Shown here: positions 1 through 64,000 of the stretch, one piece after another
How the letters are laid out: the number at the start of each line of letters is the position of its first letter
Numbering within the stretch: the first letter of the stretch is position 1
Source of the DNA: an uncultured bacterium
GTDB lineage: Bacteria > Patescibacteriota > Minisyncoccia > Phycocordibacterales > PALSA-1337
Length of the DNA stretch: 64,000 nt
Assembly (NCBI GenBank): GCA_903870315.1
Contig: CAIQCJ010000002.1
Coordinates: 4,820-68,819 of the forward strand
Direction of reading: 5' to 3'
Position numbers and translations under genes: made by a program
Notes under the pieces: generated by a model
What the model was told of the DNA's origin: nothing
The model's input: only the letters and a program-made list of their open reading frames with translations
The model's database searches: none

Positions 1-797
1 TTTCTCAAAAAAGTATTCGTGACTTAACCGACAAAGATTGGGCTGTTATTTATCGATCGTTTGAAACTAGAATCGAGCCATACATAAAACTGACGGCGGA
101 TGCAATCCGAAAATTTAATCATGGACAAAAAGCGCGAGTGCTTCGAAATATTGAGAACGCAATCAAGAGTGTAAAAAGTGCAAAAGGAGTTGTTGCCGAT
201 GCTTTGTTTAATCTCAAGGACGAAATAGGAATCACAATAAATCTCGTAACTCCTGCATTGACTGATCTCTATGACAAGGAAGGAATCGCAGCCGGATCGC
301 TTGTTGGATTTGATAGTCCTGCACTCCAGAGAAGTGTAATTGATAGATCAATCGCACTTATGGCAAAAAGCTACAACGAAACGACTCTTAATCTCCTAAA
401 AAGCAAACTTGATCAGGGAATAGCGGAAGGGCAGTCAATACCGGAACTTAAAAACACAATCTCGGATATTTATGAATTCAGCGATGCGACTCGTGCAGAA
501 ATGGTCGCCCGTACTGAAGCATTCAGGGCAGCAAATCTCGCAACAAAAGAAGCATGGAAACAAAGTGGAGTGGTAGAGACAGTGAAGTGGTACACCGCCG
601 AAGACAGTCTTGTCTGTACATTATGTGCGCCAATGGATGGAAAAGTCATAAGCGTCAATGAAAACTTTTTCGACAAAGGGGACACAGCACAAGGTTCGGA
701 TGGTTCTTCTTTTGACATCACGTATTCGGACGTGGAGACTCCGCCACTTCACCCCGACTGCCGATGCTACATCAGACCCGAAGATTTATCAGAGTAA
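1..797 (+). CDS. Phage head morphogenesis protein (Mu F / SPP1 gp7-like), 5' partial
   Basis: Open frame runs from window start (frame of ORF 138..797 has no stop back to base 3). Position immediately upstream of prohead protease and capsid. C-terminal HPDCRCY motif typical of this family. Confidence 0.55.
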   Translation, partial: SQKSIRDLTDKDWAVIYRSFETRIEPYIKLTADAIRKFNHGQKARVLRNIENAIKSVKSAKGVVADALFNLKDEIGITINLVTPALTDLYDKEGIAAGSLVGFDSPALQRSVIDRSIALMAKSYNETTLNLLKSKLDQGIAEGQSIPELKNTISDIYEFSDATRAEMVARTEAFRAANLATKEAWKQSGVVETVKWYTAEDSLVCTLCAPMDGKVISVNENFFDKGDTAQGSDGSSFDITYSDVETPPLHPDCRCYIRPEDLSE

Positions 798-815
798 TTA
801 TATTAATTAAATATT

Positions 816-1832
816 ATGAATAAAACATTTGAATTATTTACAAACGAAGCTCGGGAAAAGTTCACTGCCGCATTTGCGACACAAGAATTTTCAGACTTCA
901 TCGCAAAGACAAAAGCTGCAACCGACTCGGGAACATTCCGAGTGATCATCTCGACTGCTGCGCCAGATAGGCAAGGAGATTCAGTTGATCAGAATCTCTG
1001 GGATTTAAATAACTATCTCAACAATCCTGTCGTGTTATGGGCTCACGATTATTACTCGTTGCCGATCGGTGTAGCAACAAAGATAGAAAAGCAAAATGTT
1101 GCCGGAGCAGATGTGCTTGTTGCTGAAGGAAAATTCGCACCTGCTGATGCAAACCCATTCGCACAGCAAGTACGTGCTCTCTACGATGCAGGAATAGTGC
1201 GTGCAACCTCTGTTGGATTTATTCCAAACTCTGCCCGCATGGACGGTAAGAGTGATCAAGGGCATGAGCTTCTTGAATTTTCATTCGTGCCGGTGCCAGC
1301 CAATCCACAAGCACTCTCTTTGTCTCAAGCGAAAGAACTAGGTCTCAATCTTGAACTTCTCAAGACCAAGGGAATTGTTTTTGAGATGAAAGATCAGGAG
1401 CCGGACGAAGGAGATGTATGCACACTTTCGGACGGAAGCGAGGGAGTCCTAGAAGAAAACGGAAATGGAGAACTGGTGTGCGTACCAAAACCGAAAGCTG
1501 CAGACAAACCTGAAGATACAGAAAAGACAGCAAGCCCTCTCTCTAAAAAGACCAGAGAGAACATTCAAAATACCATCGAAGCCTTAAAGGCAGAAATCGC
1601 CGCTTTGGAAACGCTGCTAAAAACAGCCGACTTCCAGAGTGGTGAAGGGAAGGATAACCCGAACGATGCGGGTCCCTCAAAACAAAGGTCGAATCCTGAA
1701 GAATCTAGCGAAGTTTTTAATTTTGAAAATTGGAAATTCAGCCGCGAGGTTTTGCAGGCAATTGTAACTTCCGGTAGCGAAGCACTCGAGCGCTTCAACA
1801 AAGCTGCTCGTGTGATTGGCCGCCGGAAATAA
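816..1832 (+). CDS. HK97-family prohead protease (S78) with C-terminal coiled-coil scaffold-like extension
   Basis: VVLWAHDYYSLPIGVATKIE ... ATSVGF matches the Peptidase_S78 His and Ser blocks. C-terminal heptad-like ENIQNTIEALKAEIAALETLLK segment. Lies between head morphogenesis and capsid genes. Confidence 0.6.
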   Translation: MNKTFELFTNEAREKFTAAFATQEFSDFIAKTKAATDSGTFRVIISTAAPDRQGDSVDQNLWDLNNYLNNPVVLWAHDYYSLPIGVATKIEKQNVAGADVLVAEGKFAPADANPFAQQVRALYDAGIVRATSVGFIPNSARMDGKSDQGHELLEFSFVPVPANPQALSLSQAKELGLNLELLKTKGIVFEMKDQEPDEGDVCTLSDGSEGVLEENGNGELVCVPKPKAADKPEDTEKTASPLSKKTRENIQNTIEALKAEIAALETLLKTADFQSGEGKDNPNDAGPSKQRSNPEESSEVFNFENWKFSREVLQAIVTSGSEALERFNKAARVIGRRK

Positions 1833-1843
1833 TATACAAAACA

Positions 1844-3043
1844 ATGGATCAAAAAGATCAAAAACAACTTGAAGTTTTCAAGTCTGCAATGAACAACTTC
1901 TTTGACGATGCTATGAAGGAAAAACTCGGTCCCTACATTGGCGAGGTATCTGCAAATACGACTAGGGAGATCGTAGAGAAACTACGTCTCGAGCGTATGC
2001 AGTATGGCCAAGATAAGACCGGACTTTCCGAAAAGCAGAAAAAAGATTTTGTCGAAGTGGTCAAGAGCATCCTCATGAATGTCCCTATCGATGTAAAAGC
2101 CAATGAGGCTTTAATCGAGGAACAGGATAATCGTGGAGGTTTTCTTGTCTCGCGCGAAGTGGCTAACGCCATCTTGCGTATTGCCGCATCTGTCGGTGTT
2201 GTTTTGAGCCAAGCCCAGAAATGGGATCTCAAAACCGATGAGCTCGGAATTCCGAACTACACCGGAGCATTTTTGACTGGTCAATACCTCGGTGTTGATG
2301 CGGTCGGAACTGTTCAAGGTATGGCATTCGGTCAGGCAGCCTTGATGGCTAAAAAGTGGCAGCTCGCATTCGTGATTGGCAACGATCTTCTCGCTGATGC
2401 CTCAGTTAATCTTGCAGATTGGCTCTTGGCACTCGGTGGTGAAGCTCTTGCAAACATGATCGACTATCAAGCTTTCATGGGTACAGGAAGTCCTTTCGTT
2501 GGACTTTTGAATGACACAAAAGTGCCGAAGTATACCTTGCCTTCAGGCGAGACTTCGTTCGATAAGCTCGATCCGATCACTGACTGCTCAAATATCATCG
2601 CTCAACTTGAAGAATCTGTATTGGATGGTGCCGCATTTTATATGCACCGCACTGTCTGGGCAGCACTTCGAGCGGCAAAGACTACGCAGGGTATTCCAAT
2701 ATTGCCTCTTGCCGGTTTGGCAAGTCCCGCAGTTTTGGCAAACAGCCCAACTGGCGGCGGTCCGAAACCTGTAGGCGAGATTATGGGCTTCCCAGTTTTC
2801 ACTATTCGTCATTTGCCTCAGCTTTCCGCTACTGCAGCCGGAACAAAGTTCGCAGTCTTCGGAAATATGAAAGCAACGGCGTTCGGTGACAAGGGAGAGA
2901 TGCGTGTAGAACAGTACAACTCTGGTAACTTCGGAGGCAAAGAAATTGCCCTCGCTGATCAGCGCGGAATTGTCTACAAGCATCGCCATGCGTTCGTCAA
3001 TGTTCTGCCAAAGGCGTTCACCACGATTGAGACAGCTTCTTAA
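1844..3043 (+). CDS. Phage major capsid protein (HK97-fold)
   Basis: 399 aa ORF directly after the prohead protease, followed by a strong stem-loop. Size and position typical of HK97-type MCP. Sequence-level family assignment not verifiable here. Confidence 0.55.
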   Translation: MDQKDQKQLEVFKSAMNNFFDDAMKEKLGPYIGEVSANTTREIVEKLRLERMQYGQDKTGLSEKQKKDFVEVVKSILMNVPIDVKANEALIEEQDNRGGFLVSREVANAILRIAASVGVVLSQAQKWDLKTDELGIPNYTGAFLTGQYLGVDAVGTVQGMAFGQAALMAKKWQLAFVIGNDLLADASVNLADWLLALGGEALANMIDYQAFMGTGSPFVGLLNDTKVPKYTLPSGETSFDKLDPITDCSNIIAQLEESVLDGAAFYMHRTVWAALRAAKTTQGIPILPLAGLASPAVLANSPTGGGPKPVGEIMGFPVFTIRHLPQLSATAAGTKFAVFGNMKATAFGDKGEMRVEQYNSGNFGGKEIALADQRGIVYKHRHAFVNVLPKAFTTIETAS

Positions 3044-3060
3044 ATTGTAAGCAATAAATT

Positions 3061-3089
3061 CGACAGAGAAATATCCTAATTCTCTGTCG
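3061..3089 (+). terminator. Perfect 10-bp stem-loop (cgacagagaa / ttctctgtcg, 9-nt loop) immediately after capsid gene. Possible attenuator/terminator or RNA processing site
   Basis: Inverted repeat read directly from sequence. Not followed by a clear U-run, so intrinsic-terminator status is uncertain. Confidence 0.3.
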
Positions 3090-3141
3090 GAAAAATTGCG
3101 AAATAAAGGTCGGATTACAAACAATAATTCAAAACATAACT

Positions 3142-3582
3142 ATGCACAGTATTTATGACAACGTTGCGGTTTCTAAGAGCATCGCTCCACAAAGCGATAG
3201 CGGTGGCAGCGCAGTAGACGGCGCAGTCGTCGACACACTCGGCTACGAGACAGCGATGATTGTGTTTGAAGCCGGGGCGATTTCTGGAACTCCTGATGCG
3301 ACATCAATCGCAGTCAAGCTCCAAGAAGGTGATGCTGCTGACGGTAGCGACATGGCTGATGCCAAGGACAATACCGAAACAGTGATTGGCGGAACCATCA
3401 CTGCAGCCGGAGTTCTTCTCGCTCGTGTTGAAGGCTTAGGCCTAAATAGGAAGCGATATCTCCGAGTTGTAGAGACAACGACCTTCACCAACGGTACAAC
3501 GCCGGCAGTTTCTGTTCATGGAAACATCCTGCTCGGCCGAGGTTTACAAAAACCTGCCAACGCTGACGTTTCAAACACCTAA
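3142..3582 (+). CDS. Hypothetical phage head-associated protein (Ala/Gly/Thr-rich; possible decoration protein)
   Basis: 146 aa ORF with own ATG after capsid gene. Composition and position only. Confidence 0.3.
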   Translation: MHSIYDNVAVSKSIAPQSDSGGSAVDGAVVDTLGYETAMIVFEAGAISGTPDATSIAVKLQEGDAADGSDMADAKDNTETVIGGTITAAGVLLARVEGLGLNRKRYLRVVETTTFTNGTTPAVSVHGNILLGRGLQKPANADVSNT

Positions 3583-3649
3583 GAGAATTGATCGCGTTCT
3601 CGCAGTATCCGTTTATGCGGATACTGACGAGGACACGATCCACAAACAT

Positions 3650-4303
3650 ATGAGCGAACAAATATATCCTCACGCCTTAACTACAGTTCAAAGAGTCAAA
3701 GATCTTCTCGGCATCACTGTTACAAATGCCGATCCCGTTCTTTTGCGTTTGATAAATGGAGCTACAGATTTTATTCAGGGCTACTGCAATGAATTCTTCG
3801 CGCAAAAAACCTACACGAATGATCTCTACTCAATCTGGGGTGAGCGACAGGAATACTTGATGCTCAATCATGGCAACGTGACTTCTCTTAGCAGTTTCCA
3901 GTACCGAGCAGGTACGCCATCAAATCCAATCTGGACAGATTTCCTCGCTGATCAATATGAGCTCGTTGAGCCTGATCCAAGTGGTATGTGTAAAAGCGGA
4001 ATGATTCGCATCTATGCGGGTTTTGCTCCGCTTCTTTACACAAGCACCAATGCGATCAGAGCTACATACACGGCAGGTTTTCTTATCAGTTGGTCTGACT
4101 TCGGAAATTTGGCAAAACATAATCTTCCAGCAGATCTTACAAACCTCTGCGAAAGTCTTGTGACTCGATATTGGAAGCATCGTGAATCAAGCGGAAAGAA
4201 AACCGAATCGATAAAAGATTCGAATGTCAGTTGGAATGATTTTCTGGATAGTTTCGACACAGACGTACTCGAAAGATATGTGCGTCCAGTGAGATTCATC
4301 TAA
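3650..4303 (+). CDS. Head-tail connector protein (gp6-like)
   Basis: VKDLLGITVTNADPVLLRLINGATDFIQGYCN resembles the N-terminal signature of gp6-like head-tail connector/DNA-packaging proteins. Start chosen at internal Met (MSEQ) because upstream part of ORF 3518.. overlaps the preceding gene. Confidence 0.45.
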   Translation: MSEQIYPHALTTVQRVKDLLGITVTNADPVLLRLINGATDFIQGYCNEFFAQKTYTNDLYSIWGERQEYLMLNHGNVTSLSSFQYRAGTPSNPIWTDFLADQYELVEPDPSGMCKSGMIRIYAGFAPLLYTSTNAIRATYTAGFLISWSDFGNLAKHNLPADLTNLCESLVTRYWKHRESSGKKTESIKDSNVSWNDFLDSFDTDVLERYVRPVRFI

Positions 4304-4307
4304 AGCT

Positions 4308-4817
4308 ATGGCAGAAACTCAATTCAACATAAGAATTCAGAACCTTGATCAAATTGTTTCTGCATTCAGACAAGCACCATCGATCACTGCTCCAAGAATA
4401 TCCGATGCAATCAACAAAGCACTCGCTATTCTTGCGAAAAACGGAGACGAAAGCACATTCCAATTCAAAACACCAAGAGAGCTACGAACAGGGTACCTCT
4501 CAGCATCATGGGGAGCTCCCGGACGAGGATTGTCACTTGCGACACCATCAAATCTCTCGGGAAAAATATGGACAAACGCAGGATATGCAATCTACGTTCA
4601 CGAAGGAACAGCACCACACACAATCACTGTCAGAGTAAAAAAAGTTCTGGCAAATCAAAAAACCGGAGAGATATTCGGAAAAACAGTGCATCACCCGGGA
4701 ACCGCTCCCAACAGATTCATCCCGAGAATTATCAGCAAAAGCCAAAGCGATATCAATACAGCTTTCAGAGTTGCTCTTGATTACATCGTGCAGGACATAG
4801 CAAACAAATCGCAATGA
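4308..4817 (+). CDS. Phage head-tail joining / head closure-like protein (hypothetical)
   Basis: 169 aa ORF in the canonical slot between connector and tail genes. No recognisable motif. Confidence 0.3.
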   Translation: MAETQFNIRIQNLDQIVSAFRQAPSITAPRISDAINKALAILAKNGDESTFQFKTPRELRTGYLSASWGAPGRGLSLATPSNLSGKIWTNAGYAIYVHEGTAPHTITVRVKKVLANQKTGEIFGKTVHHPGTAPNRFIPRIISKSQSDINTAFRVALDYIVQDIANKSQ

Positions 4818-5254
4818 GTGCAATAGGAAATATAAAACTGAAAATTATTGATCATCTTAACGCTCTCAAAACTGCGGGAACATTGGGGCAGGTAATTGTC
4901 GAACAGGCGGGAGCGCAAAACATGTTCGACAGAGATCTTCTTGTGTACCCGAGCGCGATTCTGCTTCCCGGCACAGCCGAAGGAAACGTCGAATCAAATC
5001 AAGACAACTTATATCTCTACTCGTTTGACATTGTGGTCGTTATGAAAAATGACAACATCACCGGACAAACGGCAGTAGAAGATTTACTCGAAGCTGTAGT
5101 TCAAGAATTCAACAAAGATTTTACTCTTGGCGGAACAGCAGTCGGAGCAGTCGATCCGACATCGTCATCGCCGGCGGCCATCGAATCAAGCGGACAGACA
5201 TATACAGTATTCGTGGTTACGCTCAAGGCGAAAACATTACTCACGTTCAACTAA
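4814..5254 (+). CDS. Phage tail component (hypothetical; tail completion/terminator slot)
   Basis: 146 aa ORF, ATGA-type overlap with the upstream gene. Position only. Confidence 0.3.
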   Translation: MSAIGNIKLKIIDHLNALKTAGTLGQVIVEQAGAQNMFDRDLLVYPSAILLPGTAEGNVESNQDNLYLYSFDIVVVMKNDNITGQTAVEDLLEAVVQEFNKDFTLGGTAVGAVDPTSSSPAAIESSGQTYTVFVVTLKAKTLLTFN

Positions 5255-5268
5255 AAACATGATCGAAA

Positions 5269-5441
5269 AAGCAAACATTACCAAAGACATGTCTTCACCC
5301 GTCAAAGAGTATCACTTTGCCGGAAGCGGAAAATATTATCCTCTCACTGTTACTGCCAAAAGCAGAGAGGAAGCCGAGAAGATATGGATCGAGAAAAGGC
5401 AGGAAGTAAAGGTCGAGGAAACAAATAATCAAACACAATAA
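5269..5441 (+). CDS. Small hypothetical phage protein (57 aa)
   Basis: ATG at 5269 (MIEKANITKD...) in frame with the tail of ORF 5127..5441. Fills the gap before the major tail gene. Confidence 0.25.
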
Positions 5442-5443
5442 TT

Positions 5444-6433
5444 ATGTCAAAAGGAATAGGAAAATTATTTCAGATAGGAATTGCAAAGGAGACATCAAGA
5501 GGCACTCCGATCGCGACAGCTTCATACTGGCCAGCTTTCACCGATGCTTCGCCAGAAGAAAAAGTAGAGAATGCCGTTGATTCACAGTCGTATGGTGTGA
5601 TTGAAGACAGTGCCTCTCAGACCAGAGTTAAAAACTGGATGGAAGGATCAATCAATGCTCCGGTTACAGATCAAAGTTTCGTGCTCTTGCTTCTGTCTCT
5701 TCTCGGTACAGATACTCCTGCTTTGCATGCAGGAGAAACTACAGTCTACGATCACGTTCTGACTGTGGCACAAAATTCGCAGCATCAGTCGCTGACTCTT
5801 TTCGTTCACGATCCGATCGCAAGTCAGGATTACTCGCATACTCTTGGAGTGGTCCATAAGATGGATATTGATTATGCGTTAAAAGATTTTGTGAAATATG
5901 CCGCCTCAATTATGGGTCAGCAGGGATCGCAAAAATCAGCTTTCTCTCCGTCACAATCGGCCGAGAATAGATTCGTACCTCAGTATCTAACATTCAAAAC
6001 CGCAACTAACCTCGCAGGACTTGCCGCTGCAACTCCGATAGCAATAAAGAGTTTGAAACTTACGATCGATGACACCATCGAATCACAGGATGTTCTCGGA
6101 AGCGCATCGCCAGCCGACTTTTTGAATAAAGAATTCAAAATAGAAGGAACGCTTGAAGCAATCTGGCAAAACGAAAGTGACTTCAAAACAAACACGATCG
6201 CCAATACACCTCAAGCAATGCGCCTTGATTTGATCAACTCCGCAGTAACACTCGGAACTTCCGCACATCCTGAAATTAAAATTGATCTTGCAAAAGTTTA
6301 CTTCACCGAGTTCAGTCGTCCGATAAAAGTAAAAGATATTGTCTACCAGACTTTGAAATTCAAAGCCGCATATTCGATATCAGATGCGCAGATGGTGAAA
6401 ATCACCTGCACAAACACAGTCGCAGCTTATTAA
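5444..6433 (+). CDS. Phage major tail (tube) protein
   Basis: 329 aa ORF immediately upstream of the G/GT chaperone pair and tape measure gene, the conserved siphovirus order. Confidence 0.45.
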   Translation: MSKGIGKLFQIGIAKETSRGTPIATASYWPAFTDASPEEKVENAVDSQSYGVIEDSASQTRVKNWMEGSINAPVTDQSFVLLLLSLLGTDTPALHAGETTVYDHVLTVAQNSQHQSLTLFVHDPIASQDYSHTLGVVHKMDIDYALKDFVKYAASIMGQQGSQKSAFSPSQSAENRFVPQYLTFKTATNLAGLAAATPIAIKSLKLTIDDTIESQDVLGSASPADFLNKEFKIEGTLEAIWQNESDFKTNTIANTPQAMRLDLINSAVTLGTSAHPEIKIDLAKVYFTEFSRPIKVKDIVYQTLKFKAAYSISDAQMVKITCTNTVAAY

Positions 6434-6451
6434 TAGAAGTAATTAACATTT

Positions 6452-6778
6452 ATGGAAGAAAGAGAAACAAAAAATATCACAACGCCGAGTAATCACGTAA
6501 TAGTCCTCAAAACTTATCTCACTGGTAGGGAAGTGAACGATATTAAACGCACACTTTTCGGATCGGTATCAGTCGAGCGAGGAGAAGATGGTAAACCGGT
6601 CATTCCGGAATATCCGCTCTCTTTGGCAATTGACCGAGAGAAGAAACTTCTCGAATACACGGTGATCTCGATTGACGGCGTCAAAGAAAATGCCGCTGAC
6701 AAAGTTCAAGATCTGGTTGCGGGGGACTACAAGTTCGTAGTTGCGGAAGCTGAAAAAGCGGTAGATGGAAATTTTTAG
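6452..6778 (+). CDS. Tail assembly chaperone (G product)
   Basis: 108 aa ORF directly upstream of tape measure gene. Ends in slippery heptamer plus stop. See frameshift feature. Confidence 0.55.
   Translation: MEERETKNITTPSNHVIVLKTYLTGREVNDIKRTLFGSVSVERGEDGKPVIPEYPLSLAIDREKKLLEYTVISIDGVKENAADKVQDLVAGDYKFVVAEAEKAVDGNF
6769..6775 (+). promoter_or_regulatory. -1 programmed ribosomal frameshift slippery heptamer A_AAT_TTT at the end of the chaperone gene
   Basis: Zero-frame codons gga aat ttt tag, so heptamer AAATTTT (X_XXY_YYZ) sits directly on the stop codon. The -1 frame is open for 68 further codons. Confidence 0.55.
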
Positions 6779-6984
6779 AGGGCGAAGTTGAGGCGGCATG
6801 GGTCAGATACTTCGCCTTTGGAAATCTCGAATTCCCCGATGAAATGACGGTAGCGATTCTTTGCAGAGAAATGGGCTGGACATGGAATGAGCTTCAGAAT
6901 CAGCCGATCTGGTTTGTGAAAAATCTCATGGCATATCTTAGCGCTGAATCAGATCACATAAAAAAGCAGCAAAAAAATAAATGA
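6775..6984 (+). CDS. Tail assembly chaperone -1 frame extension (T part of G-T fusion)
   Basis: -1 frame reads LEGEVEAAWVRYFAFGNLEFPDEMTVAILCREMGWTWNELQNQPIWFVKNLMAYLSAESDHIKKQQKNK* with no internal stop and no ATG start. Terminates in ATGA overlap with tape measure start at 6981. Confidence 0.5.
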   Translation, partial: LEGEVEAAWVRYFAFGNLEFPDEMTVAILCREMGWTWNELQNQPIWFVKNLMAYLSAESDHIKKQQKNK

Positions 6985-8861
6985 ATTCAATACTCCAAAT
7001 AGTCATACAAGCAGTTGATCAGGCATCTGAAGCCTTGAGTAATATCGGCAATGCAATAAGTGCCGATGGACAAAAAGCGTTGACTACTCAGCAACAGATG
7101 CAACAAATGGGTCAAGCAATGGAACAGGCTGGTACTCGAGTATTGGCTATGGGTGCGGCTGCTGATGCCTTTTATGGAGGAGCAGTTCTTGCAGCAGAAA
7201 AAAGTCAGCAGGCAGAAGCTAGTCTGGCGGCAAGTGTTGAAAATTTGGTCAAACAATCTGAAGCAAGTATGGGTGCTGATAGCGGTGCTGCTCAGCAGAA
7301 AGCTTTTCTTACAACGAAGATACAGGAAGCTCAAGCTAGTATTGCCAAGCTTTCATCAGAGACGGAGAAAAGTACGCAGCTCGCCAAAGATCATGGAGCC
7401 GCTAACGAGGCGAATGCGGCGAAGATAGATGCTCTCAATCAGACAGTCGCAAAATATCAAGGTCAGCTTGATCTTCTAAACAATACGCAGAAACTTGCAG
7501 GCGCATCGGCTCAGTCGATAATTTCAACATTTGAAAACCTTGCAGAAAAGAATGTGGCTCTTGGTTTCGGTATTGAGGATTCGGTAAATGCTCTCAATGG
7601 ATTATTTACTGAAACAAAAAGCATGCCGGAAGCCATACAGGCATATAATGCCGCTCTTGATTTATCTAGATTCAAACATATGGATCTTGAGACTGCGACA
7701 AAGCAAGTTGAAATGGCGCTACAAGGTCAAGGTCGCGCACTAGCAACTCTTGGCATCCAAATTAAAGATGGACTCACGCCAATGCAAGCACTTCAAGCCT
7801 TGCAAGAGCAGGTCAAAGGACAGGCTGAAGCATATGCCGACACGCTCGGAGGAAAAACGGCGGTAGCATTGCAAAAAATAAATAAATTATTTGAGGACAT
7901 GGGCAAAACGCAGATGCCGATTTTGACAAAACTGATCGGAATTTTTGCGGACATCATAGACAAGATAGATCAGTGGGTCACTGCTCATCCAAAATTGACA
8001 GCAGCTATTATGGTTTCAATTGGAGTATTTGGAGTCCTTGCAACAATCGCAGGAACGCTTCTCATAACTGTCGGGGCATTAGTCGTGATATTCGGTACTG
8101 CCGCAGCAGCGGTCGCAGGATGGGCAATTGCAATTATTGCCGCAGTAGCAATTCTTGCAGGCATCGTAACACTCATCTTTGAATACCATACTCAGATATG
8201 GAATTTCATTCAGATGATCTGGCAGAAAATAACTGCATGGCTCGGAGAACAGTGGACAAAAATCACTGCTGACTTCAATCAGGCATGGAATGCGATAAAA
8301 ACTCTAGCAAAAGATGTTATGGATTTTGTGATGAGTATTATTACAGCTGATGTTCAGATAATTGGTACGGCATGGAATACAGCATGGAGCGGTATATCAG
8401 ATTTCTTCACAGGTATATGGAACGGAATAAAAAATGCTTTGCAAAGTGCGGTGTCATTCATTACTGATCAGTTGAATAATCTCTTTAGTTTTGTCTCAAA
8501 TATTGCAGGAAAAATATCAGCGCCAATTCAATCAATAACAAGTTTTGTCTCAAGCGCTGCTTCAGCCGCAGGAAGAATCGGAAGTTCAATCGGCAATGCA
8601 GTCTCAAGTGTTGTGCCTCATTTCGCATCTGGCGGAATAGTGAACGGTCCGACGTACGCGCTTGTCGGCGAAGCGGGTCCCGAGGCAATTATTCCACTCT
8701 CAATGCTTGGACGTGGTGGAAGTACGATAGGGAATAATCAATCAGGCTCAATCAACGTGTATCTTTCAGGAAATTTTTACACAGATCAGCAGAACGCAAC
8801 AAGAATCGGAAACATGATCGCAAAGGTCTTGAATCAACAGCTTAAGCTCAAGAATTACTGA
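6981..8861 (+). CDS. Tail tape measure protein
   Basis: 626 aa. N-terminal coiled-coil-rich region, central hydrophobic/TM block, and repeated W-containing segments (ITAWLGEQWTKITADFNQAWNAIK; GTAWNTAWSGISDFFTGIWNGIKNAL) typical of TMPs. Follows G/GT chaperone. Confidence 0.75.
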   Translation: MNSILQIVIQAVDQASEALSNIGNAISADGQKALTTQQQMQQMGQAMEQAGTRVLAMGAAADAFYGGAVLAAEKSQQAEASLAASVENLVKQSEASMGADSGAAQQKAFLTTKIQEAQASIAKLSSETEKSTQLAKDHGAANEANAAKIDALNQTVAKYQGQLDLLNNTQKLAGASAQSIISTFENLAEKNVALGFGIEDSVNALNGLFTETKSMPEAIQAYNAALDLSRFKHMDLETATKQVEMALQGQGRALATLGIQIKDGLTPMQALQALQEQVKGQAEAYADTLGGKTAVALQKINKLFEDMGKTQMPILTKLIGIFADIIDKIDQWVTAHPKLTAAIMVSIGVFGVLATIAGTLLITVGALVVIFGTAAAAVAGWAIAIIAAVAILAGIVTLIFEYHTQIWNFIQMIWQKITAWLGEQWTKITADFNQAWNAIKTLAKDVMDFVMSIITADVQIIGTAWNTAWSGISDFFTGIWNGIKNALQSAVSFITDQLNNLFSFVSNIAGKISAPIQSITSFVSSAASAAGRIGSSIGNAVSSVVPHFASGGIVNGPTYALVGEAGPEAIIPLSMLGRGGSTIGNNQSGSINVYLSGNFYTDQQNATRIGNMIAKVLNQQLKLKNY

Positions 8862-8862
8862 C

Positions 8863-10293
8863 ATGCTTCAAATTAAACGAAACACAAGTACGGATATAAG
8901 CGCAGGAGTTCAGTGGAAAACTGTTCAGATCACTGAGGTGCTGACTAAAGAAGTGAGTAAGTTGCAATTCACGATTTATAAAACACCGGCGACCACATCA
9001 ATGATTCCGGTTGTTGGTGATCAGATTGATGTGTACGAAAATAGTGTTCATATTTTTGGTGGCACATGCACGAATGTCGAGATTACTATCCAAGGCGGAG
9101 TGCTACTTGCGTATCAGATATCTTGTGTTGATTGGAGCTACAAACTAAACAGCATACTTGTGACGAAAACATACTCCGCAATGGATCCGGCCGACATTGT
9201 CGCGGATATTGTCGCAAACTTTGTACCGGCAAGTCTGGGATTTACTCAAGCTCACGTGGTTCGTGGAGGTTTCCAAGTTGCATCAATTAAATTCAAGTAT
9301 GAGCAGGTAACTCAAGCATTGGAAAAGTTAGCAAAACAAATTGGATGGGAATGGTACGTTGATCCATCAAAAGATATTCATTTCTTCCTCGTGCAAAATA
9401 ATCCTGCGCCTTTCAACATCGATGAGACTTCAGGAAAGATTGAATGGCCGTCGCTTGATGTTCAGGTGGATCTCACCAATATGAAAAATAGTGTCTACGT
9501 CGTCGGCGGAAATTATCTAAAAACATTTACTGCGTTAACTGCCGTTGATGTTTATCAGACAGACGGAGTAAAAACGGTGTTTGGTTTGGCTTATGCCTAT
9601 GACCAGACAGGCTTCACAGTAACCCTAGACGGAACAACTCAAACAGTCGGAATTGATCAGCAAACTGATCCAACTACAGTGCAATGGCTCTATAGTGCAT
9701 CGGGCAGATTTGTCCGATCAACAAGTACTGTAGCAACTGGTCATACACTAAAAATATTTGGTAATGCACAGATTCCTATTCTTGCCCATGCTCAAAACTC
9801 TTCAGCAATTGCACAATACGGAGAAAATCAGGATTCAGTCATCGACAGGCAGATACGATCGGTAGCGGAAGCTCAGCAACGAGCGCTCGCTGAGATTCTT
9901 CAGTTCGGACATCCAGTCTATGACGTTAAATTCAAAACAATTCAAACGGGGCTTGTGATCGGGCAGACGATACTGCTAAACAGCTCAAAGCTAGGCATTA
10001 CAAATTATCCGCTTGTGATCAAGCGAATCGAAGGAACCGGATACAGTCCAAGCCAGTTCGAATACCAAGTCGAAGCGCTAGGATCCGACAACGTAACATT
10101 TGTCGACATTATGAGCAGACTTCTTACTCAAGAAAATAACAACACCGATACTTCAGACAACTCAGTAATTGAAGGACTTCTGGCTTTTGCTGAAGGCTTC
10201 ACGTTCTCCGATGCTCTGACAGCCACGCCAACAACAGGTCCATATAAATGGGGTCAATCTAATACAAAGTGGGGCTTCTTTACTTGGGCATAA
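8863..10293 (+). CDS. Phage distal tail / baseplate-like protein
   Basis: 476 aa ORF immediately after TMP (1-nt spacing). Position-based call. Confidence 0.4.
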   Translation: MLQIKRNTSTDISAGVQWKTVQITEVLTKEVSKLQFTIYKTPATTSMIPVVGDQIDVYENSVHIFGGTCTNVEITIQGGVLLAYQISCVDWSYKLNSILVTKTYSAMDPADIVADIVANFVPASLGFTQAHVVRGGFQVASIKFKYEQVTQALEKLAKQIGWEWYVDPSKDIHFFLVQNNPAPFNIDETSGKIEWPSLDVQVDLTNMKNSVYVVGGNYLKTFTALTAVDVYQTDGVKTVFGLAYAYDQTGFTVTLDGTTQTVGIDQQTDPTTVQWLYSASGRFVRSTSTVATGHTLKIFGNAQIPILAHAQNSSAIAQYGENQDSVIDRQIRSVAEAQQRALAEILQFGHPVYDVKFKTIQTGLVIGQTILLNSSKLGITNYPLVIKRIEGTGYSPSQFEYQVEALGSDNVTFVDIMSRLLTQENNNTDTSDNSVIEGLLAFAEGFTFSDALTATPTTGPYKWGQSNTKWGFFTWA

Positions 10294-10299
10294 AACATT

Positions 10300-10818
10300 A
10301 TGAAAGAATTAATCAAAAAATTATTCGGAATAAAAGACAGTGCATCAATGCAGGGGATTATTAAAATCCGAGCATATAAAGCTGGCACTAAGGAATTGGT
10401 TCGGGAGATTGTGTGCAAAAACACTATCATGCAAGCAGCGAATATTGGCAAAGATTTGATCGTGCAGAAACTCATTGCAACAGCAACAGGAATTGATCCG
10501 TACACATTGCACATTACATATGGAGCTATTGGCACAAGTCAAACAGCACCAACAACAGCAGATACTCGACTTGGCGCGGAATCAGCTAGGGTCGCAATTA
10601 CATTCGGACAAGATAGCGGATACAACATCGCAGTCATGCAGTTTTTCTTTCCAGATTCTTCGCTAACAAACCAAACATACTATGAATTTGGAACTTTTGT
10701 TGACGGAACATCTACTCCAAATAGTGGACAGCTTTTCAATCATGCACTTTTCGGAGTGCCTTATTCCAAATCGGCCGGTATTGATACCACGATCGAGGTC
10801 GATATAACTCTTACTTAA
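10300..10818 (+). CDS. Phage tail protein (hypothetical)
   Basis: 172 aa ORF in tail module. No motif recognised. Confidence 0.3.
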   Translation: MKELIKKLFGIKDSASMQGIIKIRAYKAGTKELVREIVCKNTIMQAANIGKDLIVQKLIATATGIDPYTLHITYGAIGTSQTAPTTADTRLGAESARVAITFGQDSGYNIAVMQFFFPDSSLTNQTYYEFGTFVDGTSTPNSGQLFNHALFGVPYSKSAGIDTTIEVDITLT

Positions 10819-10823
10819 AAAAT

Positions 10824-11816
10824 ATGATATCAACAGGACAACAAGCACTCGCATCCGACTTCATCGCTACTTCCGCAGGCGCGGGAAGCAGTGGTCAGGT
10901 TCCGAAATGCAATTCACTCGGAAAGATAGATAACTCTTTTCTTCCAATTAAATTCGGCGGTACCGGAGCGGATGGTGTGCTTTCAATCACATCGGGTACG
11001 ACAACAATAAGCGCCGGAAGTGCAAGTGTTCTTGTTAAAAATTACACATCCATATCGATCACAGGAACTGGAAAACTCGCATTTTCAAATCCCGGATCAA
11101 ATGGAACTTTAATATTTCTAAAATCGCAAGGAAACGTAACACTCACGTCATCAACCGCTCCAATGATTGATGCCTCTAATATGGGAGGTCCGGCAGGAAC
11201 GGCTGGATATTATGGCGATGGAACTAGCCCAACACAAGGAGCGGGCGGAAACTTTTATAGCGGTGGATCATGGGGACAAGGCGGTGGTGGTGGAGGTGGA
11301 GGTGGCGCACTTTCAGGTGGTGGCACTGGTTACTACAGTGGAAGTGTGCCTGCTGCCGGTGGAGGAACGACTGGTCTGAAAAGTATTCTCGCATCTTACG
11401 CTTACGCAAAAGGGACGAAACTCGTGACAGGTGCAGGCGGTGGTACAGGAAACAACGGAGCAGGTTATGGTGCATCAGGTGGTGCAGGTGGAGTCGGAGG
11501 CGGATGTTTGGTAATTGAATGCGCCGGTTATTTAAATTTCACAACAGCAAACGGAATTTCTGCCGCAGGATCGAATGGTGGAAACGGAACATCAAGTGGT
11601 AATGGAAATGGATTCGATGGTGGTGGGGGTGGTGGAGGCGGAGGTGGAACTGTAATTCTTTTATACAACCTTCTTACAGCAAATTCAGGAACAGTAAATG
11701 TTAATGGCGGAAACGGCGGGAACGGAGGTACTGGCGGAACTGGAAGTCCTGCCGGTTCAGGTGGTGGCGGGGGTAGCGGCTTGTCATTAGTAGCTCAAAA
11801 TACAGAATTTACATAA
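10824..11816 (+). CDS. Glycine-rich tail fibre-like protein with poly-Gly tracts
   Basis: 330 aa, runs of 8-10 Gly (GGGGGGGGG) and GxG repeats. Last gene of the tail module. Confidence 0.4.
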   Translation: MISTGQQALASDFIATSAGAGSSGQVPKCNSLGKIDNSFLPIKFGGTGADGVLSITSGTTTISAGSASVLVKNYTSISITGTGKLAFSNPGSNGTLIFLKSQGNVTLTSSTAPMIDASNMGGPAGTAGYYGDGTSPTQGAGGNFYSGGSWGQGGGGGGGGGALSGGGTGYYSGSVPAAGGGTTGLKSILASYAYAKGTKLVTGAGGGTGNNGAGYGASGGAGGVGGGCLVIECAGYLNFTTANGISAAGSNGGNGTSSGNGNGFDGGGGGGGGGGTVILLYNLLTANSGTVNVNGGNGGNGGTGGTGSPAGSGGGGGSGLSLVAQNTEFT

Positions 11817-11824
11817 AAAATATT

Positions 11825-11998
11825 ATGCAAGAACAAGAACAAAAACCAAATATTATTCACGAATTGAAATGCGGTATATGTGGAAAAGTCTGCGGAACGA
11901 TTACGTTTCCGTCAGAATCTGAAGTGGATCTAGATGAGGTCTCTGCTGGCCACGAAACATTATGTGATGAACATTCACCAAAAAATCCCGATGAATGA
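11825..11998 (+). CDS. Small Cys-rich (CxxC ... CDEH) hypothetical protein, possible zinc ribbon
   Basis: ATG at 11825. MQEQEQKPNIIHELKCGICGKVCGTITFPSESEVDLDEVSAGHETLCDEHSPKNPDE. Below ORF-track length cut-off. Stop overlaps next start. Confidence 0.25.
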   Translation: MQEQEQKPNIIHELKCGICGKVCGTITFPSESEVDLDEVSAGHETLCDEHSPKNPDE

Positions 11999-12203
11999 AA
12001 ACCCTATTGAAAAAAGAATAGAGACTATTGAATCCGAAATAAAGCAGATCAAGGAAAATCACTTGGCACACATCAAGGAAATTTTGGCTGTGGTAAAAAC
12101 CAATCAGGAATGGATAATGCGATTTTTTTGGATTCTTACATCCGCTTCGGTCGCAGGACTAATTACTGGAATTATAAATTTATTAATCAAAACAAAAATA
12201 TGA
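11991..12203 (+). CDS. Putative holin-like small membrane protein (single C-terminal TM)
   Basis: MNENPIEKRIETIESEIKQIKENHL... then hydrophobic FFWILTSASVAGLITGIINLLI segment. Immediately upstream of, and overlapping, the endolysin gene. Confidence 0.3.
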   Translation: MNENPIEKRIETIESEIKQIKENHLAHIKEILAVVKTNQEWIMRFFWILTSASVAGLITGIINLLIKTKI

Positions 12204-13258
12204 ATGAACAATCAATTGCAACCGGAGCTTTAATATCTCCGCATGACTATAGGGACGGATATGCGTCAGCGGCAGTTGCAGAACAAATTTCTACACAAAT
12301 TAATCTGCCGGTATCTTACAAAACAATTCTCGCATCTCCGATGATGCAAGCGTTGGAGCCAGCATGCGTGTCGCACAGTGTTGTCGACAACCTAAAACTT
12401 TACTGGTTTAGAAAAACAGGGAAGTGGATTGACTTCTCTCCGAGATTTCTCGATATCCTCGCTAAAAGATTTGATGGTCAGGATCGTGCGACAGGCGGTA
12501 CGTATCCTCGTCTCGTATTCAAGCTCGCAGTTTTGTACGGATGTGCCACAACAGCGACACTACCGAACGACACATCGCTGTCAGTCTTGAATTATCGTGA
12601 TGATAGCAAGCTCACTCCTGAAGTATTCGCTGAAGCTAGTCAGTATAAGATTCCCGGCTACGTTTCTGTACCGCTCGATTTTCAAGGAACACGTCAATCA
12701 ATCTATTTATACGGAGCGATTTCGACACTCTTTCAAGTTGGTGATGAATTATGGACTCCATCATGGGCAGACAAGGACATTGACCCATTACGTCCGCCAA
12801 AAGTTATCCTTTCAGGGCATCAAATGTCGCCATTCGGATGGGAAGACAACGTGTACAACGATCTCCAAAATGAATGGAGCGATAAATGGGCAAATAAAGG
12901 ACAGGATCGCTATGATCCAAAAGCATGGTCGCCATACATCATCGAACAGTGGGCAGTCGCAGAAATTCCTCAAGATGTTCAGGACTTTTTGAAAGCTTTG
13001 CCCGCTCCAAATAATTTTCATTACAGTTGGCAAAGAGATCTTGCACTTGGCGACAATAACGATGATGTCAAATTCGCGCAGATCGCATTTATGATCCTAG
13101 GATTTCTCGCACCAATTCCTGCTAATGAGCTCGGCATCTTCGGTCCGAAAACTGCCGCAGCAAACGCTAAGTATCAGCAAGCACATAAGATCGCACCGGC
13201 ACCGAATCATATAGGTCCGCAAACGCGCGCGGCATTAAACGCACAATTTGCGATCTAG
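12200..13258 (+). CDS. Endolysin: N-terminal hydrolase domain (possibly Cys-peptidase-like) plus C-terminal peptidoglycan-binding domain (PG_binding_1-like)
   Basis: C-terminus DDVKFAQIAFMILGFLAPIPANELGIFGPKTAAANAKYQQAHKIAPAPNHIGPQTRAALN fits the G..V..lQ..L...G(x)FG..T..A...(Y/F)Q...G..G..T...L PG-binding pattern. Located between two holin-like genes. Confidence 0.5.
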   Translation: MNEQSIATGALISPHDYRDGYASAAVAEQISTQINLPVSYKTILASPMMQALEPACVSHSVVDNLKLYWFRKTGKWIDFSPRFLDILAKRFDGQDRATGGTYPRLVFKLAVLYGCATTATLPNDTSLSVLNYRDDSKLTPEVFAEASQYKIPGYVSVPLDFQGTRQSIYLYGAISTLFQVGDELWTPSWADKDIDPLRPPKVILSGHQMSPFGWEDNVYNDLQNEWSDKWANKGQDRYDPKAWSPYIIEQWAVAEIPQDVQDFLKALPAPNNFHYSWQRDLALGDNNDDVKFAQIAFMILGFLAPIPANELGIFGPKTAAANAKYQQAHKIAPAPNHIGPQTRAALNAQFAI

Positions 13259-13286
13259 GTCGAATTATTAATCAATAAAAAATATC

Positions 13287-13505
13287 ATGAATCCAACACT
13301 TAAAAGATATCTGATAAGCTCAGCCACAACGTTTGTAACAGCTTTTATCATTTCCGTCGGCGCACAACTTACAACGATGCAAATCACGCCAGAAACGCTC
13401 GGGTGGGGAATTGTTGCGTCTATCGGAGCAACAGCCTGCCGTGCGGCGATTAAAGCCCTAATTGAGGCTTTTTCAGGCACAACTGGTGATCCATTATTGG
13501 GTTAA
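13287..13505 (+). CDS. Small two-TM membrane protein (holin/antiholin-like)
   Basis: 72 aa, two hydrophobic segments (ATTFVTAFIISVGAQL; GWGIVASIGATACRAAI). Last gene of lysis cassette. Confidence 0.35.
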   Translation: MNPTLKRYLISSATTFVTAFIISVGAQLTTMQITPETLGWGIVASIGATACRAAIKALIEAFSGTTGDPLLG

Positions 13506-13550
13506 AATAGCCCATAAAATAAGGGTATTGTGATTAATTTGAGGATATAG

Positions 13551-13579
13551 TTGCTTTATGTGTTAAAAGCTGATAAAAT
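13551..13579 (+). promoter_or_regulatory. Sigma70-like promoter upstream of fic/defense cargo: TTGCTT-17-TGaTAAAAT
   Basis: -35 ttgctt (13551-13556), 17-nt spacer, extended -10 tga taaaat (13571-13579), about 30 nt upstream of the Fic start. Confidence 0.35.
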
Positions 13580-13608
13580 CTAGGTTGTTAGAAATTAACA
13601 GTAAAAAC

Positions 13609-14691
13609 ATGGAAGACAACAGCCGAAAATTTGATCACAGAATTAAAAATCCTGAGCCTCATATCGTCGCTTTTTTGGCAGCGATAGATGAAATTCGTGG
13701 AGCTTTTCGCGTTGGTCTTCGCATGACTCCTCAAGCGATCACCAATCTGCACAAATCCGTACTCGTGACATCAGCTGGTGCTTCTACACGTATTGAAGGT
13801 GCAAAACTTTCTGACGAAGAAGTAAAGAAAATCATGGAAGGATTCTCAATCCAAAAATTCTCCGATCGTGATTCACAGGAAGTGCAGGGCTATCTTGAAA
13901 CGCTCAAAAATGTTTTCGACAATTATAAAGACTTGCCATTGCGAGAAAGCATAATTACTTCGCTCCACAAAGAGCTTCTAAAATATTCAAACAAGGACGA
14001 CTTACATCGTGGAGAATACAAGCATAAGGAAAATCTAGTCGGCGTTCTCGATGCCAAAGGAAATGTGGCAAAGATCATGTTTGAAACAACCCCAGCATAT
14101 CTCACACAAAAAGAGATGACTGAGCTTGTTGAATGGACACAGGAAGCACTAGAGAAAGAACGCTTCCATCCACTTCTAGTGATCGCCAATTTCCTTATTG
14201 AATTCCTGAAAATACACCCATTTGAAGACGGAAATGGTCGTATTTCGCGTGTTCTCACGAACTTACTACTTCTTCGACAAGGCTATTCATTTGCACAATA
14301 CGTCTCGCATGAGCAGATCATAGAGCAACGCAAGGATCAATACTATCTTGCTCTCCGATCATCGCAGGCGACATTTAGAAGTCAAACCAAGCCGGAAGGA
14401 CAAGAAGAAACGATCACACCTTGGCTCAACTTCTTCTTTTCAGTTGTGAAAGAACAGGCAGACAAGTCAATCGTGCTTGTAGAAGAAGAAACACACGAAG
14501 ACATAATGTCTCCAAAGCAAAACGAAGTCTTGGAATATCTCTCAAAGGTAAAAGAAGCTGGTCCAGCCGAGATTGTCAGAGAAACTGGAATTATTATGCC
14601 ATCGGTTCGTAAATCACTTGAACGGCTTGTCGAGCTTGGCAAAGTAAAAAGAATTGGTCGAGGCAGAGCAACGAGGTACGTAAAAATATAA
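13609..14691 (+). CDS. Fic family protein (Fic/Doc AMPylation-type domain) with C-terminal winged-helix-like region
   Basis: Canonical Fic motif HPFEDGNGRISR. ORF-track start 13585 is TTG; ATG (MEDNSRKF) at 13609 chosen. Confidence 0.8.
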   Translation: MEDNSRKFDHRIKNPEPHIVAFLAAIDEIRGAFRVGLRMTPQAITNLHKSVLVTSAGASTRIEGAKLSDEEVKKIMEGFSIQKFSDRDSQEVQGYLETLKNVFDNYKDLPLRESIITSLHKELLKYSNKDDLHRGEYKHKENLVGVLDAKGNVAKIMFETTPAYLTQKEMTELVEWTQEALEKERFHPLLVIANFLIEFLKIHPFEDGNGRISRVLTNLLLLRQGYSFAQYVSHEQIIEQRKDQYYLALRSSQATFRSQTKPEGQEETITPWLNFFFSVVKEQADKSIVLVEEETHEDIMSPKQNEVLEYLSKVKEAGPAEIVRETGIIMPSVRKSLERLVELGKVKRIGRGRATRYVKI

Positions 14692-14695
14692 AATT

Positions 14696-16636
14696 ATGAA
14701 AAATAGTACAAAAAAAATTAATCTAACATCATCAAATCTCAGTGAAGAAAAGCTTTATGATCTGAAAAAAATATTGCCAGAAGTATTTAGTGAAAATAAA
14801 ATTGATTGGGACAAATTAAAAACTGTCCTTGGCGACAACATTGATCCTCGACTTGAAAAATTCGGGCTTTCTTGGGCTGGAAAAAATAATGCCATACGTA
14901 GCGTTATAGTTCCAAGCAGTTCGACACTTCGTCCAGACACAAAGGCAAGCGTAAATTTCAACGTGACAGAAAATCTATTCATTGAGGGTGATAACCTAGA
15001 AGTTTTGAAACTTTTACAAAAGGCGTATTTTGAAAAAGTAAAAGTTATATACGTAGATCCTCCATATAACACTGGATCAGATTTTGTTTATAAAGATGAT
15101 TTTAAATCTCCAATCAAGGCATACCTTGAGCAGACAGGCCAAGTAACCAATGATGGACAGAGGCTTCAAACAAACAAAGAGACGAACGGACGATATCATA
15201 GTGATTGGCTTTCAATGATGTATCCTCGACTTAAATTAGCGTGGAATCTCCTAAGAGAAGATGGAATAATTTTTGTAAGTATTGATGACAATGAGGTCAA
15301 TCATTTACGATTAATCATGGATGAAATATTTGGCGAGGAAAACTATTTGAATGCGTTTTGTTGGGTTAATAATCTAAAGGGTCGTCAAATATCTGGATCA
15401 GGAGCGGCGAAAACATATGAATATGTATTGGCATATGCTAAGAAAATTGAAAATGTTGGAATATTTGAGATGTCTGTTGAGAAATTAAAAGCTTTGATGC
15501 CTAGTAGTTACAAAGGATTTAATTATGAGACTGAAAATGACGAGGGTGGAGACTTTGTTGTAAAAAATGAACTTTATAATACAAACTCTGCTTTCAACGA
15601 AGAAACTCGTCCTAGTTTGGTTTACAATATTCACTATAATTTCAAAACAAAAGAGGTAAAGTTTTCTAGTATTAAAGAAGATGTTGATTTTGCCGGCTTT
15701 ACGAAAATTACACCAAAGAAAAACAACAATGGGAGACACAAATATCATGCTTGGAGATGGAGCAAAGACAAGGTTGCTAATGAATTAGCTGATTTAAAAT
15801 TTGTCGAAACAAAAGAGGGTGCAAAGATCTATACAAAGATCCGTGAATATACAAGCACTGCATTAAAAGACATAATCACTGATATTACAACAAGTAATGG
15901 AGCGAGCGATATTAAAGAATTATTTAATGGTGCAAAATACTTTGACTATCCAAAGCCTGTTGATTTACTAAAAGTATTTATCAGCCAAATGGGGACCGAG
16001 GGTATTGTTTTGGACTTCTTCGCGGGTTCTGGTACAACAGCCCATGCGGTGATGAGTCTTAATGCTGAAGATGGTGGAAGTAGAAAATTTGTCTTGGTTC
16101 AACTACCTGAAAGTACTAATAAAGAAAGCGAGGCGTATAAGGATGGATACAAAACTATAGCAGATATTGCCATAGAGCGTATTCGTCGCGCAGCAAAAAA
16201 ACTGTCAGACAAAACGGGTTTCAAGGTATTTAGACTGGGAGCTTCTAACTATCCAGAAAATAACTTTGAGTTTGATCCAGATAAAAGCGAGGATGAAAAT
16301 AAAAAAGCTTTTACATCCTATCTTGTAAAAGCAAAACAAAGTTCGCTATTTGATGATGAAAATGGTCTAGATGTTGTGTATGAAAATATTGTAAAAGAAG
16401 GTTTTTCGCTGAACTCTGTAATAGAGGAAAGAAAACTTGGCAAAAATAATCTTTACATCGTGAAGGACGGTGAACGCAAAATTCATATTTGTCTAGATAA
16501 AACAGTTGACAAAGATACGATCAAAGAACTCTCTGATCGCAATTACAAAGATTCAGTATTTATATGTATTGATAATGCTTTGGATGACACGGGGAAGGCG
16601 AACCTGGGTCTTAATCTAGAACTTAAAACTATTTAA
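14696..16636 (+). CDS. mod: Type III restriction-modification system methyltransferase (Mod, beta-class N6A/N4C MTase)
   Basis: Motif IV DPPY (KVIYVDPPYNTGSDF) precedes motif I FxGxG (VLDFFAGSGTTAHAV), i.e. beta-class order typical of Type III Mod. Immediately followed by res. Confidence 0.85.
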   Translation: MKNSTKKINLTSSNLSEEKLYDLKKILPEVFSENKIDWDKLKTVLGDNIDPRLEKFGLSWAGKNNAIRSVIVPSSSTLRPDTKASVNFNVTENLFIEGDNLEVLKLLQKAYFEKVKVIYVDPPYNTGSDFVYKDDFKSPIKAYLEQTGQVTNDGQRLQTNKETNGRYHSDWLSMMYPRLKLAWNLLREDGIIFVSIDDNEVNHLRLIMDEIFGEENYLNAFCWVNNLKGRQISGSGAAKTYEYVLAYAKKIENVGIFEMSVEKLKALMPSSYKGFNYETENDEGGDFVVKNELYNTNSAFNEETRPSLVYNIHYNFKTKEVKFSSIKEDVDFAGFTKITPKKNNNGRHKYHAWRWSKDKVANELADLKFVETKEGAKIYTKIREYTSTALKDIITDITTSNGASDIKELFNGAKYFDYPKPVDLLKVFISQMGTEGIVLDFFAGSGTTAHAVMSLNAEDGGSRKFVLVQLPESTNKESEAYKDGYKTIADIAIERIRRAAKKLSDKTGFKVFRLGASNYPENNFEFDPDKSEDENKKAFTSYLVKAKQSSLFDDENGLDVVYENIVKEGFSLNSVIEERKLGKNNLYIVKDGERKIHICLDKTVDKDTIKELSDRNYKDSVFICIDNALDDTGKANLGLNLELKTI

Positions 16637-16639
16637 TTT

Positions 16640-19258
16640 ATGAAGCTTAAATTTGACGCAAATCAAGATTTTCAGATCGATGCGATAAATGCGATCGCTG
16701 ATCTTTTTGAAGGTCAAAGCAAGACAGCAAGTAAAATGATAGCTGGTAGTGGGCTTCTTGGTATTTATCCAAATATTCTCACTCTTACAAAAGAGGAGAT
16801 ATTAATAAATACGGCTAAAGTTCAGGATCATAATGGGATCTTGAATGGTGGTTTGGTAAAAGATTTAGATTTCTCTATTGAAATGGAAACTGGTACGGGT
16901 AAAACTTATGTCTATATACGAACCATTTTTGAATTAAATAGAAAATATGGTTGGAAAAAGTTTATTATTCTTGTGCCTTCAGTTGCAATTCGCGAAGGAG
17001 TCATAAAGACACTTAAAATAACTAAGGATCATTTTGCTGATCTTTACGATAATGTTCCATATCGTTTTTATGAGTATCAGTCAAAAAATATTTCTCAGGT
17101 TAAACATTTTGCAGATAGTAGTAATATCGAAATAATGGTTATGACGATTGGAGCTTTCAACAAAGACACGAATGTTCTATATAGTGAGCGAGATCAAATG
17201 CATGGTGAACAACCGATTAGCTATATTCAAAAGACTAACCCTATTTTAATTTTGGATGAACCTCAAAATATGGAGGGAGATTCGACAAAAAAGGCGATCG
17301 ATAATTTTAATTCAATATTTCGTTTGCGATATTCTGCAACACACAAGAATTTGTACAACCTAGTCTATCAACTTGCTCCATATGATGCCTATCAACTCGG
17401 ACTAGTTAAAAAGATAGAAGTATTTTCTGTTGTTGATCAAGACGATGCAACATCAGCCCCACTAATAAATTTAATTGAAGTTAAACCTAGTAAGACTGCC
17501 CTCAAAGCTCAAGTGGAGATAATATCAAAAGACGATCAGGGTGAAGGAAAGAAAAAAAAGATCAGCGTAAAACAGGGTGATGACCTAGCAAAAAAGACCA
17601 ACAATGCAACATATGAAGGTTATGTTATTGAAGAACTCACAGCTGACGCTCCAGATTTTGGCTCAATCGGCTCTATTCGCTTTAGAAATAATATACAGAT
17701 TAAGAAGGGCGAAGGTATTGGTGGAAATCGTGAAGACATAATGAAAGAGCAGATTACTGAAACAATCAAATTGCATTTTGAAAAGAAGAAAAAACTTAGA
17801 GAGTTTGGAATTAAAGTTCTTTCATTATTTTTTATTGATCGTGTTGATAATTATGTGAAAGACGATGGTTTTATCAGACAAACATTCATAAAGCAATTCA
17901 ATATTCTTAAAAAAGAATACGGTGAAAGTGGCGCAAACGTAAATACTGTCCATAAGGGATACTTTGCAATGAAGAATGCAAATGAGTACATTGAGCGTGA
18001 ATCTGCAATAGCTGAAAACAAAGAGGCTTACGAACTGATAATGAAAGACAAGGAAAGATTACTTTCTTTTGAGGAACCAACAGAATTTATCTTTTCACAC
18101 TCTGCACTTAAGGAAGGTTGGGACAATCCAAATATTTTTAATATTTGCACACTTAATCTTACATCTTCGACGATGAAAAAACGTCAAGAAATTGGTCGAG
18201 GTATGCGACTCTGCGTTAATCAGGATGGAGAACGAATCTTCTTAAAAAATATTAATCTTTTGTCAGTGATTGCAAACGAGAGTTACTCCAGCTATGTCGC
18301 AGGCCTTCAGTCTGAGTTTGTTGATGATGGTATATACAAAGCACCGCCATTACCATACAACGCAAAAAGAAAAATCACAGTTAAACTCAAAAGAGGATTC
18401 AATACTGACGAAAATTTCAAAGCAATATGGGATCGTATATCAAAAAAGACAAAATACGTAGTTCGAGTTGATTCTGGCCGTGTTCTTGAGCGAGCAATAA
18501 AAAGAATCAATGAATTAAAGATACTTAAACCTCAAATTAAAATTGAGCGTGCAGGAATATCTATTGCACAGGAGGGTATCGCGGCAAGTATAATAGGCGG
18601 TCAATCTTTTGAACTTACACAAAACAAGCGTACGATTGATTGCGTTGGACTTATTAAAAGTGAGACAAAACTCACAAGAGACACAGTGGCAACAATTTTA
18701 GAAAAGTCTAAAAACCTTAAATCTTTCTTCAATAATCCTGAGAAATTTATTTATGAGGTGACGAAAATAATAAAAGAAGAATTGGTACATGATTATATTG
18801 AGCAGATAAGCTATGAAATTATTCCTGAAAAATACAATGTGGATCAATTTGAAAATATTTCAAGCTATGTTGATGCGACAGAGCCAGTTAAACACTCAAT
18901 CTATGAAGCCATTGTCTATGATTCCGAAGTTGAACAACAATTTGCAGTAGATCTTGATCAGGATGAAAGAATTAAATTATTTATAAAACTTCCAGCTTGG
19001 TTCAAGGTTGAAACACCGGTGGGAACATATAACCCAGACTGGGCTATTGTAACAGCAAAAAGAGATCTGCAAGGGAAGGAGGATCATGAAAAAGTCTATT
19101 TTATAATTGAGACAAAGGGCGGTACAAACCTGAGATCGTCCGAACGTGCAAAGATAGATTCAGCCAAGAAGCACTTTGAAGTGATCTCGGTTAACTATAA
19201 AGAGATCAACAAAGGCTATAAACAATTTAATCAGGAATGCTTGATTAATAAGCAATAA
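16640..19258 (+). CDS. res: Type III restriction enzyme Res subunit (SF2 helicase plus C-terminal PD-(D/E)xK endonuclease)
   Basis: Walker A METGTGKTYV, motif II ILDEPQNM, C-terminal YNPDWAIV ... IIETKG nuclease motif. 3-nt spacing after mod. Confidence 0.85.
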   Translation: MKLKFDANQDFQIDAINAIADLFEGQSKTASKMIAGSGLLGIYPNILTLTKEEILINTAKVQDHNGILNGGLVKDLDFSIEMETGTGKTYVYIRTIFELNRKYGWKKFIILVPSVAIREGVIKTLKITKDHFADLYDNVPYRFYEYQSKNISQVKHFADSSNIEIMVMTIGAFNKDTNVLYSERDQMHGEQPISYIQKTNPILILDEPQNMEGDSTKKAIDNFNSIFRLRYSATHKNLYNLVYQLAPYDAYQLGLVKKIEVFSVVDQDDATSAPLINLIEVKPSKTALKAQVEIISKDDQGEGKKKKISVKQGDDLAKKTNNATYEGYVIEELTADAPDFGSIGSIRFRNNIQIKKGEGIGGNREDIMKEQITETIKLHFEKKKKLREFGIKVLSLFFIDRVDNYVKDDGFIRQTFIKQFNILKKEYGESGANVNTVHKGYFAMKNANEYIERESAIAENKEAYELIMKDKERLLSFEEPTEFIFSHSALKEGWDNPNIFNICTLNLTSSTMKKRQEIGRGMRLCVNQDGERIFLKNINLLSVIANESYSSYVAGLQSEFVDDGIYKAPPLPYNAKRKITVKLKRGFNTDENFKAIWDRISKKTKYVVRVDSGRVLERAIKRINELKILKPQIKIERAGISIAQEGIAASIIGGQSFELTQNKRTIDCVGLIKSETKLTRDTVATILEKSKNLKSFFNNPEKFIYEVTKIIKEELVHDYIEQISYEIIPEKYNVDQFENISSYVDATEPVKHSIYEAIVYDSEVEQQFAVDLDQDERIKLFIKLPAWFKVETPVGTYNPDWAIVTAKRDLQGKEDHEKVYFIIETKGGTNLRSSERAKIDSAKKHFEVISVNYKEINKGYKQFNQECLINKQ

Positions 19259-19262
19259 ATTT

Positions 19263-20429
19263 ATGAAAGAAAGAATTAAGGATACAATACAAGACTGTAA
19301 CATCAATTTCCTGATTGGATCCGGACTTTCTTCTCCGTTCTTAAAAACACTCGGAAATATCGAAATACTACTTACAAAATTAGATGACCAAAATATTACT
19401 GACACAGAAAAGAAAGTGATTCGAGCATCACTCTACAAAAAATTTTTTGAAGATGCGATCCTTAAAAATCCCAAGATATTAGAGTCAGATATTGATGCTA
19501 ATTCTGCACTGAAGCATTATCACGACTTTCTGAAGTCAATTAACTCAATTCTTCTTAGACGTAAAAGTACGATATTAAGTAAGGAAGTTAATTTATTTAC
19601 TACCAACTTCGATATTTTTTTAGATAAAGCTCTCGAAGATGTATCAGTTGAATACAACGATGGATTCAATGGTCGATTTCTCCCTCAATTTAGTCTAACC
19701 AACTTCAAAAAATCAAGGTTTAAAAAGAGCCTGCATTATGACAACATATCAGAAATACCTGTATTTAATTTGCTTAAATTACATGGATCACTTTCTTGGA
19801 AACTGATTGATAAAACGGAAAATAGTGAAATAGTATTTTCTTCTGACTTGTCCAATCTTAAGGATATACAAAGTAAGATACCGAGCATGGAACACCTGAT
19901 TGATGTTCAAGCTGACTCAACAGTAGAGACCCTAGTAAATGCTGTCCCGGGCAAAGTCCTTGATCCATCAGTTCAAACCTTTATGGAAGCATATGAAAAG
20001 CTCTCGATTGTAAATCCTAATAAAGATAAGTTCCGTCACACACTACTTAATCAGACTTACTACGAAATGCTTAGGATATATTCGAATGAATTGGAAAAAG
20101 AAAATACCGTTTTGTTTGTCATGGGTTTTTCTTTTGCAGACGAGCATATCCGTGAAATTACACTTCGCGCAGCCAATTCTAACCCGACAATGATGATCTA
20201 TATATTTGCATATAGCTCAAAGAGTAAAGCGGACATTCAATCTAAATTCGATTCAAAAAATATAAAAAATAAGAATATTGTAATTGTCGGTCCAGAAACT
20301 AAAGAGGACGGTGATGACAAATTTAAATACGACCTAGAGACAATTAACGCCCAAATTTTTGATTGTCTTCTTGAAAAAGAGGATACAAAAGAGTCGGCAA
20401 CATCAGATGTGCCTAAGGAGGCTAAATAA
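19263..20429 (+). CDS. SIR2-like (SIR2_2 family) NADase-type defense protein
   Basis: NFLIGSGLSSPF (GxGxS N-terminal block), TTNFD, KLHGSLSW and VMGFSFADEHI blocks characteristic of defense-associated SIR2-like domains. Directly upstream of HerA-like ATPase. Confidence 0.7.
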   Translation: MKERIKDTIQDCNINFLIGSGLSSPFLKTLGNIEILLTKLDDQNITDTEKKVIRASLYKKFFEDAILKNPKILESDIDANSALKHYHDFLKSINSILLRRKSTILSKEVNLFTTNFDIFLDKALEDVSVEYNDGFNGRFLPQFSLTNFKKSRFKKSLHYDNISEIPVFNLLKLHGSLSWKLIDKTENSEIVFSSDLSNLKDIQSKIPSMEHLIDVQADSTVETLVNAVPGKVLDPSVQTFMEAYEKLSIVNPNKDKFRHTLLNQTYYEMLRIYSNELEKENTVLFVMGFSFADEHIREITLRAANSNPTMMIYIFAYSSKSKADIQSKFDSKNIKNKNIVIVGPETKEDGDDKFKYDLETINAQIFDCLLEKEDTKESATSDVPKEAK

Positions 20430-20433
20430 TTTT

Positions 20434-22335
20434 ATGAATAATGATTCAATCGCAGAAGACGCAATTTTCAAAATAGGAAAGGTCATCTCGGTTGATGGCA
20501 GGACAATTAGAGTTGGCATAGATAAAACTAAAAATTCTTCGCATCTTGTATACAAAGGTGAGCTTCTAAAAAATATTTCGGTGGGTGGTTACATAAAAAT
20601 TATTAAGGGGTTCACAAAAATAATTGGCAAGGTTGAGGGAGAATTTATTAATGAAGATAAACAGTTCGGTAAAAAGGGTTATGGTAGCGAGAAGGAAAAG
20701 ATCAATAGAGTCTTGAGCGTCAGTCTACTCGGTTTTTTTAGAGGTAGTCACTTTGAGAGAGGTATTAAAGAATTGCCACTTATTGATAATGAATGCTTTT
20801 TACTTCACAACAGAGAATTTGATCAAGTACATAATTTCATCAAAGATAATGATGATCCTATTACAATTGGTGCATTAGCATTAGAAAAAGGTCAGTCAAT
20901 AAAAGTCGGTATAAATAGTTTATTTGCTAGTCATATTGGAATATTTGGTAACACTGGTAGCGGAAAATCTTACACTCTTGCAAAAATTTATCGTGAACTT
21001 TTTGAGAAATATAAGAATGAAATAAAATTCAAGAGAAATGCTAGGTTTTTTCTGATTGATTTTAACGGAGAATATATAGACACATCTTCGAGAAGTGATA
21101 GTGTAATCATTGATAAAAAATATAAAAGCACCTATAAATTGTCTACTAGAAATGACAAGGGTGACAAGTACCCGATTCCAATAGATGCAATAAGAGAAGC
21201 TGAATTCTGGGTTATTTTTCTTCAGGCAACAGAAAAAACTCAAGCTCCGTTCTTAAAGAGGGCTGTTGAGAGTGTTTATCTTCAGGGCAAGATACAAGTT
21301 GAATCAGATTTAAAAGACATGATCGCAAAGATGATTTTTACTGCGACAACTGATGGTGATAAGACCTTGGAGAAAACAGTCGTAATGAATCTTCTTGAAG
21401 AAATAAAGGATTGCTTGGGGGGTAATACAACAATAGATGATCTTATTTCAGACTATCGCCTCAATCTGCATTATCATAGTAAAAATAATAAATATTACTA
21501 CGGCACTGATTCAGCCACCGCAATGTATAGCGACAATGCTTCATACAAGCAAACTGTTGTTGACGATAAAATTAATACGCTTTCCATAAACACGAAACAA
21601 ATATCTCCTATTGATGAAGTTAGACTTCAAATTGTGATTCAGTACTATGAAGACATAATTAGAGGTTTTTCAAACAAGGAACATCTCTCTCCACTGCTCA
21701 AACGATTAGATAAAAGAGTGGATCATTTAAAGAAGGTGATCAACGTCATAAATGACGCTGAAACCCCAATGCCAAAGCAGAAAAATCTTATTATTGTATC
21801 TCTAAAAGATGTAAATATTCAGATAAGAAAGATCATCCCGATGCTTTTATGTAGAAAGCTGTATAATGATAAAAAAGAAAGTAACAATGATCAGACATAT
21901 CTCAATCTTATAGTTGATGAGGCACACAATATTTTGTCTGAAAATTCAGAAAGGGAAAGTGAGCAATGGAAAGATTACCGCCTTGAGACATTCGAGGAAA
22001 TTATTAAGGAAGGTCGAAAGTTTGGTGTTTTCTTAACAATTGCAAGTCAACGTCCATCGGATATTTCACCAACGATCATATCTCAATTACATAATTACTT
22101 TTTACATAGATTGATAAATAATGAGGATATACGAGCAGTAGAAAAAACAATTTCATATCTCGATAAAGTATCTTTTGAATACCTTCCAATTCTTCCTACG
22201 GGTACATGTATAGTTGCTGGACTTTTGGCAAATGTGCCAGTAGTGGTTGATATTGGTAGAATTATTCCACCTAAGCACGAACCAAAAAATAAGACTCGCA
22301 CGCTTATTGATAAATGGAAAACAAATAAAAAATAA
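20434..22335 (+). CDS. HerA/FtsK-like ATPase (SIR2-HerA partner)
   Basis: ATG at 20434 preceded by aaggagg RBS. N-terminal barrel-like KIGKVISVDGRTIRVG. Walker A GIFGNTGSGKSYTL, Walker B LNLIVDEAHNIL. Confidence 0.7.
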   Translation: MNNDSIAEDAIFKIGKVISVDGRTIRVGIDKTKNSSHLVYKGELLKNISVGGYIKIIKGFTKIIGKVEGEFINEDKQFGKKGYGSEKEKINRVLSVSLLGFFRGSHFERGIKELPLIDNECFLLHNREFDQVHNFIKDNDDPITIGALALEKGQSIKVGINSLFASHIGIFGNTGSGKSYTLAKIYRELFEKYKNEIKFKRNARFFLIDFNGEYIDTSSRSDSVIIDKKYKSTYKLSTRNDKGDKYPIPIDAIREAEFWVIFLQATEKTQAPFLKRAVESVYLQGKIQVESDLKDMIAKMIFTATTDGDKTLEKTVVMNLLEEIKDCLGGNTTIDDLISDYRLNLHYHSKNNKYYYGTDSATAMYSDNASYKQTVVDDKINTLSINTKQISPIDEVRLQIVIQYYEDIIRGFSNKEHLSPLLKRLDKRVDHLKKVINVINDAETPMPKQKNLIIVSLKDVNIQIRKIIPMLLCRKLYNDKKESNNDQTYLNLIVDEAHNILSENSERESEQWKDYRLETFEEIIKEGRKFGVFLTIASQRPSDISPTIISQLHNYFLHRLINNEDIRAVEKTISYLDKVSFEYLPILPTGTCIVAGLLANVPVVVDIGRIIPPKHEPKNKTRTLIDKWKTNKK

Positions 22336-22339
22336 TTAT

Positions 22340-23092
22340 ATGTCAGAATATTACAACGCCAACAGAACAAGAAACATCTACGATCCAGAAAGTCCGGAAC
22401 CTTTTAAGTTGTCACGATCAAAAATCGAGCTCTATATGAAATGCCCGAAATGCTTCTATATGGATCGCAGACTTGGTGTTGGACAGCCACCGGGCTTCCC
22501 GTTTGCCCTAAATTCGGCCGTAGATGCCCTCCTAAAGAAAGAATTCGACATACATAGAGCTAAGAAGACTCCTCATCCGCTTATGAAGGCGTACGGCCTT
22601 GATATGGTCCCTTTTGCACACGAGAAGATGGGAGAGTGGCGAGAGAATTTCAAAGGGGTCCAGTATCACCATGAAGCTACAAATTTCATTATGACCGGAG
22701 CTGTGGACGACTTGTGGGTGAATGGGGAAGGGGAAATCACTGTTGTTGATTACAAATCAACAAGTAAACCTGCAAAAGTAACTCTAGATGCTGACTGGCA
22801 GATTGGATACAAGCGTCAGATGGAAATGTATCAATGGTTACTACGCAAGCTAGGCTTCAAAGTGTCAAATACTGGTTATTTTGTATATTGTAATGGAAAA
22901 ACTGATCGCACAGCATTTGATGGAAAACTAGAATTTGATATTGATTTATTACCCTACACTGGAAGTGACTCGTGGGTCGGCGGAGTCCTCCATGAGATCA
23001 AGCAGTGTCTTGATGGCGAAATGCCAGATTCGAGTCATGATTGCGACTTCTGTAATTTTAGAAAAGCCGCAAATGCAGTTGATAAAAAATAA
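22340..23092 (+). CDS. PD-(D/E)XK nuclease, Cas4/RecB-like with Cys cluster
   Basis: N-terminal CPKC, core GAVDDLWV ... EITVVDYKS (D ... E-x-K), C-terminal HDCDFCNF Cys cluster. ATG at 22340 (MSEYY) chosen over upstream in-frame start. Confidence 0.5.
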   Translation: MSEYYNANRTRNIYDPESPEPFKLSRSKIELYMKCPKCFYMDRRLGVGQPPGFPFALNSAVDALLKKEFDIHRAKKTPHPLMKAYGLDMVPFAHEKMGEWRENFKGVQYHHEATNFIMTGAVDDLWVNGEGEITVVDYKSTSKPAKVTLDADWQIGYKRQMEMYQWLLRKLGFKVSNTGYFVYCNGKTDRTAFDGKLEFDIDLLPYTGSDSWVGGVLHEIKQCLDGEMPDSSHDCDFCNFRKAANAVDKK

Positions 23093-23134
23093 TCTGTCCT
23101 TCATTTAAAAACAAAAATATTGTAAAATTACCAA

Positions 23135-23743
23135 ATGGATCAAATTATCTACATTTTAATAAACGAAGCGATGCCCGGATATGTAAAAGTTGGTAAGACT
23201 ACAGATTTAGAGCAAAGGGTCCGCGATCTATCGCGTGCTTCAGGAGTTCCTCTTCCTTTTGAAGTTTTTTATGCTGCAAAAGTGAAAGACATGCATGAAG
23301 CTGAAAAATTAATACATGATGCCTTTGGAGATACACGCGTAGCTCCGAACCGAGAATTTTTTAAGATTGCTCCAGAAAGAATTGTGGCGGCCTTAAAATT
23401 GGCTCAATTAGAAAATGTAACCCCACATAGCGACTTCGTTGATTCTCCTGAAGAACAAAAAGCTCTAGATAACGCTAGGAAGAATCGGGCAAAATTTAAT
23501 TTTGAAATGGTAAAAATAATGCCGGGTAGTATTTTAACTTTCACTCGAAATCCAGAGATAACATGTAAGGTTATCAATGACACACAAATTGAATATAATG
23601 GGGAAATAAAAAGTCTTTCTGAGGCGGCAAAACTAGCTCTTGGGATTGATTACCAAGTGGCCGGGACATTGTACTGGGAATATGATGGGGAGACATTGGA
23701 TGAACGCCGAAGGCGCTTCGAAGAAGGTAACGATCAAGAATAA
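23135..23743 (+). CDS. T5orf172 (GIY-YIG-like) domain protein with DUF4357-like C-terminus
   Basis: IYILINEAMPGYVKVGKTTDLEQRVRDL ... FEVFYAAKVKDMHEAEKLIHDAF ... NREFFKI matches the T5orf172 pattern. Confidence 0.5.
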   Translation: MDQIIYILINEAMPGYVKVGKTTDLEQRVRDLSRASGVPLPFEVFYAAKVKDMHEAEKLIHDAFGDTRVAPNREFFKIAPERIVAALKLAQLENVTPHSDFVDSPEEQKALDNARKNRAKFNFEMVKIMPGSILTFTRNPEITCKVINDTQIEYNGEIKSLSEAAKLALGIDYQVAGTLYWEYDGETLDERRRRFEEGNDQE

Positions 23744-23747
23744 AATT

Positions 23748-23906
23748 ATGTCATTAGATGGTAAAGATCCAGACGAAATAATAGAGATTGCTGAAATAGC
23801 ACAAAACCAAGGTGTTGATATTGAGGATGCTGAAAAAATAAAAGACCTTATGGATGATGAAGGACTGGACGAAGAAGATGCTGCGGAGTTGGTGGATTTA
23901 ATTTAA
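23748..23906 (+). CDS. Small acidic hypothetical protein (52 aa)
   Basis: MSLDGKDPDEIIEIAEIAQNQGVDIEDAEKIKDLMDDEGLDEEDAAELVDLI, ATG 4 nt after the upstream stop. Very acidic. Confidence 0.3.
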   Translation: MSLDGKDPDEIIEIAEIAQNQGVDIEDAEKIKDLMDDEGLDEEDAAELVDLI

Positions 23907-23917
23907 TAAATAATTTG

Positions 23918-24793
23918 ATGACATTTTCTGAAAACAAAGTTCTAAAATATTTTGAAAAAAATAAAACAACGATACTGACACTGTCATTTTTAGCGTTGGT
24001 CTTTATTGCACTCAATATCTCCGGAAATGCTGTGTACTATAAATTTTTTAATACCAATATAGATCAAGCGACCACCACAGCAGATATATCAACAGGCGGT
24101 TCTCCTTCAAGCTGCAACGTCCTCGGTATAAATTTGCACGGTGAGCTCTATACATATATTCCAAAACAAAATGATGTTGATCCAACGACAAACTATGATG
24201 TGGTTTCTAGCGAGAATGTTGTATCGCTTATCCAGAAAGCTGATCAGGATAGCACCATAAAGGCAATCCTTATAGAAGTAGATTCACCCGGCGGAGAACC
24301 CGTTGCGGGAGAGGAAATTGCGAATGCCCTAAAGACCGCTACCAAGCCAACCGTTGCAGTGATTAGGCAAACTGGAGCATCTGCCGCCTATTGGGCAATC
24401 AGCAGTGCAGGAAAAATATTTGCATCAAGAAATTCTGATGTTGGTAGTATCGGCGTTACCGAATCATACGTTCAAGATCCGACAACGAGCAAAAACTTTG
24501 TACAGATCTCAGTAGGGAAGTATAAAGACACCGGTAATCCAGCTAAACCCCTAACAGCTGATGACAAAGCTCTTCTTTTGAGAGATATCAAAATTGTTCA
24601 ACAGAATTTTATTAATGATGTTGCGACGAATCGAAATCTTTCGGTAGATGCGGTAACAAAAATTGCGGATGGCTCATCAGTTCTTGGAGATAAAGCTAAG
24701 TCAGTTGGTTTGATTGATGAGATTGGAGATGAAACGTCAGCACAAAATTATTTGTCACAAAAAATAGGAACGCCGGCATCTCTTTGTTGGTAA
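23918..24793 (+). CDS. SppA/S49-family membrane serine peptidase (signal peptide peptidase-like)
   Basis: N-terminal TM, AILIEVDSPGGEPVAGEEIANAL, Ser nucleophile context TGASAAYWAIS, Lys in VGKYKD. ORF-track start 23915 is TTG; ATG at 23918. Confidence 0.55.
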   Translation: MTFSENKVLKYFEKNKTTILTLSFLALVFIALNISGNAVYYKFFNTNIDQATTTADISTGGSPSSCNVLGINLHGELYTYIPKQNDVDPTTNYDVVSSENVVSLIQKADQDSTIKAILIEVDSPGGEPVAGEEIANALKTATKPTVAVIRQTGASAAYWAISSAGKIFASRNSDVGSIGVTESYVQDPTTSKNFVQISVGKYKDTGNPAKPLTADDKALLLRDIKIVQQNFINDVATNRNLSVDAVTKIADGSSVLGDKAKSVGLIDEIGDETSAQNYLSQKIGTPASLCW

Positions 24794-24800
24794 AATAAAA

Positions 24801-25076
24801 TTATTTTATATTTGCGATTCCTTTGAAGACCTCCATTTCCATAAGAACGTGATTATAAAGTTCGTCAGAAATTTCGTCATTCTTAAATTCAACTTTCCGT
24901 TTCAAATTATTTACTTCTAAAAAGAGTCTTCTTTTTCGCCCATCAAAATTATATAGAACCACTAGTGTAAAAGATCCATCGAGCTTCTCGTGGTACCAAA
25001 GCGTGGCTTTTTCTCCTTCCCAGATATGACCATTTTTACGTAGGGTCTCAAATGGATCGATTTCATATTTCGACAT
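24801..25076 (-). CDS. Hypothetical protein (91 aa)
   Basis: Only minus-strand ORF in the prophage cargo region. No motif. Confidence 0.3.
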   Translation of the reverse strand: MSKYEIDPFETLRKNGHIWEGEKATLWYHEKLDGSFTLVVLYNFDGRKRRLFLEVNNLKRKVEFKNDEISDELYNHVLMEMEVFKGIANIK

Positions 25077-25160
25077 ACGTGTGTATTAGCATAGATTCCA
25101 AAAAACTCATAGTAAAATAATGTGGTAGTTTATCCACAGATACCCTTGTTTTACTTACTC

Positions 25161-25189
25161 TTGCATTTCTACAATGTGGGAGTATAATG
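25161..25189 (+). promoter_or_regulatory. Sigma70-like promoter TTGCAT-17-TATAAT with embedded AATGTGGGAGT motif, ~230 nt upstream of integrase
   Basis: -35 ttgcat 25161-25166, 17-nt spacer containing tgtgggag (25175-25182), perfect -10 tataat 25184-25189. Confidence 0.35.
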
Positions 25190-25422
25190 TCATCAACCCA
25201 ACCTACTTAGTGCGCGCCAACGTAGGCTAGGGTAGGGAAGATCGAAAAAACCATTATAAGCATTCAGCCTATTGTCCCGTGAGGGAAAGCCCACAAAAGG
25301 CATTGAAGATAGTTCAAAGCCTTTCTTTCGTTCAAAAGTGTGGGGGTTTTTAGAATGTTGATCTCGGAAGACAATCCAACAACTCCTAGACAAGAGGCTT
25401 TGATTAACAAGCAAATAAATAT

Positions 25423-26367
25423 ATGTTACTTCGAGATGCAATCGAAAAATATTTGCTCTGGAAGGGTACTGAGACTCGTGTAGCAGCTAAAGTCTACAGA
25501 CCATTCCTTGAGCATTTCTACACCTACGTTGGCAACAGAGATACCCTCGACATAACCCTTGAGGACATCTCCGGATTCCGAGCATCGTTGCGATTAAAAT
25601 ACAACGATGGCAACATTGCGAACCATAACAATGTGATCAAGAATTTCTACAAATGGCTTGAAGCACTCAGGGCAACAACTGTACATCCATTCCTGATACG
25701 CAACCCAAGATTCCAAGCTCCTGAGAGACCGGTAGCGACACCGGACGAGGTTAAAAGAATGTGCGCTACCCTTAATGAGAATTCCTACGGGGATCTTATA
25801 AGACTTATTGCGATCAGACTCATGTGGGAGTCGATGATCAGGGTAAGCGAGCTTGTGGACCTAAATATTAACGACATCGTGTCGCAAAAGAATTACACAG
25901 AAATTGTAGGTAAGAAAAATTATAAGAAACGATGGATTATGTGGTCGCCAGAAACCCATCAACTCCTGCTAACGTATGTCACCAAGCGAAAAGCGTATCT
26001 TGATCACGAAGCATTGTTCGCTCATGAGAAAGGCGGTGTAGCACAAAGAATGAATACTAGAAGCGTTGAGCGATGGTTAAAAATTGCTCGAGAAAAAGCG
26101 GGTATTGAAAAAGAAATATCTTGTCACGCATTGAGACATGGCGGAGCGCACGAGCTGGTCAAGAAAGGTGCGAGCCTAAAATTCATTGGATTGATCCTCG
26201 GACACTCAGATAACAACCCTCGAGCCGGCATGCAATATCTACGATTCAGTAAGGAGGAATCCCTAGATGTAGTAAACAAATTTGTGGGACTAAGATTCAA
26301 TCCGAATGAAATTCCGCCTCAATTAGAGCCTTTAGTCGGAGCGTATGGAGCTTACAGCATGGCGTGA
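25423..26367 (+). CDS. int: Tyrosine-type phage integrase / site-specific recombinase
   Basis: C-terminal catalytic region HALRHGGAHELV ... LGH ... MQYL (R, HxxR, Y). N-terminal SAM-like core-binding region. Confidence 0.85.
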   Translation: MLLRDAIEKYLLWKGTETRVAAKVYRPFLEHFYTYVGNRDTLDITLEDISGFRASLRLKYNDGNIANHNNVIKNFYKWLEALRATTVHPFLIRNPRFQAPERPVATPDEVKRMCATLNENSYGDLIRLIAIRLMWESMIRVSELVDLNINDIVSQKNYTEIVGKKNYKKRWIMWSPETHQLLLTYVTKRKAYLDHEALFAHEKGGVAQRMNTRSVERWLKIAREKAGIEKEISCHALRHGGAHELVKKGASLKFIGLILGHSDNNPRAGMQYLRFSKEESLDVVNKFVGLRFNPNEIPPQLEPLVGAYGAYSMA

Positions 26368-26409
26368 TGCCTCTTTGTAAATGTGGGAGTTTTATGATAA
26401 ATTGTCATT

Positions 26410-26628
26410 ATGACAAAAGGAGAGGAAAGTAGTAAAAAACCAAAAGGAGGTCGTGGTAAAGTCGAATCGCTTCGAAATCAAGCCATTGTGACCTTATACG
26501 AGACTGATCATAAGCTCTACAACACAAATACGTTGGGGAAGTTATTCGGGCGCGATAGGAAGACCGTTCAAGGCATTATTAAGAGGTTTGCACCTTCACA
26601 GCAAAATAAGACGGCTATCGGCCAATAA
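26410..26628 (+). CDS. Small basic HTH protein (excisionase / transposase-HTH-like)
   Basis: 72 aa, LRNQAIVTLYETDHKLYNTNTLGKLFGRDRKTVQGIIKRF helix-turn-helix-like segment. Directly downstream of int. Promoter-like TTGTAA-17-TGaTAAATT ends about 7 nt before the ATG (possible leaderless mRNA). Confidence 0.4.
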   Translation: MTKGEESSKKPKGGRGKVESLRNQAIVTLYETDHKLYNTNTLGKLFGRDRKTVQGIIKRFAPSQQNKTAIGQ

Positions 26629-26849
26629 AAGGCCTAGGCGGGCTCAAAAGAGTAATCCACTTGTCGCACTTGCTATATGTTGTGGGATGTTTATACTTAA
26701 TGGTGTGATCATTGAAAACTAGATTCTCCACGAAACTTCGGGTGATAGGGGAACTTTTATAGCCGCTTCGAGCGGCATTACAAATACGACACTATGTCGC
26801 ACAATATATCTTTTGCGAAGTGATAAGATATGAAAAAACCGATTATATC

Positions 26850-27173
26850 TTAAAGGCCTGGAGACGGTAGCATCGAAGGTATCTGCTGTATATTGGTTGG
26901 TTGGCCATTTTTCATGGCTGTAAGGTTAGTTATGGCAGGCTTCCAGATAAGGTCTATGAATACTCCATAAAGATATGTTGCTGGTATCTTCAAAAAGTTA
27001 TTCCATATATCCACTACAGAACCACCAACGTATGAGAAATTGTCTTGAGTATTTGGAGAATTGACTATGGAGCGCAAGTTATAACCAAAATAACTCAGGG
27101 TCAGGATAACAACTACGACAAGTATGATCATATTTATGAATCCCCTATTTGTTGACCTTTTTGGAAAAAACAT
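26850..27173 (-). CDS. Small hypothetical membrane protein
   Basis: 107 aa, N-terminal hydrophobic segment. At the phage/host junction, origin unclear. Confidence 0.3.
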   Translation of the reverse strand: MFFPKRSTNRGFINMIILVVVVILTLSYFGYNLRSIVNSPNTQDNFSYVGGSVVDIWNNFLKIPATYLYGVFIDLIWKPAITNLTAMKNGQPTNIQQIPSMLPSPGL

Positions 27174-27238
27174 TTTTGTTGGCGCTGAGGCGCATTAATA
27201 TTTAAAAATCCTTGAACTATGTACTTATTTTACAATAA

Positions 27239-28549
27239 TTATGGTAAATAAGAAAGTGGGTTTAGATATGCTGAGAAAGGCGCAATCGGAATAACCGCAT
27301 CGTAGCAGTTCCTGCTTGATGTAAGTGGTTGGATGACGACACCTTGACTGGCATAGACTCCAAAATGTAGATGTGGCCCAGTTGAATATCCAGTATTGCC
27401 ACTATAACCTATAATATCTCCGGTAGACACAGTAGACCCTATGGTAGCTATTGGCAATGAGAGGTGTGCATACAATGTCGAAAGTCCGTTGTTGTGTTTG
27501 ATCATTACCCATTTACCAAAAGAGTAGCAACCCTTAACTAGATCTGTATTCCCTGTTCCTACAATAATTCCGGAAAGGGCAGCTTTTACAGGTGTGCCTA
27601 TAGATGCGCGGAAATCTACACCGGTATGACCTTTTCCGTTGTATATCTGTGGATTGGCAGTAGAAAACGAAGTATTACCGAAATATTGGGTTATCTTCAC
27701 TACGTCTAGCGGCCAATTCAATATACTTCCAGTTTTTGGTATGGCAGACTTATCGACTGAGGTTGTCAGTTGGGATTCATAGTTCAAAACTTCTTGTTCA
27801 AAGGCTTGTTGTAGACGTAGTTTTTCAGCTAGGATACTTTGATACTGGGCTTGGGATTGTTTGGTATCTTGGAGAAGACTGTTTTGTTGTTGAGCCGTAG
27901 ATAAGACTATGGATTGCTGATTTTTCTTCTGTTTGCTCAGAGAAAGCAGGTCGGCACGAGCTCTCTCGGTACTACTTTTTGTAGACTCCAAAATAGTTTT
28001 ATTTTTCTTCAGGCCGGTTATACGTTCCAGTAGCTGGTTTTGTACGGTTCCAATCTTAGTCAATGAATCCAGAGTATCTGATATAGATTCACTACTCAAT
28101 ATCTTCTCAACCAAAGTAGACCCACTATTTTCTGATAAAGTGGCGAAAGTATCAGCTAAGATACGTTTATCATCATCTATATTCTGAGCACTAGAAGAAA
28201 TATCTGAAGATAGTCTCTGGATATCGAGATTCTTGTTTACTATCTTAGAATTGGTTATTTTCAACTCATCTGAAAGTTTCTTTTGTGTCAACTGAAGAGA
28301 TTTTATGGTCGATGTTAGAGATGAAGCTTGTCCAGACAGTGTATCGATCTGACTCTGGTAACTAGCGATTTCAGTTTCTAGATTCTTGATATCCTGATTC
28401 CTCTGGTTAATCTTAGCCTGGACAGTGTCTACAACAGCACAGGCTGAATGGATTTGTAGGCTTATAGATAAGGTCATAACAGCCACAACTATAAAAATGT
28501 AGTTAGCAACTGATCGATAGATCTTCTTATTTGAGCTTGGAGATAGCAT
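27239..28549 (-). CDS. M23 family metallopeptidase with N-terminal coiled-coil (EnvC-like murein hydrolase activator)
   Basis: Long Q/S/L-rich coiled-coil then HTGVDF and HLHFGV M23 zinc-binding motifs. Confidence 0.7.
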   Translation of the reverse strand: MLSPSSNKKIYRSVANYIFIVVAVMTLSISLQIHSACAVVDTVQAKINQRNQDIKNLETEIASYQSQIDTLSGQASSLTSTIKSLQLTQKKLSDELKITNSKIVNKNLDIQRLSSDISSSAQNIDDDKRILADTFATLSENSGSTLVEKILSSESISDTLDSLTKIGTVQNQLLERITGLKKNKTILESTKSSTERARADLLSLSKQKKNQQSIVLSTAQQQNSLLQDTKQSQAQYQSILAEKLRLQQAFEQEVLNYESQLTTSVDKSAIPKTGSILNWPLDVVKITQYFGNTSFSTANPQIYNGKGHTGVDFRASIGTPVKAALSGIIVGTGNTDLVKGCYSFGKWVMIKHNNGLSTLYAHLSLPIATIGSTVSTGDIIGYSGNTGYSTGPHLHFGVYASQGVVIQPLTSSRNCYDAVIPIAPFSAYLNPLSYLP

Positions 28550-29912
28550 TGTTCAAGCGTTCCTTAGTCTCTTCTGGTCCAAGTAAGAAAGCAGATATAA
28601 ATGGGTCTGGAGAACGTTCTTGACCAGTTAGAGCAACGCGTAGTGGCCAGAGAACATTGCCCTTACCAGCGGTTTCGGCATAAGACCAAAGTGCCACTTT
28701 GACAGCGTCTGCTGTGAATCCATATTCACCAACCTCTTTCTCCAGACGAACTAGAATATCCAAAGATTTTTCTAGGTGAGTTTTCGTATTTGCCACAGAA
28801 GGATCTTTCTTCCAGAACAACATATCGTTTGGATATTGTGGTAATTCATTGATAAAGCCAAGTTCACCAGAAACACTAAATATGTTGGTAATATCTCCGA
28901 AAGAAGATATCTTCTCTTTCAATATAGAAGCTAGACGCTTATTCAAAGTACTTCCGCCAGAGAGCCATTCTGGCATGAATGGAGAGGCCAGATCCAGAAA
29001 ATTCTGATCGGTTAGACGCATGAGATACTGGTGATTGAACCAAGATAGCTTTTCTTCATTGAAGATGGCACCACCTTTTTGGATGCGGTTTATTTCAAAC
29101 TCTTTTACTATTTCTTCAAAAGTTAGGAATTCTTTGTCGTCTTTGGGGTGCCAACCAAGAAGTGTCAGATAATTGACAACAGCTTCTGGCAAGTATCCCC
29201 TTCTACGGTATTCTGTTATAGAAGCACCACCATTTCTCTTTGAAAGTTTAGACCGGTCTTTTCCTAGAAGAAGTGGCAGATGAGCATATTTAGGGGGAGT
29301 AAATCCTAAGGCCTCATATATAAGTATTTGTCGAGGTGTGTTGGATATATGATCTTCTCCACGAATAATATTAGTGATACCCATCTCTATGTCGTCTACG
29401 ACCACAACCAAATGGAAAATCGGCTCATCTATGCTTTTTGCTATAACAAAATCTCCAAGTTCAGTAGTATCAAATTCCACTTTTCCACGGATCATATCTT
29501 CGAAAGATACTTTATTCTTTGGATTTCTGAAACGTATAACTTCAGCCCTGGTAGTAGATTTGGTTGTCGCGGCTATAGAGCCCCCCTCTTTGACTGGAGT
29601 CTCCTGGGATATATAGGCGTGTCCAGAGTCTATGAGTTTCTGGATATATTTTTTGTAAATTTCTGTGCGGTCAGATTGTCTGAAGAAGGCATCGTATTTG
29701 AGACCAAGCCATTCTAGACTCTCAATGATATTTTCTTCATACTCTTTCTTGGATCTTTCCTTATCGGTATCCTCTATACGCAAGATGAATTTGCCGCCAT
29801 TTTGTCTAGCAAATATACAAGAAAATAGTGCGGTTCTATAACTACCGACGTGAAAATATCCCGTTGGCGACGGGGCGAATCTCGTCACAATTTTCCCGTC
29901 ATTATGATTCAT
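28527..29912 (-). CDS. gltX: Glutamyl-tRNA synthetase
   Basis: HIGH-type motif SPTGYFHVGSYRTAL, KMSKS-type LSKRNG. Class I aaRS architecture. Confidence 0.85.
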   Translation of the reverse strand: MNHNDGKIVTRFAPSPTGYFHVGSYRTALFSCIFARQNGGKFILRIEDTDKERSKKEYEENIIESLEWLGLKYDAFFRQSDRTEIYKKYIQKLIDSGHAYISQETPVKEGGSIAATTKSTTRAEVIRFRNPKNKVSFEDMIRGKVEFDTTELGDFVIAKSIDEPIFHLVVVVDDIEMGITNIIRGEDHISNTPRQILIYEALGFTPPKYAHLPLLLGKDRSKLSKRNGGASITEYRRRGYLPEAVVNYLTLLGWHPKDDKEFLTFEEIVKEFEINRIQKGGAIFNEEKLSWFNHQYLMRLTDQNFLDLASPFMPEWLSGGSTLNKRLASILKEKISSFGDITNIFSVSGELGFINELPQYPNDMLFWKKDPSVANTKTHLEKSLDILVRLEKEVGEYGFTADAVKVALWSYAETAGKGNVLWPLRVALTGQERSPDPFISAFLLGPEETKERLNNAISKLK

Positions 29913-29921
29913 TGGAGATAT

Positions 29922-30425
29922 TTATCCTTTTATTTCTGCTCCAGCCGATGCTGTGGCTTTGAAAGTCTTCAAGATAATATTGCCATTCTTATCAGTTATA
30001 GGTTTGTCTGTAGAAATATCGAACTTCTTATCGCCGTTGTCTGAATATAGAACTGCATAGTACATATAACCGTCTATCGTTGACTGCGTAAGGGTAATCT
30101 TTGCTGGAGCTATGCCTGCCGAGAGGTATGTCTGGCCTATGACATCTTCAGGCTTACCACCAACACTTTTCTGTATAATTACCCAGCCAGGGTTGGCCAA
30201 CTGAACCGATGATACATAGACTACGTTTCCTGGGTACTGATCTGACATAATCAATCCATTTGAGGTGTTGCTGGTAGATACAGTCTGTTCTGGTGCTGTG
30301 ACTACTGGGGCCTCGACGCCTTTGTTGCTGAAGACTATAACACCTATAACTATCAAAGCCACAATGACTACCGCCGTTACGACCCATTGCCAAGCTTTTA
30401 TGCCATTTGTGTTCTGATTTTCCAT
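29922..30425 (-). CDS. Membrane-anchored hypothetical protein
   Basis: N-terminal TM (WQWVVTAVVIVALIVIGVIVF) then Ser/Thr-rich extracellular region. Confidence 0.4.
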   Translation of the reverse strand: MENQNTNGIKAWQWVVTAVVIVALIVIGVIVFSNKGVEAPVVTAPEQTVSTSNTSNGLIMSDQYPGNVVYVSSVQLANPGWVIIQKSVGGKPEDVIGQTYLSAGIAPAKITLTQSTIDGYMYYAVLYSDNGDKKFDISTDKPITDKNGNIILKTFKATASAGAEIKG

Positions 30426-30465
30426 AGATTTTAATGATTATTTTTAATAAAGCTATTATACTGCT

Positions 30466-31599
30466 TTATTTCTCATGTGACAATGCTATATCGATAATAG
30501 CTTCAGCGATGATCAAGGCGCTATCTGGTTTGGAAAAATCTTTAGCTTTTTGCGCCATAAGCTGCTTGATAGCAGGATTATTGTATATACGATCCAGTTC
30601 TTCTATGAGAATATGCGGTGTCATATTATTTTCTTCTATAACTACAGCGGCACCAGTCTCTGCATAAGCAAAAGCATTCGAAGTTTGGTCATGACTTATA
30701 GAATTTGGCAAAGGTATGATGATAGACGGCTTGCCCCAGTTAGCTATCTCAAATATAGTCGACCCAGCTCTCGAAACTATAATATCGGCCACGCCAGCAG
30801 ACATGCGCATAGCCAAATCATTCAAATAGTCAAAAGGATGATATCTATCCTTATAAGGATGGTCCCGTAATATCATATCGGATGTACCTTTTATCTCTTT
30901 GAGATTTTTCTTACCGGTTTGATGTATGATCTGGTAACGATTGAGAAGTTCTGGTATAGACTCAATAATAGTATCATTGATAGCTTGTGAACCTTGTGAG
31001 CCACCCAAAATAAGTATTGTTGGAGTATTTTGTTCCAATTGTAAAAATTCATGAGCACCGTTAACAAGTGGTGTAGCTATGTCTCCACGTATAGGGTTAC
31101 CAGTGAAAGCAATCTTACTATTGTCTGTGTTGAAATATTTACTGGCACTTTCATAAGAGACAGCTATCTTCTTTGCAAATTTGCCAGCCCATAGATTGAC
31201 TCTGCCTGGATGACTATCAGATTCGTGTATAACTACAGGTATCCTAAGCAGTTTGGCTGCAAATATGGCTGGAAAACTAGCGTAACCACCTTTCCCGACC
31301 ACAACATCTGGATATATAGAATACATCTTGATAGTTGCTGACAGACAGCCAACAATGGTCTTGAATATGTCAGTGATATTTAATATAGAAAAATACCTGC
31401 GTAACTTCCCTGCTGGGACATAAACATATTCTATCTCATTGTCGAATAAGGCGCGTGGATTGTACTTGTCTGGCGCCATATAATAAAGAGTTGGCATAAG
31501 TATCTTGCGATCCTTGGCTTGTTTTCTTAAATTTTCGACTATGGCAATGATAGGATAAAAGTGTCCGCCAGTCATACCTCCTGTAAATAGTATTTTCAT
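30466..31599 (-). CDS. murG: Undecaprenyldiphospho-muramoylpentapeptide beta-N-acetylglucosaminyltransferase
   Basis: N-terminal MKILFTGGMTGGHFYPIIAI (G-loop of MurG). GT28 size and position next to ftsW. Confidence 0.8.
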   Translation of the reverse strand: MKILFTGGMTGGHFYPIIAIVENLRKQAKDRKILMPTLYYMAPDKYNPRALFDNEIEYVYVPAGKLRRYFSILNITDIFKTIVGCLSATIKMYSIYPDVVVGKGGYASFPAIFAAKLLRIPVVIHESDSHPGRVNLWAGKFAKKIAVSYESASKYFNTDNSKIAFTGNPIRGDIATPLVNGAHEFLQLEQNTPTILILGGSQGSQAINDTIIESIPELLNRYQIIHQTGKKNLKEIKGTSDMILRDHPYKDRYHPFDYLNDLAMRMSAGVADIIVSRAGSTIFEIANWGKPSIIIPLPNSISHDQTSNAFAYAETGAAVVIEENNMTPHILIEELDRIYNNPAIKQLMAQKAKDFSKPDSALIIAEAIIDIALSHEK

Positions 31600-31649
31600 A
31601 GATATTTATTTTATATAGTCTATAATATCATCTTTTTTCTATAATTTCC

Positions 31650-32753
31650 TTATTGTTGTTTACGGTGTTTGGATATATTCGCGACTATACCCGTTGCCGC
31701 TAAGGTGATGATCAGGGCCGTTCCCCCGTGGCTGACGAACAAAAGTGGTACACCAGAGAGAGGTATTATACCAAGCATAGCAGCCATATTCATGAAGGAT
31801 TCGGTGATCACTAGTATTCCTACTCCTATAGCCACAAAAGCTCCGAAAGAGTCTACAGATCTGGTGCTGATACGAAATATGCTCGAAGCAAAAAGTATAT
31901 ACATAATAATTAGACCGACGCCACCAATAAAGCCGAACTCCTCCGCAGCAACAGCGAAAATGGAGTCATCGGTTGGTTGAGGTAAGTATCCAAACTTTTG
32001 TATGCTCTGACCAAAACCACGCCCAGATAACTGACCAGAACCTATAGCTATGAGAGACTGATTGATCTGGTATCCGGCACCTTGAGTATCGCTGGATTTA
32101 TTGAAAAATGTCTGCACCCTCTTTAAGGCATAAGGTCGCATAGAAACAACCCCAACAACAATAGCTGCCATAAGAAGTAGTGCTATGGTTATGTGTTTGA
32201 GTGGCACACCAGCGATAAATAGCATGACTATGCCAGTTCCACCGATTATAAGGAGTGTGTCTGTGTCAGATTGTATAAGCAGGAGTATGCCAAGGATTGT
32301 CATCATCACTATATAAGGGAGCAGACCATATTTGAAAGTTTTTATCTTGTCTTTGGCGAAATATATCCAAGCAGCTAGATATATAATGAAAGCAATCTTC
32401 AATAATTCTGATGGTTGTAAAGATACTGGTCCTAGACTAAGCCAACGGGAAGCTCCACCATGATATATAGATAGTGCTGGTATAAAAAGCAGTAAGTTCA
32501 CGGCTATGGAACCCATGAATATGAAAAGTGCTGACTTCCTCAACCAGCTATTATCAATCCTAGAAAAAACATAGAAGGCGATTATTCCTAGGACCAAGCT
32601 TAGCGCTTGTTTCGCGGCAATCGTACCGAAACTTACATTACTTTGAGCCAAGAGTCCTAACGACGCAGATAAGAATATAAAAAATCCTAATATGGTCAAA
32701 ATCCCAACCATCGTCAAGAAAAATCTGTCTATTTTGTTAGCGTGCGAATCCAT
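31650..32753 (-). CDS. ftsW: SEDS-family peptidoglycan glycosyltransferase FtsW/RodA
   Basis: Polytopic membrane protein ~367 aa, multiple TM helices. Canonical ftsW-murG adjacency. Confidence 0.7.
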   Translation of the reverse strand: MDSHANKIDRFFLTMVGILTILGFFIFLSASLGLLAQSNVSFGTIAAKQALSLVLGIIAFYVFSRIDNSWLRKSALFIFMGSIAVNLLLFIPALSIYHGGASRWLSLGPVSLQPSELLKIAFIIYLAAWIYFAKDKIKTFKYGLLPYIVMMTILGILLLIQSDTDTLLIIGGTGIVMLFIAGVPLKHITIALLLMAAIVVGVVSMRPYALKRVQTFFNKSSDTQGAGYQINQSLIAIGSGQLSGRGFGQSIQKFGYLPQPTDDSIFAVAAEEFGFIGGVGLIIMYILFASSIFRISTRSVDSFGAFVAIGVGILVITESFMNMAAMLGIIPLSGVPLLFVSHGGTALIITLAATGIVANISKHRKQQ

Positions 32754-33376
32754 TATGGGCTTATTGTAGCGTTTTCTAACTGGCTAGCCTCATTTGTTGA
32801 ATGTGGATTGTTTTCAGATTGTGAGTTTCTGAATAATTCTATGTCACTACGGACTAGCTCATAATCTGGTAAATCAGATATCTTCGAAACGCCCATGTGT
32901 GCGAGGAGTTGTATGGTCGGCTTGTATAGAAAACTACGTGCGTCTTTAGGATTGTCTACTCTTTCTACCAGACCACGTATAAGCAAAGCGCGGAGTATGA
33001 ACTGGGAATTGACGCCACGTATATAGTCAATATCAGCTCTGGAAATCGGTCCTTGGTACAAGACAATAGATAATGTTTCTAGGCCAGCCTTACCAAGATC
33101 GCGTGATAGTTCATCCTTGGTTAATTTTTCAATGAGCGGAGAAAGATCTGATGAAGTGCCTAGTGTAACTTCATCTTCGGTTTGGATGATGGTGAGGCCG
33201 CGGCTATTGAGCGCAAGTTCTAGGTCAGTCAAGCCCGCTTTGACGTCTTCCATCGTGATGCTTTCGCCAAGTAATGTCGCTAGCTTTTTTATAGCTAGAG
33301 GCTCGGCTTTCCAGAAAAGGATGGCTTCAATACGTCTAGCTATGCCATTTGCTTGATTTGGTAATGTTTGCTCCAT
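32753..33376 (-). CDS. scpB: Segregation and condensation protein B
   Basis: IEAILFWKAEPLAIKKLATLLG and tandem winged-helix organisation. Adjacent to scpA. Confidence 0.75.
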   Translation of the reverse strand: MEQTLPNQANGIARRIEAILFWKAEPLAIKKLATLLGESITMEDVKAGLTDLELALNSRGLTIIQTEDEVTLGTSSDLSPLIEKLTKDELSRDLGKAGLETLSIVLYQGPISRADIDYIRGVNSQFILRALLIRGLVERVDNPKDARSFLYKPTIQLLAHMGVSKISDLPDYELVRSDIELFRNSQSENNPHSTNEASQLENATISP

Positions 33377-33422
33377 AGGATTTATCTATAAGTTTGATTA
33401 TATCATCTGGCTAGTCAACTAA

Positions 33423-34184
33423 CTAATATCTCGGCAACGACACGTCTTTTGTCTCCATGTTAATATCTCCATAAGTCGATTCTTGCGTGACATGCATTAC
33501 CCCTTGCTTTACAAGTTCAAGCATAGCAAGAAAACTTACGATCACATTCACCCGATTTTCTTTAGTCAATCCGGTTCCGTCACCAGCGTGATCCTTTGTA
33601 AATTCCTTGAAGCTCATGCGTAAGTGGCTAGTTATGCGGGTGGTCAGAGTACCAATCATATCTTCCAAACTGATAACTTTCTCGACCACAACTTGTGGTA
33701 ACTTCTCCTTCTTTGGTAGTCGATTTATAAGATCAGCGAGTGTCATGCGCGCTTTCTCTAGAGTGAATTCTGGGCTTGGCACGAAGACCGGAGTTGCGAA
33801 ACGTGACCTTGAATGTGCCGACTGTGACTGTTCGAATATCATATTGTTGCCGAATATTTCATTTATACGTTTTCCAGCTTCTTTGATACGTTGGTATATT
33901 TTCAAACGTTTCTCCAGATCATCCATATCAGACTTCTCATCTTCGGTAATATTAAGTTCCGGTAAAAGTGACTTAGACTTTATGAGGAGAAGTGTCGAAG
34001 CCACCAAGATGAAATGAGCCGATTCTCCCATCGGCATATTATCGAATTGCTTCACATGCACGATAAAGTCGTCAGTCACTTTCGCCAATGAGACATCATT
34101 TATAAAAAGTTTGCGCTTCTCGATAAGGTCGAGGAGTAAGTCTAGTGGCCCTTCGAATGCCTGCATTTTGACTGTAAATGACAT
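33423..34184 (-). CDS. scpA: Segregation and condensation protein A
   Basis: N-terminal FEGPLDLLLDLIEKRKL kleisin motif. Confidence 0.75.
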   Translation of the reverse strand: MSFTVKMQAFEGPLDLLLDLIEKRKLFINDVSLAKVTDDFIVHVKQFDNMPMGESAHFILVASTLLLIKSKSLLPELNITEDEKSDMDDLEKRLKIYQRIKEAGKRINEIFGNNMIFEQSQSAHSRSRFATPVFVPSPEFTLEKARMTLADLINRLPKKEKLPQVVVEKVISLEDMIGTLTTRITSHLRMSFKEFTKDHAGDGTGLTKENRVNVIVSFLAMLELVKQGVMHVTQESTYGDINMETKDVSLPRY

Positions 34185-34223
34185 AGATTGAACTTATATT
34201 AATATAACAAATAGAAGTATTTT

Positions 34224-35243
34224 CTAAACGACACCTACAGCACGCTTTACCTCTTCAAGTTTTTGCGACGCGACCTTATTCGCTCTTTTTGCGCCATCTG
34301 CTAAAACCTTCGCTACAACCTTTTCAGCTTTCTTGGATAGCTCAGCTCGTTTCTCGCGCAACGGTTTGACAAATGCATCGATATCTTCCACAAGCGCATC
34401 CTTAAGCACTTTGTATTTTCCTTTGTTCGCCTCGTAGAGCGGCTTGAGCTCGGCTTCGCTCTTGAAAAGTTTGTGGATGGCGTAAACATTTTGTGGGATG
34501 CCATCGGATGGTTTTCCATCTGGTCCGATAGCGCCAAGCCCAGCGTCTGTAACAATACTCATAACCGCCTTTATGATCTCCTCGCGCGTGGCAAAAAGAG
34601 GAATCGTGTTGTTGTAACTCTTCGACATCTTGCGGCCATCGATACCTGGTACCGTAGCGACATTCGGAATGATGAGCGGCTCTGGAAGCTTGAAGGTTTC
34701 ATTTCTAAATGTATAGTTGAACTTCTCTGCAATATCACGAGCGTATTCGACATGTTGCTTCTGATCTGATCCAACGGGCACGACGTCTGTATTGTAAAGC
34801 AAAATATCTGCTGCCATGAGGACTGGATAGTTAAATGTGCCGACATTGAGTTCCTTGTTCTTCGCCTCCGCGTCCTTGTAAGCGTGCGCGCGCATGAGGT
34901 ATGGCATGGTCACGATAGTGTCGAATATCCACGCCAGCTCTGTGTGTGCCGGAACATCCGACTGTTTGAATATGATAGACTTCTTCGGATCGAGTCCGAT
35001 GGCTAGGAAATCTAACACCAACTCTTGTGTTAGTCTACGCATCTTGGACGCGTCTTGGACCAGGTTCAATGCGTGATAATCCGCGATGAATAAGTAGCAT
35101 TCATAATTTCCGGAATTCTGTAGATTGACGAATTGCTTCATTGCACCAAAATAGTTTCCAATATGAGCTTGGCCAGTTGGCTTGATGCCTGATAAAAGGA
35201 TTTTCTTTTTTGATGCACTTTTGGCACCGGGTTTATTGAACAT
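34224..35243 (-). CDS. trpS: Tryptophanyl-tRNA synthetase
   Basis: SGIKPTGQAHIGNYFGA (HIGH region) and KMSKS (RKMSKSYNN). Confidence 0.85.
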   Translation of the reverse strand: MFNKPGAKSASKKKILLSGIKPTGQAHIGNYFGAMKQFVNLQNSGNYECYLFIADYHALNLVQDASKMRRLTQELVLDFLAIGLDPKKSIIFKQSDVPAHTELAWIFDTIVTMPYLMRAHAYKDAEAKNKELNVGTFNYPVLMAADILLYNTDVVPVGSDQKQHVEYARDIAEKFNYTFRNETFKLPEPLIIPNVATVPGIDGRKMSKSYNNTIPLFATREEIIKAVMSIVTDAGLGAIGPDGKPSDGIPQNVYAIHKLFKSEAELKPLYEANKGKYKVLKDALVEDIDAFVKPLREKRAELSKKAEKVVAKVLADGAKRANKVASQKLEEVKRAVGVV

Positions 35244-35378
35244 GACTATAATAATAGCAGAAATATGCGGAGAAATGGAGGTTTGTAGAGTTGTTGACGT
35301 ACTGTTAATATGTATGGTATAGTTGTGAAAGTAAAAAAGGGGGGTTCTTTAAATTCAAACTGTACAAGGAGGAAAAAT

Positions 35379-35813
35379 ATGAAGATTAGTAAAAATAAAG
35401 TTGGGGTGTTGTTCCTATTAGTATTGGTAACAATGCTCTTGGGGTCGATAAAGTCGAGTAGCGCCGTCGATGATTTGACCGCGTTTATCTTGGCGGGTCG
35501 TGCTGATCAAGTAGCCTCGTCACTTACAAATGAAGTACGCGAAGTTGCTATAAAAGCCAAAAAGGCCGACCGGTTCGAAAAGCAACGAGCAGTGCTTCAG
35601 TTGACGGATATACCGAGCGTGATAATAACTGCTGGCGCTATACCTCGTGACAATATGGCCGAGCTAAATGATGAACGAATCACTGTAGGTGCAAGGATCC
35701 GTTACAACATAAGTAGCCAATTCACCATCATTGGTGAAGCTGGGGTTCCGGCAAGTACTATGCAAAGAGTGACTGGAAATGGTACTTCACTCTTTCTGAA
35801 GTATAAGTTCTAA
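35379..35813 (+). CDS. Secreted hypothetical protein (signal peptide)
   Basis: aggagg RBS then ATG at 35379 (MKISKNKVGVLFLLVLVTMLLGSIKSSSA). ORF-track start 35310 likely spurious. Confidence 0.4.
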   Translation: MKISKNKVGVLFLLVLVTMLLGSIKSSSAVDDLTAFILAGRADQVASSLTNEVREVAIKAKKADRFEKQRAVLQLTDIPSVIITAGAIPRDNMAELNDERITVGARIRYNISSQFTIIGEAGVPASTMQRVTGNGTSLFLKYKF

Positions 35814-35824
35814 CAAGTATGACC

Positions 35825-35868
35825 CAGCGGCCGTCCAAGCAATTGGATAGCCGCTGTTTTCATTTTCT
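35825..35868 (+). terminator. Rho-independent terminator after secreted-protein gene
   Basis: cagcgg ... ccgctg stem with internal ccaa-gcaa-ttgg mini-hairpin, then ttttcatttt. Confidence 0.45.
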
Positions 35869-35905
35869 CAATTGCAAAGTATTTCCTCTGTCATATTGCG
35901 AATCT

Positions 35906-37027
35906 TTAAACCCCCTCACCTTTCAATTTTTCTATGGCTTCGCGAGCGGTACGTGATAGTTTACGCGGCATTTCTACTATAACTTTGACCAGAAGATCAC
36001 CTCTCTTATTGTGATCGTTTGGTACTCCATGATGTTTTACTTTCAATATGTCACCATTATTAGAACCTTCTGGAATCTTGAGTACTATATCACCATCAAG
36101 AGTTTTGATAATTTGTTCACCTCCTGTTATGGCAGTAGTCAGTCTTACACGTAGATCAGTTGTGAGATTGTATCCAACACGACGGATATATTGATGTGGG
36201 TTGACATGGACCTTCACATACATATCTCCTGCTACACCTCCAGTAACAGCCTCGCCCATGCCACTTAACCTGACCATCTGATCATCCTCTATGCCAGCTG
36301 GTATCTTGACTATGATCTCTTGTTGACGATCTAACACACCATCCCCATGACATGTGGAACATATTTCTTTCGGCATTTGACCTTTGCCATGACAGGTATC
36401 ACATACTCGTACAGTGTTAAATGTGCCCATAAAAGAACGACGTGTTTCATTGACTTTACCTTTTCCTTCGCAAGCTTCACAAGTTTTCATATTTGTACCT
36501 GGTTTAGCACCCGTTCCAGAACATGTTACACAGCTCGAAACCTTCGTCACAACAATATTCCTCTCAACTCCGAAGATAGAGTCCTCAAAGGAGATTTGTA
36601 TATCAACAGAGACATCATGACCCCTCTTCTGACGACCCTGGCTTCTACCACGACCACCAAAGAAATCACCGAAGATGTCACCGAGGTCGAATTCTACACC
36701 ACCTTGGTTGGCACCTTGAGTAAATCCCGAGAAATCGAAGCCATTGAAGTCTTGGGTGTTAAATCCACTAAAGCCTCCTTGACTACCATAACCTCCAGCT
36801 CCACCCATACCTGGTCCAGCAGAACCAAACCTGTCGTATTGGGTACGCTTCTGATCATCCGACAACACCGAATAAGCCTCGCTAGCCTCCTTGAACTTTT
36901 GCGAGGAAGCTACGTCGCCTTTCGTCTTGTCTGGATGATGTTCGTGGGCGAGTCTACGGAATGCCTTTTTGATATCATCTTTCGAGGCACCTTTCTCAAC
37001 ACCGAGTGTTTTGTAGTAGTCTTTCAT
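35906..37027 (-). CDS. dnaJ: Chaperone DnaJ
   Basis: J-domain YYKTLGV ... HPDK, G/F-rich linker, four CxxCxGxG zinc-finger repeats. Confidence 0.9.
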   Translation of the reverse strand: MKDYYKTLGVEKGASKDDIKKAFRRLAHEHHPDKTKGDVASSQKFKEASEAYSVLSDDQKRTQYDRFGSAGPGMGGAGGYGSQGGFSGFNTQDFNGFDFSGFTQGANQGGVEFDLGDIFGDFFGGRGRSQGRQKRGHDVSVDIQISFEDSIFGVERNIVVTKVSSCVTCSGTGAKPGTNMKTCEACEGKGKVNETRRSFMGTFNTVRVCDTCHGKGQMPKEICSTCHGDGVLDRQQEIIVKIPAGIEDDQMVRLSGMGEAVTGGVAGDMYVKVHVNPHQYIRRVGYNLTTDLRVRLTTAITGGEQIIKTLDGDIVLKIPEGSNNGDILKVKHHGVPNDHNKRGDLLVKVIVEMPRKLSRTAREAIEKLKGEGV

Positions 37028-37049
37028 GGATTATTGGTCTCGTCAGAGA

Positions 37050-38975
37050 TTATTTCTTCTCCTTGAACTCTGCGTCCTTCACGTTGTCGCCAGCTTCTGG
37101 ACCCTTACCAGAATCTTGCGCGCCAGGATTCGTGCCACCTTGCGCACCAGCTCCAGCAGCGCCCGCCTGTTCCTGATTCATATACTGCCCTATCTTCTGT
37201 ATTTCGGTACTCAACGCTTCTGTAGCCGTTTTAAGAGCTGTAAAGTCTATCGGAGTAGCATCCTTAGCACGTTTAAGATCGGCTACCTTGTCCTCGATAG
37301 CTTTACGTAAGTCACCTGGAACTTTATCACCAGCATCTTTCAGGGCTTTTTCTGAAGTATAGGCAAGTTGCTCGGCTATATTCTTGGCTTCTATACCTTC
37401 TTTCTTTGTCTTATCTTCCGCCTCATGAGCCGCAGCATCTTTTTTCATTTTCTCAACTTCATCTTTCGATAAACCTGAAGAAGCTGTGATCTTGATGGAG
37501 TTAGCTTTACCAGTAGCCTTATCCTTTGCTGTGACACTCAATATACCATTAGCGTCTATATCGAAGCTAACTTCGACTTGAGGCATACCACGAGGTGCTG
37601 GCGGAATACTATCGAGGATGAAACGGCCGAGGGACTTATTGTCTGAAGCCATAGCACGTTCACCTTGAGTGATATGTATCTCCACAGAAGTTTGATTATC
37701 TGCTGCTGTAGAAAATACTTGAGATCTTTGGGTGGGAACAGTTGTATTCTTTTCTATAAGTTTTGTAGCGACACCGCCCATAGTTTCGATACCGAGTGAA
37801 AGAGGAATAACATCCAGCAATAAAACATCTTTCACTTCACCACCAAGGATTCCTCCTTGGATAGCCGCACCCACCGCAACCACCTCGTCGGGATTCACAC
37901 CCATGTGAGGATCTCTTCCGAATAACTTTTTCACAGCCTCCTGCATAGCTGGCATACGAGTCTGACCACCTACTAGCACGACTTCATTTATCTCAGCTAT
38001 TTTAAATGGTGAAGCATCCATAGCACGCTTAGTAATCATGATGGCGCGATCCAAGAATTCTGTACATATATCTTCAAGCTGTGCGCGAGTCATAGTAACT
38101 AGCAAGTGTTTTGGTCCATCTGCACCAGAGGTAATGAATGGAATATTTATCTCTGTCTGTATAGCTGTAGAGAGTTCGATCTTGGCCTTTTCTGCAGCTT
38201 CATCCAGACGCTGTAACGCAAGAGAATCTTTCTTAAGATCGATACCATTTTCCTTGTTGAATTTGTCTGCCAACCAATTGACAATCTTAGCATCGATATC
38301 ACGACCACCCAAATGTGAGTCGCCGTCTGTAGACTTCACTTCGACGACGTCGTCTCCAACTTCTAGTACAGAGATATCAAATGTACCTCCCCCGAAGTCA
38401 AACACCGCAATCTTTTCATCTTTCTTTTTGTTGAAACCATAAGCCAAGGCTGCGGCTGTAGGTTCGTTGATAATGCGCATAACCTCGAGACCGGCGATTT
38501 GACCCGCGTCTTTGGTTGCTTGACGCTGCGAGTCGTTGAAGTAAGCTGGCACGGTTATAACCGCTTGCGTAACCTTTTCACCAAGACGAGCCTCAGCATC
38601 ATTCTTGAGTTTAGTAAGGATCATAGCAGAAACTTCCTCTGGACGAATCCATTTGTCGCCGAACTTTACTTCGATACCTCCAGTCGAAGACTTACGCACT
38701 TCGAATGAGAGATTCTTGATATCCTTTTGCACACCCTCTTCGTCAAAGTTGTGACCCATGAAGCGCTTGATCTGGAATATGGTGTTCTTCGGATTTGTCA
38801 CGGCTTGGCGTTTCGCAAGAAGACCTACTAGACGTTCACCAGTCTTAGACTGCGCAACTATAGAAGGAGTTGTACGCTGACCCTCACTATTTTCTAAGAC
38901 CTTCGGGATACCAGCTTCCATAACAGAGACAGCTGAGAATGTTGTTCCGAGGTCGATTCCTATAATTTTTGACAT
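37050..38975 (-). CDS. dnaK: Chaperone DnaK (Hsp70)
   Basis: [22 protein letters not shown], and C-terminal G/A-rich tail. 641 aa. Confidence 0.95.
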
Positions 38976-39076
38976 TTTAATAATTGATTAAAATTGGTAA
39001 TAATTTTGTAACTAGCCTTGATAATGAACTACAAATAAAAAGCCACAACCATTGAACTGGTTTGTAGCAGAGAAAA

Positions 39077-39424
39077 TTATAGAGACGGTGCCCGTATCTT
39101 TATACTGGAAAATAAATCGAAAGTAGGAAAAGGTGAAGTAATCTTCTTTTCTATATTCCAGAAATATGAAGAGATTATCTTAGATGGTGCGCAGAGTAAA
39201 AGAATACTTGTTGAGGATTTTTTACCAGAAATACGGTTCGTAGAAAGAGCTACTGTCTTAGGTACACGTGCCAAGGCCAAGATCGGCTCAGCGCGCAAGA
39301 TGCGACCCTTGAATTCACCACCAATCTCATAGACTTCGAAGAATATACGCACAAGCTGACCGTCTCTAGAATGGATGATTCTTTCGAATATACCCTGCTG
39401 GTTATAATGGCTCTGAATAAGCAT
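39077..39424 (-). CDS. Hypothetical protein (doubtful)
   Basis: 115 aa ORF between dnaK and the sRNA candidate. C-terminal half low-complexity. May be spurious. Confidence 0.2.
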   Translation of the reverse strand: MLIQSHYNQQGIFERIIHSRDGQLVRIFFEVYEIGGEFKGRILRAEPILALARVPKTVALSTNRISGKKSSTSILLLCAPSKIISSYFWNIEKKITSPFPTFDLFSSIKIRAPSL

Positions 39425-39463
39425 ATATTTGATATCTACTATGATACCAAATATTTCGGTGCA

Positions 39464-39492
39464 ATGGTATTGACAAATAAGATACAGTATGC
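39464..39492 (+). promoter_or_regulatory. Strong sigma70-like promoter TTGACA-17-TACTAT facing an ORF-less interval
   Basis: Perfect -35 ttgaca 39464-39469, 17-nt spacer, -10 tactat 39487-39492. Confidence 0.35.
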
Positions 39493-39499
39493 TACTATA

Positions 39500-39677
39500 G
39501 TAAAAGAAGAACGTAATTAGGATTCAACTTCCCTCCAAGAGGCTCTACTCCTGGGCCCTCCTATATCCACTCGTTCTGTCAACCTTGTCTTGGTTGTGGG
39601 GACCTAAGACATTGAATGTAAGTTTACCCATAAGAGCGTGCCGATGTTGCCAACATCTGCACGCTCTACTTTTTTAT
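39500..39677 (+). ncRNA. Candidate small RNA (~175 nt) bounded by promoter and intrinsic terminator. Identity unknown
   Basis: No + strand ORF. Promoter at 39464-39492 and terminator hairpin 39634-39666 plus U-run 39670-39676. No RNase P / SRP / tmRNA signature recognised. Confidence 0.25.
39634..39676 (+). terminator. Rho-independent terminator (gagcgtgc-cgatgttg ... caacatc-gcacgctc + TTTTTT)
   Basis: Nested 8-bp and 7-bp inverted repeats followed by tactttttt. Confidence 0.5.
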
Positions 39678-39713
39678 AAATCAGGATAGTACATCCATAG
39701 CATAATAGGATCC

Positions 39714-39929
39714 TTAGTCATCTATAACTAATAACTTAGACGGGGAATGGTGGCCATTAATGATCTGCACATTTTTACCAGGAAACTTCACACGAACGAT
39801 CTCAAGCACGCGTGTATTTGCAAGATTTCTTTCGGCTGGTTCTTTTACATAAATCTTAAAATGATCAGTCGACTCTTGTATGACGACTTCCCTTTTTGCA
39901 CCAGCTATAACGCGAACCTTTATATACAT
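39714..39929 (-). CDS. DUF167 (YggU-like) family protein
   Basis: 71 aa. IKVRVIAGAKREVV ... FKIYVKEPAERNLANTRVLEIVRVKFPG ... INGHHSPSKLLVI fits the YggU pattern ending in G..S..K. Confidence 0.5.
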   Translation of the reverse strand: MYIKVRVIAGAKREVVIQESTDHFKIYVKEPAERNLANTRVLEIVRVKFPGKNVQIINGHHSPSKLLVIDD

Positions 39930-40051
39930 ATAATTACAGTATGTGTGACTTCTTAGTGTAAATCAAATACATCTTTACATATCGTTCAAGAAATGTCATC
40001 ATGGTCGACAGAATGAAATAAACAAATTAACCTTGTAAGGGGGTGGTCTGA

Positions 40052-40354
40052 ATGGAAGTGGTCATCACATTACCACTAAAGAAAACAATACTGACCAGTC
40101 TTGTCTTTGGGATACTATGGTTTGGTGTAGATGCAATCTCATTGTACTGGCAGTGGATCTCTATCAAAACGATATGGCTTAGAAACGTAATGGTATTCGG
40201 AGGTGTTGGATGGCTTATATTTAAGCTAGTCTGTGTAGCCGAATCAATCGCAATAAGCCGTTGGATAATGAAGTGGGTTTTGAAGAGATTTGGTCTATCT
40301 TTCAGGATTATCGATGGACATTTCGGTATTAAGATTAACTCACGCAAAGATTGA
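40052..40354 (+). CDS. Small Trp-rich membrane protein
   Basis: agggggtgg RBS 8 nt upstream. Three hydrophobic segments. Followed by a clean terminator. Preferred over the overlapping antisense ORF 40027..40425. Confidence 0.4.
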   Translation: MEVVITLPLKKTILTSLVFGILWFGVDAISLYWQWISIKTIWLRNVMVFGGVGWLIFKLVCVAESIAISRWIMKWVLKRFGLSFRIIDGHFGIKINSRKD

Positions 40355-40358
40355 CTAG

Positions 40359-40400
40359 CCCCGCTCGTGCGCTTGTAAAAGCACGGCGGGGTTTTCGTTT
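40359..40400 (+). terminator. Rho-independent terminator (ccccgc-tcgtgc / gcacg-gcgggg + TTTT)
   Basis: Inverted repeats read directly, U-run 40392-40395. Confidence 0.5.
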
Positions 40401-40432
40401 GTACCTTGTAATCTTCACCTTGCACTTAGTCC

Positions 40433-41050
40433 TTATTCTTTCTTTTTGTACTCTCCAACCACGACCTTGGCTGGACGCATGAGTTTGCCGTTTAGATAGT
40501 AACCATTTTGTATAACTTTCGTAATGATATGGTCAAGCTTTTCGTCTGTGACTGGTTCATATGAGGCGGCTTCGTGAAGCGCATGATCAAACTTCTGATC
40601 TATAGGTTTAAGCTCCGTCAGGCCACCATCTTCCAAAGATTTTCTAAGTTGTGAGTAAATATACTCTACTCCAACGCGCCAGTTCTTATCAGCCTTTTCC
40701 CAAGATTCTTTGTTGCCCATAGCCATCTCAAAGCTCTCTAGAACTGGTATAATGCCCTCTATAAGGCGTTCGTTTGCGAACTTGATGAATTCCTTGCGAT
40801 CCTCCTCATCGCGCTTGCGGGCGTTGATAAGGTCGGCTTTGGCGCGTTGCCAGCCGGTGAGATACTCCATACGCTCCTTCTCTGTGGTCTTGAGTTTTTC
40901 TCGTAGTTTTTTAATGGTTTCAGTCGCTGATTCGTCAGCAACGACGGATTCATCTAGATCATCGGTGTTGGTGTCAGTGATATCTTCAACGACTATTTCA
41001 TCGGCTATTTTATTGTACTTGTCATCTTTTGATGGATCATTTTTAAACAT
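40433..41050 (-). CDS. grpE: Nucleotide exchange factor GrpE
   Basis: Acidic N-terminus, long coiled-coil, LRxxAExEN-like core (KLKTTEKERMEYLTGWQRAKADLINARKR), C-terminal beta domain. Confidence 0.85.
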   Translation of the reverse strand: MFKNDPSKDDKYNKIADEIVVEDITDTNTDDLDESVVADESATETIKKLREKLKTTEKERMEYLTGWQRAKADLINARKRDEEDRKEFIKFANERLIEGIIPVLESFEMAMGNKESWEKADKNWRVGVEYIYSQLRKSLEDGGLTELKPIDQKFDHALHEAASYEPVTDEKLDHIITKVIQNGYYLNGKLMRPAKVVVGEYKKKE

Positions 41051-41189
41051 AGTGAGGGTAGTTTAGCTGAAAATTGGTAGTGATGCAATGGTCGGCAGTT
41101 TTCGTGCTGGTATGTGCTAGGTGAGCATGTCGAATAAACAAAAGGCGACCACTTTGGCCGCCTTTGTGAGTAATACCGAGATAAATCTT

Positions 41190-41603
41190 TTAACGCTTAC
41201 TCCACTGAGGAGACTTACGAGCCTTCTTGAGACCGAATTTTCTGCGTTCCTTGGCTCTAGCATCACGTTTGAGATAGCCTAGCTTCTTGACCTTACCACG
41301 GAGTTGTACATCGTAGACAAGTAAAGCACGAGCTACACCATGACGGACAGCTTCTGATTGTGAAGAAATGCCACCACCTGAAACCTTGATTGTTATATGG
41401 AATTTTTCAGCAGGCTTAGCGTTTGTTATAGGATCAGTAACGTTTGCTTGCATTTCGCGCGTAGGAAAATATCCTTCCAAAGTCTTACCATTTACTTCAT
41501 AACCGCTTTTTGCACCAGGAAATAGACGGACGCGAGCCACAGAAGTCTTGCGGCGACCAACGGCTTCAAAGTACTTTCCTGCTATTTTTGTTGTTGTAGT
41601 CAT
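41190..41603 (-). CDS. rpsI: 30S ribosomal protein S9
   Basis: GRRKTSVARV and C-terminal RKSPQWSKR. Confidence 0.9.
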   Translation of the reverse strand: MTTTTKIAGKYFEAVGRRKTSVARVRLFPGAKSGYEVNGKTLEGYFPTREMQANVTDPITNAKPAEKFHITIKVSGGGISSQSEAVRHGVARALLVYDVQLRGKVKKLGYLKRDARAKERRKFGLKKARKSPQWSKR

Positions 41604-41624
41604 GTTAAAAATTTGCGTCAGCGC

Positions 41625-41969
41625 TTATTTCTTTATTGATAAATTCTTTAATCTTGGAGTGCGGAGTTTGTTCTTAGGGATCATATTGTAAACAGCACGC
41701 TTCAAAACCTCAATCATACCAGCACGATCAATAAGATGGCCTAGCTTTTCTTGGTTGAGACCTCCTCTGAAGCCGGTATAAGTCGTATAGTTGTCAGTGA
41801 CCTTCTTCTTGGCGTTGACATCGGCTTTGTCGGCGTTTATGATCTCAACTTTGACATCGGAGACTATATTTTTGGCGAAGGAAGTCGAACTCTTACCCAT
41901 AAGTAAAGCTGCCGCTTCGCTGGCAATGCGTCCGATCTTTTTGTTCTGTGCGTCTATTGTGTATTTCAT
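41625..41969 (-). CDS. rplM: 50S ribosomal protein L13 (short form)
   Basis: KIGRIASEAAALLMGK ... IINADK ... YTGFRGGL ... MIPKNKL pattern. Canonical rplM-rpsI order. Confidence 0.8.
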   Translation of the reverse strand: MKYTIDAQNKKIGRIASEAAALLMGKSSTSFAKNIVSDVKVEIINADKADVNAKKKVTDNYTTYTGFRGGLNQEKLGHLIDRAGMIEVLKRAVYNMIPKNKLRTPRLKNLSIKK

Positions 41970-42000
41970 GTTATTTGATGGTGTTAAGATTGAAAGCGCA

Positions 42001-42351
42001 TTATACGAATTGGATCACCGACATTGGACTTCCATCTAGATCACGAGCTGGTACGCCTACTATGCGGGTATAACCACCTTTGCGATCTATATACTTCGGC
42101 GCGATAGTCTCAAATAGTTTCTTCACCTCAGGTGCTCCCTGTATACGAGTCATGATAATACGTCGTGAAGCGACAGTATTGACCTTGGCTCTCGTGATCA
42201 ACTTCTCCACAAATGGTCGGAGTTCCTTAGCCTTAGCTGTTGTTGTCTTGATCTGGTTATCGCGGATCAAGTTACGAGCGAGCGAGCGCATCAAAGCTTG
42301 ACGCTGCGTCTTCTCTCTGCCGAATTTTCTTACTGAGTTATGATGTCGCAT
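42001..42351 (-). CDS. rplQ: 50S ribosomal protein L17
   Basis: MRHHNSVRKFGREKTQRQALMRSLARNLI. Confidence 0.9.
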   Translation of the reverse strand: MRHHNSVRKFGREKTQRQALMRSLARNLIRDNQIKTTTAKAKELRPFVEKLITRAKVNTVASRRIIMTRIQGAPEVKKLFETIAPKYIDRKGGYTRIVGVPARDLDGSPMSVIQFV

Positions 42352-42369
42352 TTTAGTAGTGTTAAAAGA

Positions 42370-43347
42370 TTATTGTTTCAAGGTAATACCGTGTTGAGCT
42401 AGTAATTTCTTGATCTCTTGCATACCTTTTGCACCAAGACCATCAACATCCATGATGTCTGACTCTTTCTTGCGAGCCAAACCACCCAATGTACGGATAT
42501 TTGCGTTCATCAAAGCCTTTATGGTGCGTGAAGAAAAGCCTAGAGAATCTATGCGTGTTTTCAAAAGTTCTGCATCTATAATCTTACCATCAGCATCTGA
42601 GCCTTCTTTACCTCCAGTTTCGACTGAATCTTCTTTTATCTTCTCAATAACCTCTTCCTCCTTGAAGCCGACAATAGACTTGAGTTGGCTGATCATAAGT
42701 GAAATAGACTTCTCTAGAGCGTCGTGAGGAGTAATAGTACCGTCTGTTTCTATGATCAGGCGTAGACGGTTGAAATCTGTACGATCTCCAACGCGCATAT
42801 TTTCTACTTCATAGTTGGCCTTACGGACAGGAGTAAAAGCGGCATCTAGAGTTATGACACCTATCTCGACGCGGTCCTTCTGAACAACTTCCTTTGGAAC
42901 ATATCCAAGGCCCTTCTCTATAGTTATCTCCATATCAAGATCAGATGACTTATCTGTAAGAGATGCTATGTGTAGATCGGTATTTATAATCTCTACTTGT
43001 CCAGGGACTTTGATATCCTTGGCTGTAACCTCATGAACACCCTTTATATTGAGGGAGAAAGTAACGGGTTCATCTGTAGTAAGACGAACGCGCAACTTCT
43101 TCAGGTTCAATAGAATAGTTATAACGTCTTCTTTGACTCCAGGTATAGCTGAAAATTCATGCTCAACTCCTATTATCTTGACCTTGGTAACAGCTGCACC
43201 TGGCAAAGATGACAAGATAATGCGGCGTAGAGAATTTCCTAGAGTGTGACCGTAGCCAGGATAAAGGCCATCAATCTCATAAACTCCGCTATTGGCGGTT
43301 TCGTTTATAACTTTTGGTTTTGAAGGAAGTACAACGTCGTATATCAT
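42370..43347 (-). CDS. rpoA: DNA-directed RNA polymerase subunit alpha
   Basis: N-terminal assembly domain (GYGHTLGNSLRRILLSSLPG) and C-terminal CTD. Position between rplQ and rpsD. Confidence 0.9.
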   Translation of the reverse strand: MIYDVVLPSKPKVINETANSGVYEIDGLYPGYGHTLGNSLRRIILSSLPGAAVTKVKIIGVEHEFSAIPGVKEDVITILLNLKKLRVRLTTDEPVTFSLNIKGVHEVTAKDIKVPGQVEIINTDLHIASLTDKSSDLDMEITIEKGLGYVPKEVVQKDRVEIGVITLDAAFTPVRKANYEVENMRVGDRTDFNRLRLIIETDGTITPHDALEKSISLMISQLKSIVGFKEEEVIEKIKEDSVETGGKEGSDADGKIIDAELLKTRIDSLGFSSRTIKALMNANIRTLGGLARKKESDIMDVDGLGAKGMQEIKKLLAQHGITLKQ

Positions 43348-43380
43348 ATGATTATTTTTAAATTATTAAAATTATAAGGA

Positions 43381-43986
43381 TTAACGTGTATAGAACTCTA
43401 GCACTGAACGAACATCAAATAGAAGTCCAGTCGTATCGGCTACAGGCTCACCGTCTATAGTGATAGTCTTAGTATCTGCATTGATCTTAATCCAAGCAGG
43501 AGTAGTGTTGGCTTTGAGTTCTTCGTCCAACTTAGCAAATATTCCCTTCTTCTTACTTCCTTCTCTGATGGTTACAATATCTCCAACCTTAACTTTATAT
43601 GAAGGTATGTTGACCGCTTTTCCATTTACCACAATATGGCCATGGTTGACTATCTGACGAGCACCAGAACGTGAAGAAGAGAAACCTGCACGGAGTACAA
43701 CGTTGTCCAAACGACTTTCCAAAGCTGTCAAAAGATTCTTGGCGTTATCACCTTTCGTCTGCAATGCTTGGCTAACGTAATTGCTAAACTGACCACTAGA
43801 TATACCATAGCTATAACGAGCTTTTTGCTTCTCAAGCATTTGGCGTCCGTATTCACTCTTACCACCACGACCCTTCTTCTTGGTCGTCTTAGCTTGAGAA
43901 CGCATAGCGAACTTTTGCGTCTGAGTCTTCTTGAAGACGGGCGCTCCTAGGTATCTTGCTTTTTTGTATCGTGGTCCGATTTGCAT
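43381..43986 (-). CDS. rpsD: 30S ribosomal protein S4
   Basis: MQIGPRYKKARYLG N-terminus, S4 RNA-binding domain (LDNVVLRAGFSSSRSGARQIVNHGHIVVNG). Confidence 0.9.
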   Translation of the reverse strand: MQIGPRYKKARYLGAPVFKKTQTQKFAMRSQAKTTKKKGRGGKSEYGRQMLEKQKARYSYGISSGQFSNYVSQALQTKGDNAKNLLTALESRLDNVVLRAGFSSSRSGARQIVNHGHIVVNGKAVNIPSYKVKVGDIVTIREGSKKKGIFAKLDEELKANTTPAWIKINADTKTITIDGEPVADTTGLLFDVRSVLEFYTR

Positions 43987-44033
43987 GTTATTTGGTTGAA
44001 GTTAAAGGTTTAAATTAGTAGAGAAAGTGATGA

Positions 44034-44462
44034 CTATACACGACGTGGCTTCTTAGGTGTCGGTCCATTGAAAGGAACCGGTGTTTGATCTGATATCGAA
44101 ATAATGTTTACACCCTTACTTATGAAACCCCTGATGGCAGATTCACGACCAGAACCAACGCCTTTTACGACTACTCTGATCTCTTTCAAACCTAAGTTGA
44201 CGGCCTTCAATGCCAATGTCTCACCAACCTTTGCAGCTGCGAAAGGAGTACCTTTCTTGGCTCCACGAAAACCAGCACCTCCTGCCGAACCCCACATAAG
44301 AGCATTGCCTTTGTCGTCAGTCAGCATAACCTTGGTGTTGTTGTAGGTAGATTGAACATGTAGGATACCTGTCTCTACACGCTTCTTCGAAGAAACTGCT
44401 GGAGCCTTCTTCTCTGCCCCTGCATCTTTCGCGTCTGTTGTTACAATTCTTTTTTTACCCAT
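44034..44462 (-). CDS. rpsK: 30S ribosomal protein S11
   Basis: GILHVQSTYNNTKV ... GFRGAKKGTPFAA. Confidence 0.9.
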   Translation of the reverse strand: MGKKRIVTTDAKDAGAEKKAPAVSSKKRVETGILHVQSTYNNTKVMLTDDKGNALMWGSAGGAGFRGAKKGTPFAAAKVGETLALKAVNLGLKEIRVVVKGVGSGRESAIRGFISKGVNIISISDQTPVPFNGPTPKKPRRV

Positions 44463-44496
44463 GATAGTTTGAATTTAGGTTTTATAAACGCTGATT

Positions 44497-44877
44497 TTAT
44501 GTCTTTTCTTCCTTACGACGACCAGATCCCATGGTCTTACGGATATTTCCACGAACTGTTCTGGAGTTTGTCTTGGTGCGTTGACCACGTGTTGGGAGAT
44601 GGCGAGCATGACGGCTTCCACGATATGACTTGATATCTTTCAGGCGTTTAATATTTGAGGCGACCTCTCGCTTGAGATCACCTTCTATTTTGTAGCTCTC
44701 GACGAGCTTGCGTATGGCATTTTCTTGGTCAACTGTGAGATCCTTCGGCTTCACATCTAAAGCGACCTTGGTGGTAGCTAGAATGTGACGTGCACGTGCT
44801 TGACCGATACCGTAAATAGCGGTGAGTGCAAATTCCATTCTCTTATTTTCTGGAAGTGTAATACCTAGGATACGCAT
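44497..44877 (-). CDS. rpsM: 30S ribosomal protein S13
   Basis: MRILGITLPENKRMEFALTAIYGIG. Confidence 0.9.
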   Translation of the reverse strand: MRILGITLPENKRMEFALTAIYGIGQARARHILATTKVALDVKPKDLTVDQENAIRKLVESYKIEGDLKREVASNIKRLKDIKSYRGSRHARHLPTRGQRTKTNSRTVRGNIRKTMGSGRRKEEKT

Positions 44878-44925
44878 ATAGTTTATTTAAAAATTGGAAT
44901 ATGTTAAGTCGGTAGTATTAATAAA

Positions 44926-45042
44926 TTAACCCTGACGCTGTTTATGACGAGGGTTTGAACTGCAGACAACGTAAATATAACCACCACGACGTACGACGGT
45001 GCACTTTGGACAAATCTTTTTTACTGAAGCTTTTACTCTCAT
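44926..45042 (-). CDS. rpmJ: 50S ribosomal protein L36
   Basis: Reverse-complement translation [38 protein letters not shown] (38 aa), not in ORF track. Fills the rpsM-infA gap. Confidence 0.8.
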
Positions 45043-45049
45043 TGTTATA

Positions 45050-45271
45050 TTAAAAACGTCTTGTAATACGCGCTCTGCCTCCGTATGAATCTATATCCAA
45101 ATCAACTTTGTCGCCGATGAGAACACGTATTCTGTTCATTCTCATCTTACCTGCAAGATAAGCTAGAATGACCTCCTTAGATCCTTCAAGCTCGACTCGG
45201 AACAAAGTATCAGGCAACGCCTCAACGACGGTGCCTTTTGCGGTATTCCTTGATTTTGACACGTTATCCAT
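45050..45271 (-). CDS. infA: Translation initiation factor IF-1
   Basis: [61 protein letters not shown]. Confidence 0.85.
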
Positions 45272-45353
45272 TACGTAATTGCGCAGAAATGTATATTAGC
45301 AGAACGTCATATAATCGTCAAGTACCCGAATACGTGGATAGGACATTTTCAGA

Positions 45354-46751
45354 CTATTTCAGCTTTATGGATATTCTATTCGTGTTCATCGGTACTTTAG
45401 ACCAAGGTGGCATAACCTCACCATCTACATTTTCTATGACTTGACTATATTGTCCAAAGATACTCTCTACTTGAACCGAGTTTTTGCCAAGAATTTTCTT
45501 GATGATCTCATCTATAGGTACGAAAGCGGTAAGCTTGATGGTACCTTTTATCTTTATAGATATAATAGGCTTGCTAACCTGTTTCGAAGAGGTTGGTGAG
45601 GCCGTACTCATAACAGAGACGGCTAGTTGATCTAAACCTGTTACGTCGTACTTGAAAGAACCAAATGTCGAAATAGCAGCCTGTCCAGCCAAGCGACTGA
45701 TCAGGTCGGACTTTTTGAAAATCATACCACTTACCGAACCTTGAAGAATCATTGAGCTGTGATCTTTGTCGATGCTAATAACCGTAGATGATGCAAAAGA
45801 CGATATGAAACCAGTATTATACAAAATATATCCGTTTGGAATAGTCAGTTGTATTTGCTTCTTAAGATCTGAAAAGATCTTACTCTTGAGTGCATCTGTA
45901 GAAGAGCCTATAACGTCTGAACTCACTATGCTCTTAACCCCTATCATACCACCAGCAACCGGGCCGGTTAGTCTGGCATATATGGTGTCGTATTTTGTAG
46001 TTCCTTTGTAAGCAATCATCTTAAAATCACTAATCGAGCTATTAGTTGTAATATTGTAAGTATCACCGGGTTGATCGGCTATGATGGTGGTATCTATACT
46101 TCCAGGAATAACAGACTTTGATGAAGAAACGGTGTAACCAGGCACGACAACAGATCCAGACAGACGATAAACTTTGCCCGATGAATTTACAACACGTGTG
46201 CCAGCTACGAGTCTTTGAGGCTGGTTATTGAAGGCATTATAAATAGTTACTGGGCCTTGCGCTTTTGCGAGAACGGCCGGTCCGGCTGAAGCAGAGACTG
46301 TAGTGCTGGCAGATTCTCTAACTGTAATGAATGAAAATGGTATGGTTCCAGATGCTATAGCCAATCCTTGTGCAGAATCTTGAGCGAGATATGTACTGTT
46401 AACATCAACGGAGGCAACTTTTGGTGTGACCGTGAAAGATGCTCTAGCAAAATAAACAGATGCTATATATCCAAGTCCAGCCACAACAACAATCAATCCA
46501 ATTATAAGAAGAAGCCATTTTAGACCACTGCGCTTCCTCTTATGAGTGTGAGTTTGTTGGTGATTATGGTCTGGTCTGTTTTGCTGACTGTGTTCTTGTT
46601 TGTGGTCATGCCTCCTCTCTTCTGCGACATTCACCGGTTGTGGTGAATGGTGAATAGCCTTGACATCAACATGGGCTGGTGACTTATGCGCTGGTATGTC
46701 ATGTATAGAACGACGGTTTGATGGTCGTATATCTTCTAAGCGGCGATTCAT
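45354..46751 (-). CDS. His-rich N-terminus single-TM membrane protein with large extracytoplasmic domain (hypothetical)
   Basis: N-terminal HxH-rich 70 aa (HDHKQEHSQQNRPDHNHQQTHTHKRKR), TM LKWLLLIIGLIVVVAGLGYIASVYF, then Ser/Thr/Val-rich region. Confidence 0.4.
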   Translation of the reverse strand: MNRRLEDIRPSNRRSIHDIPAHKSPAHVDVKAIHHSPQPVNVAEERRHDHKQEHSQQNRPDHNHQQTHTHKRKRSGLKWLLLIIGLIVVVAGLGYIASVYFARASFTVTPKVASVDVNSTYLAQDSAQGLAIASGTIPFSFITVRESASTTVSASAGPAVLAKAQGPVTIYNAFNNQPQRLVAGTRVVNSSGKVYRLSGSVVVPGYTVSSSKSVIPGSIDTTIIADQPGDTYNITTNSSISDFKMIAYKGTTKYDTIYARLTGPVAGGMIGVKSIVSSDVIGSSTDALKSKIFSDLKKQIQLTIPNGYILYNTGFISSFASSTVISIDKDHSSMILQGSVSGMIFKKSDLISRLAGQAAISTFGSFKYDVTGLDQLAVSVMSTASPTSSKQVSKPIISIKIKGTIKLTAFVPIDEIIKKILGKNSVQVESIFGQYSQVIENVDGEVMPPWSKVPMNTNRISIKLK

Positions 46752-46778
46752 GCGTTGATTATATCAACAAAGATGAGT

Positions 46779-47840
46779 CTAAGCGAGACTGTTGATAGCT
46801 TCTATGTATATGTTTTCTGTGATCAGTTCTATCTTGGCCTTGGAACTTGGTATACGTAGTAACCTCGTCAACAGTTTCGGATATTTCTCTGAGGAGACAA
46901 ATACATGGACAGGAGCTGCGTGTGGTATCTCTGCCAACTTAATAAATTCGTGGTATTCTCTTGACCAAGATTGCAATATTTTTTCTATAATTACGCCTGA
47001 GTTTCGGTTATGAGATGGGTCTACGTGCATTTCTGCATATAAAGACAACATAGACTCAGCGGTATGCTTTTTTACGCCGAGAGCAGCAGCGATCCTATGA
47101 GTTATGGTATTCAATCCGACAGGATAAGATGCAAAATATATAGCTCCAAGATTATTGATACTGACTATGTCAGTTATTTCGTTGTGGACATGTACACACA
47201 CATGAGCAGCTGCATCCGGGATAAGTTCCCTGCTCGATATATAATGCAGTATGAGTGAAGAGTGAAATACTATCTTATCTATAGAGACTATATTTCTACA
47301 GATATTCTCCAAATCCGTGATAAAACTCTTGCTAGCAGAGCTGACTACAAATGACACCTCCAGTTTCGCAGCACTTTTACCTTGCCAATCTTGTGTCGGA
47401 TAACCATTTAATAAAATAGAAAAGACTTTCTTCTCTATAATCTTCAGTTGGCCTGATCGGTATGCCTCTTCTGTTATGTGAAGCGTTGGCCTAGCTTTTT
47501 CGTTGGCTATAAGGTTGTTGACTAACTTTTCAGTTATCTTGGTATTTTTTGCGAAGACGGTCGAAACTGCTTGGGCTTGCGAAATAAGCCAAGGTGAAGA
47601 TACAACGCAATGAACTACTGATATCTTCGCTTTTGAATTATGCAGTATAAGATCTTTCAAAACACCTTCGACTATAAGTTTGGTGGCGGACAAAATATTT
47701 TCTGTGAGGGAACGACTATCCTTGGTTACACGATTTGGTATCTCTATACCAAGTTCGAACAATATAGTCTTACCAGATACTAGAGATCCGCGTACTGAAG
47801 AACTTTGTATGTCCAATATGAGTATAGGGTTGCTGGCCAT
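46779..47840 (-). CDS. Actin-fold ATPase-like protein (FtsA/PilM-like, hypothetical)
   Basis: N-terminal ILILDIQSSSVRGSLV resembles FtsA/PilM phosphate-1 loop. Weak; no other motif confirmed. Confidence 0.3.
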   Translation of the reverse strand: MASNPILILDIQSSSVRGSLVSGKTILFELGIEIPNRVTKDSRSLTENILSATKLIVEGVLKDLILHNSKAKISVVHCVVSSPWLISQAQAVSTVFAKNTKITEKLVNNLIANEKARPTLHITEEAYRSGQLKIIEKKVFSILLNGYPTQDWQGKSAAKLEVSFVVSSASKSFITDLENICRNIVSIDKIVFHSSLILHYISSRELIPDAAAHVCVHVHNEITDIVSINNLGAIYFASYPVGLNTITHRIAAALGVKKHTAESMLSLYAEMHVDPSHNRNSGVIIEKILQSWSREYHEFIKLAEIPHAAPVHVFVSSEKYPKLLTRLLRIPSSKAKIELITENIYIEAINSLA

Positions 47841-47920
47841 TGACTACATTTTACAGTGTTAAGGCATTCTATAGCAAGTAGATGTACAGTTAAACAAAAT
47901 AGATATTTGGAGTGCACACA

Positions 47921-49852
47921 CTATGAAAGAATGGCTTTGATCCTTCTTACACCTTGCGCAACCGCTTCTTCTTTCTGAATCTTGAAATGCCATTTTCCTT
48001 CTGGACCAGATAATTCTTTGGTATTTTCTACATGAGGACCTCCACAAAACTCTTTTGAAAAGGCCCCATCTATAGTTTGAGTATCGCCACTACCTATAAG
48101 GTTGCCACCAATAAAATATACTGAGACATCGTCGTCATACTTTTCCCCGAATAGATGTAATGCACCAGTCTTTTCAGCCAGATTTTTTGGTAAGATGACG
48201 TTCTTAACTGGTAAAGCGGCTAGAATTTGTTCATTGACTATATCCTCAACTTTCTTCTTTTCTTCTTCGGTCATCTTGGCACCATGAGATAAATCGAAGC
48301 GTAATCGTTCTGGAGTTATGTTGGAACCCTTCTGTGTAGCAGTGTCACCAAGCACTTCTCTAAGTGCTTGGTGAAGAAGATGTGTGGCTGTGTGGTATCT
48401 CACCACCATAGGGTCAGCATGACCGTCTGTAGTACCTTCCAATCCTCCTTTGAATTTCTTCTCTGCACCAGAACGAGAAAGATCTTGGTGTTCCTTGAAT
48501 TCTTCATTGAATCCAGCCACATCTACTGCAAGATTATTCTCCTTTGCCAAGTCAACAGTCATGTCTATAGGAAAACCGTATGATGAGAACAATAAAAATG
48601 CCTCCGTCCCAGTTATGCTTGACCTGGTAGTATCACCAGTGTTGACTTTTTTTGTGGTAGCCAATTTACCAAATTCTTTTATACCAACCTCTAGAGTCCT
48701 CTCAAATTTCTCAGACTCACCACGTATCTCCGTCTTGATTTGGTGTTTATCAGAGAAGATATTTGGATATATATTCTTGTATGACTCGGCATATATATCC
48801 ACCAAATCATGCAAATGCACAGATAAATCTATGGACTTGGCATAACGTATAGCTCTGCGGAGCAAACGACGCAATATATATCCACGATCGGTGTTCGATG
48901 GAGTCACGCCATCACCTATAAGAAATGTTGCCGATCTTATATGATCAGATATTATACGTGCAGATTTCAGATCAAAATGTCTAGAGTTTTTTTTCAAAGC
49001 TGACATAACGGATCTAAAAAGATCTGTGTCGTATATATTGTCGACATCTTGCAATGCCATAGTCAGACGTTCTAAGCCAGCTCCAGTATCTACCGAAGGC
49101 TTCGGTAGATTACCGATAATCTTTCCATCTTTCTTCTCGTATTGCATGAAGACGTCGTTCCAAACCTCGACGACGTCACGTGCAACATCTGCTTGTATGA
49201 ACTGGTCGCGAGTTATAGGTCTACCACCAAATACATTTTTCACATCGTAATACATCTCTGTATCTGGTCCGCAAGGACCATTATCGCCAGCTTCCCACCA
49301 GTTGTTTGCTGCTGGTAAATAGAAAACTTTTCCGGCTTGTCCAAGTCTAGTGTCTCCTTGTGCGCCAAGGACATCGTTCTTCATAAATATGTCCTTCCAT
49401 ATACTTGCAGCCTCTTCATCTCTTGAAGCAATAGTATCTCCCTCAAAGACAGTCACGTATAAACGATTTGGATCTAGTCCGAGACCGCGATTTCCTATAT
49501 CTTCCGACTTCGATGTCAAAAACTCATAGCTCCAATGTATGGCCTCTTTCTTGAAATAATCTCCCAATGACCAATTACCAAGCATCTCAAAGAAGGTTCC
49601 GTGTGTACGGTCTCCAACATCGTCTATGTCCACAGTGCGCAGACATTTCTGTGCATCGACAAGACGTTGACCCAATGGATGTACTTTTCCAAGTAGAAAA
49701 GGTACCAGCGGCTGCATACCGGCTGTATTGAAAAGAGTGGCATTGGTAATACCTTTTTCGTTTGGTGTCACCAATGAAGCTGACGGTATAACAGCATGTC
49801 CCCTTTTCTTGAAAAACTCTAGAAATCTTGAACGGATATCTGTGGATGTCAT
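47921..49852 (-). CDS. alaS: Alanyl-tRNA synthetase (short form, 643 aa)
   Basis: N-terminal RSRFLEFFKKRGHAVIPSASLV, class II core, editing-domain HTATHLLHQALREVLG. Lacks the long C-terminal extension of ~870-aa AlaS. Confidence 0.85.
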   Translation of the reverse strand: MTSTDIRSRFLEFFKKRGHAVIPSASLVTPNEKGITNATLFNTAGMQPLVPFLLGKVHPLGQRLVDAQKCLRTVDIDDVGDRTHGTFFEMLGNWSLGDYFKKEAIHWSYEFLTSKSEDIGNRGLGLDPNRLYVTVFEGDTIASRDEEAASIWKDIFMKNDVLGAQGDTRLGQAGKVFYLPAANNWWEAGDNGPCGPDTEMYYDVKNVFGGRPITRDQFIQADVARDVVEVWNDVFMQYEKKDGKIIGNLPKPSVDTGAGLERLTMALQDVDNIYDTDLFRSVMSALKKNSRHFDLKSARIISDHIRSATFLIGDGVTPSNTDRGYILRRLLRRAIRYAKSIDLSVHLHDLVDIYAESYKNIYPNIFSDKHQIKTEIRGESEKFERTLEVGIKEFGKLATTKKVNTGDTTRSSITGTEAFLLFSSYGFPIDMTVDLAKENNLAVDVAGFNEEFKEHQDLSRSGAEKKFKGGLEGTTDGHADPMVVRYHTATHLLHQALREVLGDTATQKGSNITPERLRFDLSHGAKMTEEEKKKVEDIVNEQILAALPVKNVILPKNLAEKTGALHLFGEKYDDDVSVYFIGGNLIGSGDTQTIDGAFSKEFCGGPHVENTKELSGPEGKWHFKIQKEEAVAQGVRRIKAILS

Positions 49853-49918
49853 GGTTTACATACTAGCAATATTTATTCAAAACCTCAAAATCTTGCGCCG
49901 CAACGTAACTCAGTGTTT

Positions 49919-50779
49919 TTATCTGACTGGTGCCATGTTTGAGACCTCAGCAAGTACTACTTTTGCAGCTTCGGGATGTATGCCGACAGCGTTCAGTGAG
50001 CCAGGATTTGTAGTGATATCACTAACCACTATAATACCGAGACCAATCAAGTCTTTTTTCTGGTGGTGGTTCAAACTCACTAAGCAAGTGACGGGGTAAA
50101 GGCCATTACGATCTATTATCTTATGCAGACTGTTATCTCCTGGGTGATTCCAACTGATCATATTGAGACCTTTGCAAGTCCCGTACTGTATAGCTGCTTC
50201 AGTGAACTTGGTGTTTGTGAATAAATATCTGTCAGTAAGTTTCCTCTTTATACCACCATATTCGAATGTGGTTTCTGCTAAGTCATCAAACCTGGCTTTC
50301 ACATACAAGGCCACCTTGATATCGGACTTGAGACCAAACTCGTTGTGGAATTTCACTTCAGCCATAGCTAGGTCTTTTTCTTTCCAAGCAACTACATCCA
50401 TCTCGTGTTCTACACAAGTACCAAGAAGAGTTTGGTCAGTCACAGCCTCATAACCCCAGATTTTGAAAATCTTGGCAACGAATTTCTCAAATGGGAAACC
50501 GTCAGGACCAAGTTCGAACATGGCTCGACGAACAGAATATCTTGAAGCAACGGGAGTAGAATGTTTCTTCAGAAGTTCAAATGCTCGATGATATATATCT
50601 GTTGTGGGCATACCCTGCCACATCTCCTTCTCAACTTCATCGACAACATCGTCGATAGCTTGCGAGGAAGCACCAACGTGCCTGAGAGAATTTACTAGCT
50701 TCTCTTCCTCGAAGAGCTGTGTCGTGCCGTCAGACTTAGTGATCTGCATAAGATGATTCATAAAGATATTATAATACAA
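49919..50779 (-). CDS. ATP-cone domain fused to Mrr-like restriction-endonuclease-fold domain
   Basis: N-terminal ITKSDGTTQLFEEEKLVNSLRHVGAS (ATP-cone-like), C-terminal EMDVVAW ... AEVKF PD-(D/E)xK-like core. Confidence 0.5.
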   Translation of the reverse strand: MYYNIFMNHLMQITKSDGTTQLFEEEKLVNSLRHVGASSQAIDDVVDEVEKEMWQGMPTTDIYHRAFELLKKHSTPVASRYSVRRAMFELGPDGFPFEKFVAKIFKIWGYEAVTDQTLLGTCVEHEMDVVAWKEKDLAMAEVKFHNEFGLKSDIKVALYVKARFDDLAETTFEYGGIKRKLTDRYLFTNTKFTEAAIQYGTCKGLNMISWNHPGDNSLHKIIDRNGLYPVTCLVSLNHHQKKDLIGLGIIVVSDITTNPGSLNAVGIHPEAAKVVLAEVSNMAPVR

Positions 50780-50780
50780 T

Positions 50781-52019
50781 TTAGGATATTATTCCCCCCC
50801 CAAGACATATCTGATGATCATTATCTGTGTGTACCAAGGCATTATTCATATCATCAGTCGCTGTGTATATGACCAAAGATTGTCCTGGGGTTATAGGATC
50901 TGTTGTATGTTCTATAGTCAACACCGCCGAACTGCTGGAGTGCTTATTTCTCCTAGACTGCTCGGTAGAACGTTTACCAAGCTTACTGATAAATGCTTCT
51001 ATCAGTGGTTGACGATACCTAGAACGAATCATAACTTTTGTTCCAACAGCCGGGATTTGATTCGTCCAATTCATGTATGACAAATAAACCTCTTTTGATG
51101 AAAAAACGGACTTCTTATCATGATTTGCAACAGTCAGAGTATTTTTATCCATATCCTTCGCAATAATATAATATCTTCCATCGTCTGTTGTCTTCTTGGT
51201 TATAATAAATCCATGCCTTTCTCCTAGAGTGAAAAAGAGTGCCCCAGGATGATAACCTATGATATTGCCATCGACGTCTAGGACATCACCATGACCATAT
51301 CCTTTCTGATTTTTATTCAAATAATGTTTAAGAAAATCCTTGATATCTACCTTGCCGATGAAGCACAAACCCTGACTATCTTTCTTCAAGGCATTTGGTA
51401 GGCCGAACTTGGTTGCTAGTTTGCGTACGTCAATCTTTTCTAGATGTCCTACCGGAAACAATATATGTTCCAGATCTTTTTGGTTCAATGTCCAGAGAAA
51501 ATAAGACTGGTCTTTGTTTTTATCTTCTCCAGCCAGTAGAGAATAGCCACCAAGAGTTTTTACAGAATCTTTCTTAGTTGTAACATCTTTTATATTCTGA
51601 GCATAGTGACCTGTAGCCACGAAATCTGCTCCATGGGCTTTTGCCCATTTCCAGAATCCACCAAACTTAACCTCACGGTTACACATAACATCAGGGTTAG
51701 GTGTACGACCTAAAGAGTATTCAGAGATCATATAGTCAATGACACCTTCCTTGTATTCTTTGACCAGATCCAATGTCACAAAAGGAATACCAAGATATGC
51801 CGCCACACGCATAGCATCTCTACGTTCATCTTTCCAAGTGCAGGATATCCAATCCGGTTGCCAAACTTTGATGTAAACACCAATGATGTCGTAACCAGCT
51901 TTTTGTAATATAGCCGCAGATACAGCGCTATCAACACCGCCAGAAAGACCAACAAAAACCTTGGCTTTATGAGGTTTCATGCTTCTTATCTTTTGCTTTC
52001 TGGTTATTTGACTATTCAT
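50781..52019 (-). CDS. mnmA: tRNA-specific 2-thiouridylase
   Basis: PP-loop VFVGLSGGVDSAV. Overall MnmA length; catalytic Cys region CFIGKVD. Confidence 0.85.
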   Translation of the reverse strand: MNSQITRKQKIRSMKPHKAKVFVGLSGGVDSAVSAAILQKAGYDIIGVYIKVWQPDWISCTWKDERRDAMRVAAYLGIPFVTLDLVKEYKEGVIDYMISEYSLGRTPNPDVMCNREVKFGGFWKWAKAHGADFVATGHYAQNIKDVTTKKDSVKTLGGYSLLAGEDKNKDQSYFLWTLNQKDLEHILFPVGHLEKIDVRKLATKFGLPNALKKDSQGLCFIGKVDIKDFLKHYLNKNQKGYGHGDVLDVDGNIIGYHPGALFFTLGERHGFIITKKTTDDGRYYIIAKDMDKNTLTVANHDKKSVFSSKEVYLSYMNWTNQIPAVGTKVMIRSRYRQPLIEAFISKLGKRSTEQSRRNKHSSSSAVLTIEHTTDPITPGQSLVIYTATDDMNNALVHTDNDHQICLGGGIIS

Positions 52020-52091
52020 ATTTTATATGATAGCATCTTCGACGGAACAATCAAAATCAGAAAATTTCTAACAAAAGAAAGGGGCCTGTAA

Positions 52092-52478
52092 ATGTCGAGT
52101 ATACTAGTAGTAGAAAGTAACGAACACTTCCTACAGTTAACAGAAGAGCTTCTCAGATCTAGTGGCGGACACCATGTTATATGTGCCAGAAATGGTCATG
52201 ATGCACTAAATATCCTTGCAACGAGTAAAGATATTGAAGTCGTCTTAAGCGATACTCATCTCGAAATGAGTATGAATGGTCTAGAAATGATCGCCAAGAT
52301 TGACAAGTTGGGATACGATGTGGACATTGTCTTAATGTCTGGGTTTATGGATAAAAGTATTGAACACCAAGGGCAAAATGTCGGTGCTCAACACGTCATC
52401 CATAAGATTGGCATCGCCGAACACTTGGAACGTATTGGCCTGATTCGCGGTCAGGCACCGAAATCTTCCGATATCTAA
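52092..52478 (+). CDS. Single-domain response-regulator receiver protein (atypical acidic pocket)
   Basis: CheY-like length (128 aa), ILVVESNEH ... VVLSDTHLEM (phospho-acceptor Asp candidate) ... LMSGF. Confidence 0.5.
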   Translation: MSSILVVESNEHFLQLTEELLRSSGGHHVICARNGHDALNILATSKDIEVVLSDTHLEMSMNGLEMIAKIDKLGYDVDIVLMSGFMDKSIEHQGQNVGAQHVIHKIGIAEHLERIGLIRGQAPKSSDI

Positions 52479-52530
52479 CCCGTCTCAATGACAAGGAATA
52501 AATCCGAGTCGTTCAGACGGGTTTTTCTTA
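52479..52530 (+). terminator. Rho-independent terminator (cccgtct ... agacggg + TTTTT)
   Basis: Starts right after the receiver gene stop. U-run 52522-52526. Confidence 0.5.
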
Positions 52531-52626
52531 TGTCAGATTATCCAACAAACCTATAAATACCTAGTCGGGTCATTTCCGCCATTTGACCCTATCAGGTTAT
52601 AAAATAATACTCCACAGAATAAGATT

Positions 52627-53604
52627 CTACTGTAAGAATTTTTGTTTATTGGCTATATGACCACCGAAGGTCATAGCGTAATGCATCGCACCACTTTTAT
52701 CAGAAAGATAGAAGAAGTATTTTGTGGTTGTGGCATTAACAGTATCAGATATCGCATCTAGTCCAGGATTATCTATAGGTGTTGGTGGTAAGCCAGGATG
52801 TTTATATAGATTGTATGGAGAATCTGTCGCCAGATCAGATACTGTGAGCTGGTCTGAAGTCTTATTTAGGAAATAATAGAATGGTGGATCTACTTGAAGT
52901 GGTATCTTGTTTACTATGCGTTTCCACAAAATCCCAGCAATGATCTGTCTATCAGTTGTACTGGTAGCCTCCTTTTCAACTATAGATGCCATAGTTACTA
53001 TATCCGCAAGTGGTTTGTCGAAAGATTTTATCTTGTCGCTTAAAGGAGATATATGCTTGTCGAAGTTGCTACGCATAATACTTATGACTTCATTCGGTTT
53101 AACATTTTCCAAGAAGAAATATGTATCTGGAAAGAGATATCCTTCATACTGACTTGAAGAAGCTATGAAGTCTATATCGTCGAAAGCTGGTATGGATTTT
53201 TTCAAGATGGTCGCCATAGCTTTAGTATTTGTACCTTCTGGTATAGTTACCTTAATCTTGGAAAGTCCTTGAACTCCATAAGCTGTACGATAAGCAACTC
53301 GGATAACAGACTGTGGTTGACTGAAAAGATAATCACCACTTATAACGCGTGTCCTCTCACCGGTAATGACTACAAAGGTCTTATATAGAAACTGTGATCT
53401 GATAATGTGGTTATCTGCCAGTATCTTGGCCACTTGGGAAAGTGATGAGCCGTCTTTTATGGAGATGATAACGCGGCCAGGAAAATTATTTGGTGGTATA
53501 GCAGCGAAGATAGCCGCGATGAGCACTATCACCACAGCCAAAATAATACCGATAAAAACATTGCGCTTTATTGAGCACTTGGGTGATTCTATTACTGGAT
53601 TCAT
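52627..53604 (-). CDS. mltG: Endolytic murein transglycosylase MltG (YceG family)
   Basis: N-terminal TM, YceG-like domain length and motifs (GxYxF-like SGDYLFSQP; C-terminal PLQVDPPFYY ... LYKHPGLPPTPI). Confidence 0.6.
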   Translation of the reverse strand: MNPVIESPKCSIKRNVFIGIILAVVIVLIAAIFAAIPPNNFPGRVIISIKDGSSLSQVAKILADNHIIRSQFLYKTFVVITGERTRVISGDYLFSQPQSVIRVAYRTAYGVQGLSKIKVTIPEGTNTKAMATILKKSIPAFDDIDFIASSSQYEGYLFPDTYFFLENVKPNEVISIMRSNFDKHISPLSDKIKSFDKPLADIVTMASIVEKEATSTTDRQIIAGILWKRIVNKIPLQVDPPFYYFLNKTSDQLTVSDLATDSPYNLYKHPGLPPTPIDNPGLDAISDTVNATTTKYFFYLSDKSGAMHYAMTFGGHIANKQKFLQ

Positions 53605-54887
53605 ATAGGAAGATTGGCTGGGGCCTCAGACTTCTTGGAAGGCACACGTTCAAGTGTAGGCGTACTAGCAACCGCTCCTGGGAAGTGGAAGAGTGTAGCT
53701 AACTCTTCACCATTCAAGACTAGTGGGTTATGGTCAAAAGGAGGATAGAAATAGGAGCGACGCTTGTAAGCCATGATCACCCACTTAGACATACGATTGC
53801 GACGTATATCTTTGTAATCTTGCCAAGGGTATTCTAGTTTCCCCATCCAAGGACCTCCTGGTTTGAAACCGTTTAGATGTTCTGCACTGAAATGTTTGAA
53901 GTTGCCAATGATACCACCGATATTCGAAGGATTGAAAAAATCTTTCTTCGCCATATAAATAACGCGAATACCAGCATCGAAGGCCTGCTTCGTCACACTA
54001 CGCTCAAGTGCTTCGACGATAGATTGCTCACCCTTTGATATAGAGGGCATTTTTGTATATCCAGTAGCTTCATCCTTCAAGCCAGCAACCTTAGTCTTGG
54101 CGTCACGCATAAGTATCTTGTGGACTTCCTCTTCCGCAGAAGCCTTCCAAGCATCATGCTTCTTCCACCAATGTCCCGGCTTTGTCTGCTCTTTTTTGTG
54201 AGCACGAATAAGTATCTGAGCCCAGATCTCTTGGTTGGGACCAACACTACCAAGGAATTCTAAGAAAGGGACTAACGGATCAACCTTATATTCTTCTTTC
54301 GGATCTTTGTCTAGGCCATAGTCTACATAGGTTTTTATTGGGTATGAATCCGGCTTAGTAAAAGCGAACTCTGTAGCCCAGACTTTCATTTCGTTCTTAT
54401 CAAAATGAACCGAACGTGCGTAATCTTCTCTTTCGGTAACTTCTATTCCTGGAAATGTAGCGTACAGGGCTGTCTGGACATTGTTCTTGGCGGACTGTCG
54501 CATCCAGATGAAGAACTTAACCTGACCTTCCACAGAGACGATCTCTAGCGAGAACCAGGGCCTAGTCTCACCCATCCAAAGTATCTTGTACCAGTTACCA
54601 TCTGCTGTATTATGGAAAGTATTCAAGAACATCTCCATCGCCAAAGGAGATTTATAGAGATCTTTTGGTAGTTTGATCTCTATCACGCAATACTTCTGCG
54701 AGAAAAAGAACTGCGCTCTGACGTAGCGCATCCATAGATCCCAGAAAATCCTACCGAAAATAATAGCTAGAAATATTGGAGATAATGTCACCAAATAACT
54801 CACAACCGTGGGAGTCATTGCGCTCTTGAATGTGGAAAAGATACTAGCAAAAGCCTGGTCCAATGTCATTGCAACATTATACCACAT
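53601..54887 (-). CDS. Hypothetical membrane-associated protein
   Basis: 428 aa, N-terminal hydrophobic segment, W-rich. No motif recognised. Confidence 0.35.
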   Translation of the reverse strand: MWYNVAMTLDQAFASIFSTFKSAMTPTVVSYLVTLSPIFLAIIFGRIFWDLWMRYVRAQFFFSQKYCVIEIKLPKDLYKSPLAMEMFLNTFHNTADGNWYKILWMGETRPWFSLEIVSVEGQVKFFIWMRQSAKNNVQTALYATFPGIEVTEREDYARSVHFDKNEMKVWATEFAFTKPDSYPIKTYVDYGLDKDPKEEYKVDPLVPFLEFLGSVGPNQEIWAQILIRAHKKEQTKPGHWWKKHDAWKASAEEEVHKILMRDAKTKVAGLKDEATGYTKMPSISKGEQSIVEALERSVTKQAFDAGIRVIYMAKKDFFNPSNIGGIIGNFKHFSAEHLNGFKPGGPWMGKLEYPWQDYKDIRRNRMSKWVIMAYKRRSYFYPPFDHNPLVLNGEELATLFHFPGAVASTPTLERVPSKKSEAPANLPI

Positions 54888-54907
54888 CTATTCTGTTTAT
54901 CGAAACA

Positions 54908-55954
54908 CTATATAGCTACTGGAGAATATTTACCTTCTTTGTTGTGAACGAAATACTTAGGATTTTGGAGATTGACCAAAATAGTATTTGGTTTGACATA
55001 ACGTTCTTTCATGACTTTTCCTATAATCTCATCTTTAGCCATAGGACCATTTTTCTTCAAGATCTCTGAAATGACGTCACGTACGATACCAGGAGTATAA
55101 CCCCATTCTGCCAAAGCGTAGAGCCCACGTCCGACAAGTACGAAACGTTTGTCTTTTATAAGTTCGTTGTGAGTGGTAGCGACATGAGCTTTCTTGTTGA
55201 ACATCTTCTCTATCTGCTTGGCGACGTCGCGGAAATGTATAGGTGAACCATGTTTGCGTATTACCAAGAAAGCATAATCGCGCATACCTTTTGTGCTTAT
55301 GTTTGGAGAATCAGACTTACCCCAGTCACCAAGAGAATTCCTACCAATGTTCTTGGAAATAGCCAACCAACGACGGACAATCTCTTGATTCTTATAGCGC
55401 TCAGAGACATCTTCAAGATGACTCAGGAACTTATTTACCATCTCAGATTCTGGAAGAAGATCATCTGTCTTCAAGTTGGCATATAGATTCTTCAAAGCAG
55501 ATTCAACCTTCTTTGCAACCTCTTCGTTGACGTGCCAACGATGACGGAAATCATCATCCTCCTTCTGCTTCTTAAAAGGCTCACCTACAACCAATAGAAA
55601 GTGAATGTGGTTCTGGAGAGACTTATCTTTCGAGACATGGCCAAGGAAATCATCTTCCACTACTATTCCACCAAGAGAGTGCAATAGCTCTTCTATCTCG
55701 GCAAAAGCAGCCTTCTCAAGCTTATATTCTTCAGACTTACGAACATTGGCTATACCATAGTTTTCTATCTGTCTGACACGTTCACGAGTGATGCCGTATT
55801 TCTTACCTATAGAATCCAAGGTCATACGCTTGGTGTCCTTGCCTAGACCATAACGGTAGACGAGAACTTCATGCGCACGATCTGGTAGAGATGACAAAAG
55901 CCTTTTTACGACTTGCTTAGGTTTGAATGATATAGCTGATTGGTTAGAAGCCAT
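54908..55954 (-). CDS. Sigma-70 region-4-like HTH domain protein with uncharacterised C-terminal domain
   Basis: N-terminal LTLDSIGKKYGITRERVRQIENYGIANVRK is a classic sigma region 4.2 HTH signature. Remainder unassigned. Confidence 0.4.
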   Translation of the reverse strand: MASNQSAISFKPKQVVKRLLSSLPDRAHEVLVYRYGLGKDTKRMTLDSIGKKYGITRERVRQIENYGIANVRKSEEYKLEKAAFAEIEELLHSLGGIVVEDDFLGHVSKDKSLQNHIHFLLVVGEPFKKQKEDDDFRHRWHVNEEVAKKVESALKNLYANLKTDDLLPESEMVNKFLSHLEDVSERYKNQEIVRRWLAISKNIGRNSLGDWGKSDSPNISTKGMRDYAFLVIRKHGSPIHFRDVAKQIEKMFNKKAHVATTHNELIKDKRFVLVGRGLYALAEWGYTPGIVRDVISEILKKNGPMAKDEIIGKVMKERYVKPNTILVNLQNPKYFVHNKEGKYSPVAI

Positions 55955-56047
55955 GATATTGATTTAATAATAATCTTGTTGCTCTATATATAGATACGTT
56001 TTATCACCTATACTATATAAAGTCAAGCTATTCTACACCGAAATAGC

Positions 56048-59000
56048 TTATATGACAATACTAACTAATTTACATTTTACGACAATAATCTTTTTGACCT
56101 CCTTACCATCGATCCATTTTTTGACTTCGGGAATATTCTTTGCGGATTCTTCCATAGATTTCTTTGCTTTCTCATCACCGATATTTGCTGTGACAATGTC
56201 TATCTCAAAAGATCCGCGGATTTTACCATTTACTTGAACAGCTATAGTAACTGTAGAGTCTACAGCCAACTCTGCTTTGTATATAGGCCAACTTTCTAAG
56301 TGAATCGACCTCTTATTTCCTAAGCCAGACCACAACTCTTCAGTCATATGAGGAGCAAACGGCGCCAAGAGTTTGATCAATGATTCAAACTGCTCTTTGT
56401 TTATACCAGTTTTTTCTAGTTCATTGACTGTGATCATCAGTGTGCTTATGGCAGTGTTGAAATGTATACTAGCTATATCATCTGACACTTTTTTGATGGC
56501 CTTATGAATGATTTTTTCAGATTTAGCATAATTTTCTGGACTAATACCAGTATCTGTATCATTGGTGACTAACTTGTCAGCCAGGCGCCAAACCCTCTCG
56601 ACGAAACGACGAGAGCCGATCATACCATCTGTACTCCAGGAAATCTGTTGATCGAAAGGGCCCATAAACATCTCATATATACGCAAAGTATCGGCTCCAT
56701 AGATATTTACCACGTCAACAGGATCTACAACATTGCCGAAACGTTTGGACATCTTACGACCATCTTCGCCCATAATCAGACCAACGTGTTGAAGTTTTGC
56801 GAAAGGCTCAACAGTCGATACAACACCTATATCATACAAAAACTTATGCCAGAAACGAGCATATATAAGATGACGTGTAGCATGCTCGGCTCCACCAATA
56901 TAGAAGTCTACTGGGGACCAATATTTTTCTATTTTAGGATCAACTAAGGATTTGGCGTTCTTGGGATCCATATAACGTAGGTAATACCAAGATGAGCCGG
57001 CCCATTGAGGCATAGTGTTTGTTTCGCGTTTAGCCTTACGGCCACAAATAGGACATTTCGTATTTACCCACTTATCTATAGTAGCCAATGGAGATTCGCC
57101 TGTTCCAGTCGGTTCATATGACTTAACCTTCGGCAGCTTTACTGGTAAATCTTTTTCTGGTACAGGAACTACGCCACACTTCTCACAGTGTACAAGCGGT
57201 ATCGGTTCCCCCCAATATCGCTGTCTCGAGAAAACCCAGTCGCGAAGCTTGTATTTTGTAACCAATTTACCATGAACAAAATCAGTAATGTCCTTCTTAA
57301 CAGATCCCGATGAACTTCCATCAAATCTACCAGAGTTAACCAGGACACCATCATCTGTATAAGCGCTGTCTCTGTTTGTCTTATCCCAGAAATAAAGAGA
57401 GAAACGGATATCATGTTTAGTCTCATTGAGTTTGGTGATTACAAGTCTACTGTCTACCCATTCGTAGCTATGCTTCTCCAACTCTTCTTCGGCTACTTTT
57501 TTCTGTGATCCACTGTTTAACTTGAACAATACACCGGTTATATGTGTGTCGTGATTCTCGTCCTTCCAAGAAGCAAAGAAGTGTCCGTGTGATTCTCCAA
57601 GTATTCTTTCGAATTTAACATCATCGTAACCAGTCTCTTCCAAGATTTCTCTCTTAGCAGAGGCTACCGAATCTTCACCTTCTTCTATACCACCGGTTAT
57701 AAACGTCTTCCTTGGAGTCTTCTTCCAATTCAAGATCAGATATTTGTCTTCAGACCAGTGTCTGACTATCGCTGTTATAGAAGAACGCTTATTGGTTTTC
57801 TTGAGAAGAACTGGAGCACCGCCAGAAGTGTAATCTTTGAAGTCAGGTATGATGACATTCTTAATCTGCAGACCAAACTTCTGAGCAAAAGCAAAATCTC
57901 TCTCATCATGAGCTGGTACAGCCATAACAGCACCAGTTCCATAGTCAGCCAAAACATAATCCGCTATCCAGACTGGTACTTTTTCTCCGTTGGCTGGATT
58001 GATAACAGAGATGCCCTTAAGCTCAACCCCGGTCTTCTCTTTGGTGGCGTCAGTACGGTCTATCTCAGACTTATTTTTCGTGCGTGAGATATAAGATTCA
58101 ACCTCTACGCGGTTTGTCACAACCTGCAAGAGCTCGGCGACCAATTTGTGTTCTGGTGCGAGTACGACATAAGTCACACCAAAAAGTGTGTCTGGTCTAG
58201 TGGTAAAGACTTCTATGTCTTTGACACTGGCTTTTTTGTCTAAACTTTTCGCTTGTTCTTTTGAGATTTCAATCTCAAACTTCAAAAGAGAGCCCTCTGA
58301 TCTACCTATCCAATCTTTTTGAGATTTAACTATGGAAGCTGGCCAGTCCAGTGCTCTACGACCGCTGGTATCTTTCATGTCGATATCATTAAGCAGACGC
58401 TCGGCATAATCCGTTATCTTGAGAACCCACTGACGAAGTGGTTTCTTCTCTACAGGCGTACCACAACGCTCACAGCGACCATCTTCGACATCTTCGTTGG
58501 CTAACCCAGTCTTACAAGAAGGACACCAGTTTATCGGTTCATATGATTCGTAAGCCAAACCTTTCTTCCATATCTGTAAAAAGATCCACTGTGTCCAATG
58601 ATAATACTTAGGATCAGTAGTATTGATCTCTCTCGACCAATCATAATCACATCCGAGTATCTCCAGCTGTTCTTTGTAATGCACGACATTCTTCTTAACA
58701 GAAACTTCTGGATTGGTCTTAGTCTTAATAGCATAATTCTCTGCAGGTAAACCGAAGGCGTCAAAACCCATAGGATGGAGCACGTTGAAGCCTTGCATAC
58801 GCTTCATCCTAGACACGATATCTGTAGCTATATAACCTTTGGGGTGACCAACATGAAGTCCGACTCCAGACGGATATGGAAACATATCCAAGATATAGTA
58901 TTTCAGCTTGATAGAACTGATTTTCTTGTCGGAGATAACCTCAGATCTATATATCTTACTAGTAGCCCATTTCTTCTGCCATTTTTTCTCGAGCTTTTTG

Positions 59001-59056
59001 TGATCATACAAAGATAAAGACTTGGAAGAGTCTTGATTTGTAGGCATCTTTTTCAT
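56048..59056 (-). CDS. leuS: Leucyl-tRNA synthetase carrying an inserted NUDIX-box domain
   Basis: HIGH (LHVGHPKGY), KMSKS (KMSKRFGN), VPAHDERDFAFAQKFGL block. ~165-aa insertion (residues ~403-568) containing GGIEEGEDSVASAKREILEETGY (GX5EX7REUXEEXGU NUDIX box). Confidence 0.85.
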   Translation of the reverse strand: MKKMPTNQDSSKSLSLYDHKKLEKKWQKKWATSKIYRSEVISDKKISSIKLKYYILDMFPYPSGVGLHVGHPKGYIATDIVSRMKRMQGFNVLHPMGFDAFGLPAENYAIKTKTNPEVSVKKNVVHYKEQLEILGCDYDWSREINTTDPKYYHWTQWIFLQIWKKGLAYESYEPINWCPSCKTGLANEDVEDGRCERCGTPVEKKPLRQWVLKITDYAERLLNDIDMKDTSGRRALDWPASIVKSQKDWIGRSEGSLLKFEIEISKEQAKSLDKKASVKDIEVFTTRPDTLFGVTYVVLAPEHKLVAELLQVVTNRVEVESYISRTKNKSEIDRTDATKEKTGVELKGISVINPANGEKVPVWIADYVLADYGTGAVMAVPAHDERDFAFAQKFGLQIKNVIIPDFKDYTSGGAPVLLKKTNKRSSITAIVRHWSEDKYLILNWKKTPRKTFITGGIEEGEDSVASAKREILEETGYDDVKFERILGESHGHFFASWKDENHDTHITGVLFKLNSGSQKKVAEEELEKHSYEWVDSRLVITKLNETKHDIRFSLYFWDKTNRDSAYTDDGVLVNSGRFDGSSSGSVKKDITDFVHGKLVTKYKLRDWVFSRQRYWGEPIPLVHCEKCGVVPVPEKDLPVKLPKVKSYEPTGTGESPLATIDKWVNTKCPICGRKAKRETNTMPQWAGSSWYYLRYMDPKNAKSLVDPKIEKYWSPVDFYIGGAEHATRHLIYARFWHKFLYDIGVVSTVEPFAKLQHVGLIMGEDGRKMSKRFGNVVDPVDVVNIYGADTLRIYEMFMGPFDQQISWSTDGMIGSRRFVERVWRLADKLVTNDTDTGISPENYAKSEKIIHKAIKKVSDDIASIHFNTAISTLMITVNELEKTGINKEQFESLIKLLAPFAPHMTEELWSGLGNKRSIHLESWPIYKAELAVDSTVTIAVQVNGKIRGSFEIDIVTANIGDEKAKKSMEESAKNIPEVKKWIDGKEVKKIIVVKCKLVSIVI

Positions 59057-59180
59057 AAAGACAATAATAGCTTAAAATAGCTCCAAAAACAAAAGCCCCA
59101 AGGACACACAACCAGATTTGGTGTGCATCCTCAGGGGCCATCCTAGAATCATCAGATTCAACTGATAATATCTTGAATCA

Positions 59181-59915
59181 CTAAGAACTCGACTTCCCAT
59201 CAAACAGCGTCTGACCAACAGGACCTTTCAGTTCCCATTTCCAGCAAGGTTGTGTCATACGTCCAACGATCTGCTTATGATATTCAGAAAAAGAAGCTCT
59301 ATTTGGCTCAAAGTTCTCATGGAACGAGGCTTCATAGACATGATTTTGAGGATCATAATCTATTTTCCAGACACCAAGACTCATGAGATCGAGCACTGAC
59401 TGCGCCCAACCATATGGAAACAACATCTGTTTTCCATCTTCTTCTTCGTTTGGATACTTCAGCTTCCCATCCGCAATAACGTCATCAACTTCATAGTGAA
59501 TATCATCTAGCCGCAGATGATTACGCCGATGACCAAACAGACCCTTGTAGATGTAAGTATATTTTCGTTTGCCAGCATTTTCATCTGGCCGACGACTAGA
59601 CATCAAGAGGCCAAACATGTTCAATATGGAACCATACTTGGTCAAGGTTTCAATATTACCTCGGATGGTGAAAGACCCATCCAATATCTCAAGTGTTTCC
59701 AATGCGCGTTTCTCTAGATCTCCAGCCGTAACATATGTCCAATCCAACATCTTGATGATTGGTTCTGGTATCTCCGATGCTGTATCATGATTAACCGTAA
59801 AATGATGCGGTTGCAATCCCAAAGATTCGCGAGCGATGGATATGGCTTGTGTGTTTGTCGCTATGCTCACTGAGGCTCCTTTGTTGCCAATGTGGCAACT
59901 TGTTTTAAGGATCAT
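59181..59915 (-). CDS. Hypothetical protein (weak metallophosphoesterase-like motifs)
   Basis: 244 aa. GDLEKRA and IRGNIE weakly resemble GDxVDRG/GNHE of PPP phosphatases. Not convincing. Confidence 0.25.
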   Translation of the reverse strand: MILKTSCHIGNKGASVSIATNTQAISIARESLGLQPHHFTVNHDTASEIPEPIIKMLDWTYVTAGDLEKRALETLEILDGSFTIRGNIETLTKYGSILNMFGLLMSSRRPDENAGKRKYTYIYKGLFGHRRNHLRLDDIHYEVDDVIADGKLKYPNEEEDGKQMLFPYGWAQSVLDLMSLGVWKIDYDPQNHVYEASFHENFEPNRASFSEYHKQIVGRMTQPCWKWELKGPVGQTLFDGKSSS

Positions 59916-59988
59916 GGATCACCCGACTCGAAAGAGTCGAAATGGTGTCTGAAGTAAGATTACGCATCTACAGAAAAAAGTCAATTAT

Positions 59989-61101
59989 CTAAATTTTAAA
60001 CTCTATAACCTCTCCATCCTTCACAATATATTCTTTACCTTCTGTACGTATAAGACCTTTCTCACGAGCGGCGGCATATGAGCGTATTGCAAGTAACTTA
60101 TCCCACTCAATGATCTCAGCACGAACAAACTTCTCCTTGAAGTCTCCATGTATGGCTGTACCAGCTTCTGGGGCTGTCCAACCACGCTTGATAGTCCACG
60201 CACGCGTCTCATCCTCACCAGTTGTAAAGTAAGTGATTAGGCCAAGAAGCTCATAACCTTTGCGGATGAGATCATTTACACCATCATCGTGGACACCGAG
60301 TCCTTCACGCATCTCTATCTTATCTTCTGCGTCTAGATCTTTGAGCTCTTGTTCTATACCAGCATCAACTATGACATGGCCAGCTTTTGTCTCACTGAAA
60401 AAATGAATAAGTTTAGTCCAGCGATCATCTTTTACTGTATCACCACCAATCTCATCGAGGTTCTTAGCACCAGCTTTTTTATTCAAGACATATATGAACG
60501 GCTTAGCAGTGATCAAACAGAGTTGCTTAAGAAATGGCGCTTCAAACTCGTCAGCAACTATGGAAGAAGCCAGCTTACCAGCCTCCAGGGCTCTCACCAG
60601 GCGTTCTATCAGACCAGCTTCGATGATAGCTTCTTTCTTACCAGATCTGACTTCTTTGTTAAGATTTGCACTTCTTTTTGTAATGGTCTGTAGGTCAGCT
60701 AGGACAAGCTCTAGATTTATGACTTCTATATCTTTTACAGGATCAATCTTACCATCGACGTGGATGATATTCTGATCTTCGAAGATACGCACAACCTGAG
60801 CGATAGCATCTGTCTCGCGGATATTTGATAGGAATTTATTGCCGAGACCTTCACCTTCTGAAGCACCTTTGACCAATCCAGCAATGTCGACGAATTCCAC
60901 AGCAGCTGGAATGGTCTTGGCAGATACAGAAAATTCACTCAACTTCACTAGACGCTCATCTGGTACTGCAACCACACCTATAGATGGATCAATTGTACAA
61001 AAAGGATAATTCTCAGCGGCAACACTCTTCTTAGTAAGTGCGTTAAAGAGCGTGGATTTACCCACGTTTGGTAGACCAACTATGCCAATACTTAAACTCA
61101 T
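59989..61101 (-). CDS. ychF: Ribosome-binding ATPase YchF (Obg-family GTPase/ATPase)
   Basis: [20 protein letters not shown]1 motif. C-terminal TGS domain. 370 aa. Confidence 0.9.
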
Positions 61102-61207
61102 AATAGAACCACTATATCAGAAGACATGATTCTTACCAAGAAGCTTTTAAGAATTTCTCAAGAAGCTACGAGTAAATACTAAGTGGATATAATGAAGTGA
61201 TAACAGA

Positions 61208-61732
61208 TCACATCCCTGTTGGTCTAGCTAGACGCCAGTTCGTAAGTATCGTGACAAGACTAACAGAGTCCGCGACATTGCGGGCATTTGTCCAAGTGAC
61301 TGTGCTGGTGACAGTCGCGTATGAGGCACTGGTAAATGGTGCACTAGACGGGCTCAGAGATAGTCTGATCGATCTATGGAATTTAGTATCGACTGTGCTC
61401 GAAGAATTTCCATTAAAATACCAGAACGATGTACCGGACACGCTACTAGTAGCCAGACCACAAGGTCCTGGTATACAAGAGCTAAATGGAACGGAAAAAG
61501 CTGTATTGTCTGTGGTAGAGGCGTTTGTACCAAAGTCCCTAATGTTGCCGACTGCCTCTATACCCTCTCGAGCGATCTGTACGGCTTCTAACTTGTCTAG
61601 ATCTATACGAGTAGAAGTATTCGCATCCACAAGCAAATTCCCGGCAACTATAGAACCTATGGCGAATATTGCTATAGCCAAAACTAGTTCCATAAGACTA
61701 AATCCTCTCTTTGTAAAAATTTTTCTATTCAT
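61208..61732 (-). CDS. Type IV pilin / pseudopilin-like protein
   Basis: N-terminal KRGFSLMELVLAIAIFAIGSIV prepilin cleavage/methylation motif. Confidence 0.6.
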   Translation of the reverse strand: MNRKIFTKRGFSLMELVLAIAIFAIGSIVAGNLLVDANTSTRIDLDKLEAVQIAREGIEAVGNIRDFGTNASTTDNTAFSVPFSSCIPGPCGLATSSVSGTSFWYFNGNSSSTVDTKFHRSIRLSLSPSSAPFTSASYATVTSTVTWTNARNVADSVSLVTILTNWRLARPTGM

Positions 61733-61753
61733 AGAGTTTCATAAAATATAATA

Positions 61754-62251
61754 TCAATTCTCAACTACTGTTCCAAGATTGTCTAGAGTCAGAGTTTTTG
61801 TCAGACCATTCCAAACTATAGATATGGTACCAGTGGCTGTCGGTGTACCTGTATGCTTAGCAAATCCGATCTCGTTCATCGGTGTTGGAAAAGTTATATA
61901 TGTACCAGCCAAAAGCTGGTATTGGTCATCTGCCAAAGTATTGTGAGAAGAACAAGCTGTACCGGTCGTACCAGCATATAGAGCATAAGAAGCAGTGGTT
62001 GTACCAGTAGACCAGAAAACATTATTGAGACACAGTCCGTAAGCGCTATCATTCTTCTGCGTGACCGCCTGACTTCTAGCACGAGTCAAAGAATCACCAA
62101 GCTGACCCTGCATACCAGTGATGGTCTGACTATTGTAAAACTGTATACCAAGTGGAGCCGTTACAAGAGACACCACCGATATTACAGCGATGACGATGAT
62201 CATCTCTATGAGAGTAAAACCGGATCTATGAGCTGATCTTGTGTAGTACAT
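61754..62251 (-). CDS. Type IV pilin / pseudopilin-like protein
   Basis: N-terminal RSGFTLIEMIIVIAVISV class III signal peptide. Confidence 0.65.
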   Translation of the reverse strand: MYYTRSAHRSGFTLIEMIIVIAVISVVSLVTAPLGIQFYNSQTITGMQGQLGDSLTRARSQAVTQKNDSAYGLCLNNVFWSTGTTTASYALYAGTTGTACSSHNTLADDQYQLLAGTYITFPTPMNEIGFAKHTGTPTATGTISIVWNGLTKTLTLDNLGTVVEN

Positions 62252-62305
62252 ATATAAATAAGATTATATCACACAGAAACAATATGAGATTAACTATATA
62301 TGAGA

Positions 62306-63358
62306 CTATCCCAAACTACCAGTAAGTTTGTAGATTGGTAGGATGATAGACAAAGCTAGAGTCGCAACGGCCACACCAATAATGACAAGCAATACTGGTT
62401 CTATGACTACCGGTAGACGCTTGGTCTTGATGTTAATCTCTTTTGTATAATAATCCGCCAGGTTTGTGAATGATTCTTGCAAAGATCCAGAGTTCTCTCC
62501 GACAGAAAGAAGGTTGACGAAGTTGGGAGGATAAAGTATAGGATACAACTTCACAGTTTCCGTTACAGAGACTCCATTCAAAAGTCTGCTCCTAATATCG
62601 GTCAATGCTTTCTTATAATACAGGTTACCTGTTCCGACAAAGGCTATCTCCAAAGATTCATCTAGAGTCAACCCTGACCTCAAAAGTGTAGCCAAAAGTT
62701 GACTGAACAAAGCTAGTTGATAGTCGCGTATCATGTCACCGATAAAACCAAGATGTATGGTCACGGTGTCTATTACCATTTTTACTGGTTTGAGGCGCTT
62801 GAGTACTTGAAATATGACTGAGACCAAAATTATACCGAAAAGTACATACATCCAATACGACTGCAAGAAAACCGACGCATCTAAGATGAACTGGGTTATC
62901 CAAGGCAACTGTACGTGCAGACTAGAGAACATGGGAACAAGCTTAGGTAATATAAATACAGCCAAACCACCACCAAGCACAACCGTAGCTGCTATGACAA
63001 GCTTAGGATATAGAGTCACTGAACTGATCTCTTTTCTCAAGTTACTATCACGACTCAACCACTCCGCCAAAAAGTCTAGATTTTCCGGTAAAGATCCTGA
63101 GAGTTCTCCGGCACGCACCAAGCTAGTGACGACAGTGCCAAAACGGCTGTTACTGTTCGACATGGCCGTATATAGCGAGACACCTTTTGACAAGTGATCT
63201 CGTAATTCCGATAGAGTTTTTTTCAGATTTGATGAACGTGCCTGGCTAGCCAATGATAAGATAGCTTCATCTATAGAGACGCCTCCACGTAAAAGCACAG
63301 ACAAGTTTTTGGCAAACTCGACCTGGTCCTCAAGTTGTAGTGTTGTCTTGAATGTCAT
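62306..63358 (-). CDS. Type II secretion / type IV pilus platform protein (GspF/PilC family)
   Basis: Two T2SSF-type repeats, three TM segments. Adjacent to GspE-like ATPase. Confidence 0.8.
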   Translation of the reverse strand: MTFKTTLQLEDQVEFAKNLSVLLRGGVSIDEAILSLASQARSSNLKKTLSELRDHLSKGVSLYTAMSNSNSRFGTVVTSLVRAGELSGSLPENLDFLAEWLSRDSNLRKEISSVTLYPKLVIAATVVLGGGLAVFILPKLVPMFSSLHVQLPWITQFILDASVFLQSYWMYVLFGIILVSVIFQVLKRLKPVKMVIDTVTIHLGFIGDMIRDYQLALFSQLLATLLRSGLTLDESLEIAFVGTGNLYYKKALTDIRSRLLNGVSVTETVKLYPILYPPNFVNLLSVGENSGSLQESFTNLADYYTKEINIKTKRLPVVIEPVLLVIIGVAVATLALSIILPIYKLTGSLG

Positions 63359-63398
63359 GTGAATATGCCTACTATCCCGGAGTTCTTACTCACCTAGA

Positions 63399-64000
63399 CT
63401 AGTTGGTAAGTCCCAGTATCTCTTCAAATGTTGTCAGTCCTTTGAATACCAATCCGACTCCATTGTAGAACATAGGAATCATACCATTTTCTGCGGCTTT
63501 TGACTCTATAGATGAGGCTGACGACTTCTTGATAATAAGGTCTCTTATATCATCGTCGATCTCCATGACTTCAAATATACCCATACGGCCCATATATCCA
63601 GTATGGTTACAGTTCTTACAACCAGTTCCTTTATAAAGTTTCAAGTCTTCTATACGCTGACCTGGAAAATGTTTCGACATAAGTGTATTAAACTCTGGAG
63701 TATCCTTTATACGTTTTATCTCTGAGAGATTTTCTGGATGAGGTGGATACAAGATCTTGCAATATGAACAAACCTTTCTTACAAGTCTCTGTGCTATGAC
63801 AACATTCACCGAGGAAGCCACAAGGAAAGGCTCAACTCCCATTTCTGAAAGGCGTGGGAAAATAGTGGCGGCGTCGTTGGCATGCATAGTCGAGAGTAGC
63901 ATATGTCCGGTCATGGCTGCATTCACGGCGATAGAAGCTGTCTCATTATCACGAATCTCACCAACCATAATTACGTCTGGGTCTTGGCGAACGATCTCAC
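63399..64000 (-). CDS. Type II secretion / type IV pilus assembly ATPase (GspE/PilB family), N-terminus outside window
   Basis: Its C-terminal ~190 aa lie in the window: [33 protein letters not shown] (His box), tetracysteine CSYCK ... CKNCNHTG. Open frame continues to window end. Confidence 0.8.

Follow-up and report, generated by a model that had tools for sequence, protein, structure and literature searches.

Do four tightly linked genes that lie between a set of defence genes and an integrase form one undescribed defence or superinfection-exclusion module, or do they only travel in the same element? The question arose from a sequence-only reading of the window, that is, of the whole 64,000-nt stretch of Patescibacteria (CPR) DNA analysed here, in which a Cas4-like nuclease, a T5orf172/DUF4357 protein, an acidic peptide and an SppA-like peptidase were seen to follow SIR2 and HerA genes and to precede an integrase. 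The arrangement itself was confirmed: the four ORFs are co-directional, the intergenic gaps are 4, 42, 4 and 8 nt, SIR2 and HerA lie upstream of the set and a tyrosine recombinase lies downstream at 25423-26367. The whole set lies at the integrase end of a prophage, about 36.5 kb long, in the host chromosome. Because homologues of each ORF, 50-90% identical, occur in other assemblies, all four are genuine genes. The features that matter here are the following, with the slots explained further below.

138-13505, + strand: structural and lysis module (Pfam Phage_Mu_F, Phage_capsid, head-tail connector, tail tube, PG_binding_1 lysin)
13585-22335, + strand: slot A defence cargo (Fic, type III RM Mod and Res, SIR2, HerA)
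22340-23092, + strand: Cas4L, a Cas4-like/RecB-family PD-(D/E)XK exonuclease (Pfam PDDEXK_1, 6e-16)
23135-23743, + strand: T5orf172 (GIY-YIG-like) protein of 202 aa, slot B cassette (Pfam T5orf172, 6e-18)
23748-23906, + strand: acidic protein of 51-52 aa with 20 D/E against 3 K/R, a semi-conserved backbone gene
23915-24793, + strand: membrane-anchored S49 (SppA-like) serine peptidase, slot C (Pfam Peptidase_S49, 1.4e-28)
24801-25076, - strand: g91, a 91-aa ORF whose gains and losses go with the slot C cargo
25423-26367, + strand: Xer-like tyrosine integrase (Pfam Phage_integrase, 7e-26)
26410-26628, + strand: g72, a basic 72-aa protein, pI 10.3
26796-26819, no strand: attR, dif-like core GTCGCACAA-TATATC-TTTTGCGAA, right end of the prophage

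Borders of the prophage

The right border was placed by comparison with related elements. In blastn alignments, the homology of three relatives (L012, L092 and L095) to the window ends at 26814-26826, just beyond the core GTCGCACAATATATCTTTT. The attR core is present in the window and in eight distinct relative elements with different outer flanks in every case, and the right flanks beyond the core are dissimilar among six loci. The same border appears at the protein level: identity between the window and the relative L127 is 85% for Cas4L, 89% for T5orf172, 82% for the acidic protein, 87% for g91, 81% for the integrase and 82% for g72, and past the core it falls to 34% for g107 and 40% for M23. 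In a second integrase family, L189 and L188 share 97% identity in the integrase and 98% in p46, and beyond the core 33% in DUF5671 and 52% in LeuRS.

At the left junction, four relatives (L191, L192, L193 and L204) carry the attL half-site GTCGCACAATA, read in the order host flank (different in each), GTCGCACAATA, conserved phage sequence. A single contig of 36,887 nt, which holds both L204 and L092, covers both prophage ends. The attL of the window's own prophage falls outside the window and is inferred from a relative of 95-99% identity in the same sample. The full 24-mer core was not found in the left arms with up to six mismatches allowed, attL keeping only the 11-nt half-site, and the attP of the excised prophage would read ...ACGACACTATGTCGCACAATAAGCCTT... 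A tRNA scan for an att target returned none within the 64-kb window. With junctions that share the core and outer flanks that are unrelated, the prophage is shown to have integrated site-specifically.

The insertion site is dif-like: inverted arms enclose a 6-bp spacer, gene orientation switches at the site and the cumulative GC skew shows a plateau. As the chromosomal dif it is a candidate only. An inovirus-like element is bounded by two copies of the same core in other contigs, so the site is reused. In the Legionellales, dif has been inferred from mobile-element integration (PMC9765430). IMEX elements that insert at dif, e.g., CTXphi, have in common with the window element a dif-like site of two inverted arms and a 6-bp spacer and the regeneration of one intact site. 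They rely on host XerCD, however, whereas the tailed phage in the window, about 36 kb in size, brings an Xer-like integrase together with a small basic partner protein. The integrase matches XerA (3e-39) and XerD (5e-32) of NCBIfam, neither reaching the cutoff, and it is always followed by g72 and then by the att core wherever the downstream sequence was captured. Every relative has g72 alongside the integrase, at 76-86% identity; the protein shows a weak hint of HTH_23 (E=0.04), and may be an excisionase or recombination directionality factor.

Gene order and slots in related elements

The remainder of the element is that of a tailed phage. Its left arm codes for AAA_24, RepO, methyltransferases, a likely terminase and a portal-MuF fusion. 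In the head module, where the sequence-only reading had placed a prohead protease, a protease-like gene at 816-1832 matches PHROG head maturation protease families. Across about 20 related elements, which make up our gene-order table, the arm is a semi-conserved scaffold that reads lysin, holin, slot A, Cas4L, slot B, acidic protein, slot C, integrase, g72 and attR. The contents of slot A differ from relative to relative. In the window they match PADLOC models for MTase_III (2.5e-169), REase_III (1.5e-248), SIR2 (4e-62) and HerA (2e-174), and the GC content over 15001-22000 is 0.335-0.353 vs about 0.40-0.45 in the flanks. Slot B holds T5orf172 in the window and elsewhere another gene or nothing. 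Slot C holds SppA and g91 in the window and, in some relatives, MetK (S-AdoMet synthetase) or nothing. Copies of g91 are 79-87% identical in L092, L093, L127 and L129, and the gene is missing from L012 and L095. The acidic ORF, g91 and g72 found no significant family in Pfam, PHROGs, NCBIfam or PADLOC. A promoter and terminator scan returned promoter-like sites more rarely than expected by chance and, within 22340-24793, no plus-strand terminator.

The proposal that the four genes form a module did not survive the co-occurrence comparison. The complete four-gene order is found in 2 of about 19 elements, namely the window and the ERZ1426830 contig, a diverged element (84% identity in Cas4L, 59% in SppA). 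Other relatives carry Cas4L-acidic-integrase, Cas4L-T5orf172-acidic-MetK, Cas4L-acidic-SppA, acidic-SppA without Cas4L, or SppA alone. T5orf172 behaves as a 642-nt presence/absence block (23094-23735 of the window, missing from L012) and SppA with g91 as a 1.2-kb presence/absence block, the boundaries of both being mapped to a few nt by blastn. A co-inherited multi-gene defence system is therefore not supported, as every subset occurs. Some functional linkage among the four may nonetheless exist, because their order recurs in the diverged ERZ1426830 element.

We consider it likely that the four ORFs belong to an accessory arm next to the integrase of a temperate, siphovirus-like prophage, a mosaic scaffold of three slots whose genes most likely act independently of one another. 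The roles given to the individual genes below are inferred.

The individual genes

The suspected defence flavour found partial support, and this for the T5orf172 protein only. Its sequence matches the PADLOC model PDC-S57 (PDLC05041), a single-gene candidate for phage defence that has a T5orf172 domain, at 1.6e-69 and from end to end (residues 2-197 on profile positions 5-208 of 212). The double label T5orf172/DUF4357 held in its first half; a Pfam scan at E<=10 returned T5orf172, MUG113 and a weak GIY-YIG match, and no DUF4357. PDC-S57 is not mentioned in the literature that we searched, and we therefore know of no experimental validation of it. The gene is present in 4 of about 19 related elements, which makes it a sporadic cassette, and a scan of viral contigs with it as the query returned two loci only.

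The distribution of the gene also fits another origin, as its presence varies at one fixed position in the gap between two conserved genes. Its 642-nt block sits exactly between Cas4L and the acidic ORF, and in the relatives without it (L012 and L095) Cas4L directly abuts the acidic ORF. In near-identical strains the protein is truncated to 159 aa. Published work on phages regards free-standing T5orf172 genes as homing endonucleases marking the boundaries of recombination (PMC10448857). A selfish homing-endonuclease gene that invaded this site, and is no defence gene, would account for these observations, and we regard this as a serious possibility without favouring it. Against it, the full-length match to a candidate family derived from defence islands is strong, and there is no sign of a recent invasion, since the T5orf172 copies are 78-89% identical, on par with the flanking genes. 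As a presence/absence cassette carried by a phage, the copy in the window suits a homing endonuclease just as well as a PDC-S57 defence gene (PMC10448857). The protein, probably a free-standing GIY-YIG-type nuclease cassette, could equally be a defence candidate of the PDC-S57 type or a homing endonuclease.

The S49 peptidase was thought unusual in this context. It proved to recur there: all five homologues that we followed up, chosen solely for lying on long contigs, have a tyrosine integrase 0.3-5.4 kb downstream of them, and four of the five also lie downstream of lysin, holin and cargo. Its S49 domain scores 100 bits vs a Pfam cutoff of 24.9, and the protein matches the SppA structures 3RST and 3BF0 in the PDB at 2e-17. 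Ser156 (GASAAYW) aligns with the AASGGY motif that contains the nucleophile in both structures, and Lys204 (GKYKD) aligns with the YK of domain 1 of E. coli SppA, not with the Lys position of B. subtilis. There is one hydrophobic or transmembrane segment (residues 19-37), preceded by a cytoplasmic N-terminal tail rich in Lys, and the only two cysteines, Cys67 and Cys291, are both kept among the homologues listed. The S49 fold, the aligned catalytic Ser, the single N-terminal anchor and the similar size are shared with bacterial SppA of the 36K type (B. subtilis 3RST, E. coli 3BF0). Unlike bacterial SppA, the window protein stays below the cutoff of TIGR00706 SppA_dom (6e-40, 137.1 bits; cutoff 155.45), is encoded in a prophage beside an integrase and is exchanged between phage lineages. 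Identity among SppA proteins is 49-60% in most pairs vs 76-98% for neighbouring genes, and the SppA tree mixes both integrase types. Going by these sequences, SppA is shuffled between phage lineages and is far more divergent than its neighbours. The exact sequence from the TTG start is not on record, as gene callers use an ATG one codon later, and a scan of viral contigs with this single SppA sequence returned no relatives. The protein would be a host-like peptidase made by the lysogen, with one N-terminal transmembrane helix and its Ser/Lys domain facing outward, and would act on the cell envelope.

The acidic protein has 18 invariant positions in an alignment of 20 homologues. AlphaFold2 models it as three helices (pLDDT 91), a confidently predicted three-helix bundle, and Foldseek comparison of the model to the PDB returned nothing below E=1. 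A profile search with the acidic domain retrieved 129 proteins, mostly small, in some of which the domain forms the C-terminal tail of a protein with 1-3 transmembrane helices. The suggestion that it partners the nuclease, as an antitoxin or inhibitor might, finds no support: the acidic ORF is also present without either Cas4L or T5orf172, and it is specific to neither as a partner. It may be a small adaptor or regulator, possibly at the membrane.

Could the acidic protein instead belong with the peptidase? The two would then be a two-gene unit of a membrane S49 protease and an acidic regulator serving lysogenic conversion or superinfection exclusion, with the other two genes unrelated. The acidic ORF lies directly upstream of SppA in at least five loci and in two integrase families: in the window, L095, L158/L159 and L188, and in ERZ1426830 as a 55-aa ORF in that position. 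Three further contigs probably have both genes, judged solely by contigs of equal size. Such a unit would also be consistent with the acidic tails of small transmembrane proteins elsewhere, with the Lys-rich cytoplasmic tail of SppA and with the unusual divergence and shuffling of SppA among phage lineages. In B. subtilis, SppA is regulated by YteJ, its operon partner. The two genes also occur apart, however, the acidic ORF without SppA in at least nine loci (L012, L092, L093, L094, L127, L129, L183, L186 and the P0252 contig) and SppA without the acidic ORF in at least four (L009, L017, L160 and L189), and we hold such a unit to be unlikely. A narrower form seems to us a little less probable again, namely a unit confined to CPR phages that serves lysogenic conversion or superinfection exclusion, in which the acidic protein would regulate, at the membrane, an outward-facing S49 peptidase that diversifies. 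The protease would there be under diversifying selection because it would target the proteins of other phages or the host surface.

For Cas4L, Foldseek matches of the AlphaFold2 model (pLDDT 85) include MGME1, the AdnAB nuclease, Cas4, RecE and Exo5 (E from 3e-5 to 7e-4); a sequence search against the PDB gave no match, and these relatives came from the fold search. Over 86 sequences, almost no variation or none is seen at C35, C38, C235, C238, D123/D124, D137-Y-K139 and Q154..Y157, and the RecB-type nuclease motifs (D, D/ExK, QxxxY) are all found. With Cas4/RecB-family exonucleases (Cas4 SSO0001, the AdnAB/AddB nuclease domains, MGME1, Exo5) the protein shares a fold at a probability of about 1.0 and the motifs D...DxK and QxxxY. 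PADLOC Cas4 models match it (best 2e-8), and its score for CRISPR-associated Cas4 stays below the cutoff (TIGR00372, 29.3 bits vs 65). No cas genes were found in the approximately 100 neighbourhoods examined. The canonical cysteine pattern of Cas4 is C ... CX2CX5C. Whereas Cas4 and AddB have one Cys plus CX2CX5C, Cas4L has two pairs (C35-x2-C38 and C235-x2-C238, i.e., CxxC ... CxxC), scores below the Cas4 cutoff and has no cas neighbours.

Homologues of Cas4L number at least 8000, with 70-100% identity among the 120 matches listed. In about 20 GTDB loci (62-69% identity) the gene follows an NrnA-like phosphoesterase and a PPIase, with AspRS usually near, and across the phylum it lies mostly in such host housekeeping neighbourhoods; AspRS, NrnA and PPIase were searched for in the window and are absent. 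The copies in phage context form one clade in the tree. Cas4L is thus shown to be a phage copy of a phylum-wide host gene, and in the phage arm it belongs to the semi-conserved backbone. The protein would be a RecB-family exonuclease, derived from the host gene, with a probable role in processing DNA ends during phage recombination or replication; the AAA_24 protein near attL may be a Sak4-type recombinase. The Cas4L gene would form the conserved right flank across which the cargo of slot A is swapped.

The set as a whole and its meaning

That the four genes are a single defence or superinfection-exclusion system, with the nucleases as effectors, the acidic protein as inhibitor or antitoxin and SppA as the membrane component, appears improbable. 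The genes are tightly spaced and adjoin SIR2-HerA and RM cargo, the ERZ1426830 contig repeats their order and T5orf172 matches PDC-S57. All four come together in only the two elements named, however; all subsets are found, with sharply bounded insertions and deletions, Cas4L belongs mostly to host housekeeping neighbourhoods, MetK can stand in for SppA, and the acidic ORF and SppA match no PADLOC model.

A host origin of the region, in which the four genes and the "integrase" would be chromosomal (a host Xer next to a host dif) and would merely flank an island ending at HerA, is very hard to maintain. In its favour, most Patescibacteria have Cas4L as a host gene, Xer families give the integrase its best scores, and the site is dif-like and located at a gene-orientation switch. 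We rejected this hypothesis because the att junctions enclose the four genes and protein identity drops exactly at the core, and the right flanks also differ among six loci.

Least credible of all is the alternative that the sequence-only reading itself had named, a second prohead protease or scaffold comparable to lambda gpC, for although PHROG 53 'head maturation protease' matches the S49 protein at 1.1e-43 and NCBIfam Clp_rel_HeadMat does so weakly, the protein is anchored by an N-terminal transmembrane segment, conserves two cysteines and matches cellular SppA directly (TIGR00706 and the PDB SppA entries), its gene lies 21 kb from a head module that has its own protease-like gene, and sibling phages with a homologous right arm (Cas4L-acidic-integrase, 76-88%) have no SppA or have MetK in its place.

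The accessory arm has counterparts elsewhere. Defence and accessory hotspots of temperate phages of the P2/P4 type are flanked by conserved phage genes, and the arm in the window likewise has variable anti-phage cargo between conserved phage genes near the att site. Unlike those hotspots, it belongs to a Patescibacteria (CPR) host and has three adjacent slots, with holin or Fic on one side and Cas4L on the other as flanks, and its slot C carries not defence genes but host-like ones (SppA, MetK).

Little is known about the phages of Patescibacteria (CPR) or about the resistance of their hosts to them. The elements described here point to a widespread family of temperate CPR phages with a three-slot accessory arm into and out of which defence systems are swapped. 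Three of the four genes that had been flagged recur across this family as backbone or slot genes and not as parts of a defence system, and they should therefore not be counted as a new system in defence scans. The phage-borne SppA is recurrent and fast-diverging, the acidic protein is conserved, and the interval from holin to Cas4L offers a practical anchor for finding new defence cargo in CPR.

Four co-directional genes at the integrase end

Four co-directional ORFs occupy positions 22340-24793 with intergenic gaps of 42, 4, and 8 nt; a gap of 4 nt separates the HerA stop codon from the first of them. These ORFs and the genes 3' of them are as follows.

22340-23092, plus strand: Cas4-like PD-(D/E)XK nuclease, 250 aa (Pfam PDDEXK_1, 6e-16; PADLOC Cas4 models, down to 2e-8)
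23135-23743, plus strand: T5orf172 protein, 202 aa (Pfam, 6e-18)
23748-23906, plus strand: acidic protein, 52 aa (20 acidic versus 3 basic residues)
23915-24793, plus strand: SppA-like S49 peptidase, 292 aa (Pfam, 1.4e-28; TIGR00706, 6e-40; single hydrophobic segment, residues 19-37)
24801-25076, minus strand: 91-aa ORF
25423-26367, plus strand: tyrosine recombinase (the integrase)
26410-26628, plus strand: 72-aa basic ORF

The 5' side is a defense stretch of low GC content (0.335-0.353 across 15001-22000) with Fic, a type III RM system, SIR2, and HerA, each of which PADLOC models match very strongly; phage head, tail, and lysis genes are found further 5'. Beyond the 72-aa basic ORF are the minus-strand host genes M23 peptidase, GluRS, MurG, and FtsW. 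The ORF layout, family matches, and neighbors thus bear out the sequence-only reading of four genes between SIR2-HerA and the integrase, except that of its label "T5orf172/DUF4357" only the first half holds, DUF4357 being undetected even at E ≤ 10.

Prophage borders and the attachment site

Homology of the window to the related loci L012, L092, and L095 ends at one shared point, 26814-26826, directly beyond a 24-bp core, GTCGCACAA-TATATC-TTTTGCGA(A/C). The left arm was reached via a close relative from the same sample (95-99% identical), where it encodes AAA_24, RepO, two methyltransferases, a likely terminase, and a portal-MuF fusion; the AAA_24 protein, used as a query, retrieved the left ends of the same viral contigs. 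At the left junctions, host flanks that all differ run into the attL half-site GTCGCACAATA (position 1236 in L191, 122 in L192, 1888 in L193, and 113 in L204) and then into conserved phage sequence, AGCCTT... A single 36,887-nt contig has both ends, with attL at 113 and the attR core 123 nt from the opposite end. A 739-aa ORF of the close relative L161 (8441-10660) joins the portal domain to a Mu-F-like head morphogenesis domain, and the window starts within the equivalent of this gene.

Left of the core, the window and L127 are 81-89% identical (nuclease 85%, T5orf172 89%, acidic protein 82%, 91-aa ORF 87%, integrase 81%, 72-aa ORF 82%), and right of it two syntenic host genes are only 34% and 40% identical. 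In a second element family, with a 305-aa integrase, homology stops at one common point in four loci; between L189 and L188 the integrase (97%) and p46 (98%) give way to DUF5671 (33%) and LeuRS (52%). On the basis of these shared att junctions and identity cliffs, which agree with the prophage context proposed earlier, the four genes are placed inside a prophage of approximately 36.5 kb with attR at 26796-26819.

The core consists of two inverted 9-bp arms, GTCGCA[C/A]AA, flanking a 6-bp AT-rich spacer, and sits exactly at a plus-to-minus switch in gene orientation, at the edge of a cumulative GC skew plateau. An identical 19-mer was found in 26 viral-contig stretches, several with convergent gene orientation at the site. 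Two loci (L115, 2200-7631; L119, 2067-7517) hold a 5.4-kb element between two exact core copies, with flanking genes converging on the site; filamentous phages integrated at dif typically show this arrangement. With genes for a Zot-like ATPase and a rolling-circle replication initiator between the two cores, this element resembles an inovirus that has entered dif in the manner of an IMEX. The integrase itself scores best against Xer families. Given the inverted arms and spacer, the orientation switch, the reuse by a filamentous-type element, and the Xer-like integrase, we read the att core as dif-like. Insertion regenerates an intact core at the integrase side, and the opposite side keeps a hybrid half-site (GTCGCACAATA followed by AGCC...). 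Tailed phages that bring their own Xer-like integrase and insert at a dif-like site seem to be uncommon. Both integrase families share a conserved CATTGAAAACT motif and a pair of GC-rich hairpins in the stretch from the small basic ORF to the core (window 26700-26795; L189 ~14270-14435); a terminator, arm-type binding sites, and a small RNA are possible readings of them.

Gene content of the accessory arm

The four genes had been proposed to form one defense or superinfection-exclusion module, an idea not supported by the gene order tabulated across approximately 20 distinct elements.

Occurrence of the genes across the elements
Cas4-like nuclease: 14 elements
T5orf172: 4 elements (window, L092, L127, and ERZ1426830)
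Acidic ORF: ~12 elements
SppA: ~12 elements
S-adenosylmethionine synthetase (MetK) at the SppA position: 4 elements
Neither SppA nor MetK: L012 and the P0252 contig
All four genes together: the window and one diverged contig

Gains and losses have sharp edges: window 23094-23735 (T5orf172) and 23908-25118 (SppA and the 91-aa ORF) are missing in L012, with the flanking genes abutting, and L188 has a DUF2779 nuclease at the position of the Cas4-like protein. Because of these mixed combinations and sharply bounded changes, the arm is best described not as a four-gene system but as a scaffold with three exchange slots: defense cargo before the nuclease, the T5orf172 position, and the position of SppA and the 91-aa ORF.

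The first slot, from holin (or Fic) to the nuclease, holds a different defense set in every relative (window 13585-22335 and its equivalents in L009, L010, L012, L092-L094, L158, L188, and L189), including type I and type III RM, orphan methyltransferases, AAA_13, OLD-like AAA ATPases, a GrpE/Hsp70/AAA set, and SIR2-HerA; this position is a defense hotspot of CPR phages. MetK occupies the window's SppA slot at L092 11734-12732 and likewise in L093, L127, and L129, so the third slot alternates between two host-like housekeeping genes. The sister family (L158, L160, L188, L189) has the same architecture, lysin-holin-cargo-(acidic)-SppA-DUF559-TrpR-like-333 aa-Int305-p46, and a common right end among its elements, with an integrase only 24-27% identical to the window's; LeuRS lies downstream in L160, L188, and L189, preceded by DUF5671 in the latter two.

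The individual proteins

Homologs of the Cas4-like nuclease number at least 8000 (the best 120 listed are 70-100% identical), with matches in more than 578 GTDB species (best 80 loci, 62-87%). In approximately 20 of the best GTDB loci it follows an NrnA-like phosphoesterase and cyclophilin, usually with AspRS near; in others the neighbors are ThrRS, AlaRS, or two-component genes. A chromosomal ortholog (62-69% identity) follows an NrnA-like DHH phosphoesterase and cyclophilin, with AspRS usually just upstream, in L025, L035, L038-L040, L052, L059, L063, L067-L069, L071, L072, L074, L080, L086, and L087, and is an uncharacterized, highly conserved gene across the phylum Patescibacteria. Such housekeeping contexts first raised the suspicion that the window's copy was a host gene, which the junctions and identity cliffs ruled out. 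The copies nearest to it (77-88%) share the layout lysin-holin-[variable defense cargo]-nuclease-[small variable genes]-(integrase-72-aa ORF), and phage-layout copies form one clade in a neighbor-joining tree. RecB-family motifs are present, the cysteine pattern is 2+2 (CxxC...CxxC), the TIGR00372 score is 29 bits against a cutoff of 65, and the AlphaFold2 model (pLDDT 85) matches MGME1, AdnAB nuclease, Cas4, RecE, and Exo5. The protein is thus predicted to be a RecB/Cas4-superfamily exonuclease, not Cas4 proper.

The T5orf172 protein matches the whole PADLOC model PDC-S57 (1.6e-69), of which we found no mention in the literature searched. Free-standing phage T5orf172 genes have been interpreted as homing endonuclease genes at recombination boundaries (PMC10448857). 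Near-identical strains that match the window at 100% in the Cas4-like protein have a T5orf172 gene truncated to 159 aa (L007 2639-3118; ERZ1426681 contig); in part of the population the gene is therefore dispensable and in decay. Its presence/absence pattern and truncated copies fit a homing endonuclease as well as defense.

The acidic protein has 18 invariant positions across 20 sequences and a confident three-helix-bundle model (pLDDT 91), for which a fold search found no structural match. Its family (129 representatives) sometimes forms the C-terminal tail of proteins with 1-3 transmembrane helices, which hints at a role near the membrane; small transmembrane proteins with this acidic three-helix tail are P0305, P0306, P0308, P0316, P0322, and P0331. 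The ORF directly precedes SppA in at least 5 loci and occurs without it in at least 9. Outside the phage arm, it adjoins type I RM and OLD-like islands in L183-185 and has a Vogelbacteria chromosomal context in L186.

The S49 peptidase shares the nucleophile Ser with B. subtilis and E. coli SppA, to which it aligns at 2e-17. An N-terminal anchor, a Lys-rich cytoplasmic tail, and two conserved cysteines suggest that its catalytic domain faces outward. It matches PHROG 53 "head maturation protease", but a morphogenetic role is unlikely: 21 kb separate it from the head module, where a protease-like gene is already present, and sibling phages lack S49. Nor is its integrase-proximal setting unusual, as had been thought: among five homologs picked solely for long surrounding sequence, all lie upstream of a tyrosine integrase and four also downstream of lysin-holin-cargo. 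S49 is far more divergent than its neighbors (58% versus 83-98% between L189 and L188; 51% versus 76-86% between the window and L095), and its tree intermixes the two integrase families, so it has been exchanged between phage lineages.

Structurally the locus is of an ordinary kind: an accessory arm of a phage, its exchange slots adjoining the integrase. In this under-studied phage-host group, the arm combines one already catalogued defense candidate with a recurrent, unexplained SppA and acidic protein.

Follow-up and report, generated by a model that had tools for sequence, protein, structure and literature searches.

Positions 25121–26819 of the 64-kb window (the whole stretch of DNA analysed) hold genes for a Xer-like recombinase and a small helix-turn-helix (HTH) protein, two predicted structured RNAs and a dif-like site, interspersed with copies of the 9-mer TGTGGGAGT:

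25121–25129, + strand: site A, upstream of the RNA1 promoter; TGTGGTAGT in the window, TGTGGGAGT in most orthologues
25130–25141, + strand: DnaA-box element TTATCCACAGAT, abutting site A; equals the DnaA-box consensus TTATCCACA
25161–25189, + strand: predicted RNA1 promoter; −35 TTGCAT (25161–25166), 17-nt spacer ending in site B, −10 TATAAT (25184–25189)
25175–25183, + strand: site B, TGTGGGAGT, at the end of the RNA1 promoter spacer
25196–25333, + strand: RNA1, predicted structured RNA of ~140 nt
25339–25347, + strand: site C; TGTGGGGGT in the window, TGTGGGAGT in orthologues
25356–25374, + strand: conserved recombinase-leader hairpin, UUGUU-CUCGGAA-AACAA
25423–26367, + strand: Xer-like tyrosine recombinase, 314 aa, Pfam PF00589
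25823–25831, + strand: site D, TGTGGGAGT inside the recombinase open reading frame (ORF), codons M134-W135-E136-S137
26283–26291, + strand: site E, TGTGGGACT inside the 3' end of the recombinase ORF, codons F287-V288-G289-L290
26375–26403, + strand: predicted HTH gene promoter; −35 TTGTAA (26375–26380), 1 nt, site F, 7 nt, −10 TAAATT (26398–26403)
26382–26390, + strand: site F, TGTGGGAGT, in the spacer of the HTH gene promoter
26410–26628, + strand: helix-turn-helix protein, 72 aa, candidate binder of the motif
26670–26697, + strand: predicted RNA2 promoter; −35 TTGCTA (26670–26675), 16 nt with site G, −10 TATACT (26692–26697)
26681–26689, + strand: site G, TGTGGGATG, in the spacer of the RNA2 promoter
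26704–26815, + strand: RNA2, predicted structured RNA running into the core site
26796–26819, + strand: dif-like core, GTCGCACAA-TATATC-TTTTGCGAA, in single copy in the window

The recombinase has an invariant R-H-R-H/Y catalytic set (R140, H235, R238, H261 and Y272), and no Pfam family other than PF00589 passes the curated cut-off. The closest solved structures are XerA (2e-20) and XerD (2.5e-13), and distant homologues carry the names XerC/XerD. Alignment to Xer proteins begins at residue 5 (XerC-like 4a8e), 16 (XerA) or 24 (XerD), that is from the first residues of the protein, which leaves no room for an extra arm-binding domain. The HTH gene adjoins the recombinase gene in the related loci without exception. 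Its product is predicted to fold as a three-helix bundle (pLDDT ~90 over residues 20–60), in which KGGRGKVE, the recognition helix RDRKT and a basic N-terminal arm are invariant. The protein has a weak Pfam match to HTH_23; a fold search with its model gave no significant match to a DNA-binding family (best E = 0.11). In the window the ATG lies 6 nt past the −10 hexamer, and in all loci this distance is 6–10 nt, with no Shine-Dalgarno sequence; a leaderless HTH transcript is plausible from this arrangement.

The RNA1 promoter is the sole TTGCWW-N16-18-TATAAT match in the window, and TGTGGGAGTATA.T at this promoter is invariant across 12 aligned loci. In RNA1 a long 5' hairpin carries a GUGCCA loop; another hairpin pairs GUCCC with GGGA, AGCCCACA (25288–25295) is single-stranded and invariant, and a terminator hairpin (25299–25321) is followed by a U-rich tail. 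This architecture is common to the minimum-energy folds of 12 diverged loci whose stem sequences differ, and the folding z-score is −2.6. Per-sequence folds were used here in place of covariation counts from the MAFFT alignment, which are muddled because the inner stem uses two registers. RNA1 has no Rfam match, and Rfam searches of the whole window at gathering thresholds, and of 24700–27300 with E up to 10, gave nothing relevant. The recombinase-leader hairpin contains an invariant TTCTCGGAA, with one stem pair changed from U-A to C-G in four of 12 sequences. Downstream, CTTGCTAT at the RNA2 promoter is invariant across loci. Stem P1 of RNA2 has undergone two-sided changes (UUCUCC/GGGGAA, UCUUCC/GGAAGA, AACCAA/UUGGUU, UACCUC/GAGGUA, ACUCCG/CGGAGU), and between loci stem P2 changes from GCCGC/GCGGC to GCCAC/GUGGC.

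Recurrence and conservation of the motif

The earlier note, which drew attention to this region, had placed the two exact copies of AATGTGGGAGT one base too high, since they lie at 25173–25183 and 26380–26390; its coordinates for TGTGGGGG (25339–25346) and TGTGGGAT (26681–26688) are correct. To these four copies we add sites A, D and E and an inverted TGTGGGCT at 25288–25295. The three −35/−10 pairs that the note described are present with 16–17-nt spacers, while its further hexamer TAGAAT (25351–25356) has no usable −35; our promoter scan listed only TTGCTA/TATACT among the three, the others being read from the sequence. Both 11-mers in the window are indeed followed by TGTCAT, a feature that is not kept in orthologues and is probably due to chance.

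Window-wide, the motif is no more common than expected: TGTGGG occurs 14 times (17 expected) and TGTGGGRG four times (1.7 expected), neither count being above chance, and the count of the 11-mer with two mismatches allowed equals expectation. What stands out is clustering. All four TGTGGGRG matches fall inside 25175–26389 (1.2 kb) on the + strand, and seven of the 14 TGTGGG matches fall inside 25175–26686, six of them on one strand. When 14 sites were placed at random in 200,000 rounds, with a cluster width of 1,512 bp, at least seven fell together in only two rounds (p ~1e-5). Both refuting conditions named in the earlier note thus turn out in favour of its observation: the motif shows local enrichment, and the orthologues conserve it. 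There are no further exact copies of TGTGGGAGT in the remaining 62 kb of the window, and a single one outside the module (locus L019, position 3149, opposite strand) among 13 loci scanned whole; this absence of copies elsewhere argues against a global regulon. A scan of viral contigs with TGTGGGAGTATAAT gave at least 120 matches, approximately the chance level by a rough estimate, of which only the family member L028 was informative.

The comparison set consisted of ~20 orthologous loci from metagenomes of Patescibacteria (CPR), which are uncultured bacteria. In these, TGTGGGAGT stays unchanged at fixed positions, and the non-coding DNA around it has diverged; the 12-locus alignment averages 67% column identity. 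The close orthologues form one narrow clade (recombinases 79–84% identical), so part of the motif conservation reflects shared ancestry. Site A, 54 bp upstream of site B in the window, occurs in each of the 20 loci that include upstream sequence, at −291 to −315 relative to the recombinase ATG, and site B together with its −10 is invariant in the 12 aligned loci. Site C, directly past the RNA1 terminator and ~80 bp ahead of the recombinase ATG, is present in 17 of the 21 loci listed with upstream sequence and missing in L009, L016/L028 and L233. Sites A and C are both near-invariant at fixed offsets from that ATG. Site C may not belong to a promoter, as roughly half of the loci lack a −10-like hexamer there. 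At site F, AATGTGGGAGTTT is invariant in 16 loci with variable flanks. A G-rich 9-mer occupies site G in only four of 16 close orthologues (the window, L015, L227 and L233) and the corresponding place in the phage loci L241 and L244, and L233 carries an identical variant, TGGGGGAGT, at sites B and G. The 9-mer is asymmetric, with no dyad symmetry and an inverted TGTGG partner only at site A; the intergenic copies are direct repeats in one orientation, toward the dif-like core. Spacing between paired sites is not helically phased (A–B 53–55 bp, E–F 86 to 109 bp).

The two copies within the recombinase ORF differ in character. At site D the third codon varies freely between orthologues (GAG, GAA, GAC), the protein sequence therefore being its sole constraint, and we judge this copy to be a coding coincidence. 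At site E, 18 of 19 distinct genes have the codons GTG and GGA; of 105 comparable codon columns, just four reach this uniformity, these two being adjacent. The exception, L009, retains the HTH gene and lacks sites C and F as well as E. Site E is probably a real site embedded in coding DNA. The motif also holds ATG-TGG-GAG (M-W-E); a mini-ORF reading was rejected, as the frames after site B are not conserved. Some gene callers start the HTH ORF at the ATG of the motif; in the window the site F frame stops after 10 codons.

Because TGTGGGAGT stands at the same promoter places in ~20 related bacteria, it is very probably the common control site of the recombination module, which is phage-derived and lies at the terminus of the chromosome.

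Candidate readers of the motif

Sites B, F and G lie inside the 16–17-nt spacers between the conserved −35 and −10 hexamers of predicted promoters. RNA polymerase makes few sequence-specific contacts in this spacer, and the constraint on B, F and G therefore calls for another reader. With moderate confidence, and from sequence comparison, we propose that the motif forms an operator array for the HTH protein of the module itself, binding and repression being part of the proposal. TGTGGGAGT with its A/T-rich flanks would be a protein-binding operator. Its copies, all in the same orientation, would stand at every known or presumed promoter of a module with four transcripts, in the order RNA1, Xer-like recombinase, 72-aa HTH protein and RNA2; the last runs into the dif-like crossover site. 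The HTH protein would be the most likely binder, as a monomer or as head-to-tail copies, with A, C and E as auxiliary sites. Bound to the −35/−10 spacers at B, F and G, it would hinder RNA polymerase and so repress its own gene, and would tie the recombinase and both RNAs to its own level. In favour of this reading, the HTH protein family is as narrow as the motif, and sites B and G of L233 have varied together within one genome. Most HTH operators are palindromic; the motif is not, which counts against this reading, as do the unphased spacing of paired sites, the lack of C, E and F in L009 despite its HTH gene, the lack of C in L016/L028 and L233, and the fold search with no significant match.

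The earlier note's suggestion of a shared operator in promoter spacers, regulating integrase and HTH genes, fits well with the invariant promoter positions at ~20 loci, and phage relatives lend it further weight: in the promoter spacer of their HTH genes, a G-rich 9-mer occupies the corresponding position. In the phage locus L244, whose HTH protein is 54% identical, TTGATT-tt-AGGGGGACT-ttagtg-TATACT precedes the HTH gene and TTGACC-gata-AGGGGGGAT-atga-TAGTAT follows it; in the phage L241 the HTH gene is followed by TTGCAC-aaac-TAGGGGATA-gta-TATACT. These phage elements are G-rich and not identical to TGTGGGAGT.

We consider it unlikely, though less so than the readings that follow, that the motif is read by some other factor: DnaA or a relative of it, a transcription factor of the host, or RNA polymerase with a particular sigma factor for which a G-rich element directly ahead of the −10 matters. 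Most sites are followed within 0–3 nt by a −10-like hexamer (TATAAT at B, TATACT at G, TAGAAT or TACGAT at C, TAAGAT at E); at site F, however, it is the −35 that the motif abuts, and the promoters at B, F and G each have −35/−10 hexamers of the ordinary kind. The case for DnaA rests on the neighbour of site A, where TTATCCACAGAT (cTGTGGATAA as its reverse complement) matches TTATCCACA perfectly, as no other sequence in the window does. Eight of 12 orthologues conserve the box, and it is also found in L021, L241, L243 and L244, next to distant homologues of the recombinase or HTH gene; TGTGG is common to the motif and the box complement TGTGGATAA. As a DnaA box, though, TGTGGGAGT matches TTATNCACA at only five of nine positions, and its invariant GAGT is unlike ATAA. 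Locus L021, which has no small ORF in the 197 bp from the recombinase gene to the contig end and nevertheless carries GGTGGAGTATAAT at the RNA promoter, also favours another reader. A host regulon or sigma element should recur, whereas 62 kb of the window lacks a copy and the 13 loci scanned whole are at chance level.

Action at the RNA level is a poorer candidate still. UGUGGG of sites C, D, E and F, in the recombinase/HTH transcript, could pair with AGCCCACA of RNA1; in cis this would lengthen the terminator stem, and in trans the pairing would serve as a small-RNA seed. AGCCCACA is invariant in 12 of 12 aligned loci and mostly unpaired in the predicted folds, CCCACA pairs with site C in the minimum-energy fold of the window leader, and one polycistronic RNA would hold sites C to F. 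Yet the best-conserved sites, A and B, lie upstream of the RNA1 start and would be untranscribed; the pairing is just 6 bp and leaves the invariant AGT of the motif without a complement in RNA1. Both partners are invariant, which leaves the pairing without compensatory changes. Locus L009, without site C, keeps AGCCCACA, and phage homologues have a G-rich element without RNA1.

Equally doubtful is an architectural role, in which the copies would be arm-type or directionality-factor sites, or polar FtsK loading sites toward the core. The intergenic copies all point to the core, and their G-rich word resembles the FtsK-orienting polar sequences, KOPS. The HTH family accompanies a core-like site even in L241, which has no integrase within 5 kb on either side, and in P0093 the HTH domain is preceded by a segment with weak similarity to the N-terminus of the recombinase (E = 8e-4, probability 24%). 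Against this, all copies are on one side of the core, at distances of 115 to 1,675 bp, with no mirror-image copy in the 37 kb of the other replichore side and none elsewhere to the left, and the recombinase has no extra arm-binding domain. For the same reasons the arm-type recombination sites offered by the earlier note are unlikely. The reading also leaves the fixed register of the copies with the −35/−10 hexamers unexplained. Sites B and F were rejected as crossover sites for excision of RNA1 and the recombinase gene, since the repeats are not flanked by inverted binding arms.

Chance recurrence of a short functionless G-rich word would suit the unremarkable window counts of TGTGGG and the two-mismatch 11-mer, but the simulated clustering and the invariance of the motif at homologous positions in ~20 loci, where nearby non-coding and synonymous sites have diverged, leave it next to no credit.

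The dif-like core and its setting

The core has the general form GTCGCACAA-TATATC-TTTTRCGAC. Its left arm and centre are kept in every locus, exactly in most, and its right arm varies from TTGTGCGAC to TTTTGGGTA and CCGGCAGG, a pattern that looks more like an element/host hybrid site. As in a dif site, an imperfect palindrome with a 6-bp centre occurs in single copy where base skew and coding strand switch. A second copy is absent from the window and from the flanks of 17 loci, the exception being L237, with a half-site 563 bp to the right. In contig L240 as assembled, two modules may lie head to head on either side of a single core. Genes converge on the core in the window and in at least eight of 11 other loci examined, GC skew and AT skew both change there, and the core likely marks the replication terminus. 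Homology of near-identical strains ends inside it. The full 24-mer is found in more than 30 IMG/VR contigs, and elements of ~5.5 kb that encode Rep, without an integrase, have two flanking copies of it; the MurG of these small elements is only 27% identical to that of the window.

The module lies at the flip of coding strand and base skew, next to a defence island; neighbours in the window are SoFic, a type III restriction-modification system, SIR2-HerA, a Cas4-like nuclease, PDC-S57 and housekeeping genes, with no phage genes around the module. The prophage int/xis pair of the earlier note finds no support in these defence and housekeeping neighbours, or in family and structure searches with the small protein, which gave no Xis fold or family match. 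ARAGORN found no tRNA or tmRNA, and the usual picture of an integrase next to a tRNA is therefore inapplicable. Distant homologues of the recombinase/HTH gene pair do sit in phage contigs, and the ancestry may thus be phage. An integron, with variable cargo upstream of the recombinase gene, was rejected: the left 26 kb contains no core or half-core with 2–3 mismatches allowed.

P2 Cox and phage 186 Apl are small DNA-binding proteins that act both as excision factors and as promoter repressors. Here too a small protein in an integration module is associated with same-orientation, asymmetric boxes of ~9 bp that overlap promoters, and by analogy it likely couples transcription control to recombination. 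In contrast to those systems, the HTH protein has no sequence or fold match to Cox or Apl, the boxes are dispersed over 1.6 kb instead of forming tight phased arrays, and none flank the crossover site on both sides. In lambda-type attP the arm sites flank the core on either side within ~150 bp, and their use requires an additional N-terminal domain of the integrase. The likeness to them is limited to repeated short asymmetric words by a tyrosine recombinase gene; the copies in the module are far from the core, one-sided and tied to promoters, and its recombinase has no arm-binding domain.

Single-recombinase Xer/dif systems (XerS/difSL of streptococci, XerH/difH of Helicobacter, those of Legionellales and archaeal XerA; PMC1914069, PMC2731167, PMC3325230, PMC9765430, PMC2958812) share with the module one Xer-like recombinase linked to an imperfect palindrome with a 6-bp centre, a gene/site pair at a flip of base skew and coding strand, and small integrase-less elements that carry the identical site. 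Unlike them, the module has an HTH gene and a structured RNA between gene and site, its core right arm is degenerate in several loci, and relatives of its recombinase and HTH protein occur on phage or plasmid-like contigs. Integrative elements that exploit Xer include CTX-phi, TLC-phi with its activation factor XafT, and Bacteroidetes microvirus proviruses (PMC6744903, PMC3091885). The ~5.5-kb Rep elements between two 24-bp sites resemble these, and L241, with an HTH gene and a core-like site and no integrase nearby, recalls a phage-borne Xer helper; the window module differs in having its own recombinase. KOPS (GGGNAGGG) orient FtsK (PMC2800217). The motif resembles them as a G-rich 8–9-mer whose copies point to a dif-like site. 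KOPS occur throughout both replichores, in opposite polarity, whereas the word considered here lies only inside the module, with no copy outside 25.1–26.7 kb in 64 kb and none inverted to the right of the core, and a KOPS-like reading was rejected.

Significance for Patescibacteria

To our knowledge, genetic handling of Patescibacteria is not yet possible, and their promoters, regulators and chromosome maintenance are almost unknown. The locus offers a candidate regulator–operator pair (a 72-aa protein and a 9-bp site), three to four predicted, sequence-defined promoters, two of them probably with leaderless transcripts, and two new structured RNAs. It also offers a dif-like site common to chromosomes, small integrase-less Rep elements and phages, which likely marks a hotspot of defence-island swapping. 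If the proposed circuit works, it would show how the host chromosome came to keep a phage integration module and wire it in.

On a highly speculative view, to which we attach little probability, the module would be a phage-derived, now chromosomal unit of Patescibacteria in which RNA1 and RNA2 are working partners of the recombinase and the TGTGGGAGT/HTH circuit sets the timing. RNA2, whose end falls within the crossover site, could then guide, gate or mark recombination at the terminus. Were that so, the circuit would control resolution, the capture of small phages and the turnover of neighbouring defence islands.

A clustered and conserved motif

The counts of the motif in the window as a whole are unremarkable; it is the placement of the copies that is remarkable. 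TGTGGG occurs 14 times, where 17 occurrences are expected, and TGTGGGRG four times, where 1.7 are expected. All four TGTGGGRG matches fall within 25175-26389 on the + strand, and half of the TGTGGG matches (7 of 14) lie within 25175-26686; when 14 sites were placed at random 200,000 times, seven or more fell together within 1,512 bp in 2 of the trials. The two copies of AATGTGGGAGT reported in the earlier note are exact, although each lies one base lower than it had placed them, at 25173-25183 and 26380-26390; the related words that it gave at 25339 and 26681 and the hexamer pairs that it named are present. One of these pairs, TTGCTA-16-TATACT, was listed by the promoter scan, while TTGCAT-17-TATAAT and TTGTAA-17-TAAATT were taken directly from reading of the sequence. 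Four further copies had been overlooked.

Copies of the motif, with offsets from the recombinase ATG
Site A, 25121, about -300; overlooked copy, TGTGGTAGT
Site B, 25175, about -245
Inverted copy, 25288-25295; overlooked, TGTGGGCT
Site C, 25339, about -82
Site D, 25823, +400, within the recombinase ORF; overlooked copy, TGTGGGAGT
Site E, 26283, +860, within the recombinase ORF; overlooked copy, TGTGGGACT
Site F, 26382, directly 3' of the recombinase stop codon
Site G, 26681

Close orthologues of the recombinase, 79-84% identical, come from metagenomes and from MAGs that bear the names Candidatus Taylorbacteria, Nomurabacteria, Paceibacterota and 'Saccharibacteria', all within Patescibacteria/CPR. 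The motif (sites A to F) keeps its distances to the recombinase start codon in all loci that are long enough. An alignment of the upstream region from 12 loci has a mean column identity of 67%, while no locus departs from TGTGGGAGTATA.T or from TTGC at the -35; at site F, AATGTGGGAGTTT is invariant in 16 loci between variable flanks. Site E reads GTG GGA in 18 of 19 distinct genes, and just 4 of 105 comparable codon columns are as uniform, two of these being its own adjacent codons; the sole exception, locus L009, is also without sites C and F. The third codon of site D varies (GAG, GAA, GAC), and we therefore regard this copy as a coding coincidence. Site G, the fourth copy of the earlier note, is present, but its recurrence is limited: a G-rich 9-mer occurs there in 4 of 16 close orthologous loci (the window, L015, L227 and L233). 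One variant, TGGGGGAGT, occupies both site B and site G in L233.

The motif is very probably a selected cis-element. The shared operator proposed in the earlier note stands as a conserved cis-element at promoters, given its fixed positions in orthologues, while binding by a protein is something that we infer.

Promoters and two structured RNAs

Two conserved structured RNAs and a leader hairpin lie in the module.

25196-25333: RNA1, a small structured RNA (~140 nt), conserved, that has a promoter and a terminator of its own
25356-25374: recombinase-leader hairpin, UUGUU-CUCGGAA-AACAA
26704-26815: RNA2, a conserved structured RNA whose 3' part overlaps the left arm of the core

Site B forms the end of the spacer of the canonical promoter ahead of RNA1. 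The long 5' hairpin of this RNA carries a GUGCCA loop, and its stems diverge between loci with pairing kept (CCUAC/GUAGG, CUCUCU/AGAGAG, GCUC/GAGC vs GCAC/GUGC). The RNA further contains a GUCCC/GGGA hairpin, an invariant single-stranded AGCCCACA, and a terminator hairpin followed by a U-rich tail. Site C lies 3' of the terminator and is followed by the conserved leader hairpin, which carries one compensatory switch, U-A to C-G, in 4 of 12 loci. The CUCGG of this hairpin is also found in a conserved loop of RNA2.

Site F begins one base after the -35 of the promoter of the small HTH gene, whose -10 (TAAATT, TAGATT or TAAACT) is 6-10 nt before the ATG; because of this spacing, and because no Shine-Dalgarno sequence precedes the ATG, a leaderless HTH mRNA is plausible. 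The small ORF is followed on its 3' side by a conserved promoter, CTTGCTAT...TATACT, and then by RNA2, in which two helices are altered on both sides between loci: P1 (UCUUCC/GGAAGA, AACCAA/UUGGUU, UACCUC/GAGGUA, ACUCCG/CGGAGU) and P2 (GCCGC/GCGGC vs GCCAC/GUGGC). Neither RNA has a match in Rfam.

A dif-like core in a terminus-like setting

26796-26819: dif-like core at the RNA2 end, GTCGCACAA-TATATC-TTTTGCGAA, with the consensus right arm TTTTRCGAC
13585-23743: defence island with SoFic, a type III methylase and restriction enzyme, SIR2-HerA, a Cas4-like PD-(D/E)XK nuclease and PDC-S57 (T5orf172)

The core is an imperfect palindrome with a 6-bp centre, present once in the window. All loci share a conserved left arm and centre, but the right arm is variable and sometimes degenerate, a pattern that would also fit an old element/host hybrid site. 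Several lines of evidence show the core to be a live crossover site. To the left of the core, loci L005 and L017 have identical sequence; from its centre on, they are unrelated. L236 and L237, which encode an identical HTH protein, are 100% identical over the 3.6 kb between the Cas4-like gene and the core centre, and are unrelated beyond a break located around 10413-10430. In the L015 clade (L015, L020, L226-L228, L233) the 24-bp core has the opposite orientation to RNA2 and everything else in the module. Finally, more than 30 IMG/VR contigs carry the full 24-mer. Among them are ~5.5-kb elements (L074, L076, L088, L096, L098, L104; low-GC host, adjoining murG) that encode a G2P-like Rep protein and no integrase, are flanked by two direct core copies, and resemble proviruses exploiting Xer; also among the contigs are small rolling-circle elements with a recombinase 36% identical to that of the window.

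L237 has a second copy of the left arm and centre at 10976, 563 bp further right, in a DNA_alkylation ORF. In L240, a 1.7-kb Logan contig, two different recombinase-HTH-RNA2 modules face each other across one core (1-1724), an arrangement that is either real or a chimeric assembly at the near-palindromic core. Within the recombinase ORF of the window, ACGACATCGTGTCGCAAAAGAATTAC at 25871-25897 has 79% identity to 26786-26804 (core hairpin and left arm), which may be chance, given the conserved S-Q-K codons.

The window and at least 8 of the 11 other loci examined have genes converging on the core, and GC and AT skew both change there. Synteny is kept on the right flank (M23 peptidase, GltX, MurG, FtsW) among the window, L009, L014 and L236. 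The left flank contains swappable defence systems: the region of the island falls to 33.5% GC over 15-22 kb, and orthologous loci have other systems in the same place (type I restriction-modification, CBASS, MmeI-like, AAA_13). ARAGORN found no tRNA or tmRNA gene in the 64 kb (window 1-64000). The recombinase keeps its catalytic residues, and among proteins of solved structure XerA and XerD are its best relatives; on these grounds the setting combines a predicted Xer-like recombinase with a dif-like site at a position resembling a terminus, and is not the prophage assumed in the earlier note, no intact prophage being present. It is similar to single-recombinase Xer/dif systems, namely XerS/difSL (PMC1914069, PMC2731167), XerH (PMC3325230) and the Legionellales system (PMC9765430), and to elements that exploit Xer (PMC3091885, PMC6744903). 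A full-text literature search for accounts of dif or Xer in CPR bacteria gave none. The module may be either a domesticated element or a bona fide host Xer system.

The HTH protein and readings of the motif

The 72-aa protein (gene at 26410-26628) is confidently predicted to be a three-helix HTH, in which KGGRGKVE and the recognition helix RDRKT are invariant; its Pfam HTH matches are weak, and a structure search found no significant structural neighbour. A profile search of 1.84 billion representative proteins yielded 17 relatives. Two of these, P0093 and P0100, carry the KGGRGK-HTH domain after a region with a weak alignment to the first 100 residues of the recombinase (E = 8e-4, probability 24%), and the recombinase catalytic domain is missing from both.

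The phage-like contig L244 has the order int - HTH - RecT - YqaJ, with an HTH protein 54% and an integrase 22% identical to those of the window. Its HTH promoter, TTGATT-tt-AGGGGGACT-ttagtg-TATACT, has the layout of site F, and its next promoter is TTGACC-gata-AGGGGGGAT-atga-TAGTAT. In a related phage, L241, which has no integrase within 5 kb, the HTH gene is followed on its 3' side by a promoter, TTGCAC-aaac-TAGGGGATA-gta-TATACT, then a hairpin, then a 17/17 match to the core 130 bp after the HTH stop codon. From these two contexts, the unit of HTH gene, promoter with G-rich spacer and core is older than the clade of the window, and site G is the counterpart of the phage G-rich spacer element.

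It is rather likely that the motif is a transcriptional operator. One DNA-binding factor that reads an asymmetric 9-mer inside or beside promoter spacers would be the simplest account of all intergenic sites. The module's HTH protein is the obvious candidate, and we tentatively take it to be the binder; it would repress its own gene and co-regulate the recombinase and both RNAs. Cox and Apl form a class of small phage regulators, and the proposed circuit would work in a similar way.

Instead, the motif might be read by a host factor or by DnaA, or be a sigma-specific element. TTATCCACAGAT (cTGTGGATAA on the other strand), a perfect DnaA-box consensus at 25130-25141, abuts site A and recurs directly beside recombinase or HTH genes in very distant relatives, phage contigs included (L021 1612; L241 4752/5183/5851; L243 389; L244 5180); this word may be a true DnaA box or, alternatively, an ancestral HTH-family site. 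A second rival has the motif act at the RNA level by pairing with the invariant CCCACA of RNA1, and a third takes the copies for architectural or FtsK-loading sites for recombination. None of the three accounts both for all copies and for the lack of others elsewhere in the window.

We conclude that a genuine regulatory motif, conserved among orthologues, is present in an uncharacterised module, and that the RNAs and the dif-like site are a more unusual part of the finding than the motif itself.

Follow-up and report, generated by a model that had tools for sequence, protein, structure and literature searches.

A NUDIX domain inserted in the CP1 editing domain of a bacterial leucyl-tRNA synthetase and its exchange among related bacteria

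The 64-kb stretch of DNA analysed here (the window), from a bacterium of the candidate phyla radiation (CPR), encodes a genuine leucyl-tRNA synthetase (LeuRS, gene leuS) that contains, inside its CP1 editing domain, a genuine and apparently active domain of the NUDIX fold whose catalytic box is complete. In related bacteria, this module, at an insertion point termed site C, and further hydrolase modules are gained, lost and exchanged as cassettes inside one essential gene. The resulting lineage-wide system of exchangeable hydrolase modules at several LeuS sites is new, and full-text literature searches turned up no earlier account of a LeuRS with a NUDIX domain, or with serine-hydrolase or HAD domains alongside one.

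The host gene is a single open reading frame of 1002 aa (Table 1). Its product matched the NCBIfam model TIGR00396 (leuS_bact) over the full length with 980.9 bits (cut-off 548.4) and T. thermophilus LeuRS (1H3N) with E = 2e-203, and the full-length AF2 model reached a pLDDT of 82.5 and a pTM of 0.73. Like the bacterial LeuRSs of T. thermophilus (1H3N/2BYT) and E. coli (4AQ7), it possesses a full class I core, zinc knuckles, an anticodon-binding and a C-terminal domain, and a CP1 domain in which the Thr-rich and Asp motifs are intact. Within the KMSKR signature, K768, M769, K771 and R772 were invariant across 42 LeuS sequences and S770 was at least 90% conserved. The editing motif GTG...AHD(E/Q)RD was present as YGTGAVMAVPAHDERD at aa 372-387, and T286, R287, D289, T290 and P381-D387 were invariant in 42 LeuS sequences, with or without a module. 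Unlike those enzymes, the window LeuS is missing the leucine-specific domain, aa 763-769 bridging T. thermophilus residues 579 to 638; this insertion domain, at about residues 580-637 in T. thermophilus, varies among bacteria and is not strictly defining. A further insertion site of the family, site A, showed just an 8-aa extra stretch relative to 1H3N.

Table 1 Features of the leuS gene and its NUDIX insert in the window
Feature	Position (nt)	Strand	Basis
leuS, bacterial-type leucyl-tRNA synthetase, host of the insert	56048..59056	-	ORF, TIGR00396, 1H3N, AF2 model
HIGH-type class I signature HVGH (aa 68-71)	58844..58855	-	translation; invariant
Site A, unoccupied (aa 224-236, DIDMKDTSGRRAL)	58349..58387	-	insertion map vs P0126
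CP1 editing domain, N-terminal part (aa 247-402)	57851..58318	-	PF13603 match
Thr-rich motif TTRPDT (aa 285-290) within CP1	58187..58204	-	translation
AVPAHDERD within CP1 N-terminal part	57896..57922	-	translation
Inserted NUDIX module (aa 403-562), hot spot site C, CP1 editing domain	57371..57850	-	alignment
Nudix box GGIEEGEDSVASAKREILEETGY (aa 455-477), catalytic E470, E473, E474	57626..57694	-	translation
CP1 editing domain, C-terminal part after insert (aa 563-606, DSAYTDDGVLVNSGRFDG...)	57239..57370	-	1H3N alignment, translation
KMSKS-type signature KMSKR (aa 768-772)	56741..56755	-	translation; conserved in relatives

The Pfam NUDIX model PF00293 matched aa 440-539 with 41.8 bits (gathering score 21.1) and split in two the match to PF13603, the model of the LeuRS editing domain, positions 1-145 of the 185 in this profile falling on aa 247-407. 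The 23-aa segment GGIEEGEDSVASAKREILEETGY agreed with the signature GX5EX7REUXEEXGU at every specified position and was the only such box within the window. These matches bear out the initial annotation, which had described a complete NUDIX box inside a 1002-aa LeuS and had located it to the exact nucleotide; both of the flanking blocks it named, VPAHDERDFAFAQKFGL and DGVLVNSGRFDG, were present, and of the two ends it gave for the insert (57353-57850), 57850 was retained and the other was re-placed at 57371. T. thermophilus LeuRS residues 362 and 374 correspond to aa 402 and 563 of the window LeuS, the CP1 C-terminal part aligning from residue 374 on, which puts ~160 aa in place of ~11; insert-free close relatives have a turn of ~7 residues ('GGDISKA') at this point. 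The window enzyme thus differs from other bacterial LeuRSs in carrying a 160-aa NUDIX domain instead of a 7-11-residue CP1 hairpin turn, sited ~15 residues past the editing-site Asp motif. In a comparison of 58 modules, E470 and E474 were invariant and E473 was at least 90% conserved, and R29, W49, K103, N106, E130, H134 and W138 (module numbering) stood out as family-specific conserved residues. Among site-C modules, the strict box was found in 88 of 99. A normal lineage-specific domain lacking the catalytic Glu residues had been considered as an alternative; the domain is lineage-specific, but the REUXEEXG core with its Glu residues is kept in 97 of the 99.

To place the insert among its relatives, an insertion map was drawn against the insert-free reference P0126. 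LeuS of related bacteria exhibited five insertion hot spots and 18 module combinations: NUDIX modules occurred singly or in tandem, and the three loops other than sites A and C held serine-hydrolase modules, at sites B and D, or HAD modules, at site E. A NUDIX module occupied site C in ~100 orthologues from independent assemblies, and one or two occupied site A in 60/120 relatives; the NUDIX types of site C also occurred at site A, which is outside the CP1 core. Closely related LeuRSs contained none, one, two or three NUDIX modules, with types differing within one LeuRS, and the relatives' LeuS carried up to five inserted hydrolase modules and reached a length of 1564 aa. No module at all was present in LeuS with cores 76-80% identical. 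Furthermore, LeuS pairs with 90-94% identical cores had site-C NUDIX modules just 21-37% identical, and the pairs with discordant modules showed sharp DNA breakpoints (the pair involving P0077 was compared at the protein level only), indicating that the modules are exchanged as cassettes. LeuRSs of other phyla were devoid of the NUDIX insert, in agreement with the original view of it as a non-standard LeuS feature. In a single-sequence search of species-representative contigs, among which the window's own species was absent, the best match was 51% identical in the insert region. The initial annotation had overlooked the exchangeable modules found across the lineage at several sites, of which the window is one instance.

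LeuS accounted for 109 of the best 148 family representatives, and the copies that were not free-standing lay nearly all in LeuRS and hardly ever in other proteins. The free-standing members were ~160 aa long and sited far from leuS. Four small stand-alone proteins (P0238, P0244, P0246 and P0278) combined a reduced CP1 fragment with a NUDIX domain at the same position, and one relative contained a weak HGTP_anticodon-like domain. A 157-aa free-standing NUDIX protein, P0007, is named 'leuS' in its database record. Its gene is flanked by a Sua5/YrdC gene on one side and a 621-aa gene without a Pfam match on the other, and lies ~2 kb upstream of def and fmt; as the locus is not close to leuS, its being a piece of a split LeuS was rejected, and the name is probably an annotation transfer.

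The module has the alpha/beta/alpha Nudix fold. Its top structural match was 2AZW, an uncharacterised Nudix protein of E. faecalis, and the best characterised neighbours were diadenosine/diphosphoinositol polyphosphate hydrolases, a set represented by M. tuberculosis Rv2985, yeast DDP1, human DIPP1/NUDT3, T. thermophilus Ndx1 and the Aquifex Ap4A hydrolase; MutT1/Rv2985, NUDT15 and NudI were also among the neighbours. Identity to every solved Nudix enzyme was only 14-24%, and it was 15-24% for that set and 2AZW, from which the module is further distinguished by being embedded in another enzyme and by its own family-specific residues. The named Nudix equivalogs YfcD, NudB, RppH, YtkD and NudE all scored far under their NCBIfam cut-offs and were rejected, the RppH models giving 19-22 bits against cut-offs of 116-118. 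The PWPFP motif of the NADH pyrophosphatase class (SQPWPFPxS) was found in 0/194 modules, and no Pro was among the residues found at +16 of the modules, the position (~16 after the box) at which Pro marks the ADP-ribose pyrophosphatase class.

Overall, the module is best explained as probably active NUDIX accessory cargo in LeuRS, which is exchanged as a cassette and would be devoted to nucleoside-polyphosphate hydrolysis. It would be a NUDIX pyrophosphohydrolase at the tip of a CP1 surface beta-hairpin in an otherwise complete LeuRS, lying outside the aminoacylation and editing machinery and belonging to a small, mainly patescibacterial NUDIX family with free-standing members and members at LeuRS sites A and C. 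The invariant E470 and E474 together with the conserved E473 make catalytic activity very likely, judged from sequence. The module at a given site is replaced by a different NUDIX type, presumably through homologous recombination, for which the strongly conserved LeuRS stretches flanking the module would serve as homology arms. The compound hydrolysed would arise at or near the synthetase, and, in a genome of very small size, tethering to LeuRS may ensure that the module is co-expressed with the synthetase and stays close to it.

Aminoacyl-tRNA synthetases make Ap3A-Ap6A as side products of the aminoacyl-adenylate. These dinucleoside polyphosphates (Ap(n)A) are the best substrate candidates because, among characterised structures, the nearest appear to be those of diadenosine/diphosphoinositol polyphosphate hydrolases; the assignment is a tentative best guess. 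According to Dunn 1999, in the account given in PMC5389931, the Ap(n)A-hydrolase type is marked by an X-loop Tyr located 16-18 positions past the box. The window module has Phe at +16 and +17, unlike the Ap(n)A hydrolases and 2AZW, and across 192 modules position +17 was Tyr in 81 and Phe in 88. The Ap4A activity proposed in the initial annotation receives modest support, from the structural neighbours and the aromatic residue at +17, tempered by Phe in place of the diagnostic Tyr.

The module might instead be a generic house-cleaning NTP pyrophosphatase of the MutT type, acting for example on 8-oxo-(d)GTP or damaged nucleotides, whose fusion to LeuRS would bring only co-expression in a reduced genome and be unrelated to synthetase chemistry. 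This reading, which we consider doubtful, accommodates the MutT1/Rv2985, NUDT15 and NudI neighbours, the dispensability and free-standing occurrence of the modules, and the insertion of unrelated hydrolases (Ser_hydrolase, HAD) into the same gene. The 'MutT (NUDIX family)' labels that JGI attaches to free-standing homologues would also suit it, but these are generic COG transfers. It leaves unexplained why a single LeuRS may hold as many as three NUDIX modules that differ in type, why types are swapped between near-identical hosts, and why LeuRS is almost the sole host, an observation that points to some LeuRS-specific reason not captured by a simple hitch-hiking housekeeping enzyme.

A further possibility is that the module is functionally coupled to LeuRS quality control: near the CP1 editing site it would hydrolyse a nucleotide species bound to LeuRS, for example the end of the bound tRNA, an inhibitor that mimics the adenylate, or a non-cognate aminoacyl-adenylate. 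The location of the module so close behind the Asp motif, the predominance of LeuS among the best family representatives and the HGTP_anticodon-like domain of one relative are in line with this proposal, and the four stand-alone reduced-CP1 proteins suggest that the CP1-NUDIX pairing itself has been retained. However, the editing motifs are invariant whether a module is present or absent, the same NUDIX types occur at site A and free-standing, far from leuS, and the RppH models score far too low. In addition, Nudix enzymes cleave pyrophosphate linkages, whereas aminoacyl-adenylates are acyl-phosphate anhydrides and do not contain a linkage of that type. Coupling to quality control is accordingly improbable, and the module is unlikely to act directly in proofreading by LeuRS, as close relatives with 76-80% identical cores do without it; the proofreading-associated activity suggested initially is further weakened by near-identical LeuS with unrelated NUDIX types.

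Very little probability attaches to a catalytically silent structural or RNA-binding appendage, for instance one compensating for the missing leucine-specific domain. The absence of that domain from the window LeuS would fit, and some Nudix-fold domains are non-enzymatic (PMC5389931). Nevertheless, module-free close relatives are likewise without any compensating domain. Moreover, the boxes of non-enzymatic Nudix domains are usually degenerate, whereas the strict box and the catalytic Glu residues are conserved in this family.

An assembly chimera, a frameshifted two-gene fusion or an intein-like selfish element has a negligible chance of explaining the insert: although such artefacts exist in databases, as the fragmented LeuS P0012 shows, the protein identical to the window LeuS was found on 32 contigs from four sources (NCBI, JGI, Logan and ENA), which together with the ~100 orthologues with the same site rules out the chimera raised in the initial annotation as well as a split gene. 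In P0012, the neighbouring genes of the same assembly were also broken, and its fragmentation is read as frameshift errors. The insert is in frame and without composition shift (GC 0.402 vs 0.413); its first residues are IPDFKD and its last DKTNR, DSAY coming next, with no Cys/Ser/Thr...His-Asn splice-junction pattern at its boundaries and no terminal or flanking repeats around it. A Pfam search of the insert returned NUDIX only, so no endonuclease domain is present, and an intein or mobile element was ruled out. A defence-system or phage origin of the module was rejected as well: PADLOC defence models gave no match for the module, and PHROGs and BFVD searches gave generic Nudix matches only. 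The free-standing P0007 had a marginal PADLOC match (E = 0.0015, candidate PDC-S07).

Several known systems resemble this arrangement in part. The INS domain of ProRS, related to YbaK, and the editing domain of AlaRS, related to AlaX, are likewise hydrolase domains inserted in or fused to a synthetase with free-standing homologues elsewhere. Those domains deacylate aminoacyl-tRNA and hold a fixed position in their enzyme family, whereas the LeuS module has a Nudix (pyrophosphohydrolase) fold, is polymorphic in presence and has its types swapped. The hypervariable region of flagellin can carry an enzymatic domain (flagellinolysin), and here too conserved flanks form the scaffold, and probably the recombination arms, for a variable, possibly enzymatic cassette; flagellin, however, is a structural protein of the cell surface and subject to antigenic selection, while the LeuRS scaffold is a cytoplasmic essential enzyme. 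The NCBIfam model NF040702 ('isoleucine--tRNA ligase, N-acetyltransferase domain-containing') offers a curated precedent for a bacterial class Ia synthetase with an extra enzyme domain, but concerns a different synthetase and a GNAT domain, and neither hot spots nor cassette exchange are in evidence there. In an NCBIfam search, the LeuS-NUDIX form matched no curated model of this kind. Databases label the LeuS-NUDIX proteins plainly as 'leucine--tRNA ligase'.

In eukaryotes, extra domains on aminoacyl-tRNA synthetases are a classic theme; active enzyme domains inserted within a bacterial synthetase are, to our knowledge, rare. Whatever the substrate, the LeuS modules, in genomes ~90% identical, illustrate intragenic recombination and the tolerance of domain insertion with a clarity unusual for a natural example, and they are relevant to LeuRS protein engineering, CPR genome evolution and annotation. 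If the module hydrolyses Ap(n)A, a producer of the alarmone would be physically coupled to its destruction, and the role of Ap4A made by synthetases, a matter of long debate, would become directly accessible to study. It is also conceivable, though not the likelier case, that LeuRS in this patescibacterial clade functions as a platform: at five recombination hot spots, hydrolase cassettes of several NUDIX types, of serine hydrolase and of HAD phosphatase would be inserted, stacked and exchanged under selection, yielding adaptive diversity. Speculatively, the cassettes would then destroy different nucleotide-type molecules acting on or arising at LeuRS, such as Ap(n)A alarmones, LeuRS antibiotics that mimic the aminoacyl-adenylate, or phage or host signalling nucleotides. 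If so, they would constitute a cassette-based accessory or defence layer within an essential translation enzyme.

The leuS gene of the window is a single open reading frame that contains the NUDIX region. Its product matched the NCBIfam model TIGR00396 at 980.9 bits (cut-off 548.4) and T. thermophilus leucyl-tRNA synthetase (LeuRS; 1H3N) at E = 2e-203, and the motifs HVGH, KMSKR, TTRPDT and AVPAHDERD were all intact. Judged by its sequence, it is a genuine bacterial LeuRS. The leucine-specific insertion domain was missing, T. thermophilus residues 580-637 having no counterpart (window 56741..56770, aa 763-772). The Pfam NUDIX model PF00293 matched aa 440-539 at 41.8 bits (gathering score 21.1), between two separate stretches of match to the LeuRS editing-domain model PF13603. 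The initial annotation, which had described a NUDIX box within LeuS, was correct in coordinates and description; no second Nudix box was found in the 64-kb window. In the alignment to T. thermophilus LeuRS, window residues 402 and 563 paired with residues 362 and 374, and insert-free close relatives had only a short turn (e.g. GGDISKA) between the strands '...IKxVI' and 'AYxxxGxLxNS'. This pairing and the short turn indicate that about 160 residues are grafted onto a beta-hairpin tip of the CP1 editing domain, ~15 residues past the editing-site Asp motif. The insert showed no compositional anomaly (GC 0.402 vs 0.413 in the remaining gene), and no flanking repeats were found.

Coordinates of leuS, its NUDIX module, neighbouring genes, LeuS insertion hot spots and related proteins (P) at loci of relatives (L)
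Feature	Location	Strand	Description
leuS	56048..59056	minus	single ORF, 1002 aa
NUDIX module	aa 403-562, nt 57371..57850	minus	~160 residues, from LeuRS alignment
Nudix box GGIEEGEDSVASAKREILEETGY	nt 57626..57694	minus	23 residues; full fit to GX5EX7REUXEEXGU
244-aa ORF	59181..59915	minus	between ychF and leuS; no Pfam, PADLOC or PHROG match
ychF	59989..61101		flanks the 244-aa ORF opposite leuS
Site A	ahead of CP1 linker, between 'YAERLL' and 'LDWP'		one NUDIX or tandem pair; 60 proteins
Site B	first CP1 hairpin		Ser_hydrolase/alpha-beta hydrolase module, ~180 aa; 23 proteins
Site C	CP1 hairpin, filled in window		NUDIX; 99 proteins
Site D	catalytic-domain Cys-X2-Cys knuckle		Ser_hydrolase, ~195 aa; 5 proteins
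Site E	other catalytic-domain Cys-X2-Cys knuckle		HAD phosphatase, ~190-212 aa; 13 proteins
P0055	aa 254-432		module example in a relative
P0073	aa 614-810		module example in a relative
P0023	aa 644-855		module example in a relative
P0007	L001 6001-6474		157-aa free-standing NUDIX; NCBI MDB5189859.1, named 'leuS'
P0244	L084 412-1251, L085 112-951		stand-alone mini-CP1 + NUDIX; contigs 27% GC
P0213	L083 197-952		same-family NUDIX with ~100-aa N-terminal domain; gene looks stand-alone

An AlphaFold2 model of the module, built on a 58-sequence alignment, gave a confident Nudix fold (pLDDT 95.7, pTM 0.90), its secondary-structure elements following each other as in the Nudix alpha/beta/alpha sandwich. 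Module residues held a pLDDT of 87-95 in the full-length LeuS model (pLDDT 82.5, pTM 0.73). The insert is a member of the Nudix superfamily. Its structural matches included fungal and oomycete Nudix effectors and, by Foldseek, the Aquifex Ap4A hydrolase and RppH; at 14-24% sequence identity, these are functional leads and give no substrate assignment.

A LeuS 100% identical to that of the window over 999 aa was present on 32 contigs (NCBI, JGI, Logan, ENA), and a module occupied site C, a hot spot in the CP1 editing domain, in 99 of the 120 best LeuS homologues; the reading of the insert as an artefact was rejected on these grounds. A strict Nudix box was retained in 88 of the 99 site-C modules and the REUXEEXG core in 97. 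Among 58 diverse modules, residues E470 and E474 were invariant, E473, G455 and G456 were at least 90% conserved, and family-specific positions beyond the box were likewise conserved. All named sources among the LeuS matches were Patescibacteria, Parcubacteria, Paceibacterota, Pacebacteria or Taylorbacteria MAGs, or 'bacterium', and loci with the insert in a species-representative genome scan belonged, with few exceptions, to MAGs bearing the label of a Patescibacteria group. In sampled LeuS from other phyla, site C spanned 20-45 residues and contained no Nudix box. The insert therefore appears to be specific to one lineage. Searched against 1.84 billion proteins, a module profile matched only 192 representatives at E <= 1e-30; LeuS or LeuS fragments made up 109 of the best 148 of these, and the others were mostly free-standing and 154-207 aa long. 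LeuRS is almost the sole host.

Aligned to a reference that lacks inserts (P0126, 810 aa), the 120 LeuS revealed five insertion hot spots; besides the five proteins filled at site D, a sixth had a shorter insert (72 aa) shifted by one position. Modules occurred in 18 combinations, and the longest proteins reached 1564 aa, with up to five modules each. Only site C was filled in the window LeuS. Its nearest relatives by core identity (76-80%) included proteins with no module (P0046, P0099, P0084-86) and others with site A only, site C only, two modules at site A (A2) plus C, or A2+C+E. The module is dispensable over short evolutionary time scales. Two sites in LeuS of the clade (P0020-P0138) carried Ser_hydrolase/alpha-beta hydrolase modules (PF06821, PF00561), and a HAD phosphatase module (PF13419) occurred as well. 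A further module type was a 110-aa site-D insert without Pfam match (P0096, aa 773-882). In two Sungiibacteriota-type MAGs (L034, L040), LeuS had a ~148-aa non-NUDIX insert at site C from ~nt 3528 ('KEAPIKSYLMGAKDVSDKELATLG...'), so the same hairpin takes other cargo.

The NUDIX modules grouped by sequence type and not by site, several clusters mixing site-A, site-C and free-standing members. Core identity and site-C module identity were essentially uncorrelated (r = 0.14 over 4753 LeuS pairs), and pairs with 90-94% identical cores carried site-C modules only 21-37% identical (e.g. P0038/P0041, P0040/P0043, P0031/P0077). Between loci L086 and L087, DNA identity was ~90% across leuS and the downstream sigma70_r4/HARE-HTH gene with two exceptions, a clean ~470-nt indel at site A and the site-C module, within which alone identity fell to 42-57%, with sharp edges on both sides. 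Such sharp-edged divergence is characteristic of module replacement by recombination, for which the highly conserved LeuRS flanks may serve as homology arms.

The slot upstream of leuS was variable in relatives sharing the downstream gene order: in L087 a Fic-domain gene separated leuS from ychF, in L086 a phage integrase was encoded upstream of leuS, and in L088 a resolvase/recombinase upstream of ychF. In the window, ychF adjoined a type IV pilus/T2SS-like cluster (61208..63968; two prepilin-type N-methylation proteins, T2SSF and T2SSE). Downstream of leuS lay the sigma70_r4/HARE-HTH gene, a 428-aa ORF and YceG, an order kept in L086 and L087; L088 had the first two genes before the locus ended. 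The 428-aa ORF had no Pfam match in the window, its positional counterpart in relatives being DUF8128. ARAGORN found no tRNA genes in the whole window (1..64000).

The catalytic motif of the module was complete and selectively maintained, and the module is probably an active pyrophosphohydrolase. LeuRS editing and synthetic motifs were invariant with or without it, and we infer that it is accessory cargo with no part in proofreading. Its substrate may, as a tentative best guess, be dinucleoside polyphosphates, Ap(n)A, because Ap(n)A/DIPP-type enzymes are its closest structural neighbours among characterised proteins, because Phe or Tyr stands at the X-loop position 17 residues past the box in 169 of 192 modules (Phe in the window), and because aminoacyl-tRNA synthetases make Ap4A, from enzyme-bound adenylate. 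Tyr at this position correlates with Ap(n)A activity, according to the summary of Dunn 1999 in PMC5389931. NADH and ADP-ribose pyrophosphatase motifs were absent from the modules, and the RppH, NudB, YfcD and NudE models scored the module far under their cut-offs.

A functional NUDIX-CP1 link is kept open by stand-alone 'mini-CP1 + NUDIX' proteins, which may act in trans as CP1-NUDIX units or be relics. These proteins (P0238, P0244, P0246, P0269, P0278; 270-390 aa) carried a NUDIX at the site-C position of a reduced CP1-like fragment. In the fragment, 'ERPELIYG' stood as a degenerate Thr-rich motif and 'PAHNQED' or 'PAHIEED' as a degenerate Asp motif, and the neighbouring genes were non-LeuS genes. 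In P0236, P0273 and P0288, as in P0213, a same-family NUDIX followed a ~100-aa N-terminal domain, which in P0213 showed a weak likeness to class II synthetase HGTP_anticodon, sub-threshold in Pfam at E = 0.0017. Far from any leuS, the free-standing P0007 gene had a Sua5/YrdC gene on one side and, on the other, a gene of 621 aa without Pfam match; def and fmt lay ~2 kb downstream. P0008 was likewise a free-standing 157-aa NUDIX named 'leuS' in its NCBI record; the name on both is probably an annotation transfer from NUDIX-bearing LeuS. Their box variant was GGIEEGQ...ARTEILEETGY, with Gln and Thr at box positions 7 and 15, respectively.

No description of the LeuS-NUDIX architecture was found in the open-access full-text literature, which does not prove it unpublished. 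NCBIfam holds a curated model for 'IleRS with GNAT domain' but none for LeuS-NUDIX. The ProRS INS domain is an inserted hydrolase with free-standing paralogues (YbaK); the LeuS module resembles it, by analogy, in this respect but differs in fold and chemistry. In their polymorphic cassette behaviour, the LeuS modules are closer, likewise by analogy, to flagellin hypervariable regions. Host and insert are each of a known kind; the part that might be more fundamentally new is the cassette system.
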